Assembly: GCA_002319795.1 (NCBI GenBank)
Contig: DCFU01000046.1
Coordinates: 70,864-134,863, forward strand
From: Megamonas sp. UBA1796
Lineage (GTDB): Bacteria > Bacillota > Negativicutes > Selenomonadales > Selenomonadaceae
Reading direction: 5' to 3'
DNA length: 64,000 bases
This document shows positions 1 through 64,000 of this stretch, piece after piece. Within the stretch, counting starts at the first letter, position 1, and each line of letters begins with the position of its first letter. A program made the translations under genes and the position numbers. The notes beneath the pieces are model-generated. The model saw nothing but the letters and a program-made list of their open reading frames with translations. It was not told the DNA's origin and made no database searches.

Positions 1-643
1 TAATACCGATAATCTCACCATCCGGAGCAAAGTAAGAAGCGTTGATCGCTGCCACCGCACCTGTATCATCTGAAATGCCGCTGACCTTTTCACAGCCAAG
101 TATTTCTCCATTGGCAAGCGCCGGCTGCAATTTATAACGGCTGCGGTCGATTTCTAACAGATGTGCCGTAAGCATCCCCCGGCCATCCTTACGGATATAT
201 GTCGTATGTTTGAGTCCTGGTGCCGCATCCTCACTTGTCACACGCTCATATTCCTTAGGGATATCAATAAAGACACGCGCAGGATTCGCCAACTTTTGCA
301 CTGTATATGCAGCAGCCCCATTAAGCGAAATCGTCACACGCAGTTTATTTCCGACAGAAGCAAACGATACCTGCCGGATCATATCGCTTTTGATATCTGG
401 CCGACTGGCTATTGAGGCTGCTGTATCAGCAAACTCAATGACAATTTCTTTTCCATCCTCCGATTTGGTCACCGTATATTGTGGCGAACCGCTCAAATCA
501 AAAACAATACGGTCCCGTATTTCATTCCCATGAAAACGGATTCCCATAAGGCTTCCAGTCTGCGTAGCAGCCATAGCTGCTGCCTGCAGTACAAATATAA
601 AAATAAACGTTGCCACCACGGCTCTGCGAAAAATCAACCTCAT
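1..643 (-). CDS. Secreted AMIN-domain / phosphodiester-glycosidase-like protein. Only the N-terminal part is present; the gene runs off the left edge.
   Basis: I reverse-translated from the ATG at 643-641, which has a GGGGGA RBS upstream. The product starts with a signal peptide (MRLIFRRAVVATFIFIFVLQAAAMA). It continues with IRFHGNEIRDRIVFDL...ARVFIDIP (AMIN-like) and ends with AVAAINASYFAPDGEIIGI (NAGPA/DUF2233-like). The frame stays open to nt 1. The ORF track omits it because it is truncated. Confidence 0.55.
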   Translation of the reverse strand, partial: MRLIFRRAVVATFIFIFVLQAAAMAATQTGSLMGIRFHGNEIRDRIVFDLSGSPQYTVTKSEDGKEIVIEFADTAASIASRPDIKSDMIRQVSFASVGNKLRVTISLNGAAAYTVQKLANPARVFIDIPKEYERVTSEDAAPGLKHTTYIRKDGRGMLTAHLLEIDRSRYKLQPALANGEILGCEKVSGISDDTGAVAAINASYFAPDGEIIGI

Positions 644-705
644 CTCTATTTTCCCCCTAATAATATACCAGTATACATGATGGACATGAAAACCTCCTGT
701 GTAAG

Positions 706-737
706 AAAAAGCCCTCCCCCTTCATAAAGGGGAAGGC
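706..737 (-). terminator. Rho-independent terminator immediately after the flgJ-like gene
   Basis: On the minus strand a GC-rich hairpin (core CCCCTT/AAGGGG with partial extension) is followed by a T5 run, which is the reverse complement of the A-run at 706-710. It starts directly after the stop codon at 743-745. Confidence 0.5.
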
Positions 738-742
738 TTTCT

Positions 743-1174
743 TCATTTCTTGGCTCCCTGTATAGCGGCTCCGCTTTGCTGCTTCATCTGTCGATAAAGC
801 ATATCGGCAAGGCCAACTCCGCCAGAAGCCGCTGCCTGTTTCATAACTGCAGAATCCCTCATAGATTCCAAAATGTTATCCGCATTTGACTCACCAAAAA
901 GGCTGTCCTTGGGAACGGTTTCCCGCATCTGCTTATACATCATATCCATGAACATTTCCTCAAAACCTGTGCAGACCTCCCGAAGCTTCTTATCCTGTGC
1001 CGCAGATTTCTCTGCAGACACCGTTCCGGACGCTCCCTGTACATCATTTAAATTTGTCTGTGCCTTCTTCAGCACATCAGCAAACTGTGCAGCGTCAGCT
1101 GCCACTTTTGCGTTATCATAGGAGGTTTGTCCTGCAGTCGACTGTGCGGCTGCATTAATTGCATCCATCTGCAT
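743..1174 (-). CDS. flgJ: Flagellar rod-binding protein (single-domain FlgJ-like, Rod_binding family)
   Basis: The 143 aa product contains KKLREVCTGFEEMFMDMMYKQMRETVP...GLADMLYRQM, which is typical of the FlgJ N-terminal rod-binding domain. No muramidase domain is present. It lies directly downstream of flgI. Confidence 0.75.
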   Translation of the reverse strand: MQMDAINAAAQSTAGQTSYDNAKVAADAAQFADVLKKAQTNLNDVQGASGTVSAEKSAAQDKKLREVCTGFEEMFMDMMYKQMRETVPKDSLFGESNADNILESMRDSAVMKQAAASGGVGLADMLYRQMKQQSGAAIQGAKK

Positions 1175-1186
1175 AAGATCACCTCC

Positions 1187-2293
1187 CTAAATGATTTCCA
1201 AATCTGCGTGCAAGGCCCCAGATGCTTTTATAGCCTGCAGTATGGATATGATATCCCGCGGTGTTGCCCCTACCGCATTGAGTGCACCTACGATATCACT
1301 GATATTTGCCGTAGCTGGCAGCACAATCGTATTTGCCTTATCCTCTTTTACATTCACAGCCGTATTCTTGGTAACAATCGTACTTCCATAGCTGAACGGT
1401 GCCGGCTGGCTTACATCCGTATCCTTCTGAATACTGATTGAAAGTCCGCCCTGCGCAATAGCCACATCATCGACAGAAACATTTCCACCCATGACGATAG
1501 TGCCCGTACGCTCATTCACCACAACCTTCGCAGCATTGTCGGGTGTCACAGAAAGCTCTTCCAGACTGGATACGAAACCTACGATATTCCCCCGATAAAA
1601 AGACGGTACCGTCAAATCGATACGTCCCGGATTCGATGCCTTGGCTATACTGCCAAATTGTGAATTAATCGCCTGCGCAATACGGGAAGCTGTCGTAAAA
1701 TCGGGCTTCGATAACGAAAGGGATAACGCTCCATCTGTACCGATCTCATCCTCGACGTTATGCTCGACAATTGCACCGTTTGGCGTCGTACCGACTGTAG
1801 GGAAATTCTTTTGCGCCGAACTCCCCCCCTGACCTGCCGTGAAACCGCCTGTCGATACAGCCCCTTGTGCAACTGCGTAGACCGTGCCATTACCAGCCTT
1901 CAAAGGTGTTTGAACTAATGTCCCGCCCTGAATGCTCTTCGCATCACCAATAGAAGATATCGTAGTGTCTATGGTATCTCCCTCACGCACGAACGGCGGC
2001 AGTGTCGCCGTAACAAGAACAGCCGCCACATTCTTCGGTTTCAGGGACGTCGTATCAATGGCCACGCCAAAGGACTTCAACATATTCCCTATGGATTGTA
2101 ATGTCTCTATTGTTTTATTCGAATCGCCTGTGCCATTGAGTCCTACAACCAGCCCGTAACCTACAAGTTGGTTTGAACGTACTCCCTGCACTTTCGCAAT
2201 ATCCTTAATACGCGTAGTGGCGGATTCCGCAAAAGCAGTACCTGCCAAAAGCAGGCACAGTAAAACCGCCAGGAACGCTGTGATTTTTTTCAT
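1187..2293 (-). CDS. flgI: Flagellar P-ring protein FlgI
   Basis: The product has a signal peptide (MKKITAFLAVLLCLLLAGTAFA) followed by RIKDIAKVQGVRSNQLVGYGLVVGLNGTGD, the FlgI signature. I chose the ATG at 2293, which sits 7 nt after GGAGGG. The longer track ORF would overlap the flgH region. Confidence 0.95.
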   Translation of the reverse strand: MKKITAFLAVLLCLLLAGTAFAESATTRIKDIAKVQGVRSNQLVGYGLVVGLNGTGDSNKTIETLQSIGNMLKSFGVAIDTTSLKPKNVAAVLVTATLPPFVREGDTIDTTISSIGDAKSIQGGTLVQTPLKAGNGTVYAVAQGAVSTGGFTAGQGGSSAQKNFPTVGTTPNGAIVEHNVEDEIGTDGALSLSLSKPDFTTASRIAQAINSQFGSIAKASNPGRIDLTVPSFYRGNIVGFVSSLEELSVTPDNAAKVVVNERTGTIVMGGNVSVDDVAIAQGGLSISIQKDTDVSQPAPFSYGSTIVTKNTAVNVKEDKANTIVLPATANISDIVGALNAVGATPRDIISILQAIKASGALHADLEII

Positions 2294-2318
2294 ATCCATA
2301 CCCTCCAAATACGCAGTC

Positions 2319-2918
2319 TTAAAAAAGAATATTGAAGATCTGCGTGAGGATTCCCTGTCTCTGCTTGGCATTGAGAGGGCCCTTACCATCAAATTTCAGT
2401 GTAGCATTGGCAACCAATGAAGACGACACTGTATTTTTGGCTGATACATCATCCTGACGCACTACACCCTTGAGCGTAATTTTATGTTCATCACGATTCT
2501 GCCAAATAGACTGGGTCCCTTCAACCACCATATTGCCGTTTGGCTGTACCTCGGTAACGGTCACAGTCAGCTTACCAGTAACTGCATTCGCATCCTTCGC
2601 GGCCCCTGTGGCCTTAAAGCTGTCTGAGCCACTTGCCGAGGCGGCTACCAGAAAATCAAAAATCCCCGTACCAGCATTTAGAGTCTGACTACCAGACTTT
2701 GAATTCGTATTCGACTTCGTCGCTGTCGCTGTAGTCGATTCATTGATAACAATTGTAAGAATATCACCAACCTTCGAAGCCTTACGATCCGCAAAGATAT
2801 TTGAAGAAGATCCTCCATCATAAAGCCACAACGACTGCGCAAAGGCCTCTGTCGGTCCCCATACTGTCACCAAGCTCACAAAGCATAAGAGCACCACGCC
2901 TTTTACTATCCAGTTCAT
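2319..2918 (-). CDS. flgH: Flagellar L-ring protein FlgH
   Basis: The 199 aa product contains NIFADRKASKVGDILTIVINEST...GNMVVEGTQSIWQNRDEHKITLKGVVRQDDV, which are FlgH family motifs. It has an N-terminal signal peptide. Confidence 0.9.
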   Translation of the reverse strand: MNWIVKGVVLLCFVSLVTVWGPTEAFAQSLWLYDGGSSSNIFADRKASKVGDILTIVINESTTATATKSNTNSKSGSQTLNAGTGIFDFLVAASASGSDSFKATGAAKDANAVTGKLTVTVTEVQPNGNMVVEGTQSIWQNRDEHKITLKGVVRQDDVSAKNTVSSSLVANATLKFDGKGPLNAKQRQGILTQIFNILF

Positions 2919-2924
2919 ATCTCT

Positions 2925-3680
2925 TCACCCCGCATCACTCTGCAAAACCTCTACCGTCGCAGTATCTACGACTCGTGCCTGCAATATTTTACCTGACTTC
3001 ACATTACGCACACGAATCACCGCACCTACCCGCCCATGCTGCAAAGCTATGCCATCCATTTTGGCAAAGATACCATTCATCTTTGCCACGATAGCTACCT
3101 GCGCTCCGTTATCAAAGATAACCGGATTCCGAAGCATATTCTGGGTAAGCAAAGTTCCCTCACGTATAAGCTGATTTGGCACATGCCCCACTACATCAGC
3201 CGTTTTCGTAAAATATTTCGTCTGTATAGCCGCAATTTCACGCTCTTCCATGCGCAGATCCGCTTCTGTGAGCAATTGCTCTGGCACTAAATTATGAACT
3301 GCTATGGCAAGTGCTTCATATACATGTACGCGCACAGAACAAACACATTGGCGAAACGGCACACCATCAACGCTCACCGCAACATTGACGGGCATCATAC
3401 CCCCATAACGCAGACCATTGGGCAGAGAAACATCATAGCTCAACGCCCCCTCAGGCGTACGAAGTATACGTGGCACCCGTACGATATCAATCGTATGCCG
3501 CCGTTTTTCCCCTGCCTCGGAAAGTGCCTGCTCGACACGATCGGTAACTAAAGAAGCAAATATCGTCGACTCAATGGTTTGAGGATACAAGTCCTCTGTT
3601 GTCATACTATAGGCCTGAACGCCTGCCGGACAGAGCCACAACAAACTACCAAGAAACAATACCGCCAGACGCTTCATCAC
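2925..3680 (-). CDS. flgA: Flagellar basal-body P-ring formation chaperone FlgA
   Basis: The 251 aa product has a signal peptide and a C-terminal SAF-like region (GTLLTQNMLRNPVIFDNGAQVAIV...GRVGAVIRVRNVKSGKILQARVV). It sits between flgG and flgH. Confidence 0.8.
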   Translation of the reverse strand: MMKRLAVLFLGSLLWLCPAGVQAYSMTTEDLYPQTIESTIFASLVTDRVEQALSEAGEKRRHTIDIVRVPRILRTPEGALSYDVSLPNGLRYGGMMPVNVAVSVDGVPFRQCVCSVRVHVYEALAIAVHNLVPEQLLTEADLRMEEREIAAIQTKYFTKTADVVGHVPNQLIREGTLLTQNMLRNPVIFDNGAQVAIVAKMNGIFAKMDGIALQHGRVGAVIRVRNVKSGKILQARVVDTATVEVLQSDAG

Positions 3681-4471
3681 CGCTTCAGCCCATTCGCAAT
3701 CTCCAGCATGGAATCCGATGTAGTAATCGCCTTGGAATTCGTTTCATACGCACGCTGCGCGATAATCATATTGACCATTTCTTCGACAATCTGGACATTT
3801 GACATCTCAAGTGTACTCTGCATAAGCGTACCCGCACCATCTTCTCCCGGATTACCGTCAATAGCATCTCCCGAAGCATCCGAAGGAACAAAAAGATTCT
3901 TACCAACCGCGGTTAATCCCGAAGGATTTAAAAAACGTGACAGCGTAATCTGCCCAACCACATTCGAAGCCGTATTGCCAGCTGGCTTGTCCGAAACCTG
4001 CCCATCGCTGGCAATAACTATTGTATCACTCGGAGCCGTTGCATCAAGCTGGATATTATCTGCAAGCATATAACCATCCGTTGTGACCAGATTACGGTTC
4101 GAATCAATTTTCAAGCTTCCATCCCTCGTATAAGCTGTCGTACCATCCGGCAGTGTCACGCGAAAAAACCCGTCACCCTGAATAGCGACATCTGTCGGTA
4201 CCCCGGTGTTTTGTGCAGATCCCTGGGTAAAGATACGGTTGGTAGCCGACAAACGAGCGCCAAGACCCACCTGCAGCCCTGTAGGATATTGCGAATCCGC
4301 TCCGCTGGCAGCACCGGCATCACGCATAGTCTGATACATAAGATCCTGAAACTCCGCCCGTTGTTTCTTATTGCCCGTCGTATTAACATTCGCTATATTA
4401 TTTGAAATAACATCCATATGATCCTGCTGTGCCTCCATACCGGAAGCAGCCGACCAAAGAGCCCTCATCAT
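3677..4471 (-). CDS. flgG: Flagellar distal rod protein FlgG
   Basis: The N-terminus (MMRALWSAASGMEAQQDHMDVISNNIANVNTTG) and the C-terminus (LEMSNVQIVEEMVNMIIAQRAYETNSKAITTSDSML) are both typical of FlgG. Confidence 0.9.
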   Translation of the reverse strand: MMRALWSAASGMEAQQDHMDVISNNIANVNTTGNKKQRAEFQDLMYQTMRDAGAASGADSQYPTGLQVGLGARLSATNRIFTQGSAQNTGVPTDVAIQGDGFFRVTLPDGTTAYTRDGSLKIDSNRNLVTTDGYMLADNIQLDATAPSDTIVIASDGQVSDKPAGNTASNVVGQITLSRFLNPSGLTAVGKNLFVPSDASGDAIDGNPGEDGAGTLMQSTLEMSNVQIVEEMVNMIIAQRAYETNSKAITTSDSMLEIANGLKR

Positions 4472-4551
4472 AATACAAAATCTCCTGTCTGCTTAAAATT
4501 AAAATTGAATTCCTATTAAGATATATCGTAAAAAAAAACCAATCCCTTAAA

Positions 4552-5349
4552 TCAAGTCATTCTTCCCACTTCATTTACAGACTTATCAAGCATCGAATCC
4601 TGCGTCGTCACTGCTTTAGAGCCGGCTTCATACATGCGGTAATTATTAATGAGTGATACCATATCGGCAATCACATTGACATTGGAATGCTCCAGCATCC
4701 CCTGCTGAATCTCACCCGCAGCAGGCTGCGGCTGCGCACCATTCTGCGTATAGTATAGATTGTTCCCCTGCTTCAGTAAATTCCTGTTATCATTGAACTG
4801 CACAAATTGCAGCTGATCCACCTGCTGATGATTCACAAAAATCTCGCCTTTGGTCCCAAATTGTACATTCGTTGCATTCCCCGGCAGCGTAACAGGCCGT
4901 CCCTGCCTGTCTAATACGGCTTGTCCATCTACTGTCTCAAGCTGTCCTGCAGCCGAACGATAAAAATTCCCAGCACGTGTATAACGTACCCCCTGCGGTG
5001 TCTGTACAGCAAAGTAGCCCGAACCCGATATAGCGAGATCCAGCGGATTTCCCGTTATCTGCATGCTGCCCTGCGCAAAGTCTGTCGCAATACCTCGCGT
5101 ATAAGACCCAAGCCCAAGTTGCCCGACGACCGGAGCCTCTGTACCCACTGAAAAGCCCTTGAAGGAAGTCACATTATCCGCTGAATTATCATTGATTCGT
5201 CGAATGAGCATAGGCTCAAACTCTCCCGAAAGAGCCTGATCCTTCTTAAACGCCGTAGAACTTGCATTGGCAAGGTTATTTGCTATCGTATCCGTACGCG
5301 TCATTTCCGTAACCATCCCAGCTGCTGCCGTATAAAGGCCACGCCACAT
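4552..5349 (-). CDS. flgF: Flagellar proximal rod protein (FlgF / FlhO-like)
   Basis: The product has flagellar basal-body rod N- and C-terminal motifs (WRGLYTAAAGM...IANNLANASSTAFK and LEHSNVNVIADMVSLINNYRMYEA). I chose the ATG at 5349, 8 nt after GGAG. The track ORF begins at an upstream GTG. Confidence 0.8.
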   Translation of the reverse strand: MWRGLYTAAAGMVTEMTRTDTIANNLANASSTAFKKDQALSGEFEPMLIRRINDNSADNVTSFKGFSVGTEAPVVGQLGLGSYTRGIATDFAQGSMQITGNPLDLAISGSGYFAVQTPQGVRYTRAGNFYRSAAGQLETVDGQAVLDRQGRPVTLPGNATNVQFGTKGEIFVNHQQVDQLQFVQFNDNRNLLKQGNNLYYTQNGAQPQPAAGEIQQGMLEHSNVNVIADMVSLINNYRMYEAGSKAVTTQDSMLDKSVNEVGRMT

Positions 5350-5404
5350 CCCTATCACTCCATTATTTAAAATTTACCTTATAAATATTTATATATTCTC
5401 CATT

Positions 5405-6430
5405 TTATTTTAGTTTCCTATGGACATTTGTCGCTATACCATCGAACTTTCCTACGCATTCTAAAGCTTTGCCGGTACCCAAAGCCACACAGGACAATGG
5501 ATCATCGGCAAGACAAGTCGGTATCTGCGTCTCCCGGCGAATCAGTTCAGCAAGGCCATAAAGCATAGACCCTCCACCCGTAAGAACAATACCGCGATCC
5601 ATGATATCAGCTGCCAGCTCCGGTGGAGTTTCCTCCAACACCTTCTTCACACAATCCACAATGCTCGTAACCGACAGATGAAGTGCCTCGCTAATCTGAT
5701 CTGTCGTCACACAGATCGTTTTTGGCAGACCGGATAACATATCCCGGCCGCGTACCTCCATGTGTTCCTCGCGCGCCCCCTTAAACGCTGCCCCAATATT
5801 TATCTTGATATTCTCAGCGGTACGCTCACCAATCATAAGACTGAACTCACGTTTAATATAATCGATAATAGATTTGTCAAAAAGATCTCCAGCCACACGC
5901 AGGCTTGCACTCGTGACAGGCCCGCCCAGACTGATGACTGCAATATCCGTGGTACCTCCGCCGATATCTACAACCATCGAGCCGCACGGCTCTGAAATGT
6001 CGAGTCCTGCTCCCAATGCTGCCGCCAGAGGTTCTTCAATCAGCTGCGTATGCCGTGCACCCGCCTGTTCGGCAGCCTCCTGCACTGCACGCTGCTCCAC
6101 TTTCGTGACACCGGATGGAATGCATATCATAATACGTGGACGAAACACAAAACTATGTCCCATGACTTTTTCAATAAAATGCCGCAACATGCTCTCCGTA
6201 ATATCATAATCGGCTATGACCCCGTCGCGCAGAGGCCTTATAGCTACGATATTACCCGGTGTACGGCCAATCATGCGCCGTGCTTCTTCACCAACCGCCA
6301 ATACACGATTGGTGTCCCGGTCGATCGCCACAACCGAAGGTTCACGCAGAACAATCCCCTTGCCCTTTATATAAATAAGGACATTTGCCGTCCCCAGATC
6401 AATTCCTATATCAGTCCCAAAACCAAACAT
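5405..6430 (-). CDS. mbl: Rod-shape-determining actin homologue MreB/Mbl
   Basis: The product contains MFGFGTDIGIDLGTANVLIY...DIGGGTTDIAV...VLTGGGSML, the actin-fold MreB motifs. Its position upstream of the rod genes mirrors the B. subtilis mbl-flhO-flhP order. I chose the start at 6430. Confidence 0.9.
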   Translation of the reverse strand: MFGFGTDIGIDLGTANVLIYIKGKGIVLREPSVVAIDRDTNRVLAVGEEARRMIGRTPGNIVAIRPLRDGVIADYDITESMLRHFIEKVMGHSFVFRPRIMICIPSGVTKVEQRAVQEAAEQAGARHTQLIEEPLAAALGAGLDISEPCGSMVVDIGGGTTDIAVISLGGPVTSASLRVAGDLFDKSIIDYIKREFSLMIGERTAENIKINIGAAFKGAREEHMEVRGRDMLSGLPKTICVTTDQISEALHLSVTSIVDCVKKVLEETPPELAADIMDRGIVLTGGGSMLYGLAELIRRETQIPTCLADDPLSCVALGTGKALECVGKFDGIATNVHRKLK

Positions 6431-6617
6431 AAGTTGAAATTCCCCTTCCAAAACGAGTTAAAGGTAACCTGCACGCATCTACTTTTAATTATAGCGCATC
6501 CCAGACAATAAAAAATGAAAATTAATGTATAATAGAACTTTTTTACCGACATAATATAAATATAATATAAATCCAAAATCATTACAATAGAAATCCGGAA
6601 ATGAACCATGTTTTCCT

Positions 6618-6655
6618 AAAAAAAATAACAGCTCAGGCAAAAACCTGAGCTGTTA
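6618..6655 (-). terminator. Rho-independent terminator after sucD
   Basis: A 12 bp stem (TAACAGCTCAGG/CCTGAGCTGTTA) has a 6 nt loop. On the minus strand it is followed by a T8 run. Confidence 0.75.
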
Positions 6656-6673
6656 TTATTTCCTGCTATAAAA

Positions 6674-7576
6674 TTAGCAAGTATGACACTCGTCATAAAT
6701 ACCTGCTTTTTTGAGCGTACTTACGACTGTCTCACCGATATGAGCTACCGTATCAGCAACCTCGATGCCAACTGCATTAAGTGCCTTAATCTTATCAGCC
6801 GCAGTGCCCTTGCCGCCAGAAATGATTGCACCGGCATGGCCCATGCGTTTGCCCGGAGGCGCCTGACGACCACTAATGAAAGCAGCAACCGGCTTTTTCA
6901 TGTTGGCCTGAATCCATTTAGCAGCATCTTCCTCAGCCGTACCACCAATTTCGCCGATCATGAGAACAGACTTGGTATCGTCATCTTCATTAAACAGCTT
7001 GAGTGCATCAATAAAGTCCGTGCCCTTAATCGGATCACCGCCGATACCGATGGCCGTTGTCTGGCCTATACCAGCTGCAGAAAGCTGGAATGTAGCCTCA
7101 TATGTAAGTGTGCCAGAACGGGATATAACACCGACATGGCCTTTCTTATGGATATAGCCCGGGATGATACCAAGCTTGCACGCATCGGTTGTAAGGATTC
7201 CTGGGCAATTTGGTCCAACGAGGCGCGTCTTCTTGCCTTCCATATAACGACGAATCTTAATCATATCCATAACCGGGATATGCTCCGTGATGCAGACAAC
7301 GAGATCAAGGCCTGCGTCCACACCCTCGAGAATAGAATCTGCAGCAAACCGGGCCGGCACATAAACAACCGATGCTGTAGCACCAGTCGCATCCACTGCA
7401 TCCTTTACCGTATTGAATACCGGAACTCCCTCAACCATCTGGCCAGCCTTGCCCGGTGTAACGCCTGCAACGATCTTCGTGCCATATGCAAGCATCTGCT
7501 TCGTATGAAATGTTGCGGCCTTGCCCGTAATACCCTGGACAACTACCTTTGTATTTTTATCTACCAAAATTCCCAT
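6674..7576 (-). CDS. sucD: Succinyl-CoA synthetase (ADP-forming) alpha subunit
   Basis: The product contains [29 protein letters not shown]...SRSGTLTYE...MGHAGAII, including the phosphohistidine loop. I chose the start at 7576, after GGGAGG. Confidence 0.95.
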
Positions 7577-7590
7577 TGTTACGGCCTCCC

Positions 7591-8787
7591 TCAAGCGTTC
7601 TTTTTAGCTTCTTCAACAAGTTTAACGATTTGCTCAGCGCCGCCCTCCATGGTCGGAGCCATAATTACATTTTTAATTGGCGTATCCTTGAGAATCTGAC
7701 GCCCTCTGTCAACATTCGTGCCCTCAAGGCGAACAACAACCGGCACCGGCATGCCCGCACCATCTTTAGCAATAATTTCCGCAGCTTTTACGATACCCTC
7801 AGCAACGAGATCGCACTTATTGATGCCACCGAAGATGTTGACGAAAATGCCTTTCGCCTGGCCACCCTCAAGCATAATCTGGAATGCTGTAGCAATTTTT
7901 TCCGGTGTGGAATCACCACCGACATCGAGGAAATTTGCCGGCTCGCCACCATAATATTTAATAATATCAACCGTAGCCATAGCCAGTCCTGCGCCGTTAA
8001 CCATGCAGGCAACATCGCCGCCGAGGTTAACATAGTTGAGGCCTTCCCTGGAAGCCCAAAGCTCCTTCGGATCTTCTTCTGTCTCATCACGGAGTGCTTC
8101 AATATCAGGATGACGGAAAAGTGCACTATCATCAAAGTTAAGTTTTGCATCAAGCGCAACAACATCATTTTCCTTCGTGACAACGAGCGGATTAATCTCA
8201 GCAATAGAACAATCCTTTGCTATGAACACCTTATAGAGGCCCATCATAAATGCCTGTGCCTTACGGATGGCCTCTGGCTTGAAATGCAAATTGTATGCCA
8301 TACGATTTGCCTGGAAAGAAGCCAGCCCAATAGCCGGATCAATATATTCCTTGAAAATCTTTTCCGGCATCTCAGCAGCAACCTTCTCGATTTCCATGCC
8401 GCCTTCTTGCGAACCCATCATAACAACTTTGCCAGTAACACGGTCGATAACGAAGCCCAGATAATATTCTTTTTCAATATTAGAACCTTCCTCAATGAGA
8501 AGACGATTAACCTTCTTGCCGTCCGGGCCCGTTTGTTTCGTTACGAGTATCTTGCCCAGAAGCTCAGTCGCATACTGCTTTACCTCATCAAGAGTTTTCG
8601 CAATTTTTACACCACCTGCTTTGCCACGACCGCCTGCATGGATCTGTGCCTTGACAACGCATACTTTCGAACTGAGACTCTTTGCAGCCTCTACCGCTTC
8701 CTCAACATTGAGTGCCGGTCTGCCGTTTGGTACATTGACACCAAACTCTCTGAGGATCTGCTTACTTTGGTATTCATGGATATTCAT
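7591..8787 (-). CDS. sucC: Succinyl-CoA synthetase beta subunit
   Basis: The product contains [20 protein letters not shown]...[16 protein letters not shown], an ATP-grasp SucC signature. It lies directly upstream of sucD. Confidence 0.95.
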
Positions 8788-9021
8788 AGCTTTGCCTCCC
8801 TGTTAGATTTAGATCTTCGGGTATTATTTTTTATTACTTCTTACCGTTCAACGTATATTTTAACCTTTTTTCACGTTTTCGTCTACTATTTATTTGTAAT
8901 TATATAATTCGTACTTTTTATAAAAATTTGTGTAAATTCTCGCTATCGCCTATAATTTTCACTATTATGCTGCATTTTAGTAAAAAGTTTTTTATTTCAC
9001 AAATGATAAGATAAATTTCAT

Positions 9022-9711
9022 TTATTTTTGTCCATAATAAGCATGCGCACCATGCTTGCGCAGATAATGCTTATCAAGCAATGCCTGCTGCATTGGCTCC
9101 AGGCCAGCAGAAATTGTAACCGCATGATATGCCATGAAGGCAACCTCTTCCAGAACTACTGCTTTTTTAACTGCTGCGACCGGATTTTTTTCCCAAACAA
9201 AGGGACCATGTGAACAAACGAGTACCGCCGGAACATCCATCATATTTTTACCTCTGAAAGTCTCAACAATGACTTTACCAGTTTCTTTTTCATAGGAACC
9301 CTTAATTTCTTCATCCGTCATCGCACGCGTACAAGGAACCATACCATAAAAATCATCCGCATGCGTAGTCCCCAATGCCGGAATCGGCCGGCAGGCTTGT
9401 GCCCACGAAGTCGCATAGCGTGAATGCGTATGAACTACACCGCCTATACTTGCACAGGCTTTATATAACTCGATATGCGTATCTGTATCCGAAGATGGAT
9501 TATAGTCTCCCTCAACCACATTACCCTGGAGATCTACAACGACCATATCGGAAGCCTTCATTATTTTATAATCCACCCCGGATGGTTTTATGACCATAAG
9601 CCCCTTCACGCGATCAATACCCGAAACGTTGCCCCAGGTAAAAGTAACCATCCTGTATTCCGGCAACATCATATTCGCTTCATATACTTCCTGCTTTAAT
9701 TCTTCTAACAT
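9022..9711 (-). CDS. araD: L-ribulose-5-phosphate 4-epimerase
   Basis: The 229 aa product has class II aldolase/epimerase motifs ([10 protein letters not shown]...IKPSGVDY...[14 protein letters not shown]). It sits in the araBAD gene order. Confidence 0.9.
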
Positions 9712-9747
9712 GTTCTATCCGCTCCTTTTCATGTGTGTAAATTTAAA

Positions 9748-9775
9748 CCAGGAGCAGTACAATCACTGCTCCTGG
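9748..9775 (-). other. Intra-operon stem-loop between araA and araD
   Basis: A perfect 11 bp stem (CCAGGAGCAGT/ACTGCTCCTGG) has a 6 nt loop. On the transcribed strand it is followed by TTTAAATTT, which is only a weak T-tract. Confidence 0.4.
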
Positions 9776-9818
9776 TAACAACGAGAACAAACACATATAT
9801 AAATAGTAGTGTATGTAC

Positions 9819-11300
9819 TTATCTGAATTTCCATGCTATATCAGCAAGCAATAAATTCTGCTTAAATTTAGCAATATCTGTATCCCTGGTAATATGAACA
9901 AATTCTATGTCCATGATTTCCGCCCAGTCAGCAAGCTGTTCGGCTGTAACACTATAACTCAGCACACTATGATGTGCTCCGCCTGCAATAATCCATGCTT
10001 CAGCTGCAGTTTCAAGATTGGGCAGCGGTTTCCACATGACACGAGCCACAGGCAGATTCGGCATTGGAAGAATTGGCTTAACCGCTTCAACATCGCTCAC
10101 AATAAGGCGCATACGACCGCCCATATCTATAAGTGAGGCCGTAACAGCCGATCCTGCCTTCCCCTCAAATACAAGACGAGCCGGAGCTGCTTTGCCGCCG
10201 ATACCAAGCGGATGCACCTCAATCCTCGGGCGGTCTGCTGCTACGCTTGGGCACACCTCAAGCATATGCGCACCTAAAATAAGGCTCTCACCATGAGCAG
10301 TAAAATTATAAGTATAGTCCTCCATAAGGGCTGTCCCTTTGTCCTCACCCTGCGCAATATATTTCATTACACTCGCAAGCGCTGCAACCTTCCAATCTCC
10401 CTCCGGACCAAAGCCATACCCTTGGGCTGTAAGATTCTGCGTTGCCAGTCCCGGCAGCTGTTCCATGCCATAAAGATCATCAAAATGATTGACGAACCCA
10501 TCAAATTCTCCCTGAACAAGAAAATTTTCCATAGCAATTTCCATTTTTGCCTGATAGCGCACGGAATCCACATCATCTGTATGCATTGTATATTTTTTCT
10601 CATATTCCTTCATACGTGCATCAATTTCAGTCTCCGTTACCTTATCGATATACGTAACGAGCTCTCCTACCGGATAAGTATTCACAGACCAGCCAAATTT
10701 AATCTGGGTTTCAACTTTATCCCCCTCGGTCACAGCAACATCCCGCATATTATCAGAAAAACGGGCTATCTTAACTTTACGACTTGCCAGTACACCGTAG
10801 GCCGTACGCATCCAGCCCGCCATCTTTTTTTGTACAGCCGCATCCTCCCAATAACCTACAACGACCTTGCGCGGCAAACGCATACGGGCACCTATAAAAC
10901 CATGTTCCCGATCACCATGTGCCGACTGGTTAAGATTCATAAAATCCATATCAATAGCTTCATTTGGAATCTCACGATTAAACTGCGTATGAAGATGTAA
11001 ATATGGTTTTTGAAGCTTACCCAACCCACGAATCCACATCTTGGAAGGGGAAAACGTATGCATCCATGTAATGATTCCCGCACATTTTTTATCATGGTTT
11101 GCATCGTCTATAACCTGTTCAATGGCATCGGAAGTTGTCGCTACCAATTTATAGACAACCCTGCCCGGCAAACGCCCAGCCGCATTAAACCCATCCGCCA
11201 TTTTCTCCGCATGGGCAGCTACCTGTTCCAGGGCTTCTGCACCATACAAATACTGGCTCCCAACAATGAACCAGAACTCCACATCCTTTAAAGCTATCAT
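9819..11300 (-). CDS. araA: L-arabinose isomerase
   Basis: The 493 aa product begins FWFIVGSQYLYGAEALEQV and shows AraA-type conservation along its full length. Confidence 0.95.
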   Translation of the reverse strand: MIALKDVEFWFIVGSQYLYGAEALEQVAAHAEKMADGFNAAGRLPGRVVYKLVATTSDAIEQVIDDANHDKKCAGIITWMHTFSPSKMWIRGLGKLQKPYLHLHTQFNREIPNEAIDMDFMNLNQSAHGDREHGFIGARMRLPRKVVVGYWEDAAVQKKMAGWMRTAYGVLASRKVKIARFSDNMRDVAVTEGDKVETQIKFGWSVNTYPVGELVTYIDKVTETEIDARMKEYEKKYTMHTDDVDSVRYQAKMEIAMENFLVQGEFDGFVNHFDDLYGMEQLPGLATQNLTAQGYGFGPEGDWKVAALASVMKYIAQGEDKGTALMEDYTYNFTAHGESLILGAHMLEVCPSVAADRPRIEVHPLGIGGKAAPARLVFEGKAGSAVTASLIDMGGRMRLIVSDVEAVKPILPMPNLPVARVMWKPLPNLETAAEAWIIAGGAHHSVLSYSVTAEQLADWAEIMDIEFVHITRDTDIAKFKQNLLLADIAWKFR

Positions 11301-11339
11301 ATTATCGATTCCTCCCGTCTTTTTCGCTTTTATTTCTCT

Positions 11340-13025
11340 TCATTTAGACAACATACCCTTGCTCTTGACTGCAATCTTCAGTGCTTTGAGGCGTTTCATT
11401 GCGTCGTTGGCACCACGGCCAAAATAATCATGCAGCAGATCGTACTCTGCATAGAGCCTATCATAGACGGCTGCAGCCCCGGGTTCCGGCGCATAAACAA
11501 CATCTCTGAGATTTCCCATCTCACGCGCCGCCTGGAACACATCATCATAGCCGCCGTTCTTCCTGCCTGCTGCTACTGCACCAAATATAGCTGAACCCAG
11601 CGCCGGCCCTTGGCTTGAACCTGCAATCCTTACCGGTAAATTAATAACATCTGCATAAATCTGCATAGCCATGGGATTCTTTTGTGAAATGCCTCCCGAG
11701 GCATAAAATTCATGAATAGGCACCCCATTTTGTTTAAAGGTCTCAATAATCTTACGTGTACCATAAGCCGTAGCCTCAATAAGCGCACGATACATTTCTT
11801 CCGGCTTCGTCTGCAGGGTCAAACCGATCATAAGTCCTGTAAGGTCCACATCGACAAGCACCGAGCGGTTGCCGTTCCACCAGTCCAGCGCTACAAGCCC
11901 CGATTCGCCCGGTTGGAGCTTCTCCGCAAGCTCTGTAAGATACGCATGAATATTTTTGCCCGCTTTTGCCGCAGCCTCTTCATACGACGCCGGCACACAA
12001 TTTTTGACAAACCAGGCAAAGTGATCTCCCACACAGGATTGCCCTGCTTCATAGCCGAAGAATCCTGGCATAATGCCGTCCTCCACTACACCGCACATCC
12101 CTGGCACATTTTTCTCTTTTTTCCCCAACAGCACATGGCAAGTCGAGGTTCCCATAATTCCCAGCATCTTGCCTTCTGCATCAATCTTGACAGCCGGGAT
12201 TGTCACATGGGCATCGACATTGCCTATAGCAACAGCCGTCCCTGCCCTGAGTCCTGTAAGCCTTGCCATCGCCTCTGTGACTTCGCCTGCTTTACGGCCA
12301 AGCGGCGTGACCGGACAACCCATCTTCTCTTCAATTACATTTTCCATACGCGGATCCAGCGCCTTGAAAAATTCTTTTGATGGATAGCCTTCCCGTTTGC
12401 TCCAAATTCCTTTATATCCAGCCGTACAGGAATTTCTGGTCTGCACCCCTGTAAGCTGCCAAATAATCCAGTCTGCTGCCTCTACAAAGTAGTCCATAGC
12501 CTCGTAGACCTCAGGTGCCTCACTGAGCACCTGCCAAAGTTTTGGGAACTCCCATTCCGAGGAAATCTTACCGCCATAACGTGCCAGCCAGCTCTCACCC
12601 ATTTTTTCGGCAATCTCATTGAGCGCATTCGCTTTGTCCTGCGCCGCATGATGCTTCCAAAGCTTTACATATGCATGCGGATTATGTCTGAATTCAGGCA
12701 AAAAACACATGGGTGTACCGTCTTTCTTGACTGGCAGCACCGTACACGCGGTGAAATCGGTACCAACTCCGACCACATCCGCAGCATCCACACCGGCCTG
12801 CTTCAGTACATCCGGTATCGTATGCTCCAACACATCAATATAATCCTGTGGATCCTGCAATGCCCAGTCTACCCCCAATCGAGTACCATCGGGAAGTTCC
12901 GTATCCATAACGGCATGCGGATAATCATAGACACTGCTCGCGAGCTCTTTTCCCGTACCAATTTCCACCAGCACCGCCCTGCCCGAAAGAGAACCGTAGT
13001 CAATTCCGATTGAATACTTTGACAT
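11340..13025 (-). CDS. araB: Ribulokinase
   Basis: The product begins [20 protein letters not shown], a FGGY kinase N-terminus, and is about 560 aa. I chose the start at 13025, after GGAGGAG. The track ORF carries a 21 aa extension. Confidence 0.9.
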
Positions 13026-13184
13026 TTCTCTATCTCCTCCTGAATGAATTTCATGGTCATCATACAACATAACAAATTTATCATACATATATTTACAGTA
13101 TACACTTCATTTTGTGCTTTTTCAATAGGTTTTTAAAAATTTATGAATTATCGAACTTTTCTCTCTGCAAAACAGAGGGAGATA

Positions 13185-14300
13185 TTATTTCCACCTCTTC
13201 ACGGAATCACGTTCCACAAGCTGCGGCGGGAATTTTACTTCTATTTCAATTTCCTCACGCTCAATAAGTTTCAGCAAATTTTGCGCAGCTACACGTCCCA
13301 GTTCCTCTTTGGGATGCACAAAAGTCGTAAGGCCAACACGATCGGCAGTTGCCAGATTGGAATCATCGAACGATATCAGGGACAAGTCCTCTGGAACCCG
13401 GATATGCTCCCGGCCTGCAAGCTCCAATATACGCGATGCCATCTGGTCATTATAGCAAATTGCAGCGGTACATCCTTTTATACGATGCAATACACCCTTT
13501 TCCATTATCTCAATAGAAGCGTCATCCAGTTCCATATCCTCGGTCGTATACCAAATCGTGCTGTTCTCCTGCAGCGGCAGCTTATGCTTAGTCAGTTCAC
13601 TCGCGCAGCCTGCATAACGCAGATGCCCTTGTATATCATCCGATTTAAATACACCTGCTATTTTTCTGTGCCCCTTTTTGATAAGATAATTTGCCGCCTC
13701 CCTGCCGCAAGCATAATCATCCATCAATACGGAAGGAAAATTCAATCGCGGATATGCTGCATTGATGAATACACAAGGTATCCCCTGCCGGCGGATTTGC
13801 TTATACAATCCTTCATTTATATTTGGCAGCCCGCTCTTTGTCGGTTCTATGATGAGCCCATCAATCCCCTTGGCCAGCAAGGACGTAAGTATGTTGCGCT
13901 CATTCTCTACCTTATTATACGTAATGGAAAGCTGCATCGTGTATCCACCGTCTGTAAGCACACCATCAATCCCACGAATGATGCTCGGGAAAAGGTAATC
14001 ATCGAGATACGTAGTAACTACACCGATATTCATAGTAACAGCCCGCTGCACTACACATGTAGAGGCAACATACGTACCGCTGCCACGACGACGTTCAAGA
14101 ATACCGCTATTTTCCAGGATACTCGTTGCCTGTCGTACCGTCTGGCGGCTCAGTCCGAACTGTTGACTAAGCTCATTTTCTGATTGCAACCGATTTCCTA
14201 CCGCAAGTTCCCCATCCGTGATTTGCTTTTTTATCCAACTGACAATCCTCAAATACTTCGGCTCAGTCTTTTTCTTTTCCAAATAAATCCCCTCACCCAA
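13185..14300 (-). CDS. araR: Arabinose repressor AraR (GntR-type HTH plus LacI/PBP-like sugar-binding domain)
   Basis: The N-terminus has a GntR wHTH (SENELSQQFGLSRQTVRQATSILENSGILERRRGSGTYV). The C-terminus is periplasmic-binding-like. It is adjacent to araBAD. The start is ambiguous: TTG at 14300, or TTG at 14282 preceded by GAGGGGA. Confidence 0.8.
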   Translation of the reverse strand: MGEGIYLEKKKTEPKYLRIVSWIKKQITDGELAVGNRLQSENELSQQFGLSRQTVRQATSILENSGILERRRGSGTYVASTCVVQRAVTMNIGVVTTYLDDYLFPSIIRGIDGVLTDGGYTMQLSITYNKVENERNILTSLLAKGIDGLIIEPTKSGLPNINEGLYKQIRRQGIPCVFINAAYPRLNFPSVLMDDYACGREAANYLIKKGHRKIAGVFKSDDIQGHLRYAGCASELTKHKLPLQENSTIWYTTEDMELDDASIEIMEKGVLHRIKGCTAAICYNDQMASRILELAGREHIRVPEDLSLISFDDSNLATADRVGLTTFVHPKEELGRVAAQNLLKLIEREEIEIEVKFPPQLVERDSVKRWK

Positions 14301-14397
14301 ACATAAAATGACGCACTTTTGTGAAAATTTCCTCTAAAGCAAGACATAGTATATTTATTTTCAATTATTAACATACCACAAATCACTTAGAGATGCA

Positions 14398-14436
14398 ATA
14401 AAAAGCATACAAATATTTAAATATTTGTATGCTTTT
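14398..14436 (-). terminator. Perfect 34 bp palindrome / terminator after galM
   Basis: AAAGCATACAAATATTT|AAATATTTGTATGCTTT spans 14402-14435. It is flanked by A- and T-runs on both sides, so it is bidirectional in form. Confidence 0.6.
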
Positions 14437-14478
14437 CTATTATTTTTCCATACATTTATTGCAACATGTTGTATCACA

Positions 14479-15540
14479 CTATTTTTTATTACCAAAAGCA
14501 TACAGGGTACGTGCTTTCCATATATTCCCTTTTTTGAGAAGTGGCTGATCAAAGGCCGGATGTGCCAATGCATTTGGAAAGTACTGGGGTTCCAGACAAA
14601 AACCGGAGCGTCTGCCAAACGCAGTCCCATTTTTGCCCAAAGGCCTGCCATCCAGATAATTACCACTATAAAACTGCACCCCAGGCTGTGTCGTATAAGC
14701 TGTAAGCGTAATCCCTGTTTCATCCGATTCCGCATAAGCCATTTTGCGCAGTCCATCCAAAAAACCGCAAGGTTCATTACGAACTACCCAGTTATGATCA
14801 TAGCCACCTGCCCAACGAAGTTGTTCATAAGCATCGTCAATATGTTCCCCAATTGGTATTGGCCTGCGCAAATCCAGCGGAGTCCCCGCAACCGGCAGAA
14901 TTTTCCCATCCGGCAGTGATTCCTGATCGGTTTCCGTATATTCATCAGCAAAAATCTGAATACACTGCTTCAGCACAGATCCGCTCGCAAAACCGGCAAG
15001 ATTAAAATACGTATGATTTGTAAGATTGCATATTGTATCCGCATCAGACAGTGCCTCATAATATATGCCAAAAGCATTATCATCTGACAATGAATATAGC
15101 ACGGTAACCCTGAGTTCCCCCGGGTAATTTCCCTCTCCCGCCGGACTTACATAAGAAAGCCTTAATCCCTCCCCACAGGGTTCTGCCTGCCAAAGACGCT
15201 TATTAAAGCCTGCAAAGCCTCCATGCAAATGATTTTTCCCGTCGTTGCAATCAAGCTGGTAGGATTTCCCGTTGATGGTAACCTGCCCACGTGCCAGACG
15301 ATTGCCACAACGTCCAATAAGTGCACCGATATATTTATCCTCCTGCTCATAGGTTCCAATGGCATCATAGCCAAGTGCAACATCAATAAATTTCCCATTT
15401 CTGTCCGGCATCAAAAGAGCCTGTACATGCCCACCATAGTCAGATGCTCTCAGTTCCGCCCCCCGCGCGTTGCGCAGTGTATAAAGATGTGCCATACGTC
15501 CATCCTGAAGTTTCCCAAAGTCCTCACAAATAATATCCAT
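14479..15540 (-). CDS. galM: Aldose 1-epimerase (mutarotase)
   Basis: The 353 aa product contains GRCGNRLARG...HLHGG...NLTNHTYFNL...GFCLEPQ, the GalM family motifs. Confidence 0.9.
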   Translation of the reverse strand: MDIICEDFGKLQDGRMAHLYTLRNARGAELRASDYGGHVQALLMPDRNGKFIDVALGYDAIGTYEQEDKYIGALIGRCGNRLARGQVTINGKSYQLDCNDGKNHLHGGFAGFNKRLWQAEPCGEGLRLSYVSPAGEGNYPGELRVTVLYSLSDDNAFGIYYEALSDADTICNLTNHTYFNLAGFASGSVLKQCIQIFADEYTETDQESLPDGKILPVAGTPLDLRRPIPIGEHIDDAYEQLRWAGGYDHNWVVRNEPCGFLDGLRKMAYAESDETGITLTAYTTQPGVQFYSGNYLDGRPLGKNGTAFGRRSGFCLEPQYFPNALAHPAFDQPLLKKGNIWKARTLYAFGNKK

Positions 15541-15570
15541 AGCTTCCTGTTCCCCCTCTCATAAACTTTA

Positions 15571-16218
15571 TTACAAACGGCTGATATCTATAGAGCCAAT
15601 ATCATCCACGATATGATCCGCATGCGACAAGTCCTGTTTCCCAGAACCGGGATTACGATACGCAATACAATACATCCCCGCCTGTTTGGCAGCAGCTACG
15701 CCCGAAGCCGCATCCTCCAATACGATACAATCCGCCGGCCGCTCTCCAAGCTTTTCAGCCGCGGCAAGATAGACGGCTGGATCCGGTTTTCCTTTGGGAA
15801 GATCCGCTCCACTCACTATGACTTTAAAAACTCCTGCAAGGCTGAGTTTCTTCAGAACCGCTCTTATAATCAGGCTGCCCGCTGAAGAGGCTACCGCCAG
15901 CGGTATCTCTGCCTGCCTGAGTTTTCCTATGAGCTGCAGTGTTCCGGCAATAGCTTTCACCTCCGTCCCATCCCGCAATATATCGAGATACAATTGATGC
16001 TTGTAGGCAATGAGTTCCCCCACTTCCGGACCATCCTCCTGCCCAGACTCCTGTAATGCGTCAGCAAACAAAGCTCGGCTTGTACGCCCCATATATTCTA
16101 CAAGCCGCCTCTCATCAAACGGAATACCATAATGACGGAAGGTGGCGAGCTTGGTGCGCGAATGTACCGCCTCACTGTCGACAATCACACCATCCATATC
16201 GAAAATAAACGCTCTCAT
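15571..16218 (-). CDS. HAD-superfamily phosphatase (beta-phosphoglucomutase-like subfamily IA)
   Basis: The product begins MRAFIFDMDGVIVDSE (the DxDG motif) and later has KGKPDPAVYL and LEDAASGVAAAKQAGM. I chose the start at 16218. Confidence 0.8.
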   Translation of the reverse strand: MRAFIFDMDGVIVDSEAVHSRTKLATFRHYGIPFDERRLVEYMGRTSRALFADALQESGQEDGPEVGELIAYKHQLYLDILRDGTEVKAIAGTLQLIGKLRQAEIPLAVASSAGSLIIRAVLKKLSLAGVFKVIVSGADLPKGKPDPAVYLAAAEKLGERPADCIVLEDAASGVAAAKQAGMYCIAYRNPGSGKQDLSHADHIVDDIGSIDISRL

Positions 16219-16330
16219 GATTCCAAACTCCCCATTTCCATAAAAAAGATGCTGCACGCCACGCAGCACCGACAGAAGACAATTCTTAAACTGCTCTGCA
16301 CCGCAGACAGCATCAAAAAGCATCCGTCCA

Positions 16331-18043
16331 TTACTTTCCAGTCGCCCTGTCTTTCCCTGCTATAAGCTCCTCAAACTTTTCCATTGGCAAGGGTTTGGAA
16401 AAATAAAAACCCTGTATATTATCACAACCTATACCTTGCAAAAAGTCCACCTGAGGTCTTGTCTCTACACCCTCAATGACAACCGACATATCCAAATCTC
16501 GCGCCATCTTCACAACATTCTTCAGTATACCTGCCGCACGATCCGAATGCTCTATATCCTGTACAAAGTTCATAGCAACCTTTAAAATATCTACAGGCAT
16601 GTTCCTTAACATATTCAGAGAAGAGTATCCGTTGCCAAAATCATCCATGAGAATCTGCATGCCATACTCCTGGAATCTCTTAATTTGCGAAATGATCTGA
16701 CGTGGGTTATCCATATAAGCGCTCTCCGTAATCTCCAGCTTCAGCATCCACGGCTCAAGTGCATATTTCTCCAGCAGGCCCGTAATCGTATCGTAAAAAT
16801 CAGAGTTATAAAAATTAAGCCGGGATACGTTAACCGACACGGGTATGACCCGGTCCGTTTTCTTCCTCTGCTCCGCCAAAAAAACGCATACGGTTTCCCA
16901 AACGAAACGGTCCAGGCGAACAATAAAACCATTGCGCTCAAACACAGGAATAAACCGCCCCGGAGAAATAAGCCCCTGTGACGGATGTATCCATCGCACC
17001 AGCGCCTCAGCACTTACCGGACAATTTTCATTAATGCTGTAGATTGGCTGCAGATACACACAAAACTGCTTCTCCTCCAGCGCATATTCCATTTCCCGCA
17101 GGATCATCTGCTCATCAAGCACACGCTCACGCATTACATCATCATAATAAGCATAACGCACCGTATAATGCCCCTTTATCATATTGAGCGCCATATGTGC
17201 ACGGTCACACATCTGATCAACTGGCAGGAATACATTATCCACCGGATAAACCCCCACATAAAAAAGAATATTGTGGCAGATACCTAGGGACTGCACTGCA
17301 TTGTCAAGCCCTTCTACAAATGGCTTGATATCAAATCGGTCTGTCGGCAGGCAAAGAGCAAAATGATCCGCTTCCATACGACCACATATCCCATTACCCT
17401 CCGTTATCGCTTTTAAATAAACCGCTGCAGTTTTTAATATAAGATTTCCTGTTTCAATATGAAAAAGCCCATTGATAATCTTAAAGCTGCTGATATCCAA
17501 ATATACGATATTATACGGAATTTCCGGATCATCCTGCAATAGAGATGCAGCTTTTTCAAAAAAGGCTGCACTATTATAAATACCTGTGAGAGAGTCCAGC
17601 TCAATATACCGACGCATTTCCACGATCTGTCGGTCCTTGGCGGTCTGCTCAAACCGCCACCACTCATTCTCGATCCGCGCCATAACATTTTGGACACGGC
17701 AGCGCACGATTGTGGGATTATACGGCTTTGTAATAAAATCTGCTGCGCCCATTTCTACAGCCTTGATCTCATTGTCGCCCTCATTGCGTGCCGTCGTGGC
17801 AATAACTGGTATTTCCGCATATTTTTCATTTTTCTTCAATATAGACAGCAGCTCAAAACCATTCATCTCCGGCATAACCAAATCCAGCAAAATAATATCA
17901 ACAGCCTGCTTTTCAATGACCTCCAGTGCTTCATGCCCATTTACCGCTTCGAGGATAAGATATTGGTTCTTAAAGAACTGGGATAAAATAATCCGATTTA
18001 TTTCCACGTCATCTACAATAAGCATGACCTTCTGCATTTCCAT
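16331..18043 (-). CDS. Response regulator with REC, a degenerate GGDEF domain and an EAL domain
   Basis: REC domain: KVMLIVDDVEINR...DIILLDLVMPEMNG. GGDEF position: GRMEADHFAL. EAL domain: EALVRW, EITES, DDFGNGYSS, EGVET, QGFYFSKP. I chose the start at 18043. Confidence 0.85.
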   Translation of the reverse strand: MEMQKVMLIVDDVEINRIILSQFFKNQYLILEAVNGHEALEVIEKQAVDIILLDLVMPEMNGFELLSILKKNEKYAEIPVIATTARNEGDNEIKAVEMGAADFITKPYNPTIVRCRVQNVMARIENEWWRFEQTAKDRQIVEMRRYIELDSLTGIYNSAAFFEKAASLLQDDPEIPYNIVYLDISSFKIINGLFHIETGNLILKTAAVYLKAITEGNGICGRMEADHFALCLPTDRFDIKPFVEGLDNAVQSLGICHNILFYVGVYPVDNVFLPVDQMCDRAHMALNMIKGHYTVRYAYYDDVMRERVLDEQMILREMEYALEEKQFCVYLQPIYSINENCPVSAEALVRWIHPSQGLISPGRFIPVFERNGFIVRLDRFVWETVCVFLAEQRKKTDRVIPVSVNVSRLNFYNSDFYDTITGLLEKYALEPWMLKLEITESAYMDNPRQIISQIKRFQEYGMQILMDDFGNGYSSLNMLRNMPVDILKVAMNFVQDIEHSDRAAGILKNVVKMARDLDMSVVIEGVETRPQVDFLQGIGCDNIQGFYFSKPLPMEKFEELIAGKDRATGK

Positions 18044-18219
18044 GTTTTCGCCTTCTTCTACCGAGATAAATGCCTGATATAAAAACAAAACAACTTGATT
18101 TTATTGTACCATAACCATATAATATTTTCATCTGTTTTTCCATAATCCTTACTTTACAGGTATAAACGCAATTATATACATCATATGCCATATAAAACAA
18201 TATAAGGAGGTCTATCCCA

Positions 18220-19377
18220 TTGGAACTTTCCCAGCATAATGCCTTGCAAATCGTCAAAGAAATCAACCGTGTACTGCCGCAAAAAATCAATCTCATGGAT
18301 AAGCACGGCATCATTATCGCAAGTAGCGATGCGAGCCGCATAGGCACTTTCCACAGCGGCGCAGCAAAAATGATTGCCGAAGACCTTGATGAACTTTGCA
18401 TCCATGGAAATGATGTCTACACCGGTGCACGGCCCGGTACAAATTTCCTGCTGTGTGTACAGGACATGCCCATAGGTGTCCTGGGCATTACAGGTTCTTA
18501 CAACGAAATCCTGCCCATCGCGCGTGTCATCAAAAAAATGACCGAAATGCTCGTAAATGAACAGGCACGTTTAAAGCAGCATGCCCGTCTCGAAGAAAAT
18601 CGCACCCGTTTCCTGCGTGAATGGCTCACCCACAGCAAAAACGCCATTAACAAAACATTCCTCAAGCGCGGACTGGCACTCGGCATTGATATTCATCGCC
18701 CCATGCGCTGCCTGACCTTACAGCTCACCATAAAACATGATACCGTTCCCGAAGGAATCGAGACTGTAATGCAGGAAAAAATCTACGAGCTTGACAGCCA
18801 GAGCCTTGTTTGTGCGACCATGACCGAAACAATTCTCCTGATACCGGCACGCAGCGATGAAAGCGCATATGAACTGGCCTTAGCTCTGAAAAATACCATA
18901 GAGTCCTGCCGCCCGGTACAGATAGCCATCGGCATAGATGCCACCGCCCCCAGCTATCTGTGTATGCATGACGCCTATATGCAGGCCCGAAAGGCTTTAC
19001 AGTCCTGCCTGCGTACCCAGAAAAACTCCATCAAATTTTACAAGGAACTTAACATAGAACTCTTTGCCGATGAAATACCCGATGCCGCAAAGCTCCAGTA
19101 TATCCATAAAATCTTCAGAGATTTCGCCGGCAACGAGCTTGCCAGTTGCATAAGCCTTCTTGAACTTTTCTATGAGAAAAATGGCTCCATAACACAGACC
19201 GCCGCACACCTTTTTATCCACAAAAACACTTTACAGCAACACCTGAAAAAAATTGCTGCCCGTACCGGCTACGATCCGCGTTCCCTGCATGACGCTGCTG
19301 TATTCTATATTGCCATTTACTTTTATCATGATATCATAAACAGCGGCCAGCACATCAACATTGACAATCGAAAATAG
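18220..19377 (+). CDS. cdaR: CdaR/PucR-family sugar-diacid transcriptional regulator
   Basis: The N-terminus is a diacid-recognition domain (QIVKEINRVLPQKINLMDKHGIIIASSDASRIGTFH). The C-terminus is a PucR-type HTH (ITQTAAHLFIHKNTLQQHLKKI). The start is a TTG 9 nt after AAGGAGG. Confidence 0.8.
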   Translation: MELSQHNALQIVKEINRVLPQKINLMDKHGIIIASSDASRIGTFHSGAAKMIAEDLDELCIHGNDVYTGARPGTNFLLCVQDMPIGVLGITGSYNEILPIARVIKKMTEMLVNEQARLKQHARLEENRTRFLREWLTHSKNAINKTFLKRGLALGIDIHRPMRCLTLQLTIKHDTVPEGIETVMQEKIYELDSQSLVCATMTETILLIPARSDESAYELALALKNTIESCRPVQIAIGIDATAPSYLCMHDAYMQARKALQSCLRTQKNSIKFYKELNIELFADEIPDAAKLQYIHKIFRDFAGNELASCISLLELFYEKNGSITQTAAHLFIHKNTLQQHLKKIAARTGYDPRSLHDAAVFYIAIYFYHDIINSGQHINIDNRK

Positions 19378-19552
19378 TTTTATGTTACCCATAACATAAA
19401 ATTACAAAAATAGGTATCTCTCATACTATATACCTGTAAACATTTATGTGTTAGAATTTTCAATATAACATAAGGAATCCCCGATGCATCCAGCCGTTTC
19501 TTTTCATCCCTGTTTCCTTAAATATACTATGATTCTAGAGGAGGTTATTTTC

Positions 19553-20689
19553 ATGAATATTGTCATTGCCATAGACTCCTTCAAGGGCAGTCTGTCCTCT
19601 GTCGGAGCCGGAAAGATTACCGCAGCTGCCATACAGGATATCGTGCCGTCTGCCCACACACAGGTATTCCCTCTGGCAGACGGAGGCGAAGGAACCGTCG
19701 ATGCCCTTACAGCAGGATTGGGCGGCCATATTGTGCATACGGAGGTCACGGGGCCTTTGGGTAAAAAAATCCCCAGCCGTTATGGCATCATCGAAGCTTC
19801 ATGTACAGCCGTCATTGAAATGGCTGATGCCGCCGGCATTACGCTTGTTCCACCAGCAGAACGCAATCCCCTGCACACAACGACCTACGGTCTGGGGGAA
19901 CTGATTCTCCAGGCAGCAGACAATGGATGCCGGAACTTCATCATCGGCATCGGCGGCAGCGCCACAAACGACTGCGGCATAGGAATGCTCACGGCCCTCG
20001 GCCTGCGTTTCCTTAAGGCAGACGGTACCCCTGCGGGCATTTTTGGCAATGCGCTTACAGATATAGAAACCATCGATGCCAGTACGCTCCATCCAATCAT
20101 AAAAGACTGCAGCTTCCGTGTAGCTTGCGACGTCGTTAACCCGCTTTACGGTGAAAATGGCTGTGCGGCAGTCTTCGGCCCGCAAAAGGGAGCTACGCCC
20201 GAGATCGTAAAAAACATGGATGCTGCTATTCACGCTTTCGCCGACAAAGTAAATACTCAACTTGGCATTGGCAATGCCCTCGAAGCAGGGACTGGTGCCG
20301 CCGGAGGTCTCGGCTATGCCTTCCGCACCTTTCTTCCTGCTACACTGGAGGCGGGGATTACACTCGTCCTGGATGCAATCCATATTGAGGACGCTCTCCG
20401 AAAAGCCGATATTGTAATTACAGGTGAAGGCGGCATGGATTTCCAGACCGCCATGGGAAAAGCTCCGGTAGGCGTCGCCAAGCTCGCTCGAAAAGCAAAT
20501 TCCCAGGTACGTGTGCTGGCCTTCTGCGGCTGTGCATCACCCGAAGCGGAAGCGGTAAACGATAACGGCATCGACGCCTATTTCCCGATCCTGCATCAGG
20601 TCACGACCCTTGCCCAAGCCATGGAGCCTGAAACTGCAGAACGCAATCTCCGGCAGACCGTGCATCAGGTCTTCCGCTTACTCAGATAA
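19553..20689 (+). CDS. glxK: Glycerate kinase
   Basis: The product contains MNIVIAIDSFKGSLSS...PLADGGEGTVDAL...ITGEGGMDFQTAMGKAP, the glycerate kinase family signature. The ATG at 19553 follows GAGGAGG. Confidence 0.9.
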   Translation: MNIVIAIDSFKGSLSSVGAGKITAAAIQDIVPSAHTQVFPLADGGEGTVDALTAGLGGHIVHTEVTGPLGKKIPSRYGIIEASCTAVIEMADAAGITLVPPAERNPLHTTTYGLGELILQAADNGCRNFIIGIGGSATNDCGIGMLTALGLRFLKADGTPAGIFGNALTDIETIDASTLHPIIKDCSFRVACDVVNPLYGENGCAAVFGPQKGATPEIVKNMDAAIHAFADKVNTQLGIGNALEAGTGAAGGLGYAFRTFLPATLEAGITLVLDAIHIEDALRKADIVITGEGGMDFQTAMGKAPVGVAKLARKANSQVRVLAFCGCASPEAEAVNDNGIDAYFPILHQVTTLAQAMEPETAERNLRQTVHQVFRLLR

Positions 20690-20701
20690 GCAACAAACAT
20701 A

Positions 20702-20743
20702 ACCCTGTATCGATGGAGCAGCTCCGCGATACAGGGTATTATT
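20702..20743. terminator. Shared hairpin between convergent glxK and the UPF0597 gene
   Basis: An 11 bp stem (ACCCTGTATCG/CGATACAGGGT) encloses an inner GGAGC/GCTCC stem. The flanks are T-rich. Confidence 0.55.
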
Positions 20744-20752
20744 CTGCCATTT

Positions 20753-22042
20753 TCAGGCTTCGATCTTATCCAGCATGATGTTCAGGATTTCTACATCCGT
20801 CGATTTCATACCTACACGTGCCACGCGCCCTACACTCGCAATTGTCTGTTCAATATCATCCTTTACCAGACCCTCCCCAGACCGGAAGACATGGTTGCAC
20901 TTGCTCAGATGCAGCGCCATGATGGAAGCCTCGACTGCTATGGCAATTTTCGCTGCACAGGAGGGCTTGGCTCCATCACAGACCATGCCACCAACATTTG
21001 TGATACTGTCTGTAATGACATTGCAGATACTCTCATAGTTCATGCCCATCATATAGGCTATTCCCGCAGCACTGCCACAACCGGCACTGACCGCACCGCA
21101 ATACGCGGAAAGACTGCCAATAAAACGCTTCTGATGGATGGCAATGAGATTGCTCACTACCAAGGAACGATACAGCTTTTCCCGGCTGACCTTTAAATGT
21201 TTTGCATACTCAATGACCGGCACAGAAACTGTAATTCCCTGATTGCCGCTGCCAGAATTGATAACGACCGGCAGCGGGCAGCCGCTCATACGCGCATCCG
21301 AACCAGCTGCAGCCCGGGCTTTTGCTCTCAGCTTTACATTCGTATTATCAAACTCCCCGAACAGCGTACGGCCAACCTCTGCACCATAATGTCCCCGCAT
21401 TCCCTCGTCGGCAATCGCTGAATTATACGTTATCTGCCGTTCCAATATTTCCTGCACATCACCAGGTTCTACACAAGCAGCAAACGCCAGGATATCCCGA
21501 ACATTGAGCAGATTTTTTTCTGAAACTCCCCCCCTCTCAGTCTGCGCAAGACCTTCCTCTTTAGAAAATACCACCTCACCGTTCCTGACGATCCGCGTAA
21601 TATTGCTATGATAATCTTTGACAACCACCTCAGCAGACTCATTTCCGGCTGCTGCGCGAATAACAATATAAAGATTCGCTACATTCTCGATGAGCTCACA
21701 GGTACAAAAACCTTCCCTTAAAAGCGCATGACATTTTTCAATATGTTCCGGCGTCACCGCTTCTAATACTGCGAGCTCTTTGGAGGCATCCCCTCCAAGT
21801 ACACCGAGAATAGCGGCCACCTCAATTCCCTTGCCACCACCTGAATTTGGAACGGTTACAGCCTTGACATTCTTGACGATATTACCGGAACAATACACCG
21901 TTATATGTTCCGGCATTCTGCCGAGGACATCACGTACCTTGGCCCCCGCGTAAGCAATAGCGATGGGCTCCGTACATCCCAGTGCCACCACCAGGTCATG
22001 CTGTAAAATATTGTTATACGCTTCATATATTATTTTATCCAT
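20753..22042 (-). CDS. UPF0597 / serine-dehydratase-alpha-like protein (YhaM/CyuA-type L-cysteine desulfidase family)
   Basis: The product begins MDKIIYEAYNNILQHDLVVALGCTEPIAIAYAGA and later has VVINSGSGNQG. It is about 430 aa. I chose the start at 22042, after GAGG. Confidence 0.7.
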   Translation of the reverse strand: MDKIIYEAYNNILQHDLVVALGCTEPIAIAYAGAKVRDVLGRMPEHITVYCSGNIVKNVKAVTVPNSGGGKGIEVAAILGVLGGDASKELAVLEAVTPEHIEKCHALLREGFCTCELIENVANLYIVIRAAAGNESAEVVVKDYHSNITRIVRNGEVVFSKEEGLAQTERGGVSEKNLLNVRDILAFAACVEPGDVQEILERQITYNSAIADEGMRGHYGAEVGRTLFGEFDNTNVKLRAKARAAAGSDARMSGCPLPVVINSGSGNQGITVSVPVIEYAKHLKVSREKLYRSLVVSNLIAIHQKRFIGSLSAYCGAVSAGCGSAAGIAYMMGMNYESICNVITDSITNVGGMVCDGAKPSCAAKIAIAVEASIMALHLSKCNHVFRSGEGLVKDDIEQTIASVGRVARVGMKSTDVEILNIMLDKIEA

Positions 22043-22189
22043 GATATTTAACCTCACAATATAAAATCAAAATATTTCAAATTTTATATATCCACGGTAC
22101 AGGCCATATAAAAGATTTGCTAAAAGCAGAGCCTGCCGCTAATATATAACTATGATAAAAATAGAAAAATCGAAAATGGAGATGCCCCT

Positions 22190-23140
22190 ATGTTGAGTTT
22201 TCTGAACCTCAAATACTTTTTGTTTCTCTCAGAAGAACTGAATTTCCGAAATGCCGCAAAAAAACTTCACATAACCCAGCAATCCCTGAGCGGCCACATA
22301 AAAAAATTGGACAACCATTTTGGTGTTCCCTTATTTGTATACGGTCCGCCACTGGCCATAACGCCTGCCGGCCTGCTTGTAAAAAAGCATGCACAGGAAA
22401 TCCTTAAACATGAACAAGAAATGGAAGATGACATCCTGCATATTTCCAAACAAAAAAGCGGCACCTTGAAAATCGGCTGTACCTACGGACGGGCGCAATT
22501 CTTATTGCCCCCTATTATCCGTGCATTTCAAGAGAAATACCCTTTAGTCGACCTGCAATTGCTGGAGGGCAACACCCCGGATATCGAAGCTGCCCTAAAA
22601 AAGTGTGAAGTCGATGTAACCATTGGCTTCACGCCCGTGAACATGAAGAACATTGTGAGCATTCCACTTTACCATGACCCATTCCGCATGGTCGTGCATC
22701 CTTCTGTATTAGCAAAATATTTTCCGGAACGTAAGCCTATAACCTTTTGCTGCTACAAAGAAGAGCTCATCCGTGCTATTATCAGCCGCTGCCCATTTCT
22801 GACTATGACAGCGAATACTACTATAGGAAAATTTGGTCAGCAATATCTCAAACAATTAGACATTACATCAAATACGCTCTTAGAACTCAAAGACGTTGGC
22901 ACCATGCTTTCCATGTGCTATGCCGAAATGGGATTCATGCTTTGCCCGGAAACCTTCGTGCAGCATTCATTCTACACCTTTTCCCAGCGGCATCTCATAT
23001 ATCCTTTGCCAGACCATATTCCTATGCAGATTTCCGTCAACTATCCCCAGGCAAAAAAGAAATCTGCCTTTGTACAGGGCTTTACAAAAATGGCCTCTGA
23101 CATCCTCCGTGCAAAGTGCTCCAGCCTCAGTCAAGATTGA
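22190..23140 (+). CDS. LysR-family transcriptional regulator
   Basis: The N-terminal HTH is LKYFLFLSEELNFRNAAKKLHITQQSLSGHIKKLDNHFGVPLF, followed by a LysR substrate-binding fold. It is divergent from the UPF0597 gene. Confidence 0.85.
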   Translation: MLSFLNLKYFLFLSEELNFRNAAKKLHITQQSLSGHIKKLDNHFGVPLFVYGPPLAITPAGLLVKKHAQEILKHEQEMEDDILHISKQKSGTLKIGCTYGRAQFLLPPIIRAFQEKYPLVDLQLLEGNTPDIEAALKKCEVDVTIGFTPVNMKNIVSIPLYHDPFRMVVHPSVLAKYFPERKPITFCCYKEELIRAIISRCPFLTMTANTTIGKFGQQYLKQLDITSNTLLELKDVGTMLSMCYAEMGFMLCPETFVQHSFYTFSQRHLIYPLPDHIPMQISVNYPQAKKKSAFVQGFTKMASDILRAKCSSLSQD

Positions 23141-24323
23141 TATGGATTTTCCCACTATTAAATTGTGTCAGCACCTCATAGCCATGCTCGGTAATCAGGA
23201 CCGTGTCCGAATGACGGACCCCGCCCCAGGAACCATCCATAATCCCAGGCTCTACAGTAATTACCATATCGCTCTGTACCTGTAAATAATTTCCAGGAGT
23301 AATTGACGGAAACTCATGTGCCGAACAGCCTACGCCATGTCCAACTCTGCCAGGCAAAAGTTGAGCAAATCCTGCCTGCGAGTATACCTCCGCCGCAGTT
23401 TTATAAAGCTCAGCAAAACAGACTCCAGGCTTCAATATCTTAAAAATGTTTTCCCTGGCCTTCAACATACTGTCATAAGCCTTTTGTTTCAGGTCGTCCA
23501 CCTGCCCCACCATAAGTGTACGTTCATTTTCTGCATGATATCCGTCTACCATTGCCCAGGCCATCGGCAAGGTCAGGTCGCCGTTTTTCGGATGATAATG
23601 CTTTGGACAGTCGCAGCCGTAAGCGATGCGTTCATTCGATAGGCACCAAACATGCAGGCTGTCGATCATACCTCCCTCCGTCGTTCCAAAACCGCAAACT
23701 TCACTGTCACGGAAGCTTTGCTGCCAAAGGCGCCGCATGGCATATTGCCCTTCGGTTGCCGCTTCAGCCTCCGAAGCTCCCTTGGCCAGATAAGCAACGG
23801 TATGTTTTATCCCGACATCAACCAGCAGTGCCGCTTTGCGGATACAAGCAATCTCATAGGAATCTTTAATAAGCCGCATCATATTTACAGGACCGGATAC
23901 AGACGCAACTTCAGAAGGCTGTAGTTTCCCGCAAAGCTTCCTATAAAAATCAACATCCAGGTAGTTCAGCTCCATGCCAATCTTCCTGCCAGCTGTATGG
24001 ACTAAAACAGCACAAACGGCGTCTTCAGCTTTCACAGCTAATGGTACTGCATCTCCCCATTTCCCATAGGTCTGGACATTCGCAACCGCACTCTCATCAA
24101 GTGCATGGAGCCGGCGGAGGCTATGTACCAAAAGGCATGGCTCCTGCTCCGTGCAAAGCACCAAAAAGACCGGCTGCGAATTCAATACCGGATTGAACCC
24201 ACTGAAATACAACACATTTTCTGGTTTTGACAAGACGACTGCCCGCATACCTTCTTCCTGCATCCAATCCTGCATTTTCACAATACGCTGTAAAAAAAAC
24301 TTTTTATCTTTCTCATCCATCAT
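23127..24323 (-). CDS. M24-family (creatinase/prolidase-fold) hydrolase with an incomplete metal-ligand set
   Basis: A creatinase/prolidase N-domain is followed by a pita-bread fold (VGHGVGCSAHEFP, ITVEPG). I chose the start at 24323, after GAGGGGA. Its 3' end overlaps the convergent LysR gene by 14 nt. Confidence 0.75.
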   Translation of the reverse strand: MMDEKDKKFFLQRIVKMQDWMQEEGMRAVVLSKPENVLYFSGFNPVLNSQPVFLVLCTEQEPCLLVHSLRRLHALDESAVANVQTYGKWGDAVPLAVKAEDAVCAVLVHTAGRKIGMELNYLDVDFYRKLCGKLQPSEVASVSGPVNMMRLIKDSYEIACIRKAALLVDVGIKHTVAYLAKGASEAEAATEGQYAMRRLWQQSFRDSEVCGFGTTEGGMIDSLHVWCLSNERIAYGCDCPKHYHPKNGDLTLPMAWAMVDGYHAENERTLMVGQVDDLKQKAYDSMLKARENIFKILKPGVCFAELYKTAAEVYSQAGFAQLLPGRVGHGVGCSAHEFPSITPGNYLQVQSDMVITVEPGIMDGSWGGVRHSDTVLITEHGYEVLTQFNSGKIHINLD

Positions 24324-24397
24324 GGTATATCCCCTCAAAATCCTGACTCACTTCAGTTTTCTGTTCCAAAGGAATTATACCACGATACTTTTATATT

Positions 24398-25705
24398 TTA
24401 TACAAACAAAAATGAATATATACACAGAAATATCAGCTGCAGCGCCGCGATTGTCCAGCCATTCTTTATCATAGACACAAGATCTGTAGACTGCGCAAAT
24501 CCCATAGAACTAAACATGTTCGCTCCCGGATGGATAAAATTTGTTGCCCGGTTCGCAACGATCAGTGCTACGGCCCATACATACGGGTGTATATTGTACT
24601 GTCTCACCATATCACCAAACAAATCATTCGTCATCTTCAAAACGGCTACAGCCGCACCGGTGAGCCCTACGGTCCCCGTCAATCCACCAACAATTGGAAC
24701 AGCTACACGCCCGCCATAATGAACAATCGGCGTCAGCAATGCTGTAACTGCTTTAAATGCGCCGGCCTCAGCCATAAAGTTAATGAAGGGTTCCAAAAAC
24801 AGAAATAACACAAAAAGATGCAGATTGCCCGCCATGCCTTTGATAAAGGTACTCGTAACAACCGGGATACTGAGTCCTCCGGCCATTCCCGTGAGCAGGC
24901 CTATAAGCATCAGTATCACTACAATATAATTCGTATTTGCCTGCCAGTATAAACCAAATGCCACAAAAACAGTAAAAGACAAGATAAATACGAGCGTTGC
25001 TCTCTTGGCCTTATTATCCGGAATAAATGTGTGCTCCACAGGCATATCTTCATATGCATTCGTATCCTTGGTCAATTTCTGCACACGATGTACCATGACC
25101 CATGTAGTCAGAAAGGTAACGGTCAAAACCGGCAGGGAGCATTTTAAAAGCAGTTCGGGATAACTTATGCCCGTAAGGCCTATAAGCATTAGAACAGAAG
25201 GGCTGAATGGGCCCAGAATCAAGGCTTCCTCGCCGCAGGCATGGAAGAGCATTCCCACAACACTTTTAGAAAGCCCCACAGCAGCCGCAATTGGCAATAC
25301 AATAGGTGCAATGACAGCGTTGCCGCCAGCCATAGTTCCCAATAAAGCCACGAGTGTCACCGATGCACACATGATACCGACAATAGCCTTATTCTGGGTA
25401 TTGACGCCTATCGTATAAATAATTTTATGAACAATCGTATGTGTAACTTTCGCAGCCTGCAATACCTCACCCAATCCGCGTCCCAGCATAATAAGCAGAC
25501 CGACAAGGCCCAGGAACGACCCCAGAGATTTCGCCAGAATATCACCAAAAGTAAAGATTGTCTGATGCGTAATAACTGCTCCAATAACAGCGCATAAAAT
25601 AGTCGTAGGGACGGGCTGCTTGTATTTGAATATTAAAATGATATACACAATCAAGGGAATCAAACCTAGCAATCCATGCTGTATCTCTGCTGTTGACATT
25701 TCCAT
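24398..25705 (-). CDS. Polytopic permease, NhaC/YuiF-like (Na+/H+ antiporter-family fold, ion-transporter superfamily)
   Basis: The 435 aa product has about 11-12 hydrophobic segments, and its glycine-rich loop pattern resembles Na_H_antiporter-family permeases. The substrate cannot be inferred. Confidence 0.55.
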   Translation of the reverse strand: MEMSTAEIQHGLLGLIPLIVYIILIFKYKQPVPTTILCAVIGAVITHQTIFTFGDILAKSLGSFLGLVGLLIMLGRGLGEVLQAAKVTHTIVHKIIYTIGVNTQNKAIVGIMCASVTLVALLGTMAGGNAVIAPIVLPIAAAVGLSKSVVGMLFHACGEEALILGPFSPSVLMLIGLTGISYPELLLKCSLPVLTVTFLTTWVMVHRVQKLTKDTNAYEDMPVEHTFIPDNKAKRATLVFILSFTVFVAFGLYWQANTNYIVVILMLIGLLTGMAGGLSIPVVTSTFIKGMAGNLHLFVLFLFLEPFINFMAEAGAFKAVTALLTPIVHYGGRVAVPIVGGLTGTVGLTGAAVAVLKMTNDLFGDMVRQYNIHPYVWAVALIVANRATNFIHPGANMFSSMGFAQSTDLVSMIKNGWTIAALQLIFLCIYSFLFV

Positions 25706-25741
25706 AATATGGGCCCCCTAAAAATTATTTCAATACAATCC

Positions 25742-26746
25742 TTATGATTTTTTTCGCAGGAATTGTTCCGTTTCAGACTTTATATTCTTCACGTAAGACA
25801 ACATTTCCTTATCGAGTGGATAGCGGATGACACAGCCTGGCGCTAAAATCAAATGCCTGCCGCCAGTTGCCTTAATAGTTTCATATATCTCATGGCGTAA
25901 CTGATTCTTATTATGTCGGGTGATATCCATACGTTCAATACCACCTAAAAGCGTTTTGCCGCTAAAAGCAGCAGCTTCCTCAACCGTAGGCAGACTCTGC
26001 CATGCATGCCAATTAAAAATCTGTACCGGATAGTCCTTGAGCAGGTCAAACATAATATCCTCTCCGTGTGCATGCAAAATATTGCACCAGCCCATTGATG
26101 CCTCCAATATTTTCTTATCATAAGGCACCCCGTATTCCGCATAGAACGGTTCATTGCTCACGGCAAAAGAGCTCATCTGCGATGCCAGAAAAACACCATC
26201 TGCACCCATCGAAATTACCTTCTCAACAAGTTTACAGGTAGTCGCGGTAATCCTTTCCAATGCGGCATGGATATCCGCGCCATAGCCTTGTTTAACATAT
26301 TCCATAAGCTTACCGCCACAAAGTTTATCTGCCGTCGTAACCGGGCTGAATACCGTAAATACGACTGGCACATCCTCTCCCTGCAGCTTGTCCAGCAACA
26401 AGTACAGATACTCCTGCTCCCGCTTCAAAGCACCTTTCTCAATAGACAGCTCCTGAATGTTTTTCCAGTCTCCGCCTTGGTTAACCGGTGTCCGTACAAT
26501 CTTCGCTACGCCTCCCTGAATCACTTCGGAATAATCAATTATACAGTCAAAATCCTCAACACTGTACATTCCATTATTCATCGTCTTAACCAAATCAATA
26601 TCATATTCCTTATAAAAGTCATATGTCTTTTGAGCTATTTTTTCAGGCTCCCTATCGAATTGCGGCATATGGCTCCACATTGCATAAGGAACTACTGGCG
26701 GTTTCTCACCAGCCAGCACTTTTTTTATCAATTCCCTTTTATTCAT
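25742..26746 (-). CDS. Uroporphyrinogen-decarboxylase (URO-D) family protein, MtaA/CmuA-like
   Basis: The product is about 335 aa with a TIM-barrel URO-D-like pattern (KPPVVPYAMW...DLVKTMNNG...DGVFLASQ...NILHAHGE). I chose the start at 26746, after AAGGAG. Confidence 0.65.
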   Translation of the reverse strand: MNKRELIKKVLAGEKPPVVPYAMWSHMPQFDREPEKIAQKTYDFYKEYDIDLVKTMNNGMYSVEDFDCIIDYSEVIQGGVAKIVRTPVNQGGDWKNIQELSIEKGALKREQEYLYLLLDKLQGEDVPVVFTVFSPVTTADKLCGGKLMEYVKQGYGADIHAALERITATTCKLVEKVISMGADGVFLASQMSSFAVSNEPFYAEYGVPYDKKILEASMGWCNILHAHGEDIMFDLLKDYPVQIFNWHAWQSLPTVEEAAAFSGKTLLGGIERMDITRHNKNQLRHEIYETIKATGGRHLILAPGCVIRYPLDKEMLSYVKNIKSETEQFLRKKS

Positions 26747-27279
26747 AAAACCAGCTCCTTTAATAATCCAACTCAAACTTTATCCGCCATAGCACCCGTT
26801 TCATATTTTTTGCAAAACGCGGGGCAAACCGTAACCTCTGCCCAATGCTTGGTTTTTATCCCAGTAATTCATACATGTTCTATATGATAAGTAATTTAAT
26901 ATGTTTTGTCAACTTCTGCAATCTTTTTTGACACATACTCTTCACCGCCATAACATGCTGCCTTACCAAATCCACACAAACATGAATTGTAAATTTTCAC
27001 GTTACATGGACTTTATTGATGCGTGAAGTTTAAGTAATTTAATTTTATGATAATTAATCCCTGAGCGTTTGTCTAACGGTTATTTGCTTTGTTTCCAACA
27101 GGCAAACACCTGTCACATTTCTACCATATTATCTTCCACAAGTTCTTCATAACTATCAGGTAAGGGACTTTTCAATGTCTGCAGGAAATCTATATACTCC
27201 GTATATTCCTCAATTATCCACAGAAAAATATCGCATACCGTGTTTTAAAAATACATTATACTGCAGGTAAAATATTGGC

Positions 27280-27311
27280 TAAAAAAACTCCATTGCGTTT
27301 TCAGCAATGGA
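27280..27311 (-). terminator. Rho-independent terminator of the orphan small gene
   Basis: A perfect 9 bp stem (CTCCATTGC/GCAATGGAG) has a 7 nt loop. On the minus strand it is followed by a T7 run. It lies 17 nt after the stop at 27328. Confidence 0.7.
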
Positions 27312-27327
27312 GCGCCTATATGCTTAT

Positions 27328-27636
27328 TCAGTTTCTGCCAAACACCTGGATAATATCGCCACGTTTCTTATGTTTCTCTTCATAAACCGGATATTCACTC
27401 ACTTTCACGGCCTTCGGCAGATGCATGCCCTTAATAGCCGTCAGAGCTCTCTTTTCCAGTATCCACGTAACCTCCACCTCGCTAAGTTCCCGGTCAAGCT
27501 TATAGATACTGTAGTACCGTCTCCAGTCGACACCGGAAACCCATGGCCGCTTGTCTACATAGATAAAATTTTTTTCACCACTGGCTGCACGGCAGCCTGC
27601 CCCCTCCAACTCTACCTCTTTTACCTCTTCCTGCAT
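27328..27636 (-). CDS. Hypothetical protein (102 aa), orphan
   Basis: It has its own RBS (GGGGAGAGG 4 nt before the ATG) and its own terminator. I recognise no family motif. Confidence 0.5.
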   Translation of the reverse strand: MQEEVKEVELEGAGCRAASGEKNFIYVDKRPWVSGVDWRRYYSIYKLDRELSEVEVTWILEKRALTAIKGMHLPKAVKVSEYPVYEEKHKKRGDIIQVFGRN

Positions 27637-27865
27637 ATTGCCTCTCCCCTTTTTAAGAATATTCTATGTTATCCTGACATTTTTACGATTTCACCTTTGA
27701 CTCTGCTATTTATGATTAAATTCTCCACGAAATAATTTTTTCCTCTTTTCCCGTAAGCAGATTCTATATTTTTAAAATCTTCTGTCATATGTATTCTCTA
27801 TAATGCGTATTATAAAGAGAGGCCGATGACCTTACATCCATATCGACCCCTGTCTCTCTGTTATA

Positions 27866-28642
27866 CTACCAGCCGCCAGCCGGTACAAATGCGTGGATAG
27901 CCTTCAGTTGTTCATCAATAATACGCCCCTCCAGGGCAAGCTGCTCTGTCAGTTTCTTCTGCCGAATATCCATATCCTCGCTGCTGCCTACAAGACTCAG
28001 ACTAAAGCCAACCGTCTGCTCTTCACTGAATAAGGGCACAGTGATAGCCGATACCCCGTTTTCCATTTCTTCACGGCACCAGGCCAGACGCTTTTGGCGA
28101 ATATCCATGAGCTCTTCCATGATTTCCTGAACCCCTACCTGCGTATGAGCCGTAAAGGAATGCCGGGGGGACTGCTCGATGAGGTAGCGGAGCTTTTCCT
28201 GCGGCTGAAAAGCCAGAATTGCCTTGGCCGCTGACGAAGCATGCAGTGGCATGCGCTGCCCCACGTGCACAAAATAGGTTTTGCGCTCCGGTTCCGGTTT
28301 ATGCGCGTAAATGCAATAGACCTCGTTGGTCACAAAACGGCAGATATATGCATACAAACGTGTTTTTTCTGCTATAGCATCACAATAAGGCGAAAGGAGC
28401 TCGGAAATGTCCCGTCCTTTTACAAAGCGGCTGCCCCAAATCATCGAAAGCGGCCCCAGATGATATTTTTTTGTCTCGCTCATTTGTACAATAAGCCTGT
28501 AATGCACCATATCCTGTAAAATACGATGCAATGTTCCTTTGCTGAGTCCTGTCTCACAGGCAAGCGCCGTCACCCCAATACCATGCTCATTCTCAAGGCT
28601 GACGGCATCCATAATGCTCACAAAGCGATCCATCCATTCCAT
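27866..28642 (-). CDS. IclR-family transcriptional regulator
   Basis: The N-terminal wHTH is IMDAVSLENEHGIGVTALACETGLSKGTLHRILQDM, followed by an IclR effector domain (258 aa in total). Confidence 0.85.
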   Translation of the reverse strand: MEWMDRFVSIMDAVSLENEHGIGVTALACETGLSKGTLHRILQDMVHYRLIVQMSETKKYHLGPLSMIWGSRFVKGRDISELLSPYCDAIAEKTRLYAYICRFVTNEVYCIYAHKPEPERKTYFVHVGQRMPLHASSAAKAILAFQPQEKLRYLIEQSPRHSFTAHTQVGVQEIMEELMDIRQKRLAWCREEMENGVSAITVPLFSEEQTVGFSLSLVGSSEDMDIRQKKLTEQLALEGRIIDEQLKAIHAFVPAGGW

Positions 28643-28674
28643 GCCCTGACCTCCGGCTTCCTTATCTCTTATTA

Positions 28675-29352
28675 TCAGCCCTCAAGTGCGGCCTGCTGAT
28701 ATACCATGTACTCTATGCGAATAATAGCCGAGGTTACACCCTCGAGCACCGGCAGCTTGGTAGCTTTTGTAATCTCATCGGCGGCAAATCCCATGCCGGC
28801 GTCACCTAATACGATGACCTCTGCGCCGAACTCGCTTTTAGCCTTGCCTGCCATTTTCAGGATACCGGCCTGCATCTCCGCCAAAGAAGCATCTCCGCTT
28901 CCACAAACAGGCAAAAACACCATATTTTCATTTAATATACCATAATGTTGCAGTGTTTCCTTCTGCATCTCAAGATCCCGCGAAGTTTTTCCCAGCACTG
29001 CAATCCTTCTCCCATAAAGAGGTGCCGGATACACCCCTGCCGGACCACTTGAAATGACCGGTTTGCCCGTGAGCTCATGCAGTGCTGCTACACCAAGTTC
29101 CGTGTGATGGGCAATTACAAAGCCGTCATAGATTCCTTTCAGGCTCCGTATCTTTTCCAATAAGGCGGCAGAAGCCTCAATAATATCCAAGGCTGAGGTA
29201 ATCCGCTTTGATGCCTTTTCCAAGGCTACAACAGAGACATGCGTATAGTCCTCGCTATTGCGCGCAGAAAGCTTTGCCGCATGGTCTGCGGCCTCATAAA
29301 TGACGTCATTCAGTGCCATGTCACTCGTAGGATTCACAATCAGGATATTCAT
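28675..29352 (-). CDS. Asp/Glu/hydantoin-racemase-family protein lacking the two catalytic cysteines
   Basis: It begins MNILIVNPTS and is 225 aa, which fits hydantoin/allantoin racemases. The usual IAC and LGCAG positions read IAHH (H82) and LGDAG (D184). Confidence 0.65.
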   Translation of the reverse strand: MNILIVNPTSDMALNDVIYEAADHAAKLSARNSEDYTHVSVVALEKASKRITSALDIIEASAALLEKIRSLKGIYDGFVIAHHTELGVAALHELTGKPVISSGPAGVYPAPLYGRRIAVLGKTSRDLEMQKETLQHYGILNENMVFLPVCGSGDASLAEMQAGILKMAGKAKSEFGAEVIVLGDAGMGFAADEITKATKLPVLEGVTSAIIRIEYMVYQQAALEG

Positions 29353-29479
29353 ATACTCTGCACCCCATTCTTCAACAATTTTGGTCTTCTTCTATTTTAA
29401 CACGTCAAAACAGCACAGTAAATCAACCGGCATAAGAGATTCCAACTATATTAGAATACACGACCCTATCCTGTCTGTT

Positions 29480-30394
29480 TCAAACCTTGATCTGCCCAAC
29501 CAGCTCGCTGACCTGAGAGATTCCCTTTCTTGCCAGATAAGCATCAATTCCCTCAGCAATTTCCTCCACAGCGCGCGGATTCACAAAATTATACGCCCCC
29601 ACAGCCACAGTGCTCGCACCCGCGAGCAGGAACTCCACTGCATCCTGCCAACAGGAAATTCCGCCAAGCCCCAGAACTGGGACTTTGACCGCTCGTGCTG
29701 TTTGCCATACCATGCGAAGCGCTACCGGTTTGATGGCCGGACCCGAAAGCCCTCCTGTAATATTGCCCAATAATGGCTGCCAGGACTCAATATCAATGGC
29801 CATGCCTGTAATCGTGTTGATGAGCGAAATTGCATCCGCACCGGCATCCTCCACAGCCTTCGCCATGCACGTGATATCCGTAACATTCGGTGAAAGCTTC
29901 ACGATTACGGGTTTGCTTGTATGCAGCTTGACATTTCTCGTAACGGAAGCCGCGGCTTCCGGCTTGGTACCAAACACGATGCCGCCTTCCCTGACATTCG
30001 GGCAGGAAATATTGACCTCCAGTGCCGCCACACCATCCACATCAAGTTCCGCAGCAAGTTCTCCATATTCCTCAGCACTCCCGGCTGAAATATTCACGAT
30101 AAGCGGCGTATCAATCGTTTTTATCTTGGGCAGTATCGTAGTCTTAAATGCCTCAACTCCCGGATTTTCCAGACCAATGCTATTCAGCATGCCTGCAGGA
30201 GTCTCCGCTACGCGCACACCTGCATTGCCCGGACGTGGTTTCGGCGTAATTCCCTTGGATATTATAGCCCCGATACCGTTTATATCCATAAAGTCCGCAT
30301 ATTCCAGTCCAAAACCAAAGGTTCCGGACGCTCCCATCACCGGCGTCTTCATTTTTATCCCAGCAAACTCAAGCGCCATTCTTTTCTTATCCAT
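29480..30394 (-). CDS. Dihydroorotate dehydrogenase class 1B catalytic subunit-like (PyrD paralogue?)
   Basis: The product contains [22 protein letters not shown]...[11 protein letters not shown]...[10 protein letters not shown] (catalytic Cys)...[10 protein letters not shown]...LGLGGI. Its ATG at 30394 overlaps the upstream stop by 1 nt (TGATG). Confidence 0.85.
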
Positions 30395-31155
30395 CAAAAA
30401 ACCTCCTCTGCCGGAAATACAGGCCCATCTGCGCATACCTTATACCGCTTGCCGCTGCTCTTACCCGCAAAAGTACAACCCAGGCATACACCGATGCTGC
30501 AGGCCATGCGCTTTTCCATGGATACCTCACAAGGAATTCCCTCTTTTGCGGCGATTTCAGCCACGCCCTGCATCATAATCATCGGACCGCAGGTTGATAT
30601 GCCAGTGATTTCATTTTCAGCCAAAATATCCGGCAAAGCCTGCACCGTAAAACCCTTGCGCCCCACAGAACCATCATCGGTTGTAATATATATTTTCTCC
30701 GCATAGGGTTCGAGAAATTCAGACCAAAAAGTCTCTTCTGCGGTTTTGCCACCGATGAGCAGCACGGGCCTGTCCAGTTTGCGTGCCAAAAAAATCAATG
30801 GAGCAATGCCCACGCCCCCACCTACCAGCAGTGCCTTGTCTCCCTGCCTGATAGAGAATCCTGTGCCCAACGGGCCTTCTACGTTTATATGCTCATCTGC
30901 ATGCATAGCAGCCATTTCTGCTGTCCCCTGGCCCACCAGCCGATAAATGAGCGTAATCGTCCCCTGTTCAGGGTCTGCATCCGCCACACTGAACGGGCGC
31001 CGCAAAAAAGTAATCCCCCCAGATTTTCGAATCGCCACAAACTGCCCCGGCTGTACACACAGAGCGATTTCAGGCGCCCAAAGCACCATTTTCCACACTG
31101 CGGGAATCACCGCTTCATTGGAAATCACCACGGCATCCACTAAAAGCTTCTTCAA
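30394..31155 (-). CDS. DHOD-B electron-transfer subunit-like (PyrK family; FAD plus [2Fe-2S])
   Basis: The product has the RRPFSV FAD motif, GGGVGIAPL, and a C-terminal Cys cluster (CSIGVCLGC...VCADGPVF). Confidence 0.85.
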
Positions 31156-31232
31156 AAAATCTCCTCCTCATATCGTCAAAGTTCTGCCGAGCAAAACATC
31201 GTTCTATTAAAAATTTCTCTAAAGCATGGTTC

Positions 31233-32627
31233 TCATCTGCTTACATTTTGATACAATGGAACCCATTTTCCTATAGGCTTTTCCTCACAAATTTTATGAT
31301 TATCTGCCACAAGCTTTCCCCGCAAGTAGGTCTTGACCGGCCAGCCCGTGACCTCCAGCCCATCAAAAGCAGTCATCGGCTGCTTACTGTGCAGATCTTC
31401 ATTGCGTATCCTGCGTGTTTTACGCATATCCACCAATACCAAATCCGCGTCTTTTCCTCTTTGGATTACGCCCTTTGCAGCAAGTCCATATATCCTTGCC
31501 GGGTTTTCTGACAAAACTCTGCCCACAAACGGCAGCGTGATACGCCCTTTGCTTACCTCTCCCAGCATAAGTGGAAGCATGCTTTCCACGCCGCACATAC
31601 CAGAAGGAATGGCAAATAAGCTCCCCTTTTTCTCTGAAATACAGTGTGGCGCATGATCCGAAGCTACAAAATCCAGTGTACCATCCATAAGACCCTGCCA
31701 AAGTGCCAGTCGATCACTCTCTTCCTTAATTACCGGATAAACTTTTATCATGGGCCCCACCCGTTCATAATCATCTGCAGAAAGCAGCAGATAATGGGGA
31801 CAAGTTTCTGCCGTAACCGGCACACCCTCAGCCTTCGCTCTTCGGATGAGTTCTACACCGTCACCCGAGGTCACATGCAATATGTGCAGATGTGCCCCTG
31901 TATCACGTGCAAAAGCCAGCGCCGTCTGTATCGTAAGCACCTCTGCAAGCGCCGGGCGCGACGCGAGCAACGCCCGATAATCCGTGCCCCCGGACACCGC
32001 ATTGCGCTTTGTCAGCACATGGATAAGCCCACTGTTTTCCGCATGGATTGCAAGTATCTGTCTATTGCATGCGATCTGCTCGAATATCTCATAAACCTCA
32101 CCATCATCAAGCGGTGGAATCACACCGGGCTGCCCTGGAACATAATTATAAATAAGTGCATGTGTTTTTTCATCAATTGCATAGCCCCAGAAAAACTTTA
32201 CAGCTGCAGCCCCGCCATCTTTCATAGCACGCAGCTCCGCAAGATTCAGTCTGCCAAGGGAAAGTCCCCATAAACCATAATCCACAAAAGCCTTATCCTT
32301 AAAATATTCTACCTTCTGTTTCAAGCTTCCTGCATCGAGTACAGCTGGATTTGTATTTGGCATATCAAATACCGTCGTCACGCCTCCCACAGCAGCGGCA
32401 CACGTTCCATGCGCAAAATCCTCCTTCTGCGTAGCTCCCGGGTCTCTGAAATGGCAGTGCGTGTCAATACAGCCTGGCAGGACATAAAGTCCTGCCGCAT
32501 CTTGTATGGAAGCCGCCTCATAATCTGCATCCGTGACAGCTGCAATCTTACCATCCTGCACATAGATATTGGTACGGCAAATACGATTGCCTACAACCCA
32601 TCCATTTTTCAACACGAAATCATACAT
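31233..32627 (-). CDS. Cyclic amidohydrolase (dihydroorotase / allantoinase / hydantoinase family)
   Basis: The 464 aa product has the metal-binding HxH (CIDTHCHF), KFFWGY (Lys), AIHAEN, LHILHVTS and VASDHAPH. Confidence 0.85.
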   Translation of the reverse strand: MYDFVLKNGWVVGNRICRTNIYVQDGKIAAVTDADYEAASIQDAAGLYVLPGCIDTHCHFRDPGATQKEDFAHGTCAAAVGGVTTVFDMPNTNPAVLDAGSLKQKVEYFKDKAFVDYGLWGLSLGRLNLAELRAMKDGGAAAVKFFWGYAIDEKTHALIYNYVPGQPGVIPPLDDGEVYEIFEQIACNRQILAIHAENSGLIHVLTKRNAVSGGTDYRALLASRPALAEVLTIQTALAFARDTGAHLHILHVTSGDGVELIRRAKAEGVPVTAETCPHYLLLSADDYERVGPMIKVYPVIKEESDRLALWQGLMDGTLDFVASDHAPHCISEKKGSLFAIPSGMCGVESMLPLMLGEVSKGRITLPFVGRVLSENPARIYGLAAKGVIQRGKDADLVLVDMRKTRRIRNEDLHSKQPMTAFDGLEVTGWPVKTYLRGKLVADNHKICEEKPIGKWVPLYQNVSR

Positions 32628-32659
32628 GAAAAAACCTCCCCGGAATTCATCCTATACCC

Positions 32660-33961
32660 TTACGCAATAAGTTTGCCCTTTGTTTCTGGAACCATGAGCC
32701 ACATCGCTATAAAAGCTACCGGATAAATAAGAAAAACCAGGCTCATTGCACTGTATACACTGCTGCCAGTAGCCAGCCAGCCTATAATCGCCGGGCCGAA
32801 ACCTGCCAGCCCTCGTCCGGTTCCAAAAATGAAATTCTCAGCTGTGGAACGTGCCTCCGAAGAATAATTTTCAGCAAGAATAGCACCATAACCGCCCATC
32901 ATGCCATTGACTGTAAGTCCTAACAAAGAGCTTCCCCAAAGCAGTGCTTCCTGACTCGTAAAGCAGAAAAAATAAAGAATACAATAAACGGTTCCTGCGA
33001 CGTACCATATGCCAAAGGTTTTTTTGCGGCCTATCTTGTCCGCCAAAATTCCAAAAGCTGTAATGCCTACGAGCATTCCACAGATAGAAATCGTCATCCA
33101 TCCACTGGCCTTGGCAAGCGTATAGCCATATTTATCAGCAAGCACAGCCGGCATCCAGCTGAAAATCGCATAGTAACCGAAATTCTGTACCAGGCACATA
33201 ATCATGAGTCCAATGGTAGTAATTGTCGTTTTTCTGTTCTCAAAAAGAGCCTTGACCGGCATACCGCTGATTTTGTAATATTCTTCTTTCTCCTCTGCCG
33301 AAATCGTTCCATTCTGCAGTCCGGTCTTCAGTTCCTTCAGATGTTCCTTACGCAAAACAAACATCTTAGGCTCACGCAGCGTAAGACGGGCGTAAATCGC
33401 GATTGCGGCTGGCACAAGCCCTATGAGGAATACCCCTCTCCACCCCATTGCCGGAACTACCAAGGCCACAATCACCGATGCTGCCAGGACACCAAACTGC
33501 CATCCCAGCGATACCCAGGATGTCGCCCGGGCACGCATTTCTGGGGCCCATGTTTCTGTGACAATGGCCATGCCTATGCCAAACTCACCGCCAATGCCCA
33601 AACCAACCAGTACGCGAAGCACCAGCAGCGTGCTGTAATCACCACACCAATAAATAGCCGCCGTAGCAAAAGAGTACAAGAAAATTGTAAATGACAAGAC
33701 CTTGATACGCCCGACAGTATCAGCCAAAACACCAAATACATAAGACCCCGCCCAGATGCCGATTGTTGTCGCCAGTGTCAGATTACCAGCTTCAATCGGC
33801 GTCAGACCGAATTCCTTGATGATGAAAATCAGGACAAACGACAAAAAAAACATATCCATGCCATCTGCAGCATACCCCAGCGTAGCAGCAACAAGGCTTT
33901 TCATATGATGGCCTTCTTCGCCTTCCACATAATTACGTCTCTTCATTTCCACATTGCTCAT
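32660..33961 (-). CDS. MFS transporter (organic-acid/metabolite:H+ symporter-like)
   Basis: The 433 aa product has 12 predicted TMs. The MFS loop motif is GVLADTVGRIKVL, and a second-half motif is ADKIGRKK. Confidence 0.85.
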   Translation of the reverse strand: MSNVEMKRRNYVEGEEGHHMKSLVAATLGYAADGMDMFFLSFVLIFIIKEFGLTPIEAGNLTLATTIGIWAGSYVFGVLADTVGRIKVLSFTIFLYSFATAAIYWCGDYSTLLVLRVLVGLGIGGEFGIGMAIVTETWAPEMRARATSWVSLGWQFGVLAASVIVALVVPAMGWRGVFLIGLVPAAIAIYARLTLREPKMFVLRKEHLKELKTGLQNGTISAEEKEEYYKISGMPVKALFENRKTTITTIGLMIMCLVQNFGYYAIFSWMPAVLADKYGYTLAKASGWMTISICGMLVGITAFGILADKIGRKKTFGIWYVAGTVYCILYFFCFTSQEALLWGSSLLGLTVNGMMGGYGAILAENYSSEARSTAENFIFGTGRGLAGFGPAIIGWLATGSSVYSAMSLVFLIYPVAFIAMWLMVPETKGKLIA

Positions 33962-34038
33962 GATACTTCTCCTCCTTATGTTGTTCCGTTCAGTGAAATG
34001 CAGTTTCGTTTTTTATGTATCAACCCCCATTAGAAATC

Positions 34039-34080
34039 AAAAAGCGCTGTAATATCCTCTATGCGAAGATATTGCAGCGC
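34039..34080 (-). terminator. Rho-independent terminator after the MCP gene
   Basis: A 13 bp stem (GCGCTGTAATATC/GATATTGCAGCGC, one G-U pair) is followed by TTTTTGATTT on the minus strand. Confidence 0.65.
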
Positions 34081-34164
34081 CCTTGCTTTAAAATATCATG
34101 TTCTCATGATATGCCTTTTGTCTTTTCCTGTCAAGAAATTTTTGTATGTATATACTATGCATAT

Positions 34165-36147
34165 TTATACCTTAAATTTACTGACAACTTGGTTCAATCC
34201 TTGCGCCAGCGCCGCCAGACTATGGCTGGAAGACGCAATCTCTTGCATAGAAGCAGATTGTTCTTGTGTAGCCGCTGAAACTGTTTGTGCTTCGTGTACA
34301 GCCTTTTTGCTATGCCCATCGACAATATCCATAGCAGCTGCAATTTTCCTGCTGCCATCCGCCATGTCTGCTATCGCTGTCGAAATTTCATTTACTTGCC
34401 CGGAAACTTTTGTCACTAGAGTTTCTATATCCGCAAAAGTATGGCCAGCCGCATCCACAACCTCCGTTCCTACTTTGACTTCTTGTGTTCCGCGTTCCAT
34501 CGCAAGGACTGCCTGATTCGTCTTTCCCTGTATGTCAGCAATCAAATCTGCTATCTGCTGGGCGGCTTCCTGTGACTGCTCTGCCAATTTCCGCACTTCC
34601 TCGGCTACAACGCTGAATCCCTTCCCCTGTTCACCGGCCCGGGCCGCTTCAATGGCCGCATTCAATGCCAGTAGATTTGTCTGCCCTGCTATATTAGAAA
34701 TAGCATCTACAATTTGCCCAATTTCCTTTGACTGCTCACCCAATTCCAAGACAACCTGCGCTGAGTCATTGACCGTTTTCTCAATATGTGCCATCTGCAT
34801 AGCGGCCTTTTCAATAGCCTTGTTTCCGTCCTTCGTGCGATCAACAACCTGAAAAGAATTCCCTGCCGCTTGGCTTGAGGTGCCTGCAGCCTGTTCTATA
34901 GCGGTTAACATCTTTTCTATTATTACAGATGCAGCATCTACGGCTGTACGTTGTTCTTCGGAGCCTGCAGCAACTTCCGAAATAGATTTGGCTACCTGAT
35001 CTACCGATAAAGCAGACTGCTCTGCACTGGCTGTGAGTTGCTGTGAGGAAGCCGCAACCTGCTCTGCTGATTCATTTACCTGCCTCAAAAGCCCCTGCAG
35101 ACTCTGGCGCATTGTATTCAAAGCTATACTTAACTGTCCTATTTCATCCTGCCGTGATAAAAAGCGCTTTTTATCACGGAAATCACCCACTGCAAAATCT
35201 TTACATGCGGCCACCATATTTTTCAATGGATGCGTTATCGATTGCGCCATACGATTTCCACTAAATCCGGCTAAAACCACCACTGCTAAAATTATAAGCA
35301 GGCTTGCCCATAAAATATCCAAATATGCTTTATTCGCCTCATCCGTCGGCAAATAAGCCACAACGCCCCAATGGTATTGGTTTATCGGCTCATAGTCTAT
35401 CATAGCTTCCGTCCCCGCTGTCGAAACTGCTGATACGTGTCCGGACTCACCCTGCATAACAGCCTGTACATAAGGAAGAGCCGACACATTGTTATCAGTC
35501 AAAGTCCCTGCCTTCTCAGGATGCGCAATAAGGCTGCCTTTTGAATCAACGATATCTATATAACCATTCAAACCAATGGTAGCGGCTTCCGCGATCTCAC
35601 AAACCGTTCGCAGGCTAATATCCGCCCCTACTATGCCGACAATATTTCCTGACGCATCTTTTATCGGTGAAGATACCGTAATCGTCGGCTGATTGGTCGT
35701 AGCGGATATATAGATATCTGTATAATAGGTCTTTCCACGGACAGCTTCCTTAAAATAGTCCCGGTCTGCACGATTGCCCAGTGTTCCTGATGTACGTACC
35801 GTCTGCCAGCCCGTCTTATCAATTACATAAAGCAGTTCAAACTGTGGATTCTTTTGCTGCGCATTCACCAACAAAACCTTCAGCTTATCGGCTTCCATAG
35901 CAGATGCTTCCGGAGAAACCGCCAGCGTTTCGGTCAGGCTTCTGGCATTATCCATAAAACGGTTGATTTCACTTCCGACCTGACGGGTTATAACCTGATT
36001 GCCTTCTACAATCCTCTGCCGGGCAGATTGAATACTCATATACAAACTAACCCCACCGACAACAACGGCTGTCAAAAAAGAAAAAACCACCAGCATTACA
36101 ACGATTTTTGTCTGCAGCTCATTTTGAACAGTGCCTTTCACTTTCAA
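34165..36147 (-). CDS. Methyl-accepting chemotaxis protein with a periplasmic double-Cache-like sensor and a HAMP domain
   Basis: The 660 aa product has TM1, an extracytoplasmic domain of about 250 aa, TM2 and HAMP ([10 protein letters not shown]). The signalling hairpin is [40 protein letters not shown]. Confidence 0.9.
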
Positions 36148-36439
36148 TGCTTACACCTCAATCTTTATTCTATAGATTATATCCGCTTATACTATATGCC
36201 TGAGGGTAGCGATTCCTATGAAATCCTACAAAATTCTACAAATTTTTAACAGAATATTCATACCATCATCTGAATATATTTGCAACAACTTTTACAAAAA
36301 CAGGTGTACATATTCCCAATACCCTATGCGGCTATTGCTTAATTCCCCAAAAGGATTTAGAATGAAGGCGTGATTATCCGTTACTCTAAACAAAAAACTA
36401 TTCCGCTCAACGAAACTTGATTTTAAGGAGGCTCTCGTT

Positions 36440-37687
36440 ATGATTTCACCAGAACGACTGACAGCACAACTGGCCCATTTAAATAAAATCTCTGCCCCGG
36501 ATATGGGACCCGGGATTCACCGTCTGGCATTTACAGACAGCGATTGGCAGGCTCGCGGCTATCTCATGCAGCTCATGGAGGATGCCGGTCTTACAGTGCA
36601 GGAAGATGCCTTCGGCAACGTCATCGGCCATCGGACTGGAGCGGATGATTCCCTGCCAGCCGTCATGCTGGGCTCGCATGCTGACAGTGTGCCCAGCGGC
36701 GGCAATTACGATGGCATCGTCGGTATTCTGGCGGCTATCGAGACCATACGAAGCCTGCAGCAGGATTGCTTCAAAAACGAACATCCGCTTGAAGTTGTAC
36801 TCTTTATGTGTGAGGAATCCAGCCGTTTCGGCGCCGCTACGCTCGGCAGCCGTGCCATGCGTGGAACGCTTACACCAGATGAGTTGCATCGCTTTACGGA
36901 TAAGGACGGACACAGCCTTTACGAAATTCTCCAATCACGTTCACTCAGACCAGAGGATATTGCATCTGCCAAATATGCCAAACCACTCAAGGCCTTTTTT
37001 GAGGTTCATATTGAACAGGGCCGGGTTCTGGAACACTCCAGGATACCGCTCGGCATCGTTACAGGCATAGCTGCTCCCACACGTCTGCGTGTTCATTTAC
37101 ATGGCAGTGCCGACCATAGCGGGGCCACCCCGATGGCTCTTCGGCACGATGGCAGCTGCGCAGCTGCAGAAATCATTCTCGCCGTAGAGCATGCCGCCAC
37201 CTTGCACAGCGACCCGCCTGTTGTCGGTACCGTTGGCATTTTGCGTGTTCATCCCTGCGCTATGAATGTCATACCCGGCGAGACCGAACTAGGTATTGAT
37301 ATCCGCAGCATTTCTTCTGCGGCAAAGGCAGAAACCGTTCGCATAGTATATGCCAGCATCCGGGCCATCTGCCAAAAACGAAGCATTCCCTATGATATCG
37401 AAGAAATCAGCAATGAAACACCGGTCATCATGAAGCCTGCCGTTACAGACTTCCTCGCCGGACTATGCCATACACAGGGAAAAAATTTTATAAAACTCCC
37501 CAGCGGTGCCGGGCATGATGCCATGCATTGGGCCGATTATGCACCTACAGGTATGCTCTTTATCCCCTGCAGGGACGGCATTAGTCATAATCCAGCCGAA
37601 TCCGCAGAACGCAACGATATTGTCTCCGTGACTGAAATACTTGAACAAGCCGTACGGACAGCAACAAAACAAAGCTTTGAATTTTGA
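36440..37687 (+). CDS. M20-family N-carbamoyl-L-amino-acid amidohydrolase / allantoate amidohydrolase-type enzyme
   Basis: The product contains HRLAFTDSDWQARGYLMQLMEDAGLTV..DAFGNVIG...GSHADSVPSGGNYDGIVG...CEESSRFG, the AmaB/AllC-type signature. It is 415 aa. Confidence 0.85.
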   Translation: MISPERLTAQLAHLNKISAPDMGPGIHRLAFTDSDWQARGYLMQLMEDAGLTVQEDAFGNVIGHRTGADDSLPAVMLGSHADSVPSGGNYDGIVGILAAIETIRSLQQDCFKNEHPLEVVLFMCEESSRFGAATLGSRAMRGTLTPDELHRFTDKDGHSLYEILQSRSLRPEDIASAKYAKPLKAFFEVHIEQGRVLEHSRIPLGIVTGIAAPTRLRVHLHGSADHSGATPMALRHDGSCAAAEIILAVEHAATLHSDPPVVGTVGILRVHPCAMNVIPGETELGIDIRSISSAAKAETVRIVYASIRAICQKRSIPYDIEEISNETPVIMKPAVTDFLAGLCHTQGKNFIKLPSGAGHDAMHWADYAPTGMLFIPCRDGISHNPAESAERNDIVSVTEILEQAVRTATKQSFEF

Positions 37688-37698
37688 TGTTTTCTCTT

Positions 37699-37740
37699 GC
37701 CGTATACCGTATACCATGCATCCGGTATACGGCGTCTTTA
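37699..37740 (+). terminator. Hairpin after the M20 amidohydrolase gene
   Basis: An 11 bp stem (GCCGTATACCG/CGGTATACGGC) has a 13 nt loop and is followed by GTCTTTATATA, a weak T-tract. Confidence 0.45.
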
Positions 37741-37804
37741 TATACATCTTTACAATCTATAACAAATTAAAATATTTTATATACTGTTATAACATATAGA
37801 AACC

Positions 37805-37834
37805 TTCAAAAACCATCAGAAAATTTGTTATACT
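37805..37834 (+). promoter_or_regulatory. Candidate sigma-70 promoter for dcuC-pepT
   Basis: A TTCAAA hexamer, an 18 nt spacer and an extended -10 TGTTATACT sit about 40 nt upstream of the dcuC ATG. Confidence 0.35.
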
Positions 37835-37872
37835 GAGAGTGCTTTATGTATTTTATTAATTGGAGGTATTAT

Positions 37873-39246
37873 ATGTTAGGTTTAATTTTAGCGACAATTA
37901 TGGTCGTATGGGTTGCCCGGTATGTCCTGAAAAAATATCCGCCGCAACCGGTCCTGTTCGTCGCTGGCATCATTATGATGCTGCTGGCCTTGTTCTTCGG
38001 TCTGGGAGAAATCCTGCCAAGCAAGGACAGTACAGGTTCCGTGTGGCTGGATATCATCCAGTTCATCAGTCTCACCTTCAGCAGCCGTGCCGCCAAGCTT
38101 GGCATGATCATCATGCTGATCGGCGGTTTTTCAAAGTATATGGACATGATTGGTGCCAGTACCGCACTGGTAAAAATCGCCATAAAACCACTCAAGAAAA
38201 TTGGCCAGCCATATCTGGTCCTGGCCCTGACTTCAGTCTTAGGTAATTTCCTGGCCATGTTTATCAGCAGTGCTTCCGGCTTCGGTCTATTGCTTATGGT
38301 TACGATGTATCCATTACTCGTGAAACTCGGTGTAAGCCGGCTTGCAGCGGCAGCCGTCATTGCTACGACAGCTGCTCCGGGCTGGGGACCAGCAGGGGCT
38401 GATAATATTTTCGCCGCTGAGCTTTGCGGCATGGAAATCGTGCCTTATTTCGTACAGTATCAGGTGCCGGTCGGACTCTGCACGGTAGCTGCACTGGCTA
38501 TCGGCCATTACTTCGTACAGCGCTGGTTCGATCGGCGTGAACCGGATGCATCTGCTGGAACGGATGTCTCCGTTTCTATCAATAACGGACAGCAGGACTC
38601 TCCTTCCGTGCCGGGATTCTATGCGTTATTACCCACCTTGCCGCTGCTCTTTGTACTTTTCTTTGGTCTGGGAGAATCCACGATAAAAATGGATATCAGT
38701 CTGGCTACGCTGCTCGGTCTGGTAATCACTATGCTAGTCGAGTTCATCCGGCATCGGAACGGATTGAAGCTCTTTAAAGATGTGCAGGCTTACTGGGATG
38801 GTATGGGGTCCCAGATGGCTCTTGTAGTCACGCTGATTGTTGCAGCTGAAACTTTTTCCAAAGGCCTTCTGGCGCTGGGGGCTATTGATACGCTTATCAA
38901 CAGTGCACAAGGTGCGGGCTTCGGCGGTATCGGCATGATGTTCGTATTCATAACGATCATCATCGCTGCCACACTGGTCACCGGCTCGGGCAATGCAACC
39001 TTCTTCGCCTTCGTACCGCTGGCGCCAAAGGTCGCACTGCTCTCAAATATCGCACCTGTTCTTTTGGTAATGCCTATGAATTTTGTTTCCAATCTGGCCA
39101 GGTCCCTTTCACCGATTTCCGCTGTCATGATTGTTGTCAGCGGTGCTGCGGGACTATCGCCGATAGAGCTTGCCAAGCGCACCTTCATCCCGGTCATTAT
39201 CGCAACCATCGTGAATATTGCAGTCACGCTTATATTATTTTTTTAA
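37873..39246 (+). CDS. dcuC: DcuC-family anaerobic C4-dicarboxylate carrier
   Basis: The N-terminus is MLGLILATIMVVWVARYVLKKY. The DcuC-like pattern includes GGFSKYMDMIGAS and FLAMFISSASG. The ATG at 37873 follows TGGAGGT. Confidence 0.75.
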   Translation: MLGLILATIMVVWVARYVLKKYPPQPVLFVAGIIMMLLALFFGLGEILPSKDSTGSVWLDIIQFISLTFSSRAAKLGMIIMLIGGFSKYMDMIGASTALVKIAIKPLKKIGQPYLVLALTSVLGNFLAMFISSASGFGLLLMVTMYPLLVKLGVSRLAAAAVIATTAAPGWGPAGADNIFAAELCGMEIVPYFVQYQVPVGLCTVAALAIGHYFVQRWFDRREPDASAGTDVSVSINNGQQDSPSVPGFYALLPTLPLLFVLFFGLGESTIKMDISLATLLGLVITMLVEFIRHRNGLKLFKDVQAYWDGMGSQMALVVTLIVAAETFSKGLLALGAIDTLINSAQGAGFGGIGMMFVFITIIIAATLVTGSGNATFFAFVPLAPKVALLSNIAPVLLVMPMNFVSNLARSLSPISAVMIVVSGAAGLSPIELAKRTFIPVIIATIVNIAVTLILFF

Positions 39247-39261
39247 AAGGAGACATTCTTT

Positions 39262-40506
39262 ATGGAAATTGAAATAACAAAACTTGTCGACCGCTTTAAT
39301 AAGTACATTCATTTCAACACACAGTCAAATGAAGACAATACGGCCTGCCCGAGCACTCCGGGGCAAATGCTGCTGGCAAAGTATCTGGCAGACGAACTCA
39401 CAGGTCTGGGGTTGACTGACGTACAAGTCGATGCCCACGGGTATGTAATGGCTACACTCCCCGATAACGGCTGCCCCGAAGCACCTGTTGTCGGCTTTAT
39501 CAGCCATATGGATACGAGTCCGGATATGGCTGGAGAGCCTATGCATCCCCGTATCGTAAAATCTTATGACGGACAGGATATCATTTTGAATGAAAAAGAA
39601 CATATTATCCTTTCATCTGCAGATTTCCCTGAACTCCTGGACTACATTGGACAGGATATCATGGTCACGGACGGGCTTACACTGCTGGGCGCCGACGACA
39701 AAGCCGGCATCTGCGCCATTGTTACCGCTATGGAATACCTGCAGGCACATCCCGAAATCAAGCATGGCAAAATACGTGTAGCCTTCACTCCCGATGAGGA
39801 GATTGGCCGCAGTGCAGACCTCTTCGACGTCAAAGCTTTCAATGCCGATTTTGCCTATACATTAGACGGCGATGCAATAGGCGGCCTGGAATTTGAAAAT
39901 TTCAACGGTGCCAATGTCGCCGTCAGCATACAGGGACGCGGCATGCATACAGGTTCTGCCAAAGGCCGGATGATCAATGCTCTGAAAATAGCCGCCGAAT
40001 GGCAGCTGCTGCTGCCGGCGGGCGAATGCCCGGAATGTACAGAAGGCTATGAAGGATTTTACCACGTCCACAAGATGTCCGGTGACGTTGAGCATGTACT
40101 GCTCCATATGCTGCTGCGTGACCACGACCGCAGGCTTCTCGAAAAACGTAAGGCTTTCCTGCACAGCATGGCAGAGCTCTTCAATACAAAATATGGTGCC
40201 GGGACAATTGAGATCATTATCAAAGACCGTTACTCCAACATGCGCGAAAAAATCGAACCGGTCATGTATATCGTTGACATCGCTAAAAAAGCTATGCTCG
40301 ACCTTGGCATAAAGCCCGTCTGCAAGCCTATCCGCGGCGGCACTGACGGAGCCCGGCTTTCCTTTATGGGGCTCCCTTGTCCGAATATTTTCACCGGAGG
40401 ACTCAACTTCCACGGCAAATTTGAATTTCTGCCGCTGTCTTCTCTGCAAAAAGCCTCAGAAACCGTAACCGGCATCGTCCATAATGTCGCGGAAATAAAA
40501 AAATAA
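39262..40506 (+). CDS. pepT: Peptidase T (tripeptide aminopeptidase, M20B)
   Basis: The product contains LVDRFNKYIHFNTQS...FISHMDTSPD...LLGADDKAGI...FTPDEEIG...RGGTDGA. It is 414 aa. Confidence 0.9.
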   Translation: MEIEITKLVDRFNKYIHFNTQSNEDNTACPSTPGQMLLAKYLADELTGLGLTDVQVDAHGYVMATLPDNGCPEAPVVGFISHMDTSPDMAGEPMHPRIVKSYDGQDIILNEKEHIILSSADFPELLDYIGQDIMVTDGLTLLGADDKAGICAIVTAMEYLQAHPEIKHGKIRVAFTPDEEIGRSADLFDVKAFNADFAYTLDGDAIGGLEFENFNGANVAVSIQGRGMHTGSAKGRMINALKIAAEWQLLLPAGECPECTEGYEGFYHVHKMSGDVEHVLLHMLLRDHDRRLLEKRKAFLHSMAELFNTKYGAGTIEIIIKDRYSNMREKIEPVMYIVDIAKKAMLDLGIKPVCKPIRGGTDGARLSFMGLPCPNIFTGGLNFHGKFEFLPLSSLQKASETVTGIVHNVAEIKK

Positions 40507-40540
40507 GTTCCAGCAACGAATCATATGCACTTAAAATACA

Positions 40541-40581
40541 ACATCTCCCATCATGCGTACCATGATGGGAGATGTTTTTAT
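40541..40581. terminator. Bidirectional terminator between convergent pepT and nagA
   Basis: A perfect 15 bp stem (ACATCTCCCATCATG/CATGATGGGAGATGT) has a 5 nt loop and is followed by TTTTTA. Confidence 0.75.
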
Positions 40582-40616
40582 ATGGTCATACAGGTCTGGT
40601 CAAAACACTTTCCGTC

Positions 40617-41786
40617 TTACCTTCCCTGCTCATATACTGTGCGTCCGGCGACAATGGTCACCATAATACGTACCGCATCATCAAAAATCGTCAAATCCGC
40701 CTGATGCCCTATAGAAATGACACCTATGCTATCATATACGCCAAGCTCCTGCGCCGGGACTCGGGTCACAAGTTCTACGATTCTCGGCAAGGAAACACCT
40801 GTATTGCTGGCAAAATTGTTTACAGCACGATCCATCGTAAGCACACTGCCCGCAATGGTTCCATCCGCAAGGGTTGCAACCTGCCCCTTCACAAAAACGC
40901 ACTGTCCCCCAAGCTCGGATTCGCCATCTCCCATGAGGCACGCCCGCATCGAATCCGTGATGAGCACGATGTTTTCCCCATGCTTAGCGGCATATACAAT
41001 ACGCTGCGCCGCGGGATGCACATGTACATTGTCCGCAATGAGTTCACAGACCGCATCGCTGTCGAGCGCCGCCCCCACACCCCCTGGCTTCCTATGATGC
41101 AGTCCGGTCATCGCGTTAAAGAGATGTGTGATATGCCGCACCCCGTGCTGCGTAATAGCCTCCATTGCCCCCGCATAGTCTGCTGAGCTGTGCCCAATAG
41201 ACACAAGTATACCATTGCTGCGGCATTCCTCCACAAAACGGTAATCTCCCCCCAGCTCCTCAGGTGCCAGCGTAATAAGTTTCACAATATCCTTATAAGG
41301 AGCAATTCTGGCAAAATCCGCTTTGGCAATATTTGTCGCAGCCTGCGCACCTTTATGTGCCACATTGATGAACGGCCCTTCCATATGACACCCCAGTATG
41401 CCTGCTCCCGGCGTATCCTGCCGCATAGCGGTGCGCACATGCTCCAAAGCCCGATAAATACTGGGAAAATCATAGGTCATTGTCGTCGGCAAAAACGAGG
41501 TAACGCCCGTTTTTGCCTGCAGCCGCTGCATCAAGGGTATCGCCCGGGCATCGTCGTCCATAGTATCCGCTCCGCCGCAGCCATGAATATGCATATTAAT
41601 AAAACCCGGCGATACATAGCGTCCGCCTGCATTGATGATCTCCAGAACATCTTCACGTTCTGTGAGTTTTTCGTACGGTATAATCGCCTCAATCCTTGTA
41701 TCGTAAAGAAGCGCCTTTCCCGCAAGGACCGTAAAATGGCCATCCTCTCCGACAGCCAATATACGCCCGTTTATGATTGCCTTCAT
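40617..41786 (-). CDS. nagA: N-acetylglucosamine-6-phosphate deacetylase
   Basis: The product contains PGFINMHIHGCGG...ITLAPE...SIGHS...HLFNAM..., the NagA amidohydrolase motifs. It is 389 aa. Confidence 0.9.
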   Translation of the reverse strand: MKAIINGRILAVGEDGHFTVLAGKALLYDTRIEAIIPYEKLTEREDVLEIINAGGRYVSPGFINMHIHGCGGADTMDDDARAIPLMQRLQAKTGVTSFLPTTMTYDFPSIYRALEHVRTAMRQDTPGAGILGCHMEGPFINVAHKGAQAATNIAKADFARIAPYKDIVKLITLAPEELGGDYRFVEECRSNGILVSIGHSSADYAGAMEAITQHGVRHITHLFNAMTGLHHRKPGGVGAALDSDAVCELIADNVHVHPAAQRIVYAAKHGENIVLITDSMRACLMGDGESELGGQCVFVKGQVATLADGTIAGSVLTMDRAVNNFASNTGVSLPRIVELVTRVPAQELGVYDSIGVISIGHQADLTIFDDAVRIMVTIVAGRTVYEQGR

Positions 41787-41812
41787 ATGCTTTGTCCTCC
41801 CAATGTATCTTT

Positions 41813-42709
41813 TTACAGCAGCCCCTGCCGCTGTAAAAAATTATAAAGCGCACCAATCATGCCGGCGTCATTTTGCAGGCGCGCAAATTCGATACGTGTA
41901 GCCGCAAAAACATTTGACACGGTTACACTCTGAAACGCCTTCAGAATGCGTGGTTTCAGATAAACTTCCTGCGCCATGATGCCACCTCCCAGAATAACCA
42001 GTTCCGGATTCAGCACATAACAAATATTAGAAATTCCTACCGCCAGGCATTGTACCATACGATCAATCGCCGCGACTGCGATCGGATCTTTTTCTCTGGC
42101 CCACGCAAAAACCTGTCGGCCGTCGACAGCATCCTCCCGCAGCCCTTTTTGCGCAGCAACCTCCTGTACCAAATGCTTCGTTGAGGCCATTTCTTCCAGG
42201 GAGCTCGTTTTATCTATATGCATATAGCCAATCTCACCCGCACTGTAAGATGCCCCATGCAGAAGACGCTTATGCAGAATCACACAGCCGCCGATACCTG
42301 TGCCGACCGTAAGACAAAAAACGTCTTGTGCCCCCTGCGCAGCCCCAAGCCACAGCTCTCCGAGTCCTGCAGAGTTCACGTCATTTTCTACAGTGCAGGG
42401 TAAGCCGCTGTCTGCTGCCAACAATTCCCCAAGCTTCGTACCCGTATAGCCGGGTATGTTTTCGGAAGCATAAAGAATTCGTCCCGTCTCCGGGTCTACC
42501 ACACCGGCCGTTGATACCGCTATGCCACTTATCCCATCTGTTTCCTGATATTTTCTTACAATGTATTTCGCTTTCTCAATAACGGAGGCAGCTCCTTTGG
42601 TCGCTGCCTCCGTCGGCATGGACGCCTTGGTAAAAAAATTTCCCTGCGCATCCGCAAGACCATATTTCAGCGAAGTCCCGCCAATATCCATACATACGTA
42701 CTTCTGCAT
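41813..42709 (-). CDS. ROK-family sugar kinase (N-acetylmannosamine/glucose kinase type)
   Basis: The product contains CMDIGGTSLKYGL...ENDVNSAGLGE...LTVGTGIGGC...GEIGYMH. It is 298 aa. Confidence 0.85.
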   Translation of the reverse strand: MQKYVCMDIGGTSLKYGLADAQGNFFTKASMPTEAATKGAASVIEKAKYIVRKYQETDGISGIAVSTAGVVDPETGRILYASENIPGYTGTKLGELLAADSGLPCTVENDVNSAGLGELWLGAAQGAQDVFCLTVGTGIGGCVILHKRLLHGASYSAGEIGYMHIDKTSSLEEMASTKHLVQEVAAQKGLREDAVDGRQVFAWAREKDPIAVAAIDRMVQCLAVGISNICYVLNPELVILGGGIMAQEVYLKPRILKAFQSVTVSNVFAATRIEFARLQNDAGMIGALYNFLQRQGLL

Positions 42710-42736
42710 ATCTGCCCTTCTCCTCCTGCCCCGTTT

Positions 42737-44101
42737 TCACCGGCTCACATAGCTGCGCTCTCCGGGCGGTATATCGTTCCATTCCAGAGTATTTACAGCA
42801 ATACCACGCTTTGCTGCCCAAGCAGCAGCAATCCCTGCTGCCTCACCAATACTCATACAGGTAGGCTGTATGCGCATAGAGGCCTCCAGAATAAAGCTCA
42901 CTGAGATGCAGCGCCCAACTACCAGCAGATTCGACACCTCACGCGTCACAAGCGAACGATACGGGACTTCATAGTATTCTCCCGCAGCGAGGTATTCGCC
43001 TACCTTCTCTCCATGCGCATCAATATACCAGGCTGTGCGCACCACGGCATCCGCAAAATGGCGCCGTGCATAGTAGTCCTCCTCTGTCATGCGGTATTTT
43101 CCGACGATGCGCCAGGACTCGCGCGCTCCCAGCATCGCTGCCTCACGACTTACATAGGCATGCGCAAACCCAGGCAGATGGCGGATAAGGTAGCGGCTCA
43201 CACGCCGGATCATTGCTCGTCCATACCGCACACCCTCACTATACGATACAGCCTCAGAAGCCCTGAAACGCACAGGAAGCTCCGGGCAGTTCATCGACAT
43301 ACAGCCCGGCTTGCCTGGAATCGTAAACGCCTGAAAATACTCCGCGTCCTCCTCCGTAAGCTCGCCGCTCTCAATGCCCCGGACAAAAAACGGCTCCAGC
43401 TTATATTTGATATCACGGTGGCGGGCAAGCGCAATTTCAAAATACGGAGGCTTTGTCTTGCACCAGTCATCATGGAGGCTCTGCATATAGTCACAGAGCT
43501 TAGCCAAATCAATGCCTCCCATTTCAAAACGGAAGCTCATCGGCTGGTTATTTCCTGTCTTCTCATATCCTGCCTCAGCGGGTATACCCGCAAGCCGCGA
43601 AAGCAGCGCGTCTCCGGTCGCATCAATAAAGGTATGTGCGCGAACAGCCGCCAAGCCCTCTATCGTCTGCACGATGACTGCCTGTATCGTATCCTGCTGC
43701 CGCACGATGTCAACGAGCACACTATGATACAGTACATGGACTCCGGCCTCGGCCAAAATTTCATCATAAACAAATGCCAGTGTCTCCGGATTCGTCCAGC
43801 CAAAATCTGTTACCCCGTCTGACATCTCGATTTCTTCAGCACGCATGCGCGCTTTGACTTCACGTACAAACGGCGTATCACTGTCCGGCGCAAAGGTAGG
43901 CATGAACGGTTCTACAAGCCCCAGTGTCTGCATACCGCCAAGCGCTATGCCCCGCTCTATGACAAGTGTCTCCAGCCCATTCCTCGCTGCGGAAGCCGCC
44001 GCGGCGGCACCGGACGTGCCTCCGCCCACGATACAGCATTCCACACATGCCAGCACTGGCAGTTCCCGGCCAGCATACTGGAGCATTTCTTTTTTCTCCA
44101 T
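42737..44101 (-). CDS. FAD-dependent oxidoreductase (FAD_oxidored/PF12831-like)
   Basis: The N-terminal dinucleotide fold is CCIVGGGTSGAAAAASAARNGLETLVIERGIALGG. It is about 455 aa. I prefer the start at 44101 (after GAGGTGAAGGA); a GTG at 44134 is also possible. Confidence 0.7.
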   Translation of the reverse strand: MEKKEMLQYAGRELPVLACVECCIVGGGTSGAAAAASAARNGLETLVIERGIALGGMQTLGLVEPFMPTFAPDSDTPFVREVKARMRAEEIEMSDGVTDFGWTNPETLAFVYDEILAEAGVHVLYHSVLVDIVRQQDTIQAVIVQTIEGLAAVRAHTFIDATGDALLSRLAGIPAEAGYEKTGNNQPMSFRFEMGGIDLAKLCDYMQSLHDDWCKTKPPYFEIALARHRDIKYKLEPFFVRGIESGELTEEDAEYFQAFTIPGKPGCMSMNCPELPVRFRASEAVSYSEGVRYGRAMIRRVSRYLIRHLPGFAHAYVSREAAMLGARESWRIVGKYRMTEEDYYARRHFADAVVRTAWYIDAHGEKVGEYLAAGEYYEVPYRSLVTREVSNLLVVGRCISVSFILEASMRIQPTCMSIGEAAGIAAAWAAKRGIAVNTLEWNDIPPGERSYVSR

Positions 44102-44136
44102 ATCCTTCACCTCAAAACGGCCTATAGCCGCCACTT

Positions 44137-46275
44137 TTATTTTACCGCAACAACGATGATAGTTTCCTCATCCTTTGCACCATCAAGCTCCATCTCCAGT
44201 ACCGAATCAATTTGCTCACGGCTCACAAGACCAGACATATCTACCTGCTTTTCGCCATAATAGGCATAAAGCTGCGGCAGCTGCCCGCCGACCGTGCCAT
44301 ATTCCGTATGTGTATCAATGAGCTCGGTAAGCTCCGCCGCAAGTTCTTTTTTCGTTACCAATATAACCCCGGCAGCTTCTTTCTGCAAACGTACAACGCC
44401 ATCCCGGTCAAGCACACGCATAGAATGGTGCTTTTTTTTGAAAAACCAAAAACCTTTTTCCTCGCGCACACCTTCGAATACATGCCATTTGCCTGCCGTG
44501 GCGATTTCCTGCACCTTAGCAACCGGCAGCTCCATAGATGCTGCCGCCGCAGTCAGAAGTGCCTCCGCGCTGAGTTCTTTATCCCCAAGACTGCGCGTCC
44601 GAAGCTCTGTGGCTCCCATAGCGACAGCACGCAGGATATTCGCCTGCTTGTCGATTTCAATCGATACCTCTACCGTTTCCTCACTCGCACCGGATTTCAT
44701 GACCTGCTCCACAGCCTCGCGGCGTATAGAACGTATATCCTCCTGGGTGGGGCTTACAACCGTACGTTCGACAACCTCACGCACCATAGCAAGCGCTACA
44801 CCGATGGTCGAAATAATCGGTGCATTCTTTACGATTTTCCACTTGCAGCCCATAGCCTCTCCGAGGTATGGTGCCAGCACACCGCCGCTGCCTCCGCCGC
44901 CGGCGAGACATAGCGTGCCTGCTGACAACTCATAATCGTGCATAAGCGCCTCAACAATTTCCCTCACCTTGGATACCGCCAAATCCATCGCCTGCTTTGC
45001 CGCCTGTTCCGCCGTTATTCCTATAGTATCGCCCAGCGCCTGCCAGGCTATGCGCGCAGCCTCACGATTGCCCGCGGCATAGTCACCGTCCGGGACCTTA
45101 CCCAGAAGATTCGCTGCACCCGCAAGCGTAAGCGCGACCCGGCGACCATCAGAACCCACGGCAGCGGCAAACGCCATTTCATCCTCAGCACAAGGCGCCA
45201 GCAGCGCAAGCTTTGCCTCGGCAAGCGGCTCAGAAAACACCTCATAGCTGAGCCCCGCAATATGTGCACTGCGCGGCCCGACATCACGTATAAGACCATC
45301 CGTGACACGTATCATGCTGCCGCCTGCAACCCCCAGCGTACGTACATCAAGGGAATTCAAATAAGTTTTATGCCCCCCGACCTGCGCATACCGCACCATA
45401 ACACGGCCATTTCGCACGGCAGAAATATCGGTTGAGGTACCGCCTGCTTCAAGGAAAATGCCGTCTGAAAGCTTCTCATACATGAGTGCACCCGCTACTC
45501 CGGCAGCCAGACCGGAAAGCATCGTAAGAATCGGGCGGCGGCGCACCTCATCCACCGTCATGACCCCGCCGTCGCAGCGCATGATCATAAGCTGCGCCCC
45601 TATGCCGGACCGTTTCACACAGGCCTCCGTCATATCCGCAGTTTCCATCATTTTGGGAATCAGGCTCCCGTTGATGACCGCCGTACGCGTACGCACCCGC
45701 AAACCATATAGTTGGGATACCTCATGCCCGCCCGTCGCGTAGAGATTGCTGGCACGCGCCAGCCTTACAACAAATTCTTCATTGGCAGGATCATCCACCC
45801 CGAAAGACTCCGAAGCGACGATAACCGAAGCGTCCTGCTGTGCCAGTTCAGCAATTCCGGTACGAATTTCCTTTTCCGAAGCTGCAGCATTCTCCGTTTC
45901 TACATAAGCATGTACCGTCTTTAGTTCTTTACCCTGCGCGAGCGGTATATTTCCCACATCACTGTCACTTTTTACCCGCGCCGACTCAAGCCCGCTGCCC
46001 ATCGCGAGTACGCCGACCTTAGCCACATCACCCTCAAGCAAAGCATTCGTAGCCTGCGTTGTCCCATGCGCGATAAAAACGACTTCCTCCGGCGCAATAT
46101 GGTTTTTGGCAAGGATATCCTGCAGAATGTGGATGATTCCCTCAGCTACGCCCTCCTTGGCGGCATGCGTCGTAGGGATTTTCTCCTGCGCAATGATTTC
46201 ATATGTGGTATCATCAATCGCCACGGCATCTGTAAAAGTCCCGCCGACATCAATACCTATCCTGACTTTTCTCAT
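44137..46275 (-). CDS. Hydantoinase/oxoprolinase-family (HyuA-like, ASKHA-fold) protein
   Basis: The product begins MRKVRIGIDVGGTFTDAV and later has HGTTQATNALLEG, MRCDGG and LEAGGTSTDIS. It is 712 aa. No HyuB-type partner is nearby. Confidence 0.75.
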   Translation of the reverse strand: MRKVRIGIDVGGTFTDAVAIDDTTYEIIAQEKIPTTHAAKEGVAEGIIHILQDILAKNHIAPEEVVFIAHGTTQATNALLEGDVAKVGVLAMGSGLESARVKSDSDVGNIPLAQGKELKTVHAYVETENAAASEKEIRTGIAELAQQDASVIVASESFGVDDPANEEFVVRLARASNLYATGGHEVSQLYGLRVRTRTAVINGSLIPKMMETADMTEACVKRSGIGAQLMIMRCDGGVMTVDEVRRRPILTMLSGLAAGVAGALMYEKLSDGIFLEAGGTSTDISAVRNGRVMVRYAQVGGHKTYLNSLDVRTLGVAGGSMIRVTDGLIRDVGPRSAHIAGLSYEVFSEPLAEAKLALLAPCAEDEMAFAAAVGSDGRRVALTLAGAANLLGKVPDGDYAAGNREAARIAWQALGDTIGITAEQAAKQAMDLAVSKVREIVEALMHDYELSAGTLCLAGGGGSGGVLAPYLGEAMGCKWKIVKNAPIISTIGVALAMVREVVERTVVSPTQEDIRSIRREAVEQVMKSGASEETVEVSIEIDKQANILRAVAMGATELRTRSLGDKELSAEALLTAAAASMELPVAKVQEIATAGKWHVFEGVREEKGFWFFKKKHHSMRVLDRDGVVRLQKEAAGVILVTKKELAAELTELIDTHTEYGTVGGQLPQLYAYYGEKQVDMSGLVSREQIDSVLEMELDGAKDEETIIVVAVK

Positions 46276-46288
46276 GAATTGCTCCTCC

Positions 46289-47686
46289 TTACCATCTCAC
46301 AAATGTCACATAAAGCAGCATGATGATACACATGGCCCAGGTATATGGCAAAGTCTTTTTCAGAATTGCCGCGGTGTCCACGTTGGCAAAACCGCCGATC
46401 CATGTATTATGTGAATTCGTTGGATCCGAGGCCGCCTGGATATATTGCACCCCCAGGAATGTACCCGCTACAACCTCCGGTGGAAGTATCTGCAGCGAAA
46501 CAATCAAAGCCGCAATCCCGGCACCCATACCAAACATATTGAGGGGTCCGCGATACAGTGCGGTTGGAGCCAGAATAGCAAAGAAAAGCAATAAACCTAT
46601 ATGACTTGACGGAATAATCGCAGCCAGTATCGGATTCAAAACGGCAGAAACTGCCGGATTCATAACAACGGCTACAAGCATGCCAATCCCCATGAACAGG
46701 AACAGCACTCCTGCGATATCTTTGATGCCGTCTACGATAGAGCCGGCAAAAATATTGACAAATTGTTTTGGTCTTGTAAGCAGTATGGCATAGCCTGAGG
46801 CAATAAGGAAGCCGAATACAGATGCTGCTACCGGATCTACCATGCCGTTCTCAGCCTTGCCGAAGCCCACAAAGGCTTTGAATATATATACGGTAGCCAA
46901 GGGGATAATCGGTGCCAGAAGTGCCAGCGCCGGTACGTGGCTCCTCTTTTTCAGCAAAACTGAATTCTGTGTTGGTTTTCTTTTTATGCTCTTGAATATC
47001 ACCGTAAATAAAACTCCTGGCAAAGCTGCCAGGGCACGGATAAATTTACCGAAAACCTTCAAAGCAGAAGCACTGCCCTGTTCACTGCCCTGTTTGACAT
47101 TCAGTATGATAAACACCAACGTAATCAAGACAGAAATTCCTACGGCCGGTACATAATAGCTCGCCGTAACTTCACCGCCGAAAATGCCGATATACGTACC
47201 GTAATTTGCCGCATTGGCCAGAAGCCCTGTCTGCAAACCGAATAGCAGCAGCACACAGGCAACGAGCGGGGAAATCCCTGCGGACATCATGATAGGAATT
47301 GTGATAGAGCCAACCATAATAACTGCCCCGAGCCCGCTCATCCCAAGAAACACAAAAGCCGTAGCTGCCGTAAGCACGATAGCGATTGGCACCGGCTGGT
47401 CGCCTGCAAGTTCCGCAGCCTTCTTGATAATCGTATCTGATATACCCGTCTTCATAATGACGCGGGCAAACATAGCGCCAAAAATGACAACAGCCATAGC
47501 ACTCGCAAGCTTCATCGCACCATCAAGCAAAATCCCGTTCAGATATACCACGAGCGGCAGCTGCACAACAAAGGCAATCCATGCTGCCATGAGCGGCAGC
47601 GCAAGAATCGTCGGCAATATACGCGCAATCATAAGTCCGGCAAAAACAAAGAAGCCGCCTAAAATCAATATACCTGCTATGCTCAT
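46289..47686 (-). CDS. Ion-transporter-superfamily permease (GntP/DcuC/CitMHS-like), substrate unknown
   Basis: It is about 465 aa and highly hydrophobic (MSIAGILILGGFFVFAGLMIA...). The ATG at 47686 follows AGGAGGG and overlaps the nanE stop by 1 nt (TAATG). The Cys-rich 35 aa extension in the track ORF is probably an artefact. Confidence 0.6.
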   Translation of the reverse strand: MSIAGILILGGFFVFAGLMIARILPTILALPLMAAWIAFVVQLPLVVYLNGILLDGAMKLASAMAVVIFGAMFARVIMKTGISDTIIKKAAELAGDQPVPIAIVLTAATAFVFLGMSGLGAVIMVGSITIPIMMSAGISPLVACVLLLFGLQTGLLANAANYGTYIGIFGGEVTASYYVPAVGISVLITLVFIILNVKQGSEQGSASALKVFGKFIRALAALPGVLFTVIFKSIKRKPTQNSVLLKKRSHVPALALLAPIIPLATVYIFKAFVGFGKAENGMVDPVAASVFGFLIASGYAILLTRPKQFVNIFAGSIVDGIKDIAGVLFLFMGIGMLVAVVMNPAVSAVLNPILAAIIPSSHIGLLLFFAILAPTALYRGPLNMFGMGAGIAALIVSLQILPPEVVAGTFLGVQYIQAASDPTNSHNTWIGGFANVDTAAILKKTLPYTWAMCIIMLLYVTFVRW

Positions 47687-48366
47687 TATGATTTCCCTCC
47701 TAAAGCACTGGCAAATTTGGCAGTAATAAGCTGCGGCCGCGTAATAGCAGAGCCAACAATCGGCGCATAAGCACCTGCTTCCATGACACATCTGACATCC
47801 TCCGGTGTATGAATGCGTCCCTCAGCAAAAACCGGTACAGGTGCATCCGATGAAAGCCGCTGCACCAGCACCACATCTGGTCCCGCAAGCTGCGAAGAAT
47901 AGGGTGTATAGCCCGACATCGTAGTGGAAACAGCATCTGCACCCAGCCTTGCCGCTTCCATTCCCTCTTCATAGGTAGAAATATCTGCCAGCACAAGCAC
48001 TCCGGCGTTATGCACCCTATCTACAAGTTCCTTCACCCCGATACCGCCCGGCCTTTTCCGTGCCGTCATATCGACAGCAATCATCTCGCATCCTGTGGTT
48101 AAAAGCTCCTGCACTTCACGCAGCGTTGCCGTAATATAGATATCCGAATCCTCATAATTCCGCTTGATAAGGCCTATGACCGGCAGCCCTGTAACTTTTT
48201 TGATTTCTTTGATGTCATCCACGCTCTGCGCCCGGATGACTGACGCTCCGCCTTCCTTTGCTGCTTTGGCCATCCGGCCCATAATAAATGCACTATGCAG
48301 CGGCTCATCCGGCAATGCCTGACATGAGACAACCAGCTTACCCTTTACTCCAGCCAAAAAATCCAT
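47686..48366 (-). CDS. nanE: N-acetylmannosamine-6-phosphate 2-epimerase
   Basis: The product contains LKGKLVVSCQALPDEPLH...GLPVIGLIKR...ADISTYEEG...GYT..., the NanE signature. I chose the start at 48366, after GGGGGAGG. Confidence 0.9.
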   Translation of the reverse strand: MDFLAGVKGKLVVSCQALPDEPLHSAFIMGRMAKAAKEGGASVIRAQSVDDIKEIKKVTGLPVIGLIKRNYEDSDIYITATLREVQELLTTGCEMIAVDMTARKRPGGIGVKELVDRVHNAGVLVLADISTYEEGMEAARLGADAVSTTMSGYTPYSSQLAGPDVVLVQRLSSDAPVPVFAEGRIHTPEDVRCVMEAGAYAPIVGSAITRPQLITAKFASALGGKS

Positions 48367-48410
48367 AACTTTCCTCCCCCTCTGTTTCTGTTGCTTTATA
48401 ACTATATGTT

Positions 48411-49160
48411 TCAACATGGTGCTTTTACAGCCTGCGGTAAAAGCGCAGCAGCATCATGATCTACGATAACCGTAACATCGCGATGCAGCTGCAGTATAGA
48501 AGCCGGCGCTGCCGGACTCACACCGCCGCAGACAGCCTTGCAGATTGCCTCTGCCTTATTTTTGCCGTTCGCGAGCAGTACCACCTTCTTCGCAAGCATG
48601 ATATTTTTTATTCCCATGCTGATAGCATAGCGGGGCACCTCCTGCTCATCTGTAAAGAATCGTGCATTGGCCTGTATTGTTTCCTCATCAAGCCGTACCC
48701 GATGCGTCGTCGCCTCAAATTTTATATCCGGTTCATTGAAGCCGATATGCGCATTCTGTCCGATGCCCAGCACCTGGAGATCAATACCGCCGCGGCTTTC
48801 GATCAGTGCATCGTAGCGCGTTCCCTCTGCCACCATATCCGCAGCCATTCCGTCCGGGATGTAAACATTTTCTGATTTTATATTGATCCGGTCAAAAAAA
48901 TTCTTGTGCATAAAATAATGATAGCTTTGCGGATTCTCCGGTTCAAGTCCGATATACTCATCCAGATTGAAGCTTATAATCTCCGAAAAATCAAGGCCGA
49001 TGGTTTCATGCACCGCAATGAGCTTCTTATATAGTCCCAGTGGTGTACTGCCTGTAGCCATCCCCAGTACACTGTCCGGCTTCAGATATATCTGGCCGGC
49101 AAAAATTTTTGCAGCAGCTACGCTCATCTCTTCGTAAGAATTCGTTATAATTAGACGCAT
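48411..49160 (-). CDS. nagB: Glucosamine-6-phosphate deaminase
   Basis: The product contains MRLIITNSYEEMS...LGMATGSTP...NLDEY...GIGQNAHIGFNEP. It is 249 aa. Confidence 0.9.
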   Translation of the reverse strand: MRLIITNSYEEMSVAAAKIFAGQIYLKPDSVLGMATGSTPLGLYKKLIAVHETIGLDFSEIISFNLDEYIGLEPENPQSYHYFMHKNFFDRINIKSENVYIPDGMAADMVAEGTRYDALIESRGGIDLQVLGIGQNAHIGFNEPDIKFEATTHRVRLDEETIQANARFFTDEQEVPRYAISMGIKNIMLAKKVVLLANGKNKAEAICKAVCGGVSPAAPASILQLHRDVTVIVDHDAAALLPQAVKAPC

Positions 49161-49175
49161 TCCTTCATCCCTCCA

Positions 49176-50021
49176 TTATTGGCGGAGAAACTCCATGGCC
49201 ACGGCTGTCTTTTGCTTGTTTTCTGCCGCACTTTCGGACATCTCCTTAACAATTTGTGTATAGATAAGATCCATGATAAAAAACTGCGCAAGCTTTGTCG
49301 TAATAGAACCAGTCTCCAGCATGGATTCCTTGGCTTCATAAGTAATATGGATATTCGCAATCCTGCCGATACCGCTGCTCTTATTCGATGTAATAGCGAT
49401 AGCTCTCGCACCATTTTCCTGCGCAAGCTTTACAGTCTTCAGCACTTCCGGCGACTTGCCGGAATGCGATACCGCCACGATCACATCTCCCGGTCCGGCA
49501 AGCGATGCCATAATCAGCATCGTATGACTGTTGTCCAGCCCCAGGCTCTCAAATCCAATGCGATAAAATTTATAAGCCGTATCCTGCGCCACAAAGCCTG
49601 AGTTTCCCAAACCAATGAACCGCAGCCGCTTAGCCGAACGCATGAGTGCTGCACAAGATTCCACACTGCCTTCCATAAGAGACGCCAGCGTTTTTTCCAA
49701 CGTACCGATATTCGCATCCAGCAGCTTACGCCCCGTAACAAGTGCCGATTCACCGCAGCTGATGCTGCTGTTGATAATATACCGGTTTGTTCCCTCCGTA
49801 AGCTCCTCTGCCAGAGCAAGCTTAAACGCCTGAAGACTGGCAAAACCCATTTTTTTGACAAATCGGGTAATCGTGGCTTCACCTACACCTGAAGTTATCG
49901 CCAGCTTCGCAATGGCTGTATGCGGCACATCGGGTGCATTCTTCTTTATATAGGCCATAAGAAGTTTGTCTGATTTGGACGGACGAAACTCCGGATGATC
50001 CAATTGCTCCAATATGCTCAT
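49176..50021 (-). CDS. RpiR/MurR-family regulator (HTH_6 plus SIS domain)
   Basis: The HTH is IAKLAITSGVGEATITRFVKKMGFASLQAFK. The SIS domain contains RFIGLGNSGFVAQD...VAVSHSGKSPE. It is the first gene of the amino-sugar operon. Confidence 0.85.
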   Translation of the reverse strand: MSILEQLDHPEFRPSKSDKLLMAYIKKNAPDVPHTAIAKLAITSGVGEATITRFVKKMGFASLQAFKLALAEELTEGTNRYIINSSISCGESALVTGRKLLDANIGTLEKTLASLMEGSVESCAALMRSAKRLRFIGLGNSGFVAQDTAYKFYRIGFESLGLDNSHTMLIMASLAGPGDVIVAVSHSGKSPEVLKTVKLAQENGARAIAITSNKSSGIGRIANIHITYEAKESMLETGSITTKLAQFFIMDLIYTQIVKEMSESAAENKQKTAVAMEFLRQ

Positions 50022-50299
50022 TTTTTATCCTTCCTCATCTTCATATTGCACATTTCAAATATAACATATCATCTGTTTATATGCAATAAAATTTCATTTT
50101 TTCTTATTATTTTGTTTTAATTGTATAAATTAAGATATAATATTTCTTTTAATATATTATACAAACCCTTAGAAATACTAATTTTTTAAGAACAGGAACG
50201 ATTTTCATACAACAACTTTATATTTAGGAAATATAATTCATTATTTTCTCCTATGCCTGTGTTATAATGTAGATACTATGAAGAAGGAGGGACTTTTCC

Positions 50300-50965
50300 A
50301 TGAAAGGTTCAGAAATTCTCACCTATATTGACCACACCCTGCTGCAGCCAACAGCCAGCTGGGCACAAATACAAGAGCTTTGTGAACAAGCCATCGTCTA
50401 CAAGACAGCTTCCGTATGCGTTCCTCCCTGCTATATCAAACGCATTCAGGAAACCTATGGCGAGACCATAAATATCTGCACCGTTATCGGCTTTCCTCTC
50501 GGTTATGATACAACAGAGACCAAAGTCGCAGCCGCCAAACAGGCCGTCAAAGACGGCGCTGCTGAAATTGATATGGTCATCAATATTTCTGATGTGAAAA
50601 ACGGCAGCTATGACAAGGTTACCGATGAAATTGTTGCTATGCGGAAAGCGATCGGCAAGAAACTGCTTAAGGTCATTGTCGAAGCCTGTTACCTGAACGA
50701 AGATGAAAAAATCATGCTGTGCCAGGCTGTCACGAACGGCGGCGCTGACTACATCAAGACCTCGACCGGCTTTGGGACGAGCGGTGCTACGCACAGTGAT
50801 GTACGCCTTTTTGCCGAGCATATTGGTCCGAAGGTCAAAATAAAGGCCGCAGGGGGCATTCGCAACCTCACGGACATCAAGCAATATCTCGCAGAAGGCT
50901 GTTCCCGTATCGGCGCGAGCGCGGCGGTGAATCTTCTGAAGGACCGGCTGAGCGACGAAATCTAA
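50300..50965 (+). CDS. deoC: Deoxyribose-phosphate aldolase
   Basis: The product contains IDHTLLQP...ICTVIGFPLG...EIDMVIN...IKTSTGF (Schiff-base Lys). It is 221 aa. Confidence 0.9.
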   Translation: MKGSEILTYIDHTLLQPTASWAQIQELCEQAIVYKTASVCVPPCYIKRIQETYGETINICTVIGFPLGYDTTETKVAAAKQAVKDGAAEIDMVINISDVKNGSYDKVTDEIVAMRKAIGKKLLKVIVEACYLNEDEKIMLCQAVTNGGADYIKTSTGFGTSGATHSDVRLFAEHIGPKVKIKAAGGIRNLTDIKQYLAEGCSRIGASAAVNLLKDRLSDEI

Positions 50966-50982
50966 TAGCGATGAATCGACAC

Positions 50983-51016
50983 AAAAAAAGAGATGCACCA
51001 CGCATCTCTTTTTTTG
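50983..51016. terminator. Bidirectional terminator between convergent deoC and alr
   Basis: An 8 bp stem (AGAGATGC/GCATCTCT) has a 5 nt loop. It is flanked by an A7 run upstream and a T7 run downstream. Confidence 0.7.
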
Positions 51017-51034
51017 TAGATTAATTTTTTGTTT

Positions 51035-52144
51035 TTATCCCTTATATACTCTTGGCACACGCGGCGAAACCATACAGACAATCTCATAGTTAATGGTACC
51101 CAGCCAGCCTGCAACCTCATCCGCGGTAAGCGTATCAGAGCCAAAAAGCACAGCCTTATCACCGACTGCGGCCTCTGGAACCGCTGTAACATCCGCCATA
51201 CATTGGTCCATGCAGATACGGCCCACAATCGGCACGCGCTTTCCTCTGAGCTCAACGACCGCCTTACCGGCAAAAAGGCGCGTATAACCATCTGCGTATC
51301 CCATAGGAAGTGTCGCTATACGGCTTTCACGCGAGACCGTATAGGTACAACCATAGCTGATCTTTTCACCGGCATACATATCCTTGAGATAAACCAGCCT
51401 CGCCCAAACTTTCATCGCCGGACGCAGATCGATTACATGCTGCACTTCATCGGACGGCCAGAGTCCATAGAGAATCACGCCAGCACGTACCATATCAAAA
51501 TGTGTTTCCGGCATCTCCAAAATTGCCGCCGAATTGGCAATATGCCGGATAGGAATATGAATCCCACGTGCCTCCACTTCAGCCAGGGCTTTCCTGAAGC
51601 GTTTGAGCTGTTCCTGCGCATAAGTTTTATCCCGGCTGTCCGACAAGGCAAAATGTGAAAATATCCCCTCAAGCTCAATACCAGGCAGCTCCCGGAGCTG
51701 CATTGCAAGCGCCCCGGCTTCTTCCGGACGCACGCCAATACGGCTCATACCCGTATCCACCTTCAAATGCACCTTGGCCGTTTTCCCCTGACGCACCGCT
51801 TCCTCAGACAAAGCTCGTGCTGCTTCCAACGTAAACACCGTCTGCGTAAGTAATTCATCCACCACAACTCCCGCATCTTCCGGCTGCGTGGCTCCTAAAA
51901 GCAGTATTGGCACCGTAAGCCCTGCACGCCGCAGTTCCACAGCTTCAGACACCACCGCCACAGCCAGATAATCCGCCCCAAGCTTTACAGCGCGCTGGGC
52001 TACCGCCACCGCCCCATGGCCATAAGCATCCGCCTTTACCACGGCACAAAACTTCGCATTGCCCTGAATGCGCTTCTTTATTTCCTTTATATTATGCTCA
52101 ATCGCTCCCAAATCAATTTCTGCCCAAACTGCACGACCCGGCAT
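51035..52144 (-). CDS. alr: Alanine racemase
   Basis: The product contains AVVKADAYGHGA (PLP Lys motif)...SHF...GYADGY...VGRICMD. It is 369 aa. Confidence 0.9.
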   Translation of the reverse strand: MPGRAVWAEIDLGAIEHNIKEIKKRIQGNAKFCAVVKADAYGHGAVAVAQRAVKLGADYLAVAVVSEAVELRRAGLTVPILLLGATQPEDAGVVVDELLTQTVFTLEAARALSEEAVRQGKTAKVHLKVDTGMSRIGVRPEEAGALAMQLRELPGIELEGIFSHFALSDSRDKTYAQEQLKRFRKALAEVEARGIHIPIRHIANSAAILEMPETHFDMVRAGVILYGLWPSDEVQHVIDLRPAMKVWARLVYLKDMYAGEKISYGCTYTVSRESRIATLPMGYADGYTRLFAGKAVVELRGKRVPIVGRICMDQCMADVTAVPEAAVGDKAVLFGSDTLTADEVAGWLGTINYEIVCMVSPRVPRVYKG

Positions 52145-52293
52145 AGCGCCATCTCCCTACAAAATTTTTACAATAGCCTTATTGTACACCCCGCATGCCA
52201 AAATGAAAAGATTTTTATCAATCAATCGCAGCAGGCTTTACTATTTTTATGACGAATATAATAAAGAATTATCTTGTACAAAGGAGATTTTTT

Positions 52294-52677
52294 ATGCCTA
52301 ATAAATGGGATGCTCTGCTCATCCTTTTTCTGCTTATTCTGTCCTGCATTCCGATTGCCATCTTCGGACAGCCTGCACAGGCATCCGGCATCTATGCAGA
52401 GGTCACCATCGATGGAGAGCTTTACAAAAGAATTCCGCTCACAGCCCATCATGGGCATGATGAAATGGATATCCATACAAAATATGGCAGCAATACCGTC
52501 GTGGTCGAAGACGAAACCATTGCCATCACCGATGCCGATTGCCCCGACCGCATATGCGTATCCATGGGGAAAGCATCAAAACCAGGCAATATCATTGTGT
52601 GCCTGCCGCATAAGCTTGTCATCGAGGTGAAAAGCAGCACCGACGCTCCAGCCTCCGACATCATTCCAGCACATTGA
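52294..52677 (+). CDS. NusG domain II-containing membrane-anchored protein
   Basis: An N-terminal TM is followed by a NusG_II-like region (AEVTIDGELYKRIPL...NTVVVEDETIAITDADCPDRICV...IVCLPHKLVIEV). The ATG at 52294 follows AAGGAG. Confidence 0.7.
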   Translation: MPNKWDALLILFLLILSCIPIAIFGQPAQASGIYAEVTIDGELYKRIPLTAHHGHDEMDIHTKYGSNTVVVEDETIAITDADCPDRICVSMGKASKPGNIIVCLPHKLVIEVKSSTDAPASDIIPAH

Positions 52678-52689
52678 GGTAATAAACCA

Positions 52690-53220
52690 ATGAATACTAT
52701 GACAAAACCATTCCGCCTGATTTACCTGAGCCTGCTCATCGCACAATCCCTGGCTCTTTTCATGTTTGAAGGCCTCATCCCACTCCCCTTTATCGCCCCG
52801 GGAGCGAAACTCGGCCTGGCAAATCTCATTACGGTCATCGCACTCTACACTCTGCCGCGCAAGCGCGACGTCCTTCTGATCCTCGCGGTGCGCGTCATGC
52901 TGGCTACCATGTTTGGCGGCGGTCCCACGATTTTCCTCTACAGTATCAGCGGCGCATTGCTGTCCTTCGGCGCGATGTGCATCTGTAAGGAAGCCCGCTG
53001 TTTCAGTCTGCTTGGAGTCAGTGCCGCCGGCGGGTTTTTCCACAACCTCGGCCAGCTCTGCACCGCTACGCTGGTGCTTCAGACTTCCGCTCTCTGGCTC
53101 TACCTGCCAGTACTTGCCGCCGTTGGTATCTTTACCGGCCTGCTCATCGGCCTCGCCGCGCAGCTCACGGTCAAAAAACTTATCCGCCTGCCCGTATTCC
53201 ATCATATGCCGCTGTCCTGA
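52690..53220 (+). CDS. Gx-transporter / heptaprenyl-diphosphate-synthase-component-I family membrane protein
   Basis: The 176 aa product has 5 TMs and contains LSLLIAQSLALFMFEGLIPLPFIAPGAKLGLANLIT. Pairing with a NusG_II gene is typical of this family. Confidence 0.65.
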   Translation: MNTMTKPFRLIYLSLLIAQSLALFMFEGLIPLPFIAPGAKLGLANLITVIALYTLPRKRDVLLILAVRVMLATMFGGGPTIFLYSISGALLSFGAMCICKEARCFSLLGVSAAGGFFHNLGQLCTATLVLQTSALWLYLPVLAAVGIFTGLLIGLAAQLTVKKLIRLPVFHHMPLS

Positions 53221-53254
53221 TCCCACTGCACCTAGAATTTGTCTATGACCATTC

Positions 53255-53893
53255 TCAATGATAGATTTGCGGATGAATAACAATTTCCAGCCCGATATTT
53301 TCTCCTTTTTGCATGGACTCCTTACTCGTGACAACATATTCCACTTCGCAATATTTCTTTCCCAGCCAATAGGTCACGACACTATCCTGCACACTCTCAC
53401 GGCTGCCGGGATTTCCCAGCTTGGCAAGCAGGAAGTCTTCTACATCTTTGATAGTATCGACCGGCCCGGAGAGTTCTACTCCCAAAGAAGGGCTCTCGTT
53501 ATCCACGATCCAAAGGAGCTTGCAGCGCACATGGTCGGACAGCTCATATGCCGCAGCATAATAGGATGCATCTCCGGGCATCGGCGAGATTTTTTGGTCA
53601 AAAGTCCCGCGGATATCCGGAGATTTTTCTTCAGCAACATAAAAGGCCCGTTCAACCAGTTCCCTGCTTGTCCATGATAATGTATAGGGAGATGCCGCCA
53701 TATCGCGAGTGAAGTCATTCCGGGAATACACCGTGCCTGAACTGTTATGCTTCTCTTCATAATGCTCATCAGATAATATTCCCGGATGATACAAAATAAG
53801 AACCATCCCCATGAAAATCAACGTATTCCTTATGTATTTGCGCAAAAAAGCACCTGCCCCTGTTCTAAATTTTATTGCGTATTGCAGCTCCAC
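53255..53893 (-). CDS. Hypothetical membrane-anchored protein
   Basis: It has a basic N-terminus and a hydrophobic segment (RKYIRNTLIFMGMVLILY) followed by a soluble domain of about 170 aa. I recognise no family. The start is uncertain: GTG at 53893, or an internal TTG near 53845. Confidence 0.45.
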   Translation of the reverse strand: MELQYAIKFRTGAGAFLRKYIRNTLIFMGMVLILYHPGILSDEHYEEKHNSSGTVYSRNDFTRDMAASPYTLSWTSRELVERAFYVAEEKSPDIRGTFDQKISPMPGDASYYAAAYELSDHVRCKLLWIVDNESPSLGVELSGPVDTIKDVEDFLLAKLGNPGSRESVQDSVVTYWLGKKYCEVEYVVTSKESMQKGENIGLEIVIHPQIYH

Positions 53894-53987
53894 AGTACGA
53901 TTGCTGCCACCCTCTCACCCACACCCGGCACCCGAAGAACTCCTGCCTCATATCTGCCCTGTAAACGTCTGCAAGTTTAATTATAAC

Positions 53988-54035
53988 AAAAAAACACGAC
54001 TATACCATTAAAAATTTGGTGTAATCGTGTTTTTT
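53988..54035 (-). terminator. Terminator after the GH127 gene
   Basis: AAAAAACACGA ... TCGTGTTTTTT forms a stem around a loop of about 25 nt. On the minus strand it is followed by a T-run. Confidence 0.5.
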
Positions 54036-54053
54036 ACTTAAAATTTCAAGGTT

Positions 54054-56021
54054 TTATTTTTTATACATCCAAACCGTCATCTCGTTCTCGCCCCGATTTC
54101 CCCAACAATAATATGGAATCAGCGTGATCTGCTGTGCTTCATATACAGGCTCCTGCCAGGGAGAATACAGTCCCTTCGCGGCCGGTGCTTTCCGGCGAAA
54201 GGCCGTCCCCTGCAGTATCCCTGTCCCGCCGAACTGGTCCGGGCAGAACCGATAGGTGAGCGGCAGGTTTTCCGGCACGCGTATAAGCTGTAGGTCTTTG
54301 CCATTATCTGCCTGTTCCAGACAATAAACCAGCGGGCCTCTCTGCACAGCCAGACGGTTGATATCGGCACGCACCGCAGGGGATGCCTCCCAGCATCGTG
54401 CCTGCATCGGCAGCTGAAGTATGACCTCATCTCCGGTTCTCCAGCAACGGCGAATCACCAGGAACCCATCTTTCAACACACCCTCGCAGGAACGGCCATT
54501 CAGAGATACTTCATACTGAGCGGCCCAGCCAGGTATGCGCAGCCCGATACCAAACGTCTGCCCGCCGCCGGCCTCTACCCTGAGGCAGATTCTCCCTCCC
54601 CACGGATAATCTGTTTTTTGGGTAAGCCGGACTTCCTCGCCTGCAATCGTGAATCTGCCCACTGATTCCATATAAAGCAGTGTACAGACGGTATCTCCAT
54701 CCACAATATATGCATAATTATCCAGCGAACTCAGGAGACGAGCCAGATTCGGCGGGCAGCAGGCGCAGCCGAACCAAGCCGGACGCGTGAGCTTGATATG
54801 GCTCTTGCCAGGATCCTTCCTGCTGTATTCCGGCACAGTTTCCAGCGGATTCACATAGAAAAAATGTTTGCCATCAGGCGCCATGCCGCTGAGTACTGTA
54901 TTATACAACGCTCGTTCCATGACGTCCGCATACTCGGCACACATCTCATTGTCGAGCATGGCGCGCGCAAAGAAAATAAGCCCGATAGACGCACAGGTCT
55001 CACCATATACCGTATCGTTCGGCAAATCATAGTCGGCAGTGAACGCTTCTCCCTGCACCGTTGAACCGATAGCTCCGGTGATGTACATGCGTCTGTCTAC
55101 AATATTCTTCCACAGCCGCCGGCAGGCGGCCAGCATGGCTTCATCCCCGGCCAGTGAAGCCAGTCTGGCCATCCCCGTGCACATATAAGTGACACGTACT
55201 GCATGCCCTTCTGCCGTCTCCTGCTCCAGCAATGGCTTGTGCACCTGATAATACTCGGGTTTAAAACCTTCCATTCCCTCTATAAGGACGGACTTATCCG
55301 GGTCTGCTGCGCGCTGCTGCCAAAAGAATGACGGGTCCTGCCCACGCGCATAGAGGAAGAACCGTCCCAGCGCTAAATACTTCTCGTCCTTCGTCGTCCC
55401 ATATAGACGGAACAACGCCAGTTCGATTTCCTCATGCCCGTCATATCCATGGATCTTGCCCTCTTCCGGCCCGAAATGCCGTGCAATGCAGTCTGCCAGG
55501 CGGCAGGCCGTATGCAGAACCTTTTCACTATGCACTGCCTGATAGTAAGCGACGGCCGCTTCAATGAAATGCCCGGCACAGTACAGCTCATGGCTTTGGT
55601 AAAGACGCTTGAATTTCCGCTGTGGCGCTTCGATTGTGAAGTACGTACCCAGATAACCGTCGTCTTCCTGCGCCGCCGCGATGAGGTCCACCACGCCGTC
55701 CGCAATCTCCTGCAAAGCGGGGTCCGGTACACGCCGCAGCGAATAAGCAGCGGCCTCGAGCCATTTATAAACATCGCTGTCCTGGAAAACCATCCCGTAA
55801 TGATGCCCGCTGGCAAGGCCCGCGGCAATACGAAAATTCTCTATGGCATGGCTTTTTTCGGAAGGAATATACGCTGCGTCCCGCTCCTTCTCGATGACAA
55901 TATCTTCCTTATCATTCAGCACCTTCCACTGATACGGCAGCATCTCCCTGCGGATAAGCTCCATGTAGCGCAGCCAAAAGGCATCAGTGATTTCTATTTT
56001 ATCGATTTTGCTTTCCTGCAT
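54054..56021 (-). CDS. Glycoside hydrolase family 127 (beta-L-arabinofuranosidase, DUF1680)
   Basis: The 655 aa product contains FWLRYMELIRREMLPYQWKVLND...SDVYKWLEAAAY...HELYCAGHFIEAAVAY...CACCPPN (Cys-rich catalytic/Zn motif). It has no signal peptide. Confidence 0.85.
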   Translation of the reverse strand: MQESKIDKIEITDAFWLRYMELIRREMLPYQWKVLNDKEDIVIEKERDAAYIPSEKSHAIENFRIAAGLASGHHYGMVFQDSDVYKWLEAAAYSLRRVPDPALQEIADGVVDLIAAAQEDDGYLGTYFTIEAPQRKFKRLYQSHELYCAGHFIEAAVAYYQAVHSEKVLHTACRLADCIARHFGPEEGKIHGYDGHEEIELALFRLYGTTKDEKYLALGRFFLYARGQDPSFFWQQRAADPDKSVLIEGMEGFKPEYYQVHKPLLEQETAEGHAVRVTYMCTGMARLASLAGDEAMLAACRRLWKNIVDRRMYITGAIGSTVQGEAFTADYDLPNDTVYGETCASIGLIFFARAMLDNEMCAEYADVMERALYNTVLSGMAPDGKHFFYVNPLETVPEYSRKDPGKSHIKLTRPAWFGCACCPPNLARLLSSLDNYAYIVDGDTVCTLLYMESVGRFTIAGEEVRLTQKTDYPWGGRICLRVEAGGGQTFGIGLRIPGWAAQYEVSLNGRSCEGVLKDGFLVIRRCWRTGDEVILQLPMQARCWEASPAVRADINRLAVQRGPLVYCLEQADNGKDLQLIRVPENLPLTYRFCPDQFGGTGILQGTAFRRKAPAAKGLYSPWQEPVYEAQQITLIPYYCWGNRGENEMTVWMYKK

Positions 56022-56045
56022 ATACTCCCACTCCCTATTCCAGCT

Positions 56046-57416
56046 TCAACGTTTTTCCAATGCAGCCAATATGTTGTTCTCCTGCGCCTCATAACGGCGG
56101 TAGAAAAGCATCGGCACGATTCCCAGCGCGAATATGACGGCTGGCAGCCAGATGAATACCAGCTGTATCCCGACAAGCGCCTGCGCGGACTGCACCGCAT
56201 TCGGCACATAACCGAAAAAGTTCATGACCATCGCTGGCAGGAAACCACCGATGCCAGAGCCTGCTTTGATGCAGAAAGCACTGCCGATTGCTGTAAGAAA
56301 ACCGCTCGCCCGGATGCCTGTCTTCCACTCGCCATAGTCTACCGTATCCGAAAGCATCGCAAACGGCATAGAGCAGGCAATCCCCTGACCAATAGAGCTC
56401 AAGCACCAAAAGGTTATGAGCATAGTCATATAAGTCCCTGCGAAATACATGCCGATATGTCCGGCAACCGCGAGGACGAGCCCGAAGATCATCGTCATAT
56501 ATTTACTGCTATGGCGCACCAAAAACGGAATTGAGAGCATCCCCAGCACCTGGATCACCATGAAGCCGTTGACAACAGCCGCGATGCTCTTGTCCCCCAG
56601 ATAATATTGACAATAATACACCACCGTGGACTGGCGCACCGTAAGCGCTATCCAAAAAATAAGGTTCGCTGTGACAAGTATCATCCACGGCCAATTCCCT
56701 TTAATCGCCTTCAGGCTCGCTTTGACCGGAATCTGTTTGATTTTTTCGACATTCGTCTCCCGGAGATTCTTGAAAGCCACGAAAAAGAGCACGACGGCCG
56801 CTGCCCCGAAAACCGCCAAAGTGATTGAGAACCCTCGCTGGTCGTTCCCACCGCCAAAGAAAGCCACCAGCGGCAGCGTGAACGTCATGCAGGTAAATGC
56901 TCCCACATTCCCCCCGACCATACGGAAGGTATTGAGTACGACGCGTTCCTTCGGATCGTGCGTGAGGTTCGGCAAAATCGAAGTAATCGCCGTCTGTATG
57001 CCTGTATAGACGATTCCCGCGATGATATAGGTAGTCGCCGCATAAACAATCTTTGCCGTCCCATCGAGGGCCGGGGTCGTGAACGTCAGCCACATGAATA
57101 CCGCGAACGGTACACTGAGCCAAAGAAAATATGGCCGGCTCTGCCCATATTTTGTTTTTGTATGATCCACGATGACACCCCAGATTGGCGCATCCACCGC
57201 ATCCAACAACCGTGTCGCCAACAACAGTGTGCCTGTGACGGCCACCGATAGGCCAAATACATCCGTATAAAAATACAACAAAAATGAACCTATAATGCAA
57301 TACAGCAGATTGCCACACCCATCGGTGAGAGAATAGCTCAACCTGCTTCCCAACGAACTCGTCATCTTCACCGGCTTCTCTTCCTTCATCGCCGTACAAT
57401 TGTCTGCTATGCCCAT
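56046..57416 (-). CDS. Glycoside-pentoside-hexuronide (GPH):cation symporter
   Basis: The product contains LSYSLTDGCGNLLYCIIGSFLLYFYTDVFGL...LLATRLLDAVDAPIWGVIVD, the GPH signature. I chose the ATG at 57416, 7 nt after AGGAGG. Confidence 0.8.
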   Translation of the reverse strand: MGIADNCTAMKEEKPVKMTSSLGSRLSYSLTDGCGNLLYCIIGSFLLYFYTDVFGLSVAVTGTLLLATRLLDAVDAPIWGVIVDHTKTKYGQSRPYFLWLSVPFAVFMWLTFTTPALDGTAKIVYAATTYIIAGIVYTGIQTAITSILPNLTHDPKERVVLNTFRMVGGNVGAFTCMTFTLPLVAFFGGGNDQRGFSITLAVFGAAAVVLFFVAFKNLRETNVEKIKQIPVKASLKAIKGNWPWMILVTANLIFWIALTVRQSTVVYYCQYYLGDKSIAAVVNGFMVIQVLGMLSIPFLVRHSSKYMTMIFGLVLAVAGHIGMYFAGTYMTMLITFWCLSSIGQGIACSMPFAMLSDTVDYGEWKTGIRASGFLTAIGSAFCIKAGSGIGGFLPAMVMNFFGYVPNAVQSAQALVGIQLVFIWLPAVIFALGIVPMLFYRRYEAQENNILAALEKR

Positions 57417-57710
57417 TCCTATACCTCCTAATACAACAAGAGCGAAATATTTCACGAAATAAAAATGTTCCGTCAATTATCTGTTTCTTCTGGCTGCGCA
57501 TCCAAGAATCTGTCTAATATTATATCGCAGGAACCCGACTGGAAACAGAAATAAAGTTTACCTTTTATATAACATAACAAACCTTATTTTTATAATAAAA
57601 TAAACCTAATAAATAGAATTTGTGCTAAAATTAAAGGAAAGAACACTAAAAAACATAGAAAATACATGGATACTCTATATAACAAAATGAATATAAGGAT
57701 GTGAGTCTGA

Positions 57711-58598
57711 ATGTATATCATATTTGACTGTCCACCCTTGCCGCACCTCATCGTCGGGGGCATTTCCAACTTTCGTATTGGAGACACCCATCTGCGCCGT
57801 ATCCTGCAGCACACCTTCGACCTCATCTATGTGGTTCAGGGCGAGCTTTGCATGGAAGAAAACAAGCAGCAGTTCTGTGTACGCGCAGGGGATTTCCTCA
57901 TTTTGCCGCCGCATCGCCTGCATCGTGGTACAAAATGCTGCCAAAAGGAAACTGTCTTCCATTGGCTTCATTTTTATACGACTGGTGGGTTCAGCCTGGG
58001 TGACCGCCCCATCACCGACTCAAACCTCATCCAGAAAAGCTCGGAGCAGTTCGAGAAAAAGCCCTTTCATATCTGCCTGCCGCAGTATGGTACAATCCAG
58101 CCAGAATCGCAGCGGCAGATGCAGGAAGCCATGGGATACATCACGCAGGTACGCATCAACAAAAAACAGAACAGCAAACATTTTTACGGTTCCGCCACGC
58201 CGCAGATCAAGCAGCAGCAGCTTTTCTTCACGATATTGACCTTCCTCTGCGACTCCATCACGCCAGCCTCTCCCAAAGATACCGCGGCAGACATTCTGGA
58301 ATACCTGGAAGAACATTCCGCCGAAGCCATTCATCTAAAGGAGTTGTCCCAGCGTTTTTCCTTTCATCCAGCCTATATCATACGCCTCATGAAACACAGA
58401 TACCAACAGACGCCCGTCCAAATCCTGCTGCATATCCGCCTGGAAAAAGCCTCCCTGCTCCTGCTCACTACCAACGATACCATCCAAAAGATCGCCCTGG
58501 CCTCCGGCTTCAACGACAACGCCTACTTCACCAAGATATTCAAACGAGCCTTCCATATGACGCCCAACGCATATCGGCAAAAACAAAAAGCTCCCTGA
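57711..58598 (+). CDS. AraC-family transcriptional regulator (cupin sensor plus HTH_18)
   Basis: The C-terminus is IALASGFNDNAYFTKIFKRAFHMTPNAYR. It is divergent from the GPH-GH127 operon. Confidence 0.85.
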   Translation: MYIIFDCPPLPHLIVGGISNFRIGDTHLRRILQHTFDLIYVVQGELCMEENKQQFCVRAGDFLILPPHRLHRGTKCCQKETVFHWLHFYTTGGFSLGDRPITDSNLIQKSSEQFEKKPFHICLPQYGTIQPESQRQMQEAMGYITQVRINKKQNSKHFYGSATPQIKQQQLFFTILTFLCDSITPASPKDTAADILEYLEEHSAEAIHLKELSQRFSFHPAYIIRLMKHRYQQTPVQILLHIRLEKASLLLLTTNDTIQKIALASGFNDNAYFTKIFKRAFHMTPNAYRQKQKAP

Positions 58599-58751
58599 TT
58601 TTTCAAGGAGCATCTTGTGACCATTATACGAGTGACGGACATATCCGAAAAATGAACGTCCGGAAAGCAACGCAGCGTGGCTGTTTTATTTCACCCCGGC
58701 AGCAGTTGATGACTGGATTTATATACCAAAGTAAGTGACAAGGCAAATAAT

Positions 58752-60152
58752 TCAGCGGCTGCGCACCGGGTTTTGATCTGACTGCAAAAGACTGTGGCGG
58801 TAACTGTAACTGAAATAGATTACACAACCAATGATTTCCCAGCAAATGAAGCGAAAATGGGTTATGTCAGAAAGGCTGTACATGAGATAACCACAAGAGA
58901 AAATTCCCAGCGGACCTATAAAAGCCAGCCAAGGACAACGGAACTTTCTTGGAAGGTCAGGCTGCGTGTGACGTAATACCATTACACCTATGAGAGTGAC
59001 AAAGAACACGGCCAGGGTTCCAGTATTGGCAAGCTCAACAATGTAAGAAAGCGGCACAAATCCGGAAATCAGAGCCACGCATAGAGAACCTAGCACGGTG
59101 ACGCGATGCGGCGTATGGTAACGGGTGTGAATTTTGCAGATAGATGCAGGAAAAAGCCCATCGCGTGACATCGCAAAAAACACTCTGGATTGACCGTAGA
59201 GATAGACCAGCAATACTGTAGTGATACCAGCCAGTGCGCCGACAGCTACAATGGCAGAGCCAGTGTTGTAGCCGATGAAGCGCAGTCCATAAGCTACAGG
59301 CTCGGCGTTGTCCAGCAGATTATAGGGAACAATTCCAGTCAATAGAGCCGCTATGAGAATGTAGAGAATCGTACATATAGACAACGAGGCGATTATGCCA
59401 ATCGGCAGATCGTGTATCGGATTTTTACATTCTTCAGCAGAAGTTGCGATTGCATCAAAGCCCATGAAGGCAAAAAACACAATGGCAGCGCCACTGATAA
59501 TTCCGGCATTGCCAAACGGTGAAAACGGCTGCCAGTTTTCAATATTCACATTAGGAGCAGCCAGGACAATGAAAATGCCCACCGTAATCAGCTTGATGAA
59601 AACCAAAATAAAATTTAAACGGACGCTTTCTTTTGTTCCTCGTACGAGTAAAACAGCCAGCAAGAACACAATGCCTATTGCCGGAAGATTGATAAAGCCT
59701 CCTTCCGTAGGGGTTGCTGTCAAAAAAAGAGGAAGCTCAAGACCGCCAGCTTTGAAAAGTCCGGTAATGTATCCGGACCATCCCACAGCTACAGCACTGG
59801 CAGTTACAGTATAGGCGAGAATCAGATTCCATCCCGTGAAAAAACCGATGAATTCGCCCATAGAGGAATAGGCATAAGCATAAGCACTTCCTGAAGCAGG
59901 AAGCAAAGAGGCGAATTCAGCGTAGGCCAGACCAACAAAGGAACAAATCAAACCGGAAATGATAAAGGAGATGGTTATGGCTGGCCCGGCATATCTTGCC
60001 GCGGCAATCCCTGTCAAAACAAAAATTCCTGTACCGAGGATGCCTCCAATACCGAGGAAAACTAAATCTATGGCATTTAAATTTTTTGTCATTCCAGAAC
60101 TGGTAGTAGAGCTACAGATTTGTTCAATATTTTTGGTGCGAAACAGGTCCAT
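58752..60152 (-). CDS. APC-superfamily amino-acid permease
   Basis: The product contains LNAIDLVFLGIGGILGTGIFVLTGIAAARYAGPAI and has 12 or more TMs. I chose the start at 60152, after AAGGAG. Confidence 0.85.
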   Translation of the reverse strand: MDLFRTKNIEQICSSTTSSGMTKNLNAIDLVFLGIGGILGTGIFVLTGIAAARYAGPAITISFIISGLICSFVGLAYAEFASLLPASGSAYAYAYSSMGEFIGFFTGWNLILAYTVTASAVAVGWSGYITGLFKAGGLELPLFLTATPTEGGFINLPAIGIVFLLAVLLVRGTKESVRLNFILVFIKLITVGIFIVLAAPNVNIENWQPFSPFGNAGIISGAAIVFFAFMGFDAIATSAEECKNPIHDLPIGIIASLSICTILYILIAALLTGIVPYNLLDNAEPVAYGLRFIGYNTGSAIVAVGALAGITTVLLVYLYGQSRVFFAMSRDGLFPASICKIHTRYHTPHRVTVLGSLCVALISGFVPLSYIVELANTGTLAVFFVTLIGVMVLRHTQPDLPRKFRCPWLAFIGPLGIFSCGYLMYSLSDITHFRFICWEIIGCVIYFSYSYRHSLLQSDQNPVRSR

Positions 60153-60170
60153 CGGAGAATCGCTCCTTTC

Positions 60171-60197
60171 AAAAAAAGGGGGCGTTGGCCCCCTTTT
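60171..60197 (-). terminator. Rho-independent terminator after ald
   Basis: A GC stem (GGGGGC/GCCCCC) has a 4 nt loop. On the minus strand it is followed by a T7 run. It lies 15 nt after the ald stop. Confidence 0.7.
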
Positions 60198-60211
60198 CAC
60201 TTGCTTTACTC

Positions 60212-61330
60212 CTATTTTAAGTACTGGGCAGAATCAGTGTATTCCATTTTGAGTGCTTCTGCCACAGCTTTGTTGGTTACCTTCCCGTCAATGACATTGA
60301 TACCGTTGGCGAGTCCAGGATCGGCGAGACAGGCTTTTTTGTAGCCGAGTGAAGCGATCTTCAATGCATATGGCAAAGTGGCATTTGTCAGAGCCAGCGT
60401 TGAGGTACGTGCCACAGCACCCGGAATATTGGCTACAGAATAATGGATTACGCCGTATTTGGTGAAGGTCGGATTTTCGTGTGTGGTACAATGGTCGCAA
60501 GTCACAATGGAACCGCCCTGGTCAATGGCCACATCAACGATAACGGAACCCGGACGCATGGTCTTGACCATTTCTTCAGAGACCAGTTTTGGTGCTTTAG
60601 CACCAGGCACTAATACAGACCCGATCAAAAGATCGGCTTTTTTTACCCATTCGGCAATATGATAGCTGTTTGACATGATGGTAGTTGCTCTGCCGCCGAA
60701 AATATCATCGAGATAGCGCAGACGGTCGATGCACAAATCAAGGATGGTAACGCGTGCACCAAGCCCGAGTGCCATTTTTGCAGCATTCGTACCAACGATG
60801 CCACCGCCGACGATGACCACCTGCCCAGGCGCTACGCCGCTCACGCCGCCCAATAACGTACCTTCACCGCCATATTGGCTTTCCAGAAGCTGCGCGCCCA
60901 GCTGGATTGACATGCGGCCAGCAATTTCACTCATCGGAGCCAGCAAAGGCAGCGTATGGTTTGGTCCGATGATGGTTTCATAAGCGATGCCGACAACTTT
61001 ATGTTTGAGCAGAGCTTTGGTAAGCTCTGGTTCCGGAGCGAGATGTAAGTAAGTAAAGAGAATTTGTCCTTCATGGAACAGATCGTATTCTTCTGCTAAT
61101 GGTTCCTTTACTTTGATGATCATTTCGGAGCGGTCAAACAGTTCTTTTTTGCTGCGGACGATTTGTGCACCCGTCGATAAATAGCTTTCATCCTTGAAGC
61201 CGCTGCCGCAGCCGCCATTTTTTTCGAGCAGTACCGTGTGCCCGGCCTTTACTAGCGCCTCAGCACCTGCCGGCGTGATTCCAATCCTGTTTTCATTATT
61301 TTTGATTTCTTTCGCTACACCGATAATCAT
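60212..61330 (-). CDS. ald: L-alanine dehydrogenase
   Basis: The product contains MIIGVAKEIKNNENRIGITPAG...VVIVGGGIVGTNAAKMA...VDVAIDQGG. It is 372 aa. Confidence 0.95.
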   Translation of the reverse strand: MIIGVAKEIKNNENRIGITPAGAEALVKAGHTVLLEKNGGCGSGFKDESYLSTGAQIVRSKKELFDRSEMIIKVKEPLAEEYDLFHEGQILFTYLHLAPEPELTKALLKHKVVGIAYETIIGPNHTLPLLAPMSEIAGRMSIQLGAQLLESQYGGEGTLLGGVSGVAPGQVVIVGGGIVGTNAAKMALGLGARVTILDLCIDRLRYLDDIFGGRATTIMSNSYHIAEWVKKADLLIGSVLVPGAKAPKLVSEEMVKTMRPGSVIVDVAIDQGGSIVTCDHCTTHENPTFTKYGVIHYSVANIPGAVARTSTLALTNATLPYALKIASLGYKKACLADPGLANGINVIDGKVTNKAVAEALKMEYTDSAQYLK

Positions 61331-61378
61331 AATTTATTCCTCCCATGTTTTGTAAATTTTCTTTCTGCCCTTATATAT

Positions 61379-61394
61379 AGCATTTTCCGTGCCA
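61379..61394 (-). promoter_or_regulatory. Sigma-54 (-24/-12) promoter upstream of ald
   Basis: The minus strand reads TGGCACGGAAAATGCT. This matches the consensus TGGCACG-N4-TTGCW with correct GG..GC spacing and one mismatch. It ends 48 nt upstream of the ald ATG, and a sigma-54 activator gene is divergent from it. Confidence 0.65.
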
Positions 61395-61442
61395 AGTATT
61401 GCACTCCCAAAAAACGGGAAATAAACCAGGCATTTTTGATTT

Positions 61443-61509
61443 TGGAACGAAAATGTTACAAAAAGTGGAACAAATTTGTTACAATGTGGCATAATTTCGT
61501 TACAAAATG
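61443..61509. repeat. Three tandem ~22 bp direct repeats (candidate enhancer/UAS)
   Basis: R1 is TGGAACGAAAATGTTACAAAAAG (61443-61465). R2 is TGGAACAAATTTGTTACAATG (61466-61486). R3 is TGGCATAATTTCGTTACAAAATG (61487-61509). Confidence 0.55.
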
Positions 61510-61590
61510 TGTTTTATCAGAATTATACACAAAAAAAGATTGAAAAAATTGCGGGAATGAGACAAAATAAATTTAAGGGAAGGTGAATAT

Positions 61591-63162
61591 ATGCGGATAA
61601 AAATAAAGAATGTGGACCGCTATGGTTTAGTATATGATGTATCACGGCTTTTGTTCGAAAAACATTTGAATATACTTTCTATGGAAGTCAAAAAGGACGT
61701 TATTTATTTGGAGACAGAGGACATCACCGCAGAAAAAGAAGCAGATTTGTTGTTGCAACTGAAAAATATTGCTAATGTCGAGGGAATCCATGCGGTTTTT
61801 CTGATGCCCCGCGAAGAAGAATTACAGAATTTAAAGATTGTTCTGGACGCGGTTCAGGAAGGCATCTTATCGACAGACAGTGAAGGCTATGTCACTACGT
61901 ATAATCCGGCGGCAGAAGCTATTTTACATATTACGCAGAGCGAAGCTCTGGGCAAAAAACTGACAGAAGTACTGCCTTGTTGTTCTTCCTTAATGGCTAC
62001 GATCAAAGAAGGCAAAGAAGTCATTGACCAGGAGATTTTTTTCGCTGAAAAAGAAAGCCACTACCTCGTTTCCAGTTTTCCTATTTGTGATAAACAGAAT
62101 AAACTGGTCGGCGGTGTGGCTGTCTTAAAAAGCATGGAAGATGCGCAAAGGATTTATCGGCGGTTCACAGAGCAGCCGGCCTTGGAATTCGAAAACATCT
62201 TTTACAAAAGCGAAGAAATGCAGCAGGTGGTCGCACTTGCCAAGCGCTATGCGGATGGAGATTCTACGATTCTGATTCGCGGAGAGACAGGAACCGGCAA
62301 GGAATTGTTTGCCCGGGCAATCCATCATGCTTCGCCGCGCAGGAAGGCTATTTTTTTGACCATCAACTGTGCATCGATCCCGGAAACGCTGCTGGAAAGT
62401 GAGCTTTTCGGCTATGAAGAAGGCAGCTTTACCGGAGGAAGAAAGGGCGGCAAGCCTGGCCTGTTTGAACTCGCCAATAATGGTTCCTTGTTCTTAGATG
62501 AAATTGGTGAACTCTCGACCCATGTACAGGCAAAGCTCTTACGCGTCCTGCAGGAACATAAAGTACGGCGAATTGGCGGAAAAAATGAATTTCAGCTGGA
62601 TGTGCGGATTATCGCAGCAACACATCGTAACTTGGAAATGATGATGGAACACAATGAGTTCCGGCGGGATCTGTATTATCGGCTGAATGTAATTCCTTTG
62701 CATCTGCCGCCATTACGGGCCCGAAAAGAAGATATTCCGTTTTTGGCACAAGTCTTTTTTGACAAACTGGCAGAAAAATCGCATCGGGAGCCTTATGAGA
62801 TAAGCGGAGAGGTTTTTGAAAAACTACAAAACTATTCATGGCCGGGAAACATACGTGAGCTGGAAAATATTGTGGAACGCGCAGTCAATTTGACAGAAGA
62901 CAGGCTGATTTATCCCGAGCATATTATATTTGACAGTGCCGAACAGCCTCTTCCCGAAGCAGCAAGCGCTCCATCTAAAGCAGAAGAACGGCAAACCTTG
63001 AAGGAAATTCTGGAAGGTGTGGAGCGAAACGTTCTGGAAAATGTTATGAAGCAGCATGTCAGTTCTCGTTCCATTGGTAAAATTCTGGGAATTTCCCATA
63101 CCAGCGTAATTCGAAAAATGCAGTTTTATCATTTGGATGGGAAACTTAATAAGCCGAGCTGA
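61591..63162 (+). CDS. Sigma-54-dependent transcriptional activator (ACT-PAS-AAA+-HTH, TyrR-like architecture)
   Basis: The domains are an ACT-like N-terminus, PAS (LDAVQEGILSTDSEGYVTTYNPAAE), Walker A (GETGTGKE), a GAFTGA-type loop (EEGSFTGG), ESELFGY, and a C-terminal Fis-type HTH. Confidence 0.9.
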   Translation: MRIKIKNVDRYGLVYDVSRLLFEKHLNILSMEVKKDVIYLETEDITAEKEADLLLQLKNIANVEGIHAVFLMPREEELQNLKIVLDAVQEGILSTDSEGYVTTYNPAAEAILHITQSEALGKKLTEVLPCCSSLMATIKEGKEVIDQEIFFAEKESHYLVSSFPICDKQNKLVGGVAVLKSMEDAQRIYRRFTEQPALEFENIFYKSEEMQQVVALAKRYADGDSTILIRGETGTGKELFARAIHHASPRRKAIFLTINCASIPETLLESELFGYEEGSFTGGRKGGKPGLFELANNGSLFLDEIGELSTHVQAKLLRVLQEHKVRRIGGKNEFQLDVRIIAATHRNLEMMMEHNEFRRDLYYRLNVIPLHLPPLRARKEDIPFLAQVFFDKLAEKSHREPYEISGEVFEKLQNYSWPGNIRELENIVERAVNLTEDRLIYPEHIIFDSAEQPLPEAASAPSKAEERQTLKEILEGVERNVLENVMKQHVSSRSIGKILGISHTSVIRKMQFYHLDGKLNKPS

Positions 63163-63192
63163 TAAGGCAGCAGCAGCTTCAGCAAAATCCAT

Positions 63193-63891
63193 CTATACAC
63201 ATTTGTTTTGGCTGGCTGCCATATAGTCCGCAAAGATCAGATAGATTGCCGCCGTGTCCTCTTCCACCTCCGGAATACGCGACTGCGCCTGATAAAACCG
63301 ATTATCCACACGGTCATCATTCGTAGTCGACACCTCAAACAACGCAATATCGCCGCTTCCCGGCACGCCCTGCCACTGATGATACTGCCCCGGTACGAGC
63401 GTTATACTCTGCCCCGGCCTCAGGCACACAGTGCCGCCAGCCTCAACCTGCAGAACCTTCCCGTCAACCCGGACCACTACCTCCGTATCGGCAAATTCGC
63501 CGTCTTTCGTCGAGTTGTACAGCGTTACGTTTAGGTTTCCACCGCCGCGGTTTATAATATCTTCCATCTTGTGCCAATGAAAATGAAACGGCAGAATCTG
63601 TCCGTCACGAACAAATAACAGCTTCTCACAATACGGCTTCGGATATTTCGCCTGCTGATTGAAATTCCCATTACGAAACGTAAACACCGTCAGCCCGACA
63701 TGGCTGTAATCCCCCGTTGCAAAATCCGTAACATCCCAGCCCAGCATCGTATCCGCCAGCTCGGCTTCATCCGTCGGTATATGCATCCACTCTTCCGGTG
63801 TATAATACGCAAAGGGCGGCAGAGGAATCCTGAATTCCTCTGCCGCTTTTATTGTATACGCAATAATCTCGTTAATCTCTGATCTTTTCAT
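63193..63891 (-). CDS. D-lyxose/D-mannose ketol-isomerase-like cupin
   Basis: The product contains YCEKLLFVRDGQILPFHFHWHKMEDIINRGGG...GQYHQW, resembling the Lyx_isomer family. I chose the start at 63891, after AAGGAAG. Confidence 0.7.
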   Translation of the reverse strand: MKRSEINEIIAYTIKAAEEFRIPLPPFAYYTPEEWMHIPTDEAELADTMLGWDVTDFATGDYSHVGLTVFTFRNGNFNQQAKYPKPYCEKLLFVRDGQILPFHFHWHKMEDIINRGGGNLNVTLYNSTKDGEFADTEVVVRVDGKVLQVEAGGTVCLRPGQSITLVPGQYHQWQGVPGSGDIALFEVSTTNDDRVDNRFYQAQSRIPEVEEDTAAIYLIFADYMAASQNKCV

Positions 63892-64000
63892 TATCAGCAC
63901 TTCCTTTTTATTTTTCTAAAATTCACTCTGTCAGAGAGCGTACCTTTCAGGGCTCTATAGAAAACGCATAGGTCGTACAACTGTCATAGGGCTTCTCTTT

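Follow-up and report, generated by a model that had tools for sequence, protein, structure and literature searches.

A conserved permease, HyuA-like ATPase and flavoprotein cassette embedded in an amino-sugar operon of Megamonas

The window analyzed here, a stretch of 64,000 nucleotides from Megamonas sp. UBA1796, contains an operon of eight genes in which a permease, a HyuA-like ATPase and a PF12831 flavoprotein are surrounded by enzymes of amino-sugar catabolism. The preferred reading, held at a probability of roughly 55%, is that the eight genes form one catabolic operon and that the trio is a conserved, transferable cassette supplying ManNAc or ManNAc-6-P. The cassette would thus fill the place that NanT and NanA occupy in a classical sialic-acid operon, and the imported substrate may, at a guess, be an anionic, possibly cyclic, amino-sugar derivative.

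The operon runs on the minus strand from 50021 to 40617 in the order rpiR-nagB-nanE-permease-hyuA-like-FAD_oxidored-ROK-nagA, with the following features:

49176 to 50021, minus strand: RpiR/MurR-family regulator, first gene of the operon (Pfam HTH_6 and SIS)
48411 to 49160, minus strand: nagB, glucosamine-6-phosphate deaminase (TIGR00502, 298.9 bits against a cut-off of 236.9)
47686 to 48366, minus strand: nanE, ManNAc-6-P 2-epimerase, 226 aa from the ATG at 48366 (Pfam NanE, 1.8e-63)
46289 to 47686, minus strand: polytopic permease of 465 aa, from a family without a Pfam model (hydropathy, gene context)
44137 to 46275, minus strand: predicted HyuA-type ASKHA ATPase of 712 aa, stand-alone, from a divergent subfamily (Hydant_A_N and Hydantoinase_A)
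42737 to 44101, minus strand: FAD_oxidored flavoprotein, cytoplasmic version, 454 aa (PF12831; ATG with ribosome binding site)
41813 to 42709, minus strand: ROK-family sugar kinase, NanK-like (Pfam ROK, 4.4e-48)
40617 to 41786, minus strand: nagA, GlcNAc-6-P deacetylase, last gene of the operon (TIGR00221, 303.5 bits against a cut-off of 225.65)
40540 to 40576, both strands: bidirectional hairpin resembling an intrinsic terminator (16-bp stem with 7 GC pairs, T-run on the plus strand)

Assignment of all eight genes to one operon is supported by intergenic gaps of only -1 to 44 nt, by a GGAGG-like ribosome binding site ahead of every start, and by a single strong terminator, the hairpin 3′ of nagA, which closes both the operon and a convergent M20 peptidase gene. 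The regulator is followed by nagB after 15 nt, the nanE stop and permease start overlap as TAATG, and the permease and HyuA-like genes are 13 nt apart. The flavoprotein begins 35 nt further on from its ATG, or 2 nt if a GTG start is used, and is separated from the ROK gene by 27 nt, which in turn lies 26 nt from nagA. The initial annotation had placed the trio between nanE and the ROK kinase and had emphasized its tight packing; position and spacings were confirmed. The identical eight-gene layout is also present on independent public contigs.

Profile matches and solved relatives indicate that the flanking NanE, NanK-like kinase, NagA and NagB are genuine; the trio sits among them, as had been proposed, and is read from the same strand. 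Pfam assigns these neighbors to NanE, Glucosamine_iso, ROK, Amidohydro_1 and RpiR/SIS. NanE scores 289.7 bits against NF002231 (cut-off 189) and aligns end to end with the solved Clostridium perfringens NanE (4UTT, E = 1.5e-85), while the closest solved relative of the ROK kinase is the N-acetylmannosamine kinase 5NCK (E = 8e-49). The NCBIfam matches of the regulator are to MurR/RpiR-family models, all under cut-off. The regulator, NanE, NanK-like kinase, NagA and NagB are thus held in common with the Gram-positive nan operons (NanR(RpiR)-NanE-NanA-NanT-NanK with NagA/NagB). Unlike those operons, the present one has neither a NanA lyase nor a NanT, SSS, TRAP or ABC sialate transporter, and the trio stands there instead. 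A scan of the operon and of flanking window ORFs found neither a lyase of the DHDPS/NanA type nor a member of a sialate transporter family already known, and at related loci neither is among the commonest neighboring families listed.

The HyuA-like protein matches both Hydant_A_N (E = 1e-26) and Hydantoinase_A (E = 4e-62; PF05378 and PF01968), with residues from about 500 to 712 lying outside either match. It shares these two domains, the fold and the glycine-rich nucleotide-binding motifs with the HyuA subunits of hydantoinases, oxoprolinases, caprolactamases and ketone carboxylases, but only its N-terminal ~340 residues resemble them in sequence, with an identity of about 16-20%. Matches to PDB sequences (N-methylhydantoinase, caprolactamase) span only residues 3 to 338 or so, and the match to the fused 1288-aa NMHase is limited to the HyuA part of that enzyme. 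The AF2 model (pLDDT 86) points to a HyuA-type fold, as its best Foldseek matches are NMHase, the HyuA-type subunits of acetone and acetophenone carboxylase, and caprolactamase (9h03, 5svc, 5l9w and 6yra; E = 1e-22 to 1e-31, TM ~0.5). A total of 433 cluster representatives match the protein at E<=1e-30, and the DxGGT, GGTS and GGGG motifs, read as predicted ASKHA phosphate and adenosine loops, are invariant in 22 sequences down to 28% identity. Judging from conserved motifs and modelled folds, both this enzyme and the flavoprotein look functional.

Hydantoinase_B was found neither in the HyuA-like protein nor in the window ORFs scanned (the operon and other large candidates), and it is not among the 25 commonest families listed for 271 neighboring ORFs at 80 related loci. 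This bears out the earlier claim of a missing HyuB partner and makes the namesake two-subunit reaction unlikely, although a HyuB may be encoded at another site in the genome. The description of the ATPase as an orphan stands only in part, however. In place of HyuB, members of the family are paired with the permease and often with a small HExxH protein of ~220 aa, which follows the HyuA-like gene in 44/80 loci. This partner is absent from the operon of this window, so the HyuA-like enzyme may have another mode of action in this case or depend on a partner whose gene lies elsewhere.

The flavoprotein is a full-length member of PF12831, with a score of 343 bits (cut-off 27; 3.9e-102) over positions 2-410 of the 416-position profile. 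Its longest ORF starts at a GTG at 44134 and encodes 465 aa. An N-terminal GxGxxG motif lies at residues 26-31, in which G26, G27, G28 and G31 are invariant. The family alignment also features many invariant Arg residues, which would fit an anionic substrate. The AF2 model (pLDDT 80) has a two-domain FAD fold, and Foldseek returned only generic folds of this kind (TM <= 0.48), which is all that the solved structures have in common with it. A literature search found no PF12831 member with a described activity, the mentions being flavoproteome or expression lists. Close paralogues, 62-67% identical, are Tat-exported and stand alone. There is no obvious electron acceptor for a cytoplasmic flavoprotein of an anaerobe, which counts against the preferred reading.

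The permease had been annotated as a 465-aa member of the ion-transporter (IT) superfamily. Its size and polytopic nature hold, with 15 overlapping hydrophobic 19-mer peaks forming ~12 segments, within the range of about 10-14 helices expected of IT-superfamily permeases, but the superfamily label rests only on weak matches of family members. The window permease itself has no Pfam, NCBIfam or PDB match. Among 27 relatives, weak Pfam matches were to GntP (7, the best at 2.5e-6), NhaC-type Na_H_antiporter (5), CitMHS (5), DctM (4) and DcuC (1), and in hhalign comparisons with one DcuC and one GntP sequence the probabilities were 26% and 1.5%. The protein probably belongs to the IT superfamily, and it is from this assignment on weak matches that an anionic substrate is inferred.

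To what extent the trio travels as a unit was scored in a census of 80 species-representative genomic loci around the HyuA-like gene, with PF12831 and nanE counted as neighbors within 8 kb. The conserved core is the permease and HyuA-like pair, adjoining in 66/80 loci, often with PF12831, which is co-directional with the HyuA-like gene in 41/80. NanE is a neighbor in 19/80 loci from several phyla, and permease, PF12831 and NanE neighbors are all on the HyuA strand throughout the census. The chance of finding a single-copy nanE within 8 kb is roughly estimated at < 1% per genome. The loci span at least five phyla, among them Bacillota (Clostridia, Negativicutes), Ignavibacteriota/Bacteroidota, Acidobacteriota and Actinomycetota, and NanE precedes the core in Bacillota but follows it in Ignavibacteria and Acidobacteria. 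Close relatives carry nanE-permease-hyuA, usually followed by the FAD and ROK genes, and C. perfringens has the cassette with nanE and an RpiR regulator. The ROK kinase occurs at related loci only where PF12831 is present (5/5). Amino-sugar neighbors in other phyla include BadF-type kinases, GH3, a GlmM-like mutase, a NagX-like protein and SGNH esterases. On haloarchaeal plasmids, PF12831, the permease, the HyuA-like gene and the HExxH homologue occur together, with an AGE-family 2-epimerase and GH3 within 8 kb.

The linkage is not uniform. NanE is missing from about three quarters of the loci, and nagA and nagB adjoin the cassette in just 2/80 and 1/80, both of which count against the preferred reading. 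The co-conservation on which the initial annotation depended therefore extends to nanE, including most close relatives, but only rarely to nagAB. Some relatives have nanE-permease-hyuA without the flavoprotein and others permease-hyuA only, while at sister loci the core is accompanied by sugar-acid genes (UxuA/YiaK) and not by amino-sugar genes. The latter indicates that the HyuA-like family is not specific to amino sugars, and the variants together indicate a substrate range for the family that is wider than amino sugars. These variants, the missing HExxH partner and the weak matches behind the IT assignment also count against the preferred reading. In locus L079, the HyuA-like gene is followed by the HExxH and UxuA genes, and L066 and L085 have YiaK homologues close to the core. 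The Ruminococcus gnavus ATCC 29149 operon FXV78_RS16940-16965 encodes DUF386, a hydantoinase, a hypothetical 'peptidase', UxuA, a YiaK-like protein and a hypothetical protein, and is induced by agaro-oligosaccharides (log2FC about 4.1-4.4; PMC11581127). Like L079, it has a hydantoinase, a small predicted peptidase and then UxuA, a likeness of gene order alone, with sugar-acid genes in place of the NanE, PF12831 and NagAB found here. Expression data were found for no other member-like locus, and the R. gnavus hydantoinase is a candidate member of the subfamily by gene order alone.

The gene layout, the family memberships, the lack of HyuB and the co-conservation are shown by the analysis; the mechanism that follows is a proposal throughout. 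Under the preferred reading, the IT-type permease would import an anionic, probably carboxylated, possibly cyclic (anhydro or lactam) N-acyl-hexosamine derivative. The HyuA-type ASKHA enzyme would then spend ATP, for example by transferring a phosphoryl group to the oxygen of a carbonyl, enol or hydroxyl group, resulting in ring opening or a phosphorylated sugar. In oxoprolinases, lactamases and ketone carboxylases, a kinase half-reaction is generally assigned to the HyuA-type subunit; the proposed step would resemble it, but without a HyuB partner. The PF12831 flavoprotein would carry out a redox step or flavin-assisted cleavage on the unphosphorylated compound, probably before the ATPase acts, because its 62-67% identical paralogues are exported to the periplasm. 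The ROK kinase would phosphorylate the neutral product, NanE would turn ManNAc-6-P into GlcNAc-6-P, and NagA and NagB would convert this to fructose-6-P. A sugar-phosphate intermediate is the probable signal for the RpiR/SIS regulator.

A more specific version of this reading, considered unlikely, is an AnmK/MurQ-independent route for MurNAc, 1,6-anhydro-MurNAc or spore-cortex muramic-delta-lactam. The permease would take up the carboxylated sugar, the HyuA-like enzyme would open the anhydro or lactam ring with ATP, and the flavoprotein would oxidatively remove the D-lactyl ether, leaving the ROK kinase, NanE, NagA and NagB to complete the pathway. In favor of this version, MurNAc is the most widespread known carboxylated N-acetyl-hexosamine, and the use of ATP to open thermodynamically stable rings is known from HyuA/HyuB enzymes as well as from the ASKHA kinase AnmK. 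The analogy with AnmK/MurQ and MurK/MurQ recycling would extend to an ASKHA enzyme that uses ATP on a carboxylated amino sugar taken up from outside, to the MurR/RpiR-type regulator, which also speaks for this version, and to GlcNAc-6-P as the end product. Related loci feature GH3 (NagZ-like) pairs, BadF-type (MurK-like) kinases and SGNH esterases, others beta-lactamase-family and MurJ genes, and still others NlpC/P60, L,D-transpeptidase and PdaC neighbors, and the HExxH partner may act as an amidase or a peptidase. However, the peptidoglycan-related neighbors are individually rare and could be due to chance, and a 2-epimerase would have no role in a gluco-configured MurNAc pathway even though NanE is the most consistent enzymatic neighbor besides the flavoprotein. 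The operon also differs from AnmK/MurQ systems in its HyuA-type ATPase, in the presence of NanE and the flavoprotein, and in the lack of a SIS-domain etherase: its sole SIS domain is in the HTH-bearing regulator, and Pfam and NCBIfam gave no AnmK- or MurQ-type match in the operon. Furthermore, the muramic lactam is not anionic, the core also occurs in haloarchaea and Melainabacteria, and etherase-like chemistry is not known for PF12831.

Another possible explanation is that the cassette replaces NanT and NanA with a non-aldolase route to ManNAc, starting from a sialic acid or from a nonulosonic acid in modified or dehydrated form. In its favor, an RpiR-type regulator, NanE, NanK-like kinase, NagA and NagB are all present, and the trio takes the exact place of the lyase and the known sialate transporter. 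As carboxylates, sialic acids would fit an IT-type permease. The cassette also occurs, together with nanE and RpiR, in C. perfringens, which uses sialic acid, and NeuB-family genes occur at two related loci. Despite this, the route is improbable. No chemical precedent could be proposed for an ATP- and flavin-dependent C-C cleavage of Neu5Ac, and sialidase and NanA are not among the 25 commonest families listed for the 271 neighboring ORFs. Many carriers of the cassette are lineages of soil, freshwater and hypersaline habitats, in which sialoglycans from hosts are in short supply, and legionaminic and pseudaminic acids would yield 6-deoxy sugars, which are not substrates for a 6-kinase or for NanE.

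Equally doubtful is that the HyuA-like protein is a non-orthologous kinase for ManNAc or a related hexosamine, served by a ManNAc-type permease, with the flavoprotein and ROK kinase in a separate branch. NanE needs a 6-phosphate substrate, so minimal nanE-permease-hyuA cassettes require a kinase, yet none other is nearby in the DeoR-nanE-perm-hyuA and Ignavibacteria perm-hyuA-nanE arrangements; the ASKHA fold is a kinase fold, and the restriction of the ROK kinase to loci with PF12831 agrees with this view. A HyuA-type architecture of 712 aa, of which 200 aa form a conserved C-terminal domain and which is often joined by a HExxH partner, nevertheless goes far beyond the needs of a sugar kinase, the family also pairs with UxuA and YiaK, and an IT-type permease would be unusual for a neutral sugar. 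Nor is it probable that the permease and HyuA-like protein, with the HExxH protein where present, salvage a small non-sugar lactam or keto acid, for instance as a third type of 5-oxoprolinase, in an amino-sugar operon where their position is fortuitous or regulatory and the flavoprotein an unrelated passenger: no other unit is as conserved as this pair, which stands without a sugar gene in a number of genomes and in Melainabacteria and Alphaproteobacteria, classical HyuA chemistry is lactam opening, in which a Zn-hydrolase-like partner could replace HyuB, and 5-oxoproline is a ubiquitous carboxylate, but the great majority of informative neighbors have to do with carbohydrates (ROK-, LacI- and RpiR-type regulators, glycoside hydrolases, sugar kinases, NanE, UxuA, YiaK), the frequencies of co-directional PF12831 and NanE in differing gene orders are far above chance, and the R. 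gnavus operon, likened by order alone, responds to an oligosaccharide preparation (PMC11581127).

The preferred reading remains that of a cassette supplying ManNAc or its 6-phosphate; the conversion to ManNAc or GlcNAc put forward in the initial annotation is likewise a proposal. That the trio is not a well-characterized module, as had been supposed, agrees with a full-text literature search, which returned no description of its function. With a cassette found in many phyla and in haloarchaea, and no published function found for it, the trio probably marks an undescribed route into amino-sugar catabolism. Ultimately, if the preferred reading is true, the operon would represent a route, not yet described, that feeds a sugar derivative into amino-sugar catabolism.

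The permease, the HyuA-like ATPase and the flavoprotein of family PF12831 (FAD_oxidored) belong to a set of eight co-directional genes on the minus strand, which the ORF listing and translation of the window place from 50021 to 40617:

49176-50021, minus strand: RpiR/SIS regulator, the operon's first gene (Pfam HTH_6/SIS)
48411-49160, minus strand: nagB (Pfam Glucosamine_iso; NCBIfam score above the equivalog cut-off)
47686-48366, minus strand: nanE, 226 aa (Pfam NanE; NCBIfam score above the subfamily cut-off)
46289-47686, minus strand: permease, 465 aa
44137-46275, minus strand: HyuA-like ATPase, 712 aa (Pfam Hydant_A_N and Hydantoinase_A)
42737-44101, minus strand: PF12831 flavoprotein, 454 aa (Pfam FAD_oxidored, 343 bits)
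41813-42709, minus strand: ROK kinase (Pfam ROK)
40617-41786, minus strand: nagA, the operon's last gene (Pfam Amidohydro_1; NCBIfam score above the equivalog cut-off)
40540-40576: hairpin with a 16-bp stem, closing both the operon and a convergent M20 peptidase gene

From the regulator to nagA, the intergenic gaps are 15, 44, -1, 13, 35, 27, and 26 nt, the negative value being the overlap of the nanE stop with the permease ATG (TAATG), and a GGAGG-like ribosome-binding site precedes all eight starts. The identical arrangement is found on two independent public contigs. The eight genes form one operon, and the coordinates, sizes, and spacings in the initial annotation proved correct by ORF listing, translation, and gap check.

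Convergent with the operon, and sharing its terminator, is a plus-strand cluster (36440-40506) of an M20 peptidase, a DcuC-type carrier, and a second M20 peptidase, which could be a unit for uptake and hydrolysis of peptides or N-acyl-amino acids. The majority of the long ORFs in the window lie on the minus strand, and GC skew is negative in all 2-kb bins to ~60 kb (-0.015 to -0.29, most -0.1 to -0.25), which is consistent with a window on one replichore whose genes are co-oriented with replication. A GH127 beta-L-arabinofuranosidase, an MFS_2 carrier, and an AraC regulator (54054-58598), together with an L-arabinose isomerase and an FGGY kinase (9819-13088), give the appearance of an organism that uses plant glycans and arabinose.

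The NanK-like, NanE, NagA, and NagB enzymes of the operon are genuine. NanE aligns end to end with the solved NanE of C. perfringens (E = 1.5e-85), and the closest solved relative of the ROK kinase is the N-acetylmannosamine kinase 5NCK (E = 8e-49). The window ORFs scanned include neither a NanA-type lyase nor a sialate transporter; since the system differs from a nan operon in lacking NanA and NanT, it is not one.

By its sequence, the HyuA-like protein represents a subfamily of its own that lacks HyuB. An exhaustive search at E <= 1e-30 returned 433 cluster representatives, the top-ranked full-length members of which (~690-735 aa) align with it end to end, and the only fusions found among its relatives, to N-terminal Ser/Thr protein-kinase or FTR1-like iron-permease domains (P0272, P0375, P0320), gave no clue to function. 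Sequence matches in the PDB, to NMHase (7hk5) and caprolactamase (6yra), are restricted to residues ~3-338, and the AF2 model (pLDDT 86) most resembles NMHase, the HyuA-type subunits of acetone and acetophenone carboxylase, and caprolactamase, at TM ~0.5. The glycine-rich motifs, read as the phosphate-1, phosphate-2, and adenosine loops of an ASKHA protein, are invariant down to 28% identity, and ATP binding is therefore probably retained. That a HyuB partner is missing, as the initial annotation had claimed, was borne out both among the window ORFs scanned and among the recurrent neighbors of related loci, where Hydantoinase_B is absent from the 25 commonest Pfam families of 271 neighboring ORFs and from the neighbors scanned individually. 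The absence of HyuB sets the system apart from oxoprolinases, hydantoinases, and ketone carboxylases, and it can thus be none of these. A complete or fused oxoprolinase was likewise rejected, as the HyuB domain is absent and only the HyuA part of fused NMHase resembles the protein. The names now carried by these genes, "N-methylhydantoinase A" and "hydantoinase/oxoprolinase family protein," are probably misleading. Elsewhere in the window, a minus-strand run (27866-32627) of an IclR regulator, an Asp/Glu/hydantoin racemase, a dihydroorotate-dehydrogenase-like protein, and an amidohydrolase (31233-32627), followed by an MFS carrier (32660-33961), resembles a cyclic-amide or dihydropyrimidine-type utilization cluster and is by position unrelated to the HyuA-like gene.

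At 44 of the 80 species loci, as well as in haloarchaea, the gene immediately 3' of the HyuA-like gene encodes a small protein of ~170-226 aa (e.g., L024:3883-4563; L009:13554-14234; L095:11142-11657) that matches neither Pfam nor NCBIfam models. Its conserved motifs, 'aHE.fH.LE' and 'sEiaAh.F' (HExxH...E), look like those of a mini-gluzincin, and it may be a functional stand-in for HyuB. A homologue of this HExxH mini-protein is found nowhere in the window and is missing from the window's clade; in Melainabacteria, a DUF309 protein takes its place.

The permease itself has zero matches in Pfam, NCBIfam, and the PDB. Hydropathy suggests ~12 membrane segments, and 27 members of its family give weak matches to GntP (7), NhaC-type (5), CitMHS (5), DctM (4), and DcuC (1) families, all of which we take to belong to the IT clan. 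With single sequences as templates, hhalign gave the permease family a probability of 26% against the DcuC-type carrier of the window and 1.5% against E. coli GntP. Because the weak matches come from its relatives and none from the protein itself, the initial assignment to the IT superfamily is plausible at the family level only. Another protein of the window, a 435-aa ORF (24398-25705, minus strand) flanked by a URO-D-like gene (25742-26776) and one for an M24 peptidase (23127-24338), has no Pfam match at E <= 1e-5.

When the flavoprotein was compared with the PDB by Foldseek, all hits were generic two-domain FAD folds (TM <= 0.48), among them geranylgeranyl reductase-like proteins, halogenases, monooxygenases, flavocytochrome c3, NikD, and MSOX, and gave no functional lead. 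PDB sequence matches, to Thi4 and thioredoxin-reductase-type proteins, cover the FAD-binding motif only. Selenomonas encodes paralogues of 62-67% identity with a twin-arginine signal, SRRDFMK (L011:10001-13122; L012:10001-11446; P0495, P0464), which stand alone or adjoin a DUF4127 gene; DUF4127 also recurs beside the HyuA-like core (permease and HyuA-like gene) in Acidobacteria and Oscillospiraceae. These exported paralogues indicate that the flavoprotein substrate is probably unphosphorylated and that the flavoprotein step may precede uptake.

With one genome scanned per species, a HyuA-like relative turned up in at least 528 genomes, and the 80 best loci were kept. Their ORFs, called crudely, were searched with the window proteins and iterated profiles, and neighbors were counted within 8 kb. 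Many of these contigs are short, which leaves absences under-determined, and counts are also given for the 52 loci with flanks of at least 5 kb:

Neighbors of the HyuA-like gene (all loci; loci with >= 5 kb flanks)
Permease: 66/80; 43/52
HExxH mini-protein: 44/80; 30/52
PF12831 flavoprotein: 41/80; 31/52
NanE: 19/80; 14/52
RpiR regulator: 6/80; 6/52
ROK kinase: 5/80; 3/52
NagA: 2/80; 2/52
NagB: 1/80; 1/52

All permease, PF12831, and NanE neighbors are on the HyuA strand, and the ROK kinase is confined to loci with PF12831 (5/5). Carriers include Bacillota (Clostridia, Negativicutes, Paenibacillus, Enterococcus), Ignavibacteriota/Bacteroidota, Acidobacteriota, Streptomyces, Melainabacteria, and Alphaproteobacteria. 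In Bacillota NanE is encoded upstream of the core, in Ignavibacteria and Acidobacteria downstream of it, which argues for selection rather than one inherited arrangement; as a rough estimate rather than a computed value, the chance of a single-copy nanE within 8 kb is <1% per genome. Chance juxtaposition was rejected, as the cassette recurs co-directionally across phyla in differing gene orders. Across phyla and domains, the trio is conserved as a cassette of co-directional genes that is frequently linked to NanE. Co-conservation with nanE/nagAB, a check set at the outset, is seen for nanE, and NagA and NagB are rare neighbors. Other recurrent neighbors are DUF4127, GHL10, GH3 pairs, BadF-type kinases, a GlmM-like mutase, HAD proteins, NagX-like and GH38/MngB-like proteins, SGNH esterases, Zn-dependent alcohol dehydrogenases, and ROK- or LacI-type regulators; every one of these relates to carbohydrates, and many relate to amino sugars.

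The best relatives, at ~70% identity, are from Acidaminococcaceae and Selenomonas. Within the close-relative set (67-82% identity, Negativicutes-like), the genes are arranged as nanE-perm-hyuA-FAD, with or without a following ROK gene, as DeoR-nanE-perm-hyuA lacking the flavoprotein, or as perm-hyuA only. The order is FAD-perm-hyuA on plasmid pSRC1 of S. ruminantium TAM6421 (SELR_RS16200-16210) and nanE-perm-hyuA-HExxH-FAD-rpiR, adjoining IS elements, in C. perfringens. From these varied arrangements, the cassette behaves as a mobile unit of 3-5 genes. Within the sample, it sits inside a full nagA/nagB operon only in the window and in [Clostridium] aminophilum (L037).

Haloarchaeal megaplasmids encode a HyuA-like protein of 43-44% identity. 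In Halostagnicola, its gene is flanked by a 'citrate transporter'-type permease, a PF12831 protein (300 bits), and a 171-aa HExxH homologue (E = 5e-12 to the HExxH profile), with an AGE-family 2-epimerase, a GH3, and a sulfatase at <=8 kb. As a non-homologous 2-epimerase near the same core, the AGE-family protein speaks independently, though weakly, for a link to manno/gluco-hexosamines. A sugar-acid variant also occurs, in which HyuA-HExxH is accompanied by UxuA (L079:77-3941) or YiaK-like dehydrogenases (L066:2716-10226; L085). In gene order, this variant matches an R. gnavus operon (FXV78_RS16940-16965) of DUF386, hydantoinase, 'peptidase', UxuA, YiaK, and hypothetical genes, the cluster most strongly induced on agaro-oligosaccharides (log2FC ~4.1-4.4; PMC11581127). 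This hints at a more general action of the HyuA-like ATPase family on sugar-acid or anhydro-sugar derivatives.

Taken as a whole, the best explanation, to which we assign a probability of roughly 0.55, is that the cassette imports a compound and converts it to ManNAc or ManNAc-6-P. The compound would probably be anionic, as suggested by the type of permease and by the flavoprotein's many invariant arginines. A kinase half-reaction is generally assigned to HyuA-type subunits, and by analogy with this and with anhydro-sugar kinases, the HyuA-like enzyme could perform an ATP-dependent activation or ring opening. The flavoprotein would carry out a redox or cleavage reaction and so supply the ROK kinase with a neutral sugar, as the restriction of ROK to loci with PF12831 suggests.

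Specific substrates are guesses. Peptidoglycan-derived MurNAc, anhydro-MurNAc, or muramic lactam is an unlikely choice. The system differs from known muramic-acid recycling in lacking AnmK and MurQ and so is not that pathway. Muramic-delta-lactam, considered and not adopted, leaves NanE and NagA unexplained and is not anionic. To a non-aldolase sialic-acid route we give little credence. Equally improbable is a salvage system for a non-sugar lactam, against which the carbohydrate-related neighbors speak. That the HyuA-like protein serves simply as an alternative kinase for ManNAc is also very doubtful.

The trio's folds belong to known superfamilies, and their combination fits no described system. 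Full-text literature searches found no functional study of the HyuA subfamily, PF12831, or DUF4127, no publication mentioning DUF4127, and no functional study linking hydantoinase with nanE, ManNAc, muramic, or GlcNAc, or sialic acid with oxoprolinase; the R. gnavus transcriptome was the sole lead. A tentative and rather speculative proposal is that the trio represents a new catabolic principle of bacteria and archaea, wherein a HyuB-independent HyuA, often aided by the HExxH protein, opens or activates inert cyclic sugar-acid derivatives, with 1,6-anhydro-MurNAc, muramic-delta-lactam, and 3,6-anhydro sugar acids as candidates. The amino-sugar version here would then be a new route from peptidoglycan-type or ManNAc-type sugars to NanE/NagAB. 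We rate the operon as a catabolic gene cluster that puts HyuA chemistry to a new use; should the ATPase really prove able to open inert cyclic sugar acids in the absence of HyuB, there is a moderate chance that it is something more fundamental.

If the cassette does convert a widespread but unrecognized derivative of an amino sugar to ManNAc-6-P or GlcNAc-6-P, it would constitute a missing branch of amino-sugar, peptidoglycan, or sialic-acid turnover; its carriers include rumen and gut anaerobes, C. perfringens, soil Actinomycetota and Acidobacteriota, Ignavibacteria, and haloarchaea. The same finding would also provide a first function for three large families that lack annotation (the stand-alone HyuA subfamily, PF12831, and the unmodeled permease family), would have implications for the HExxH mini-protein and DUF4127 as satellites, and would show that HyuA-type ATPases are able to work without HyuB.
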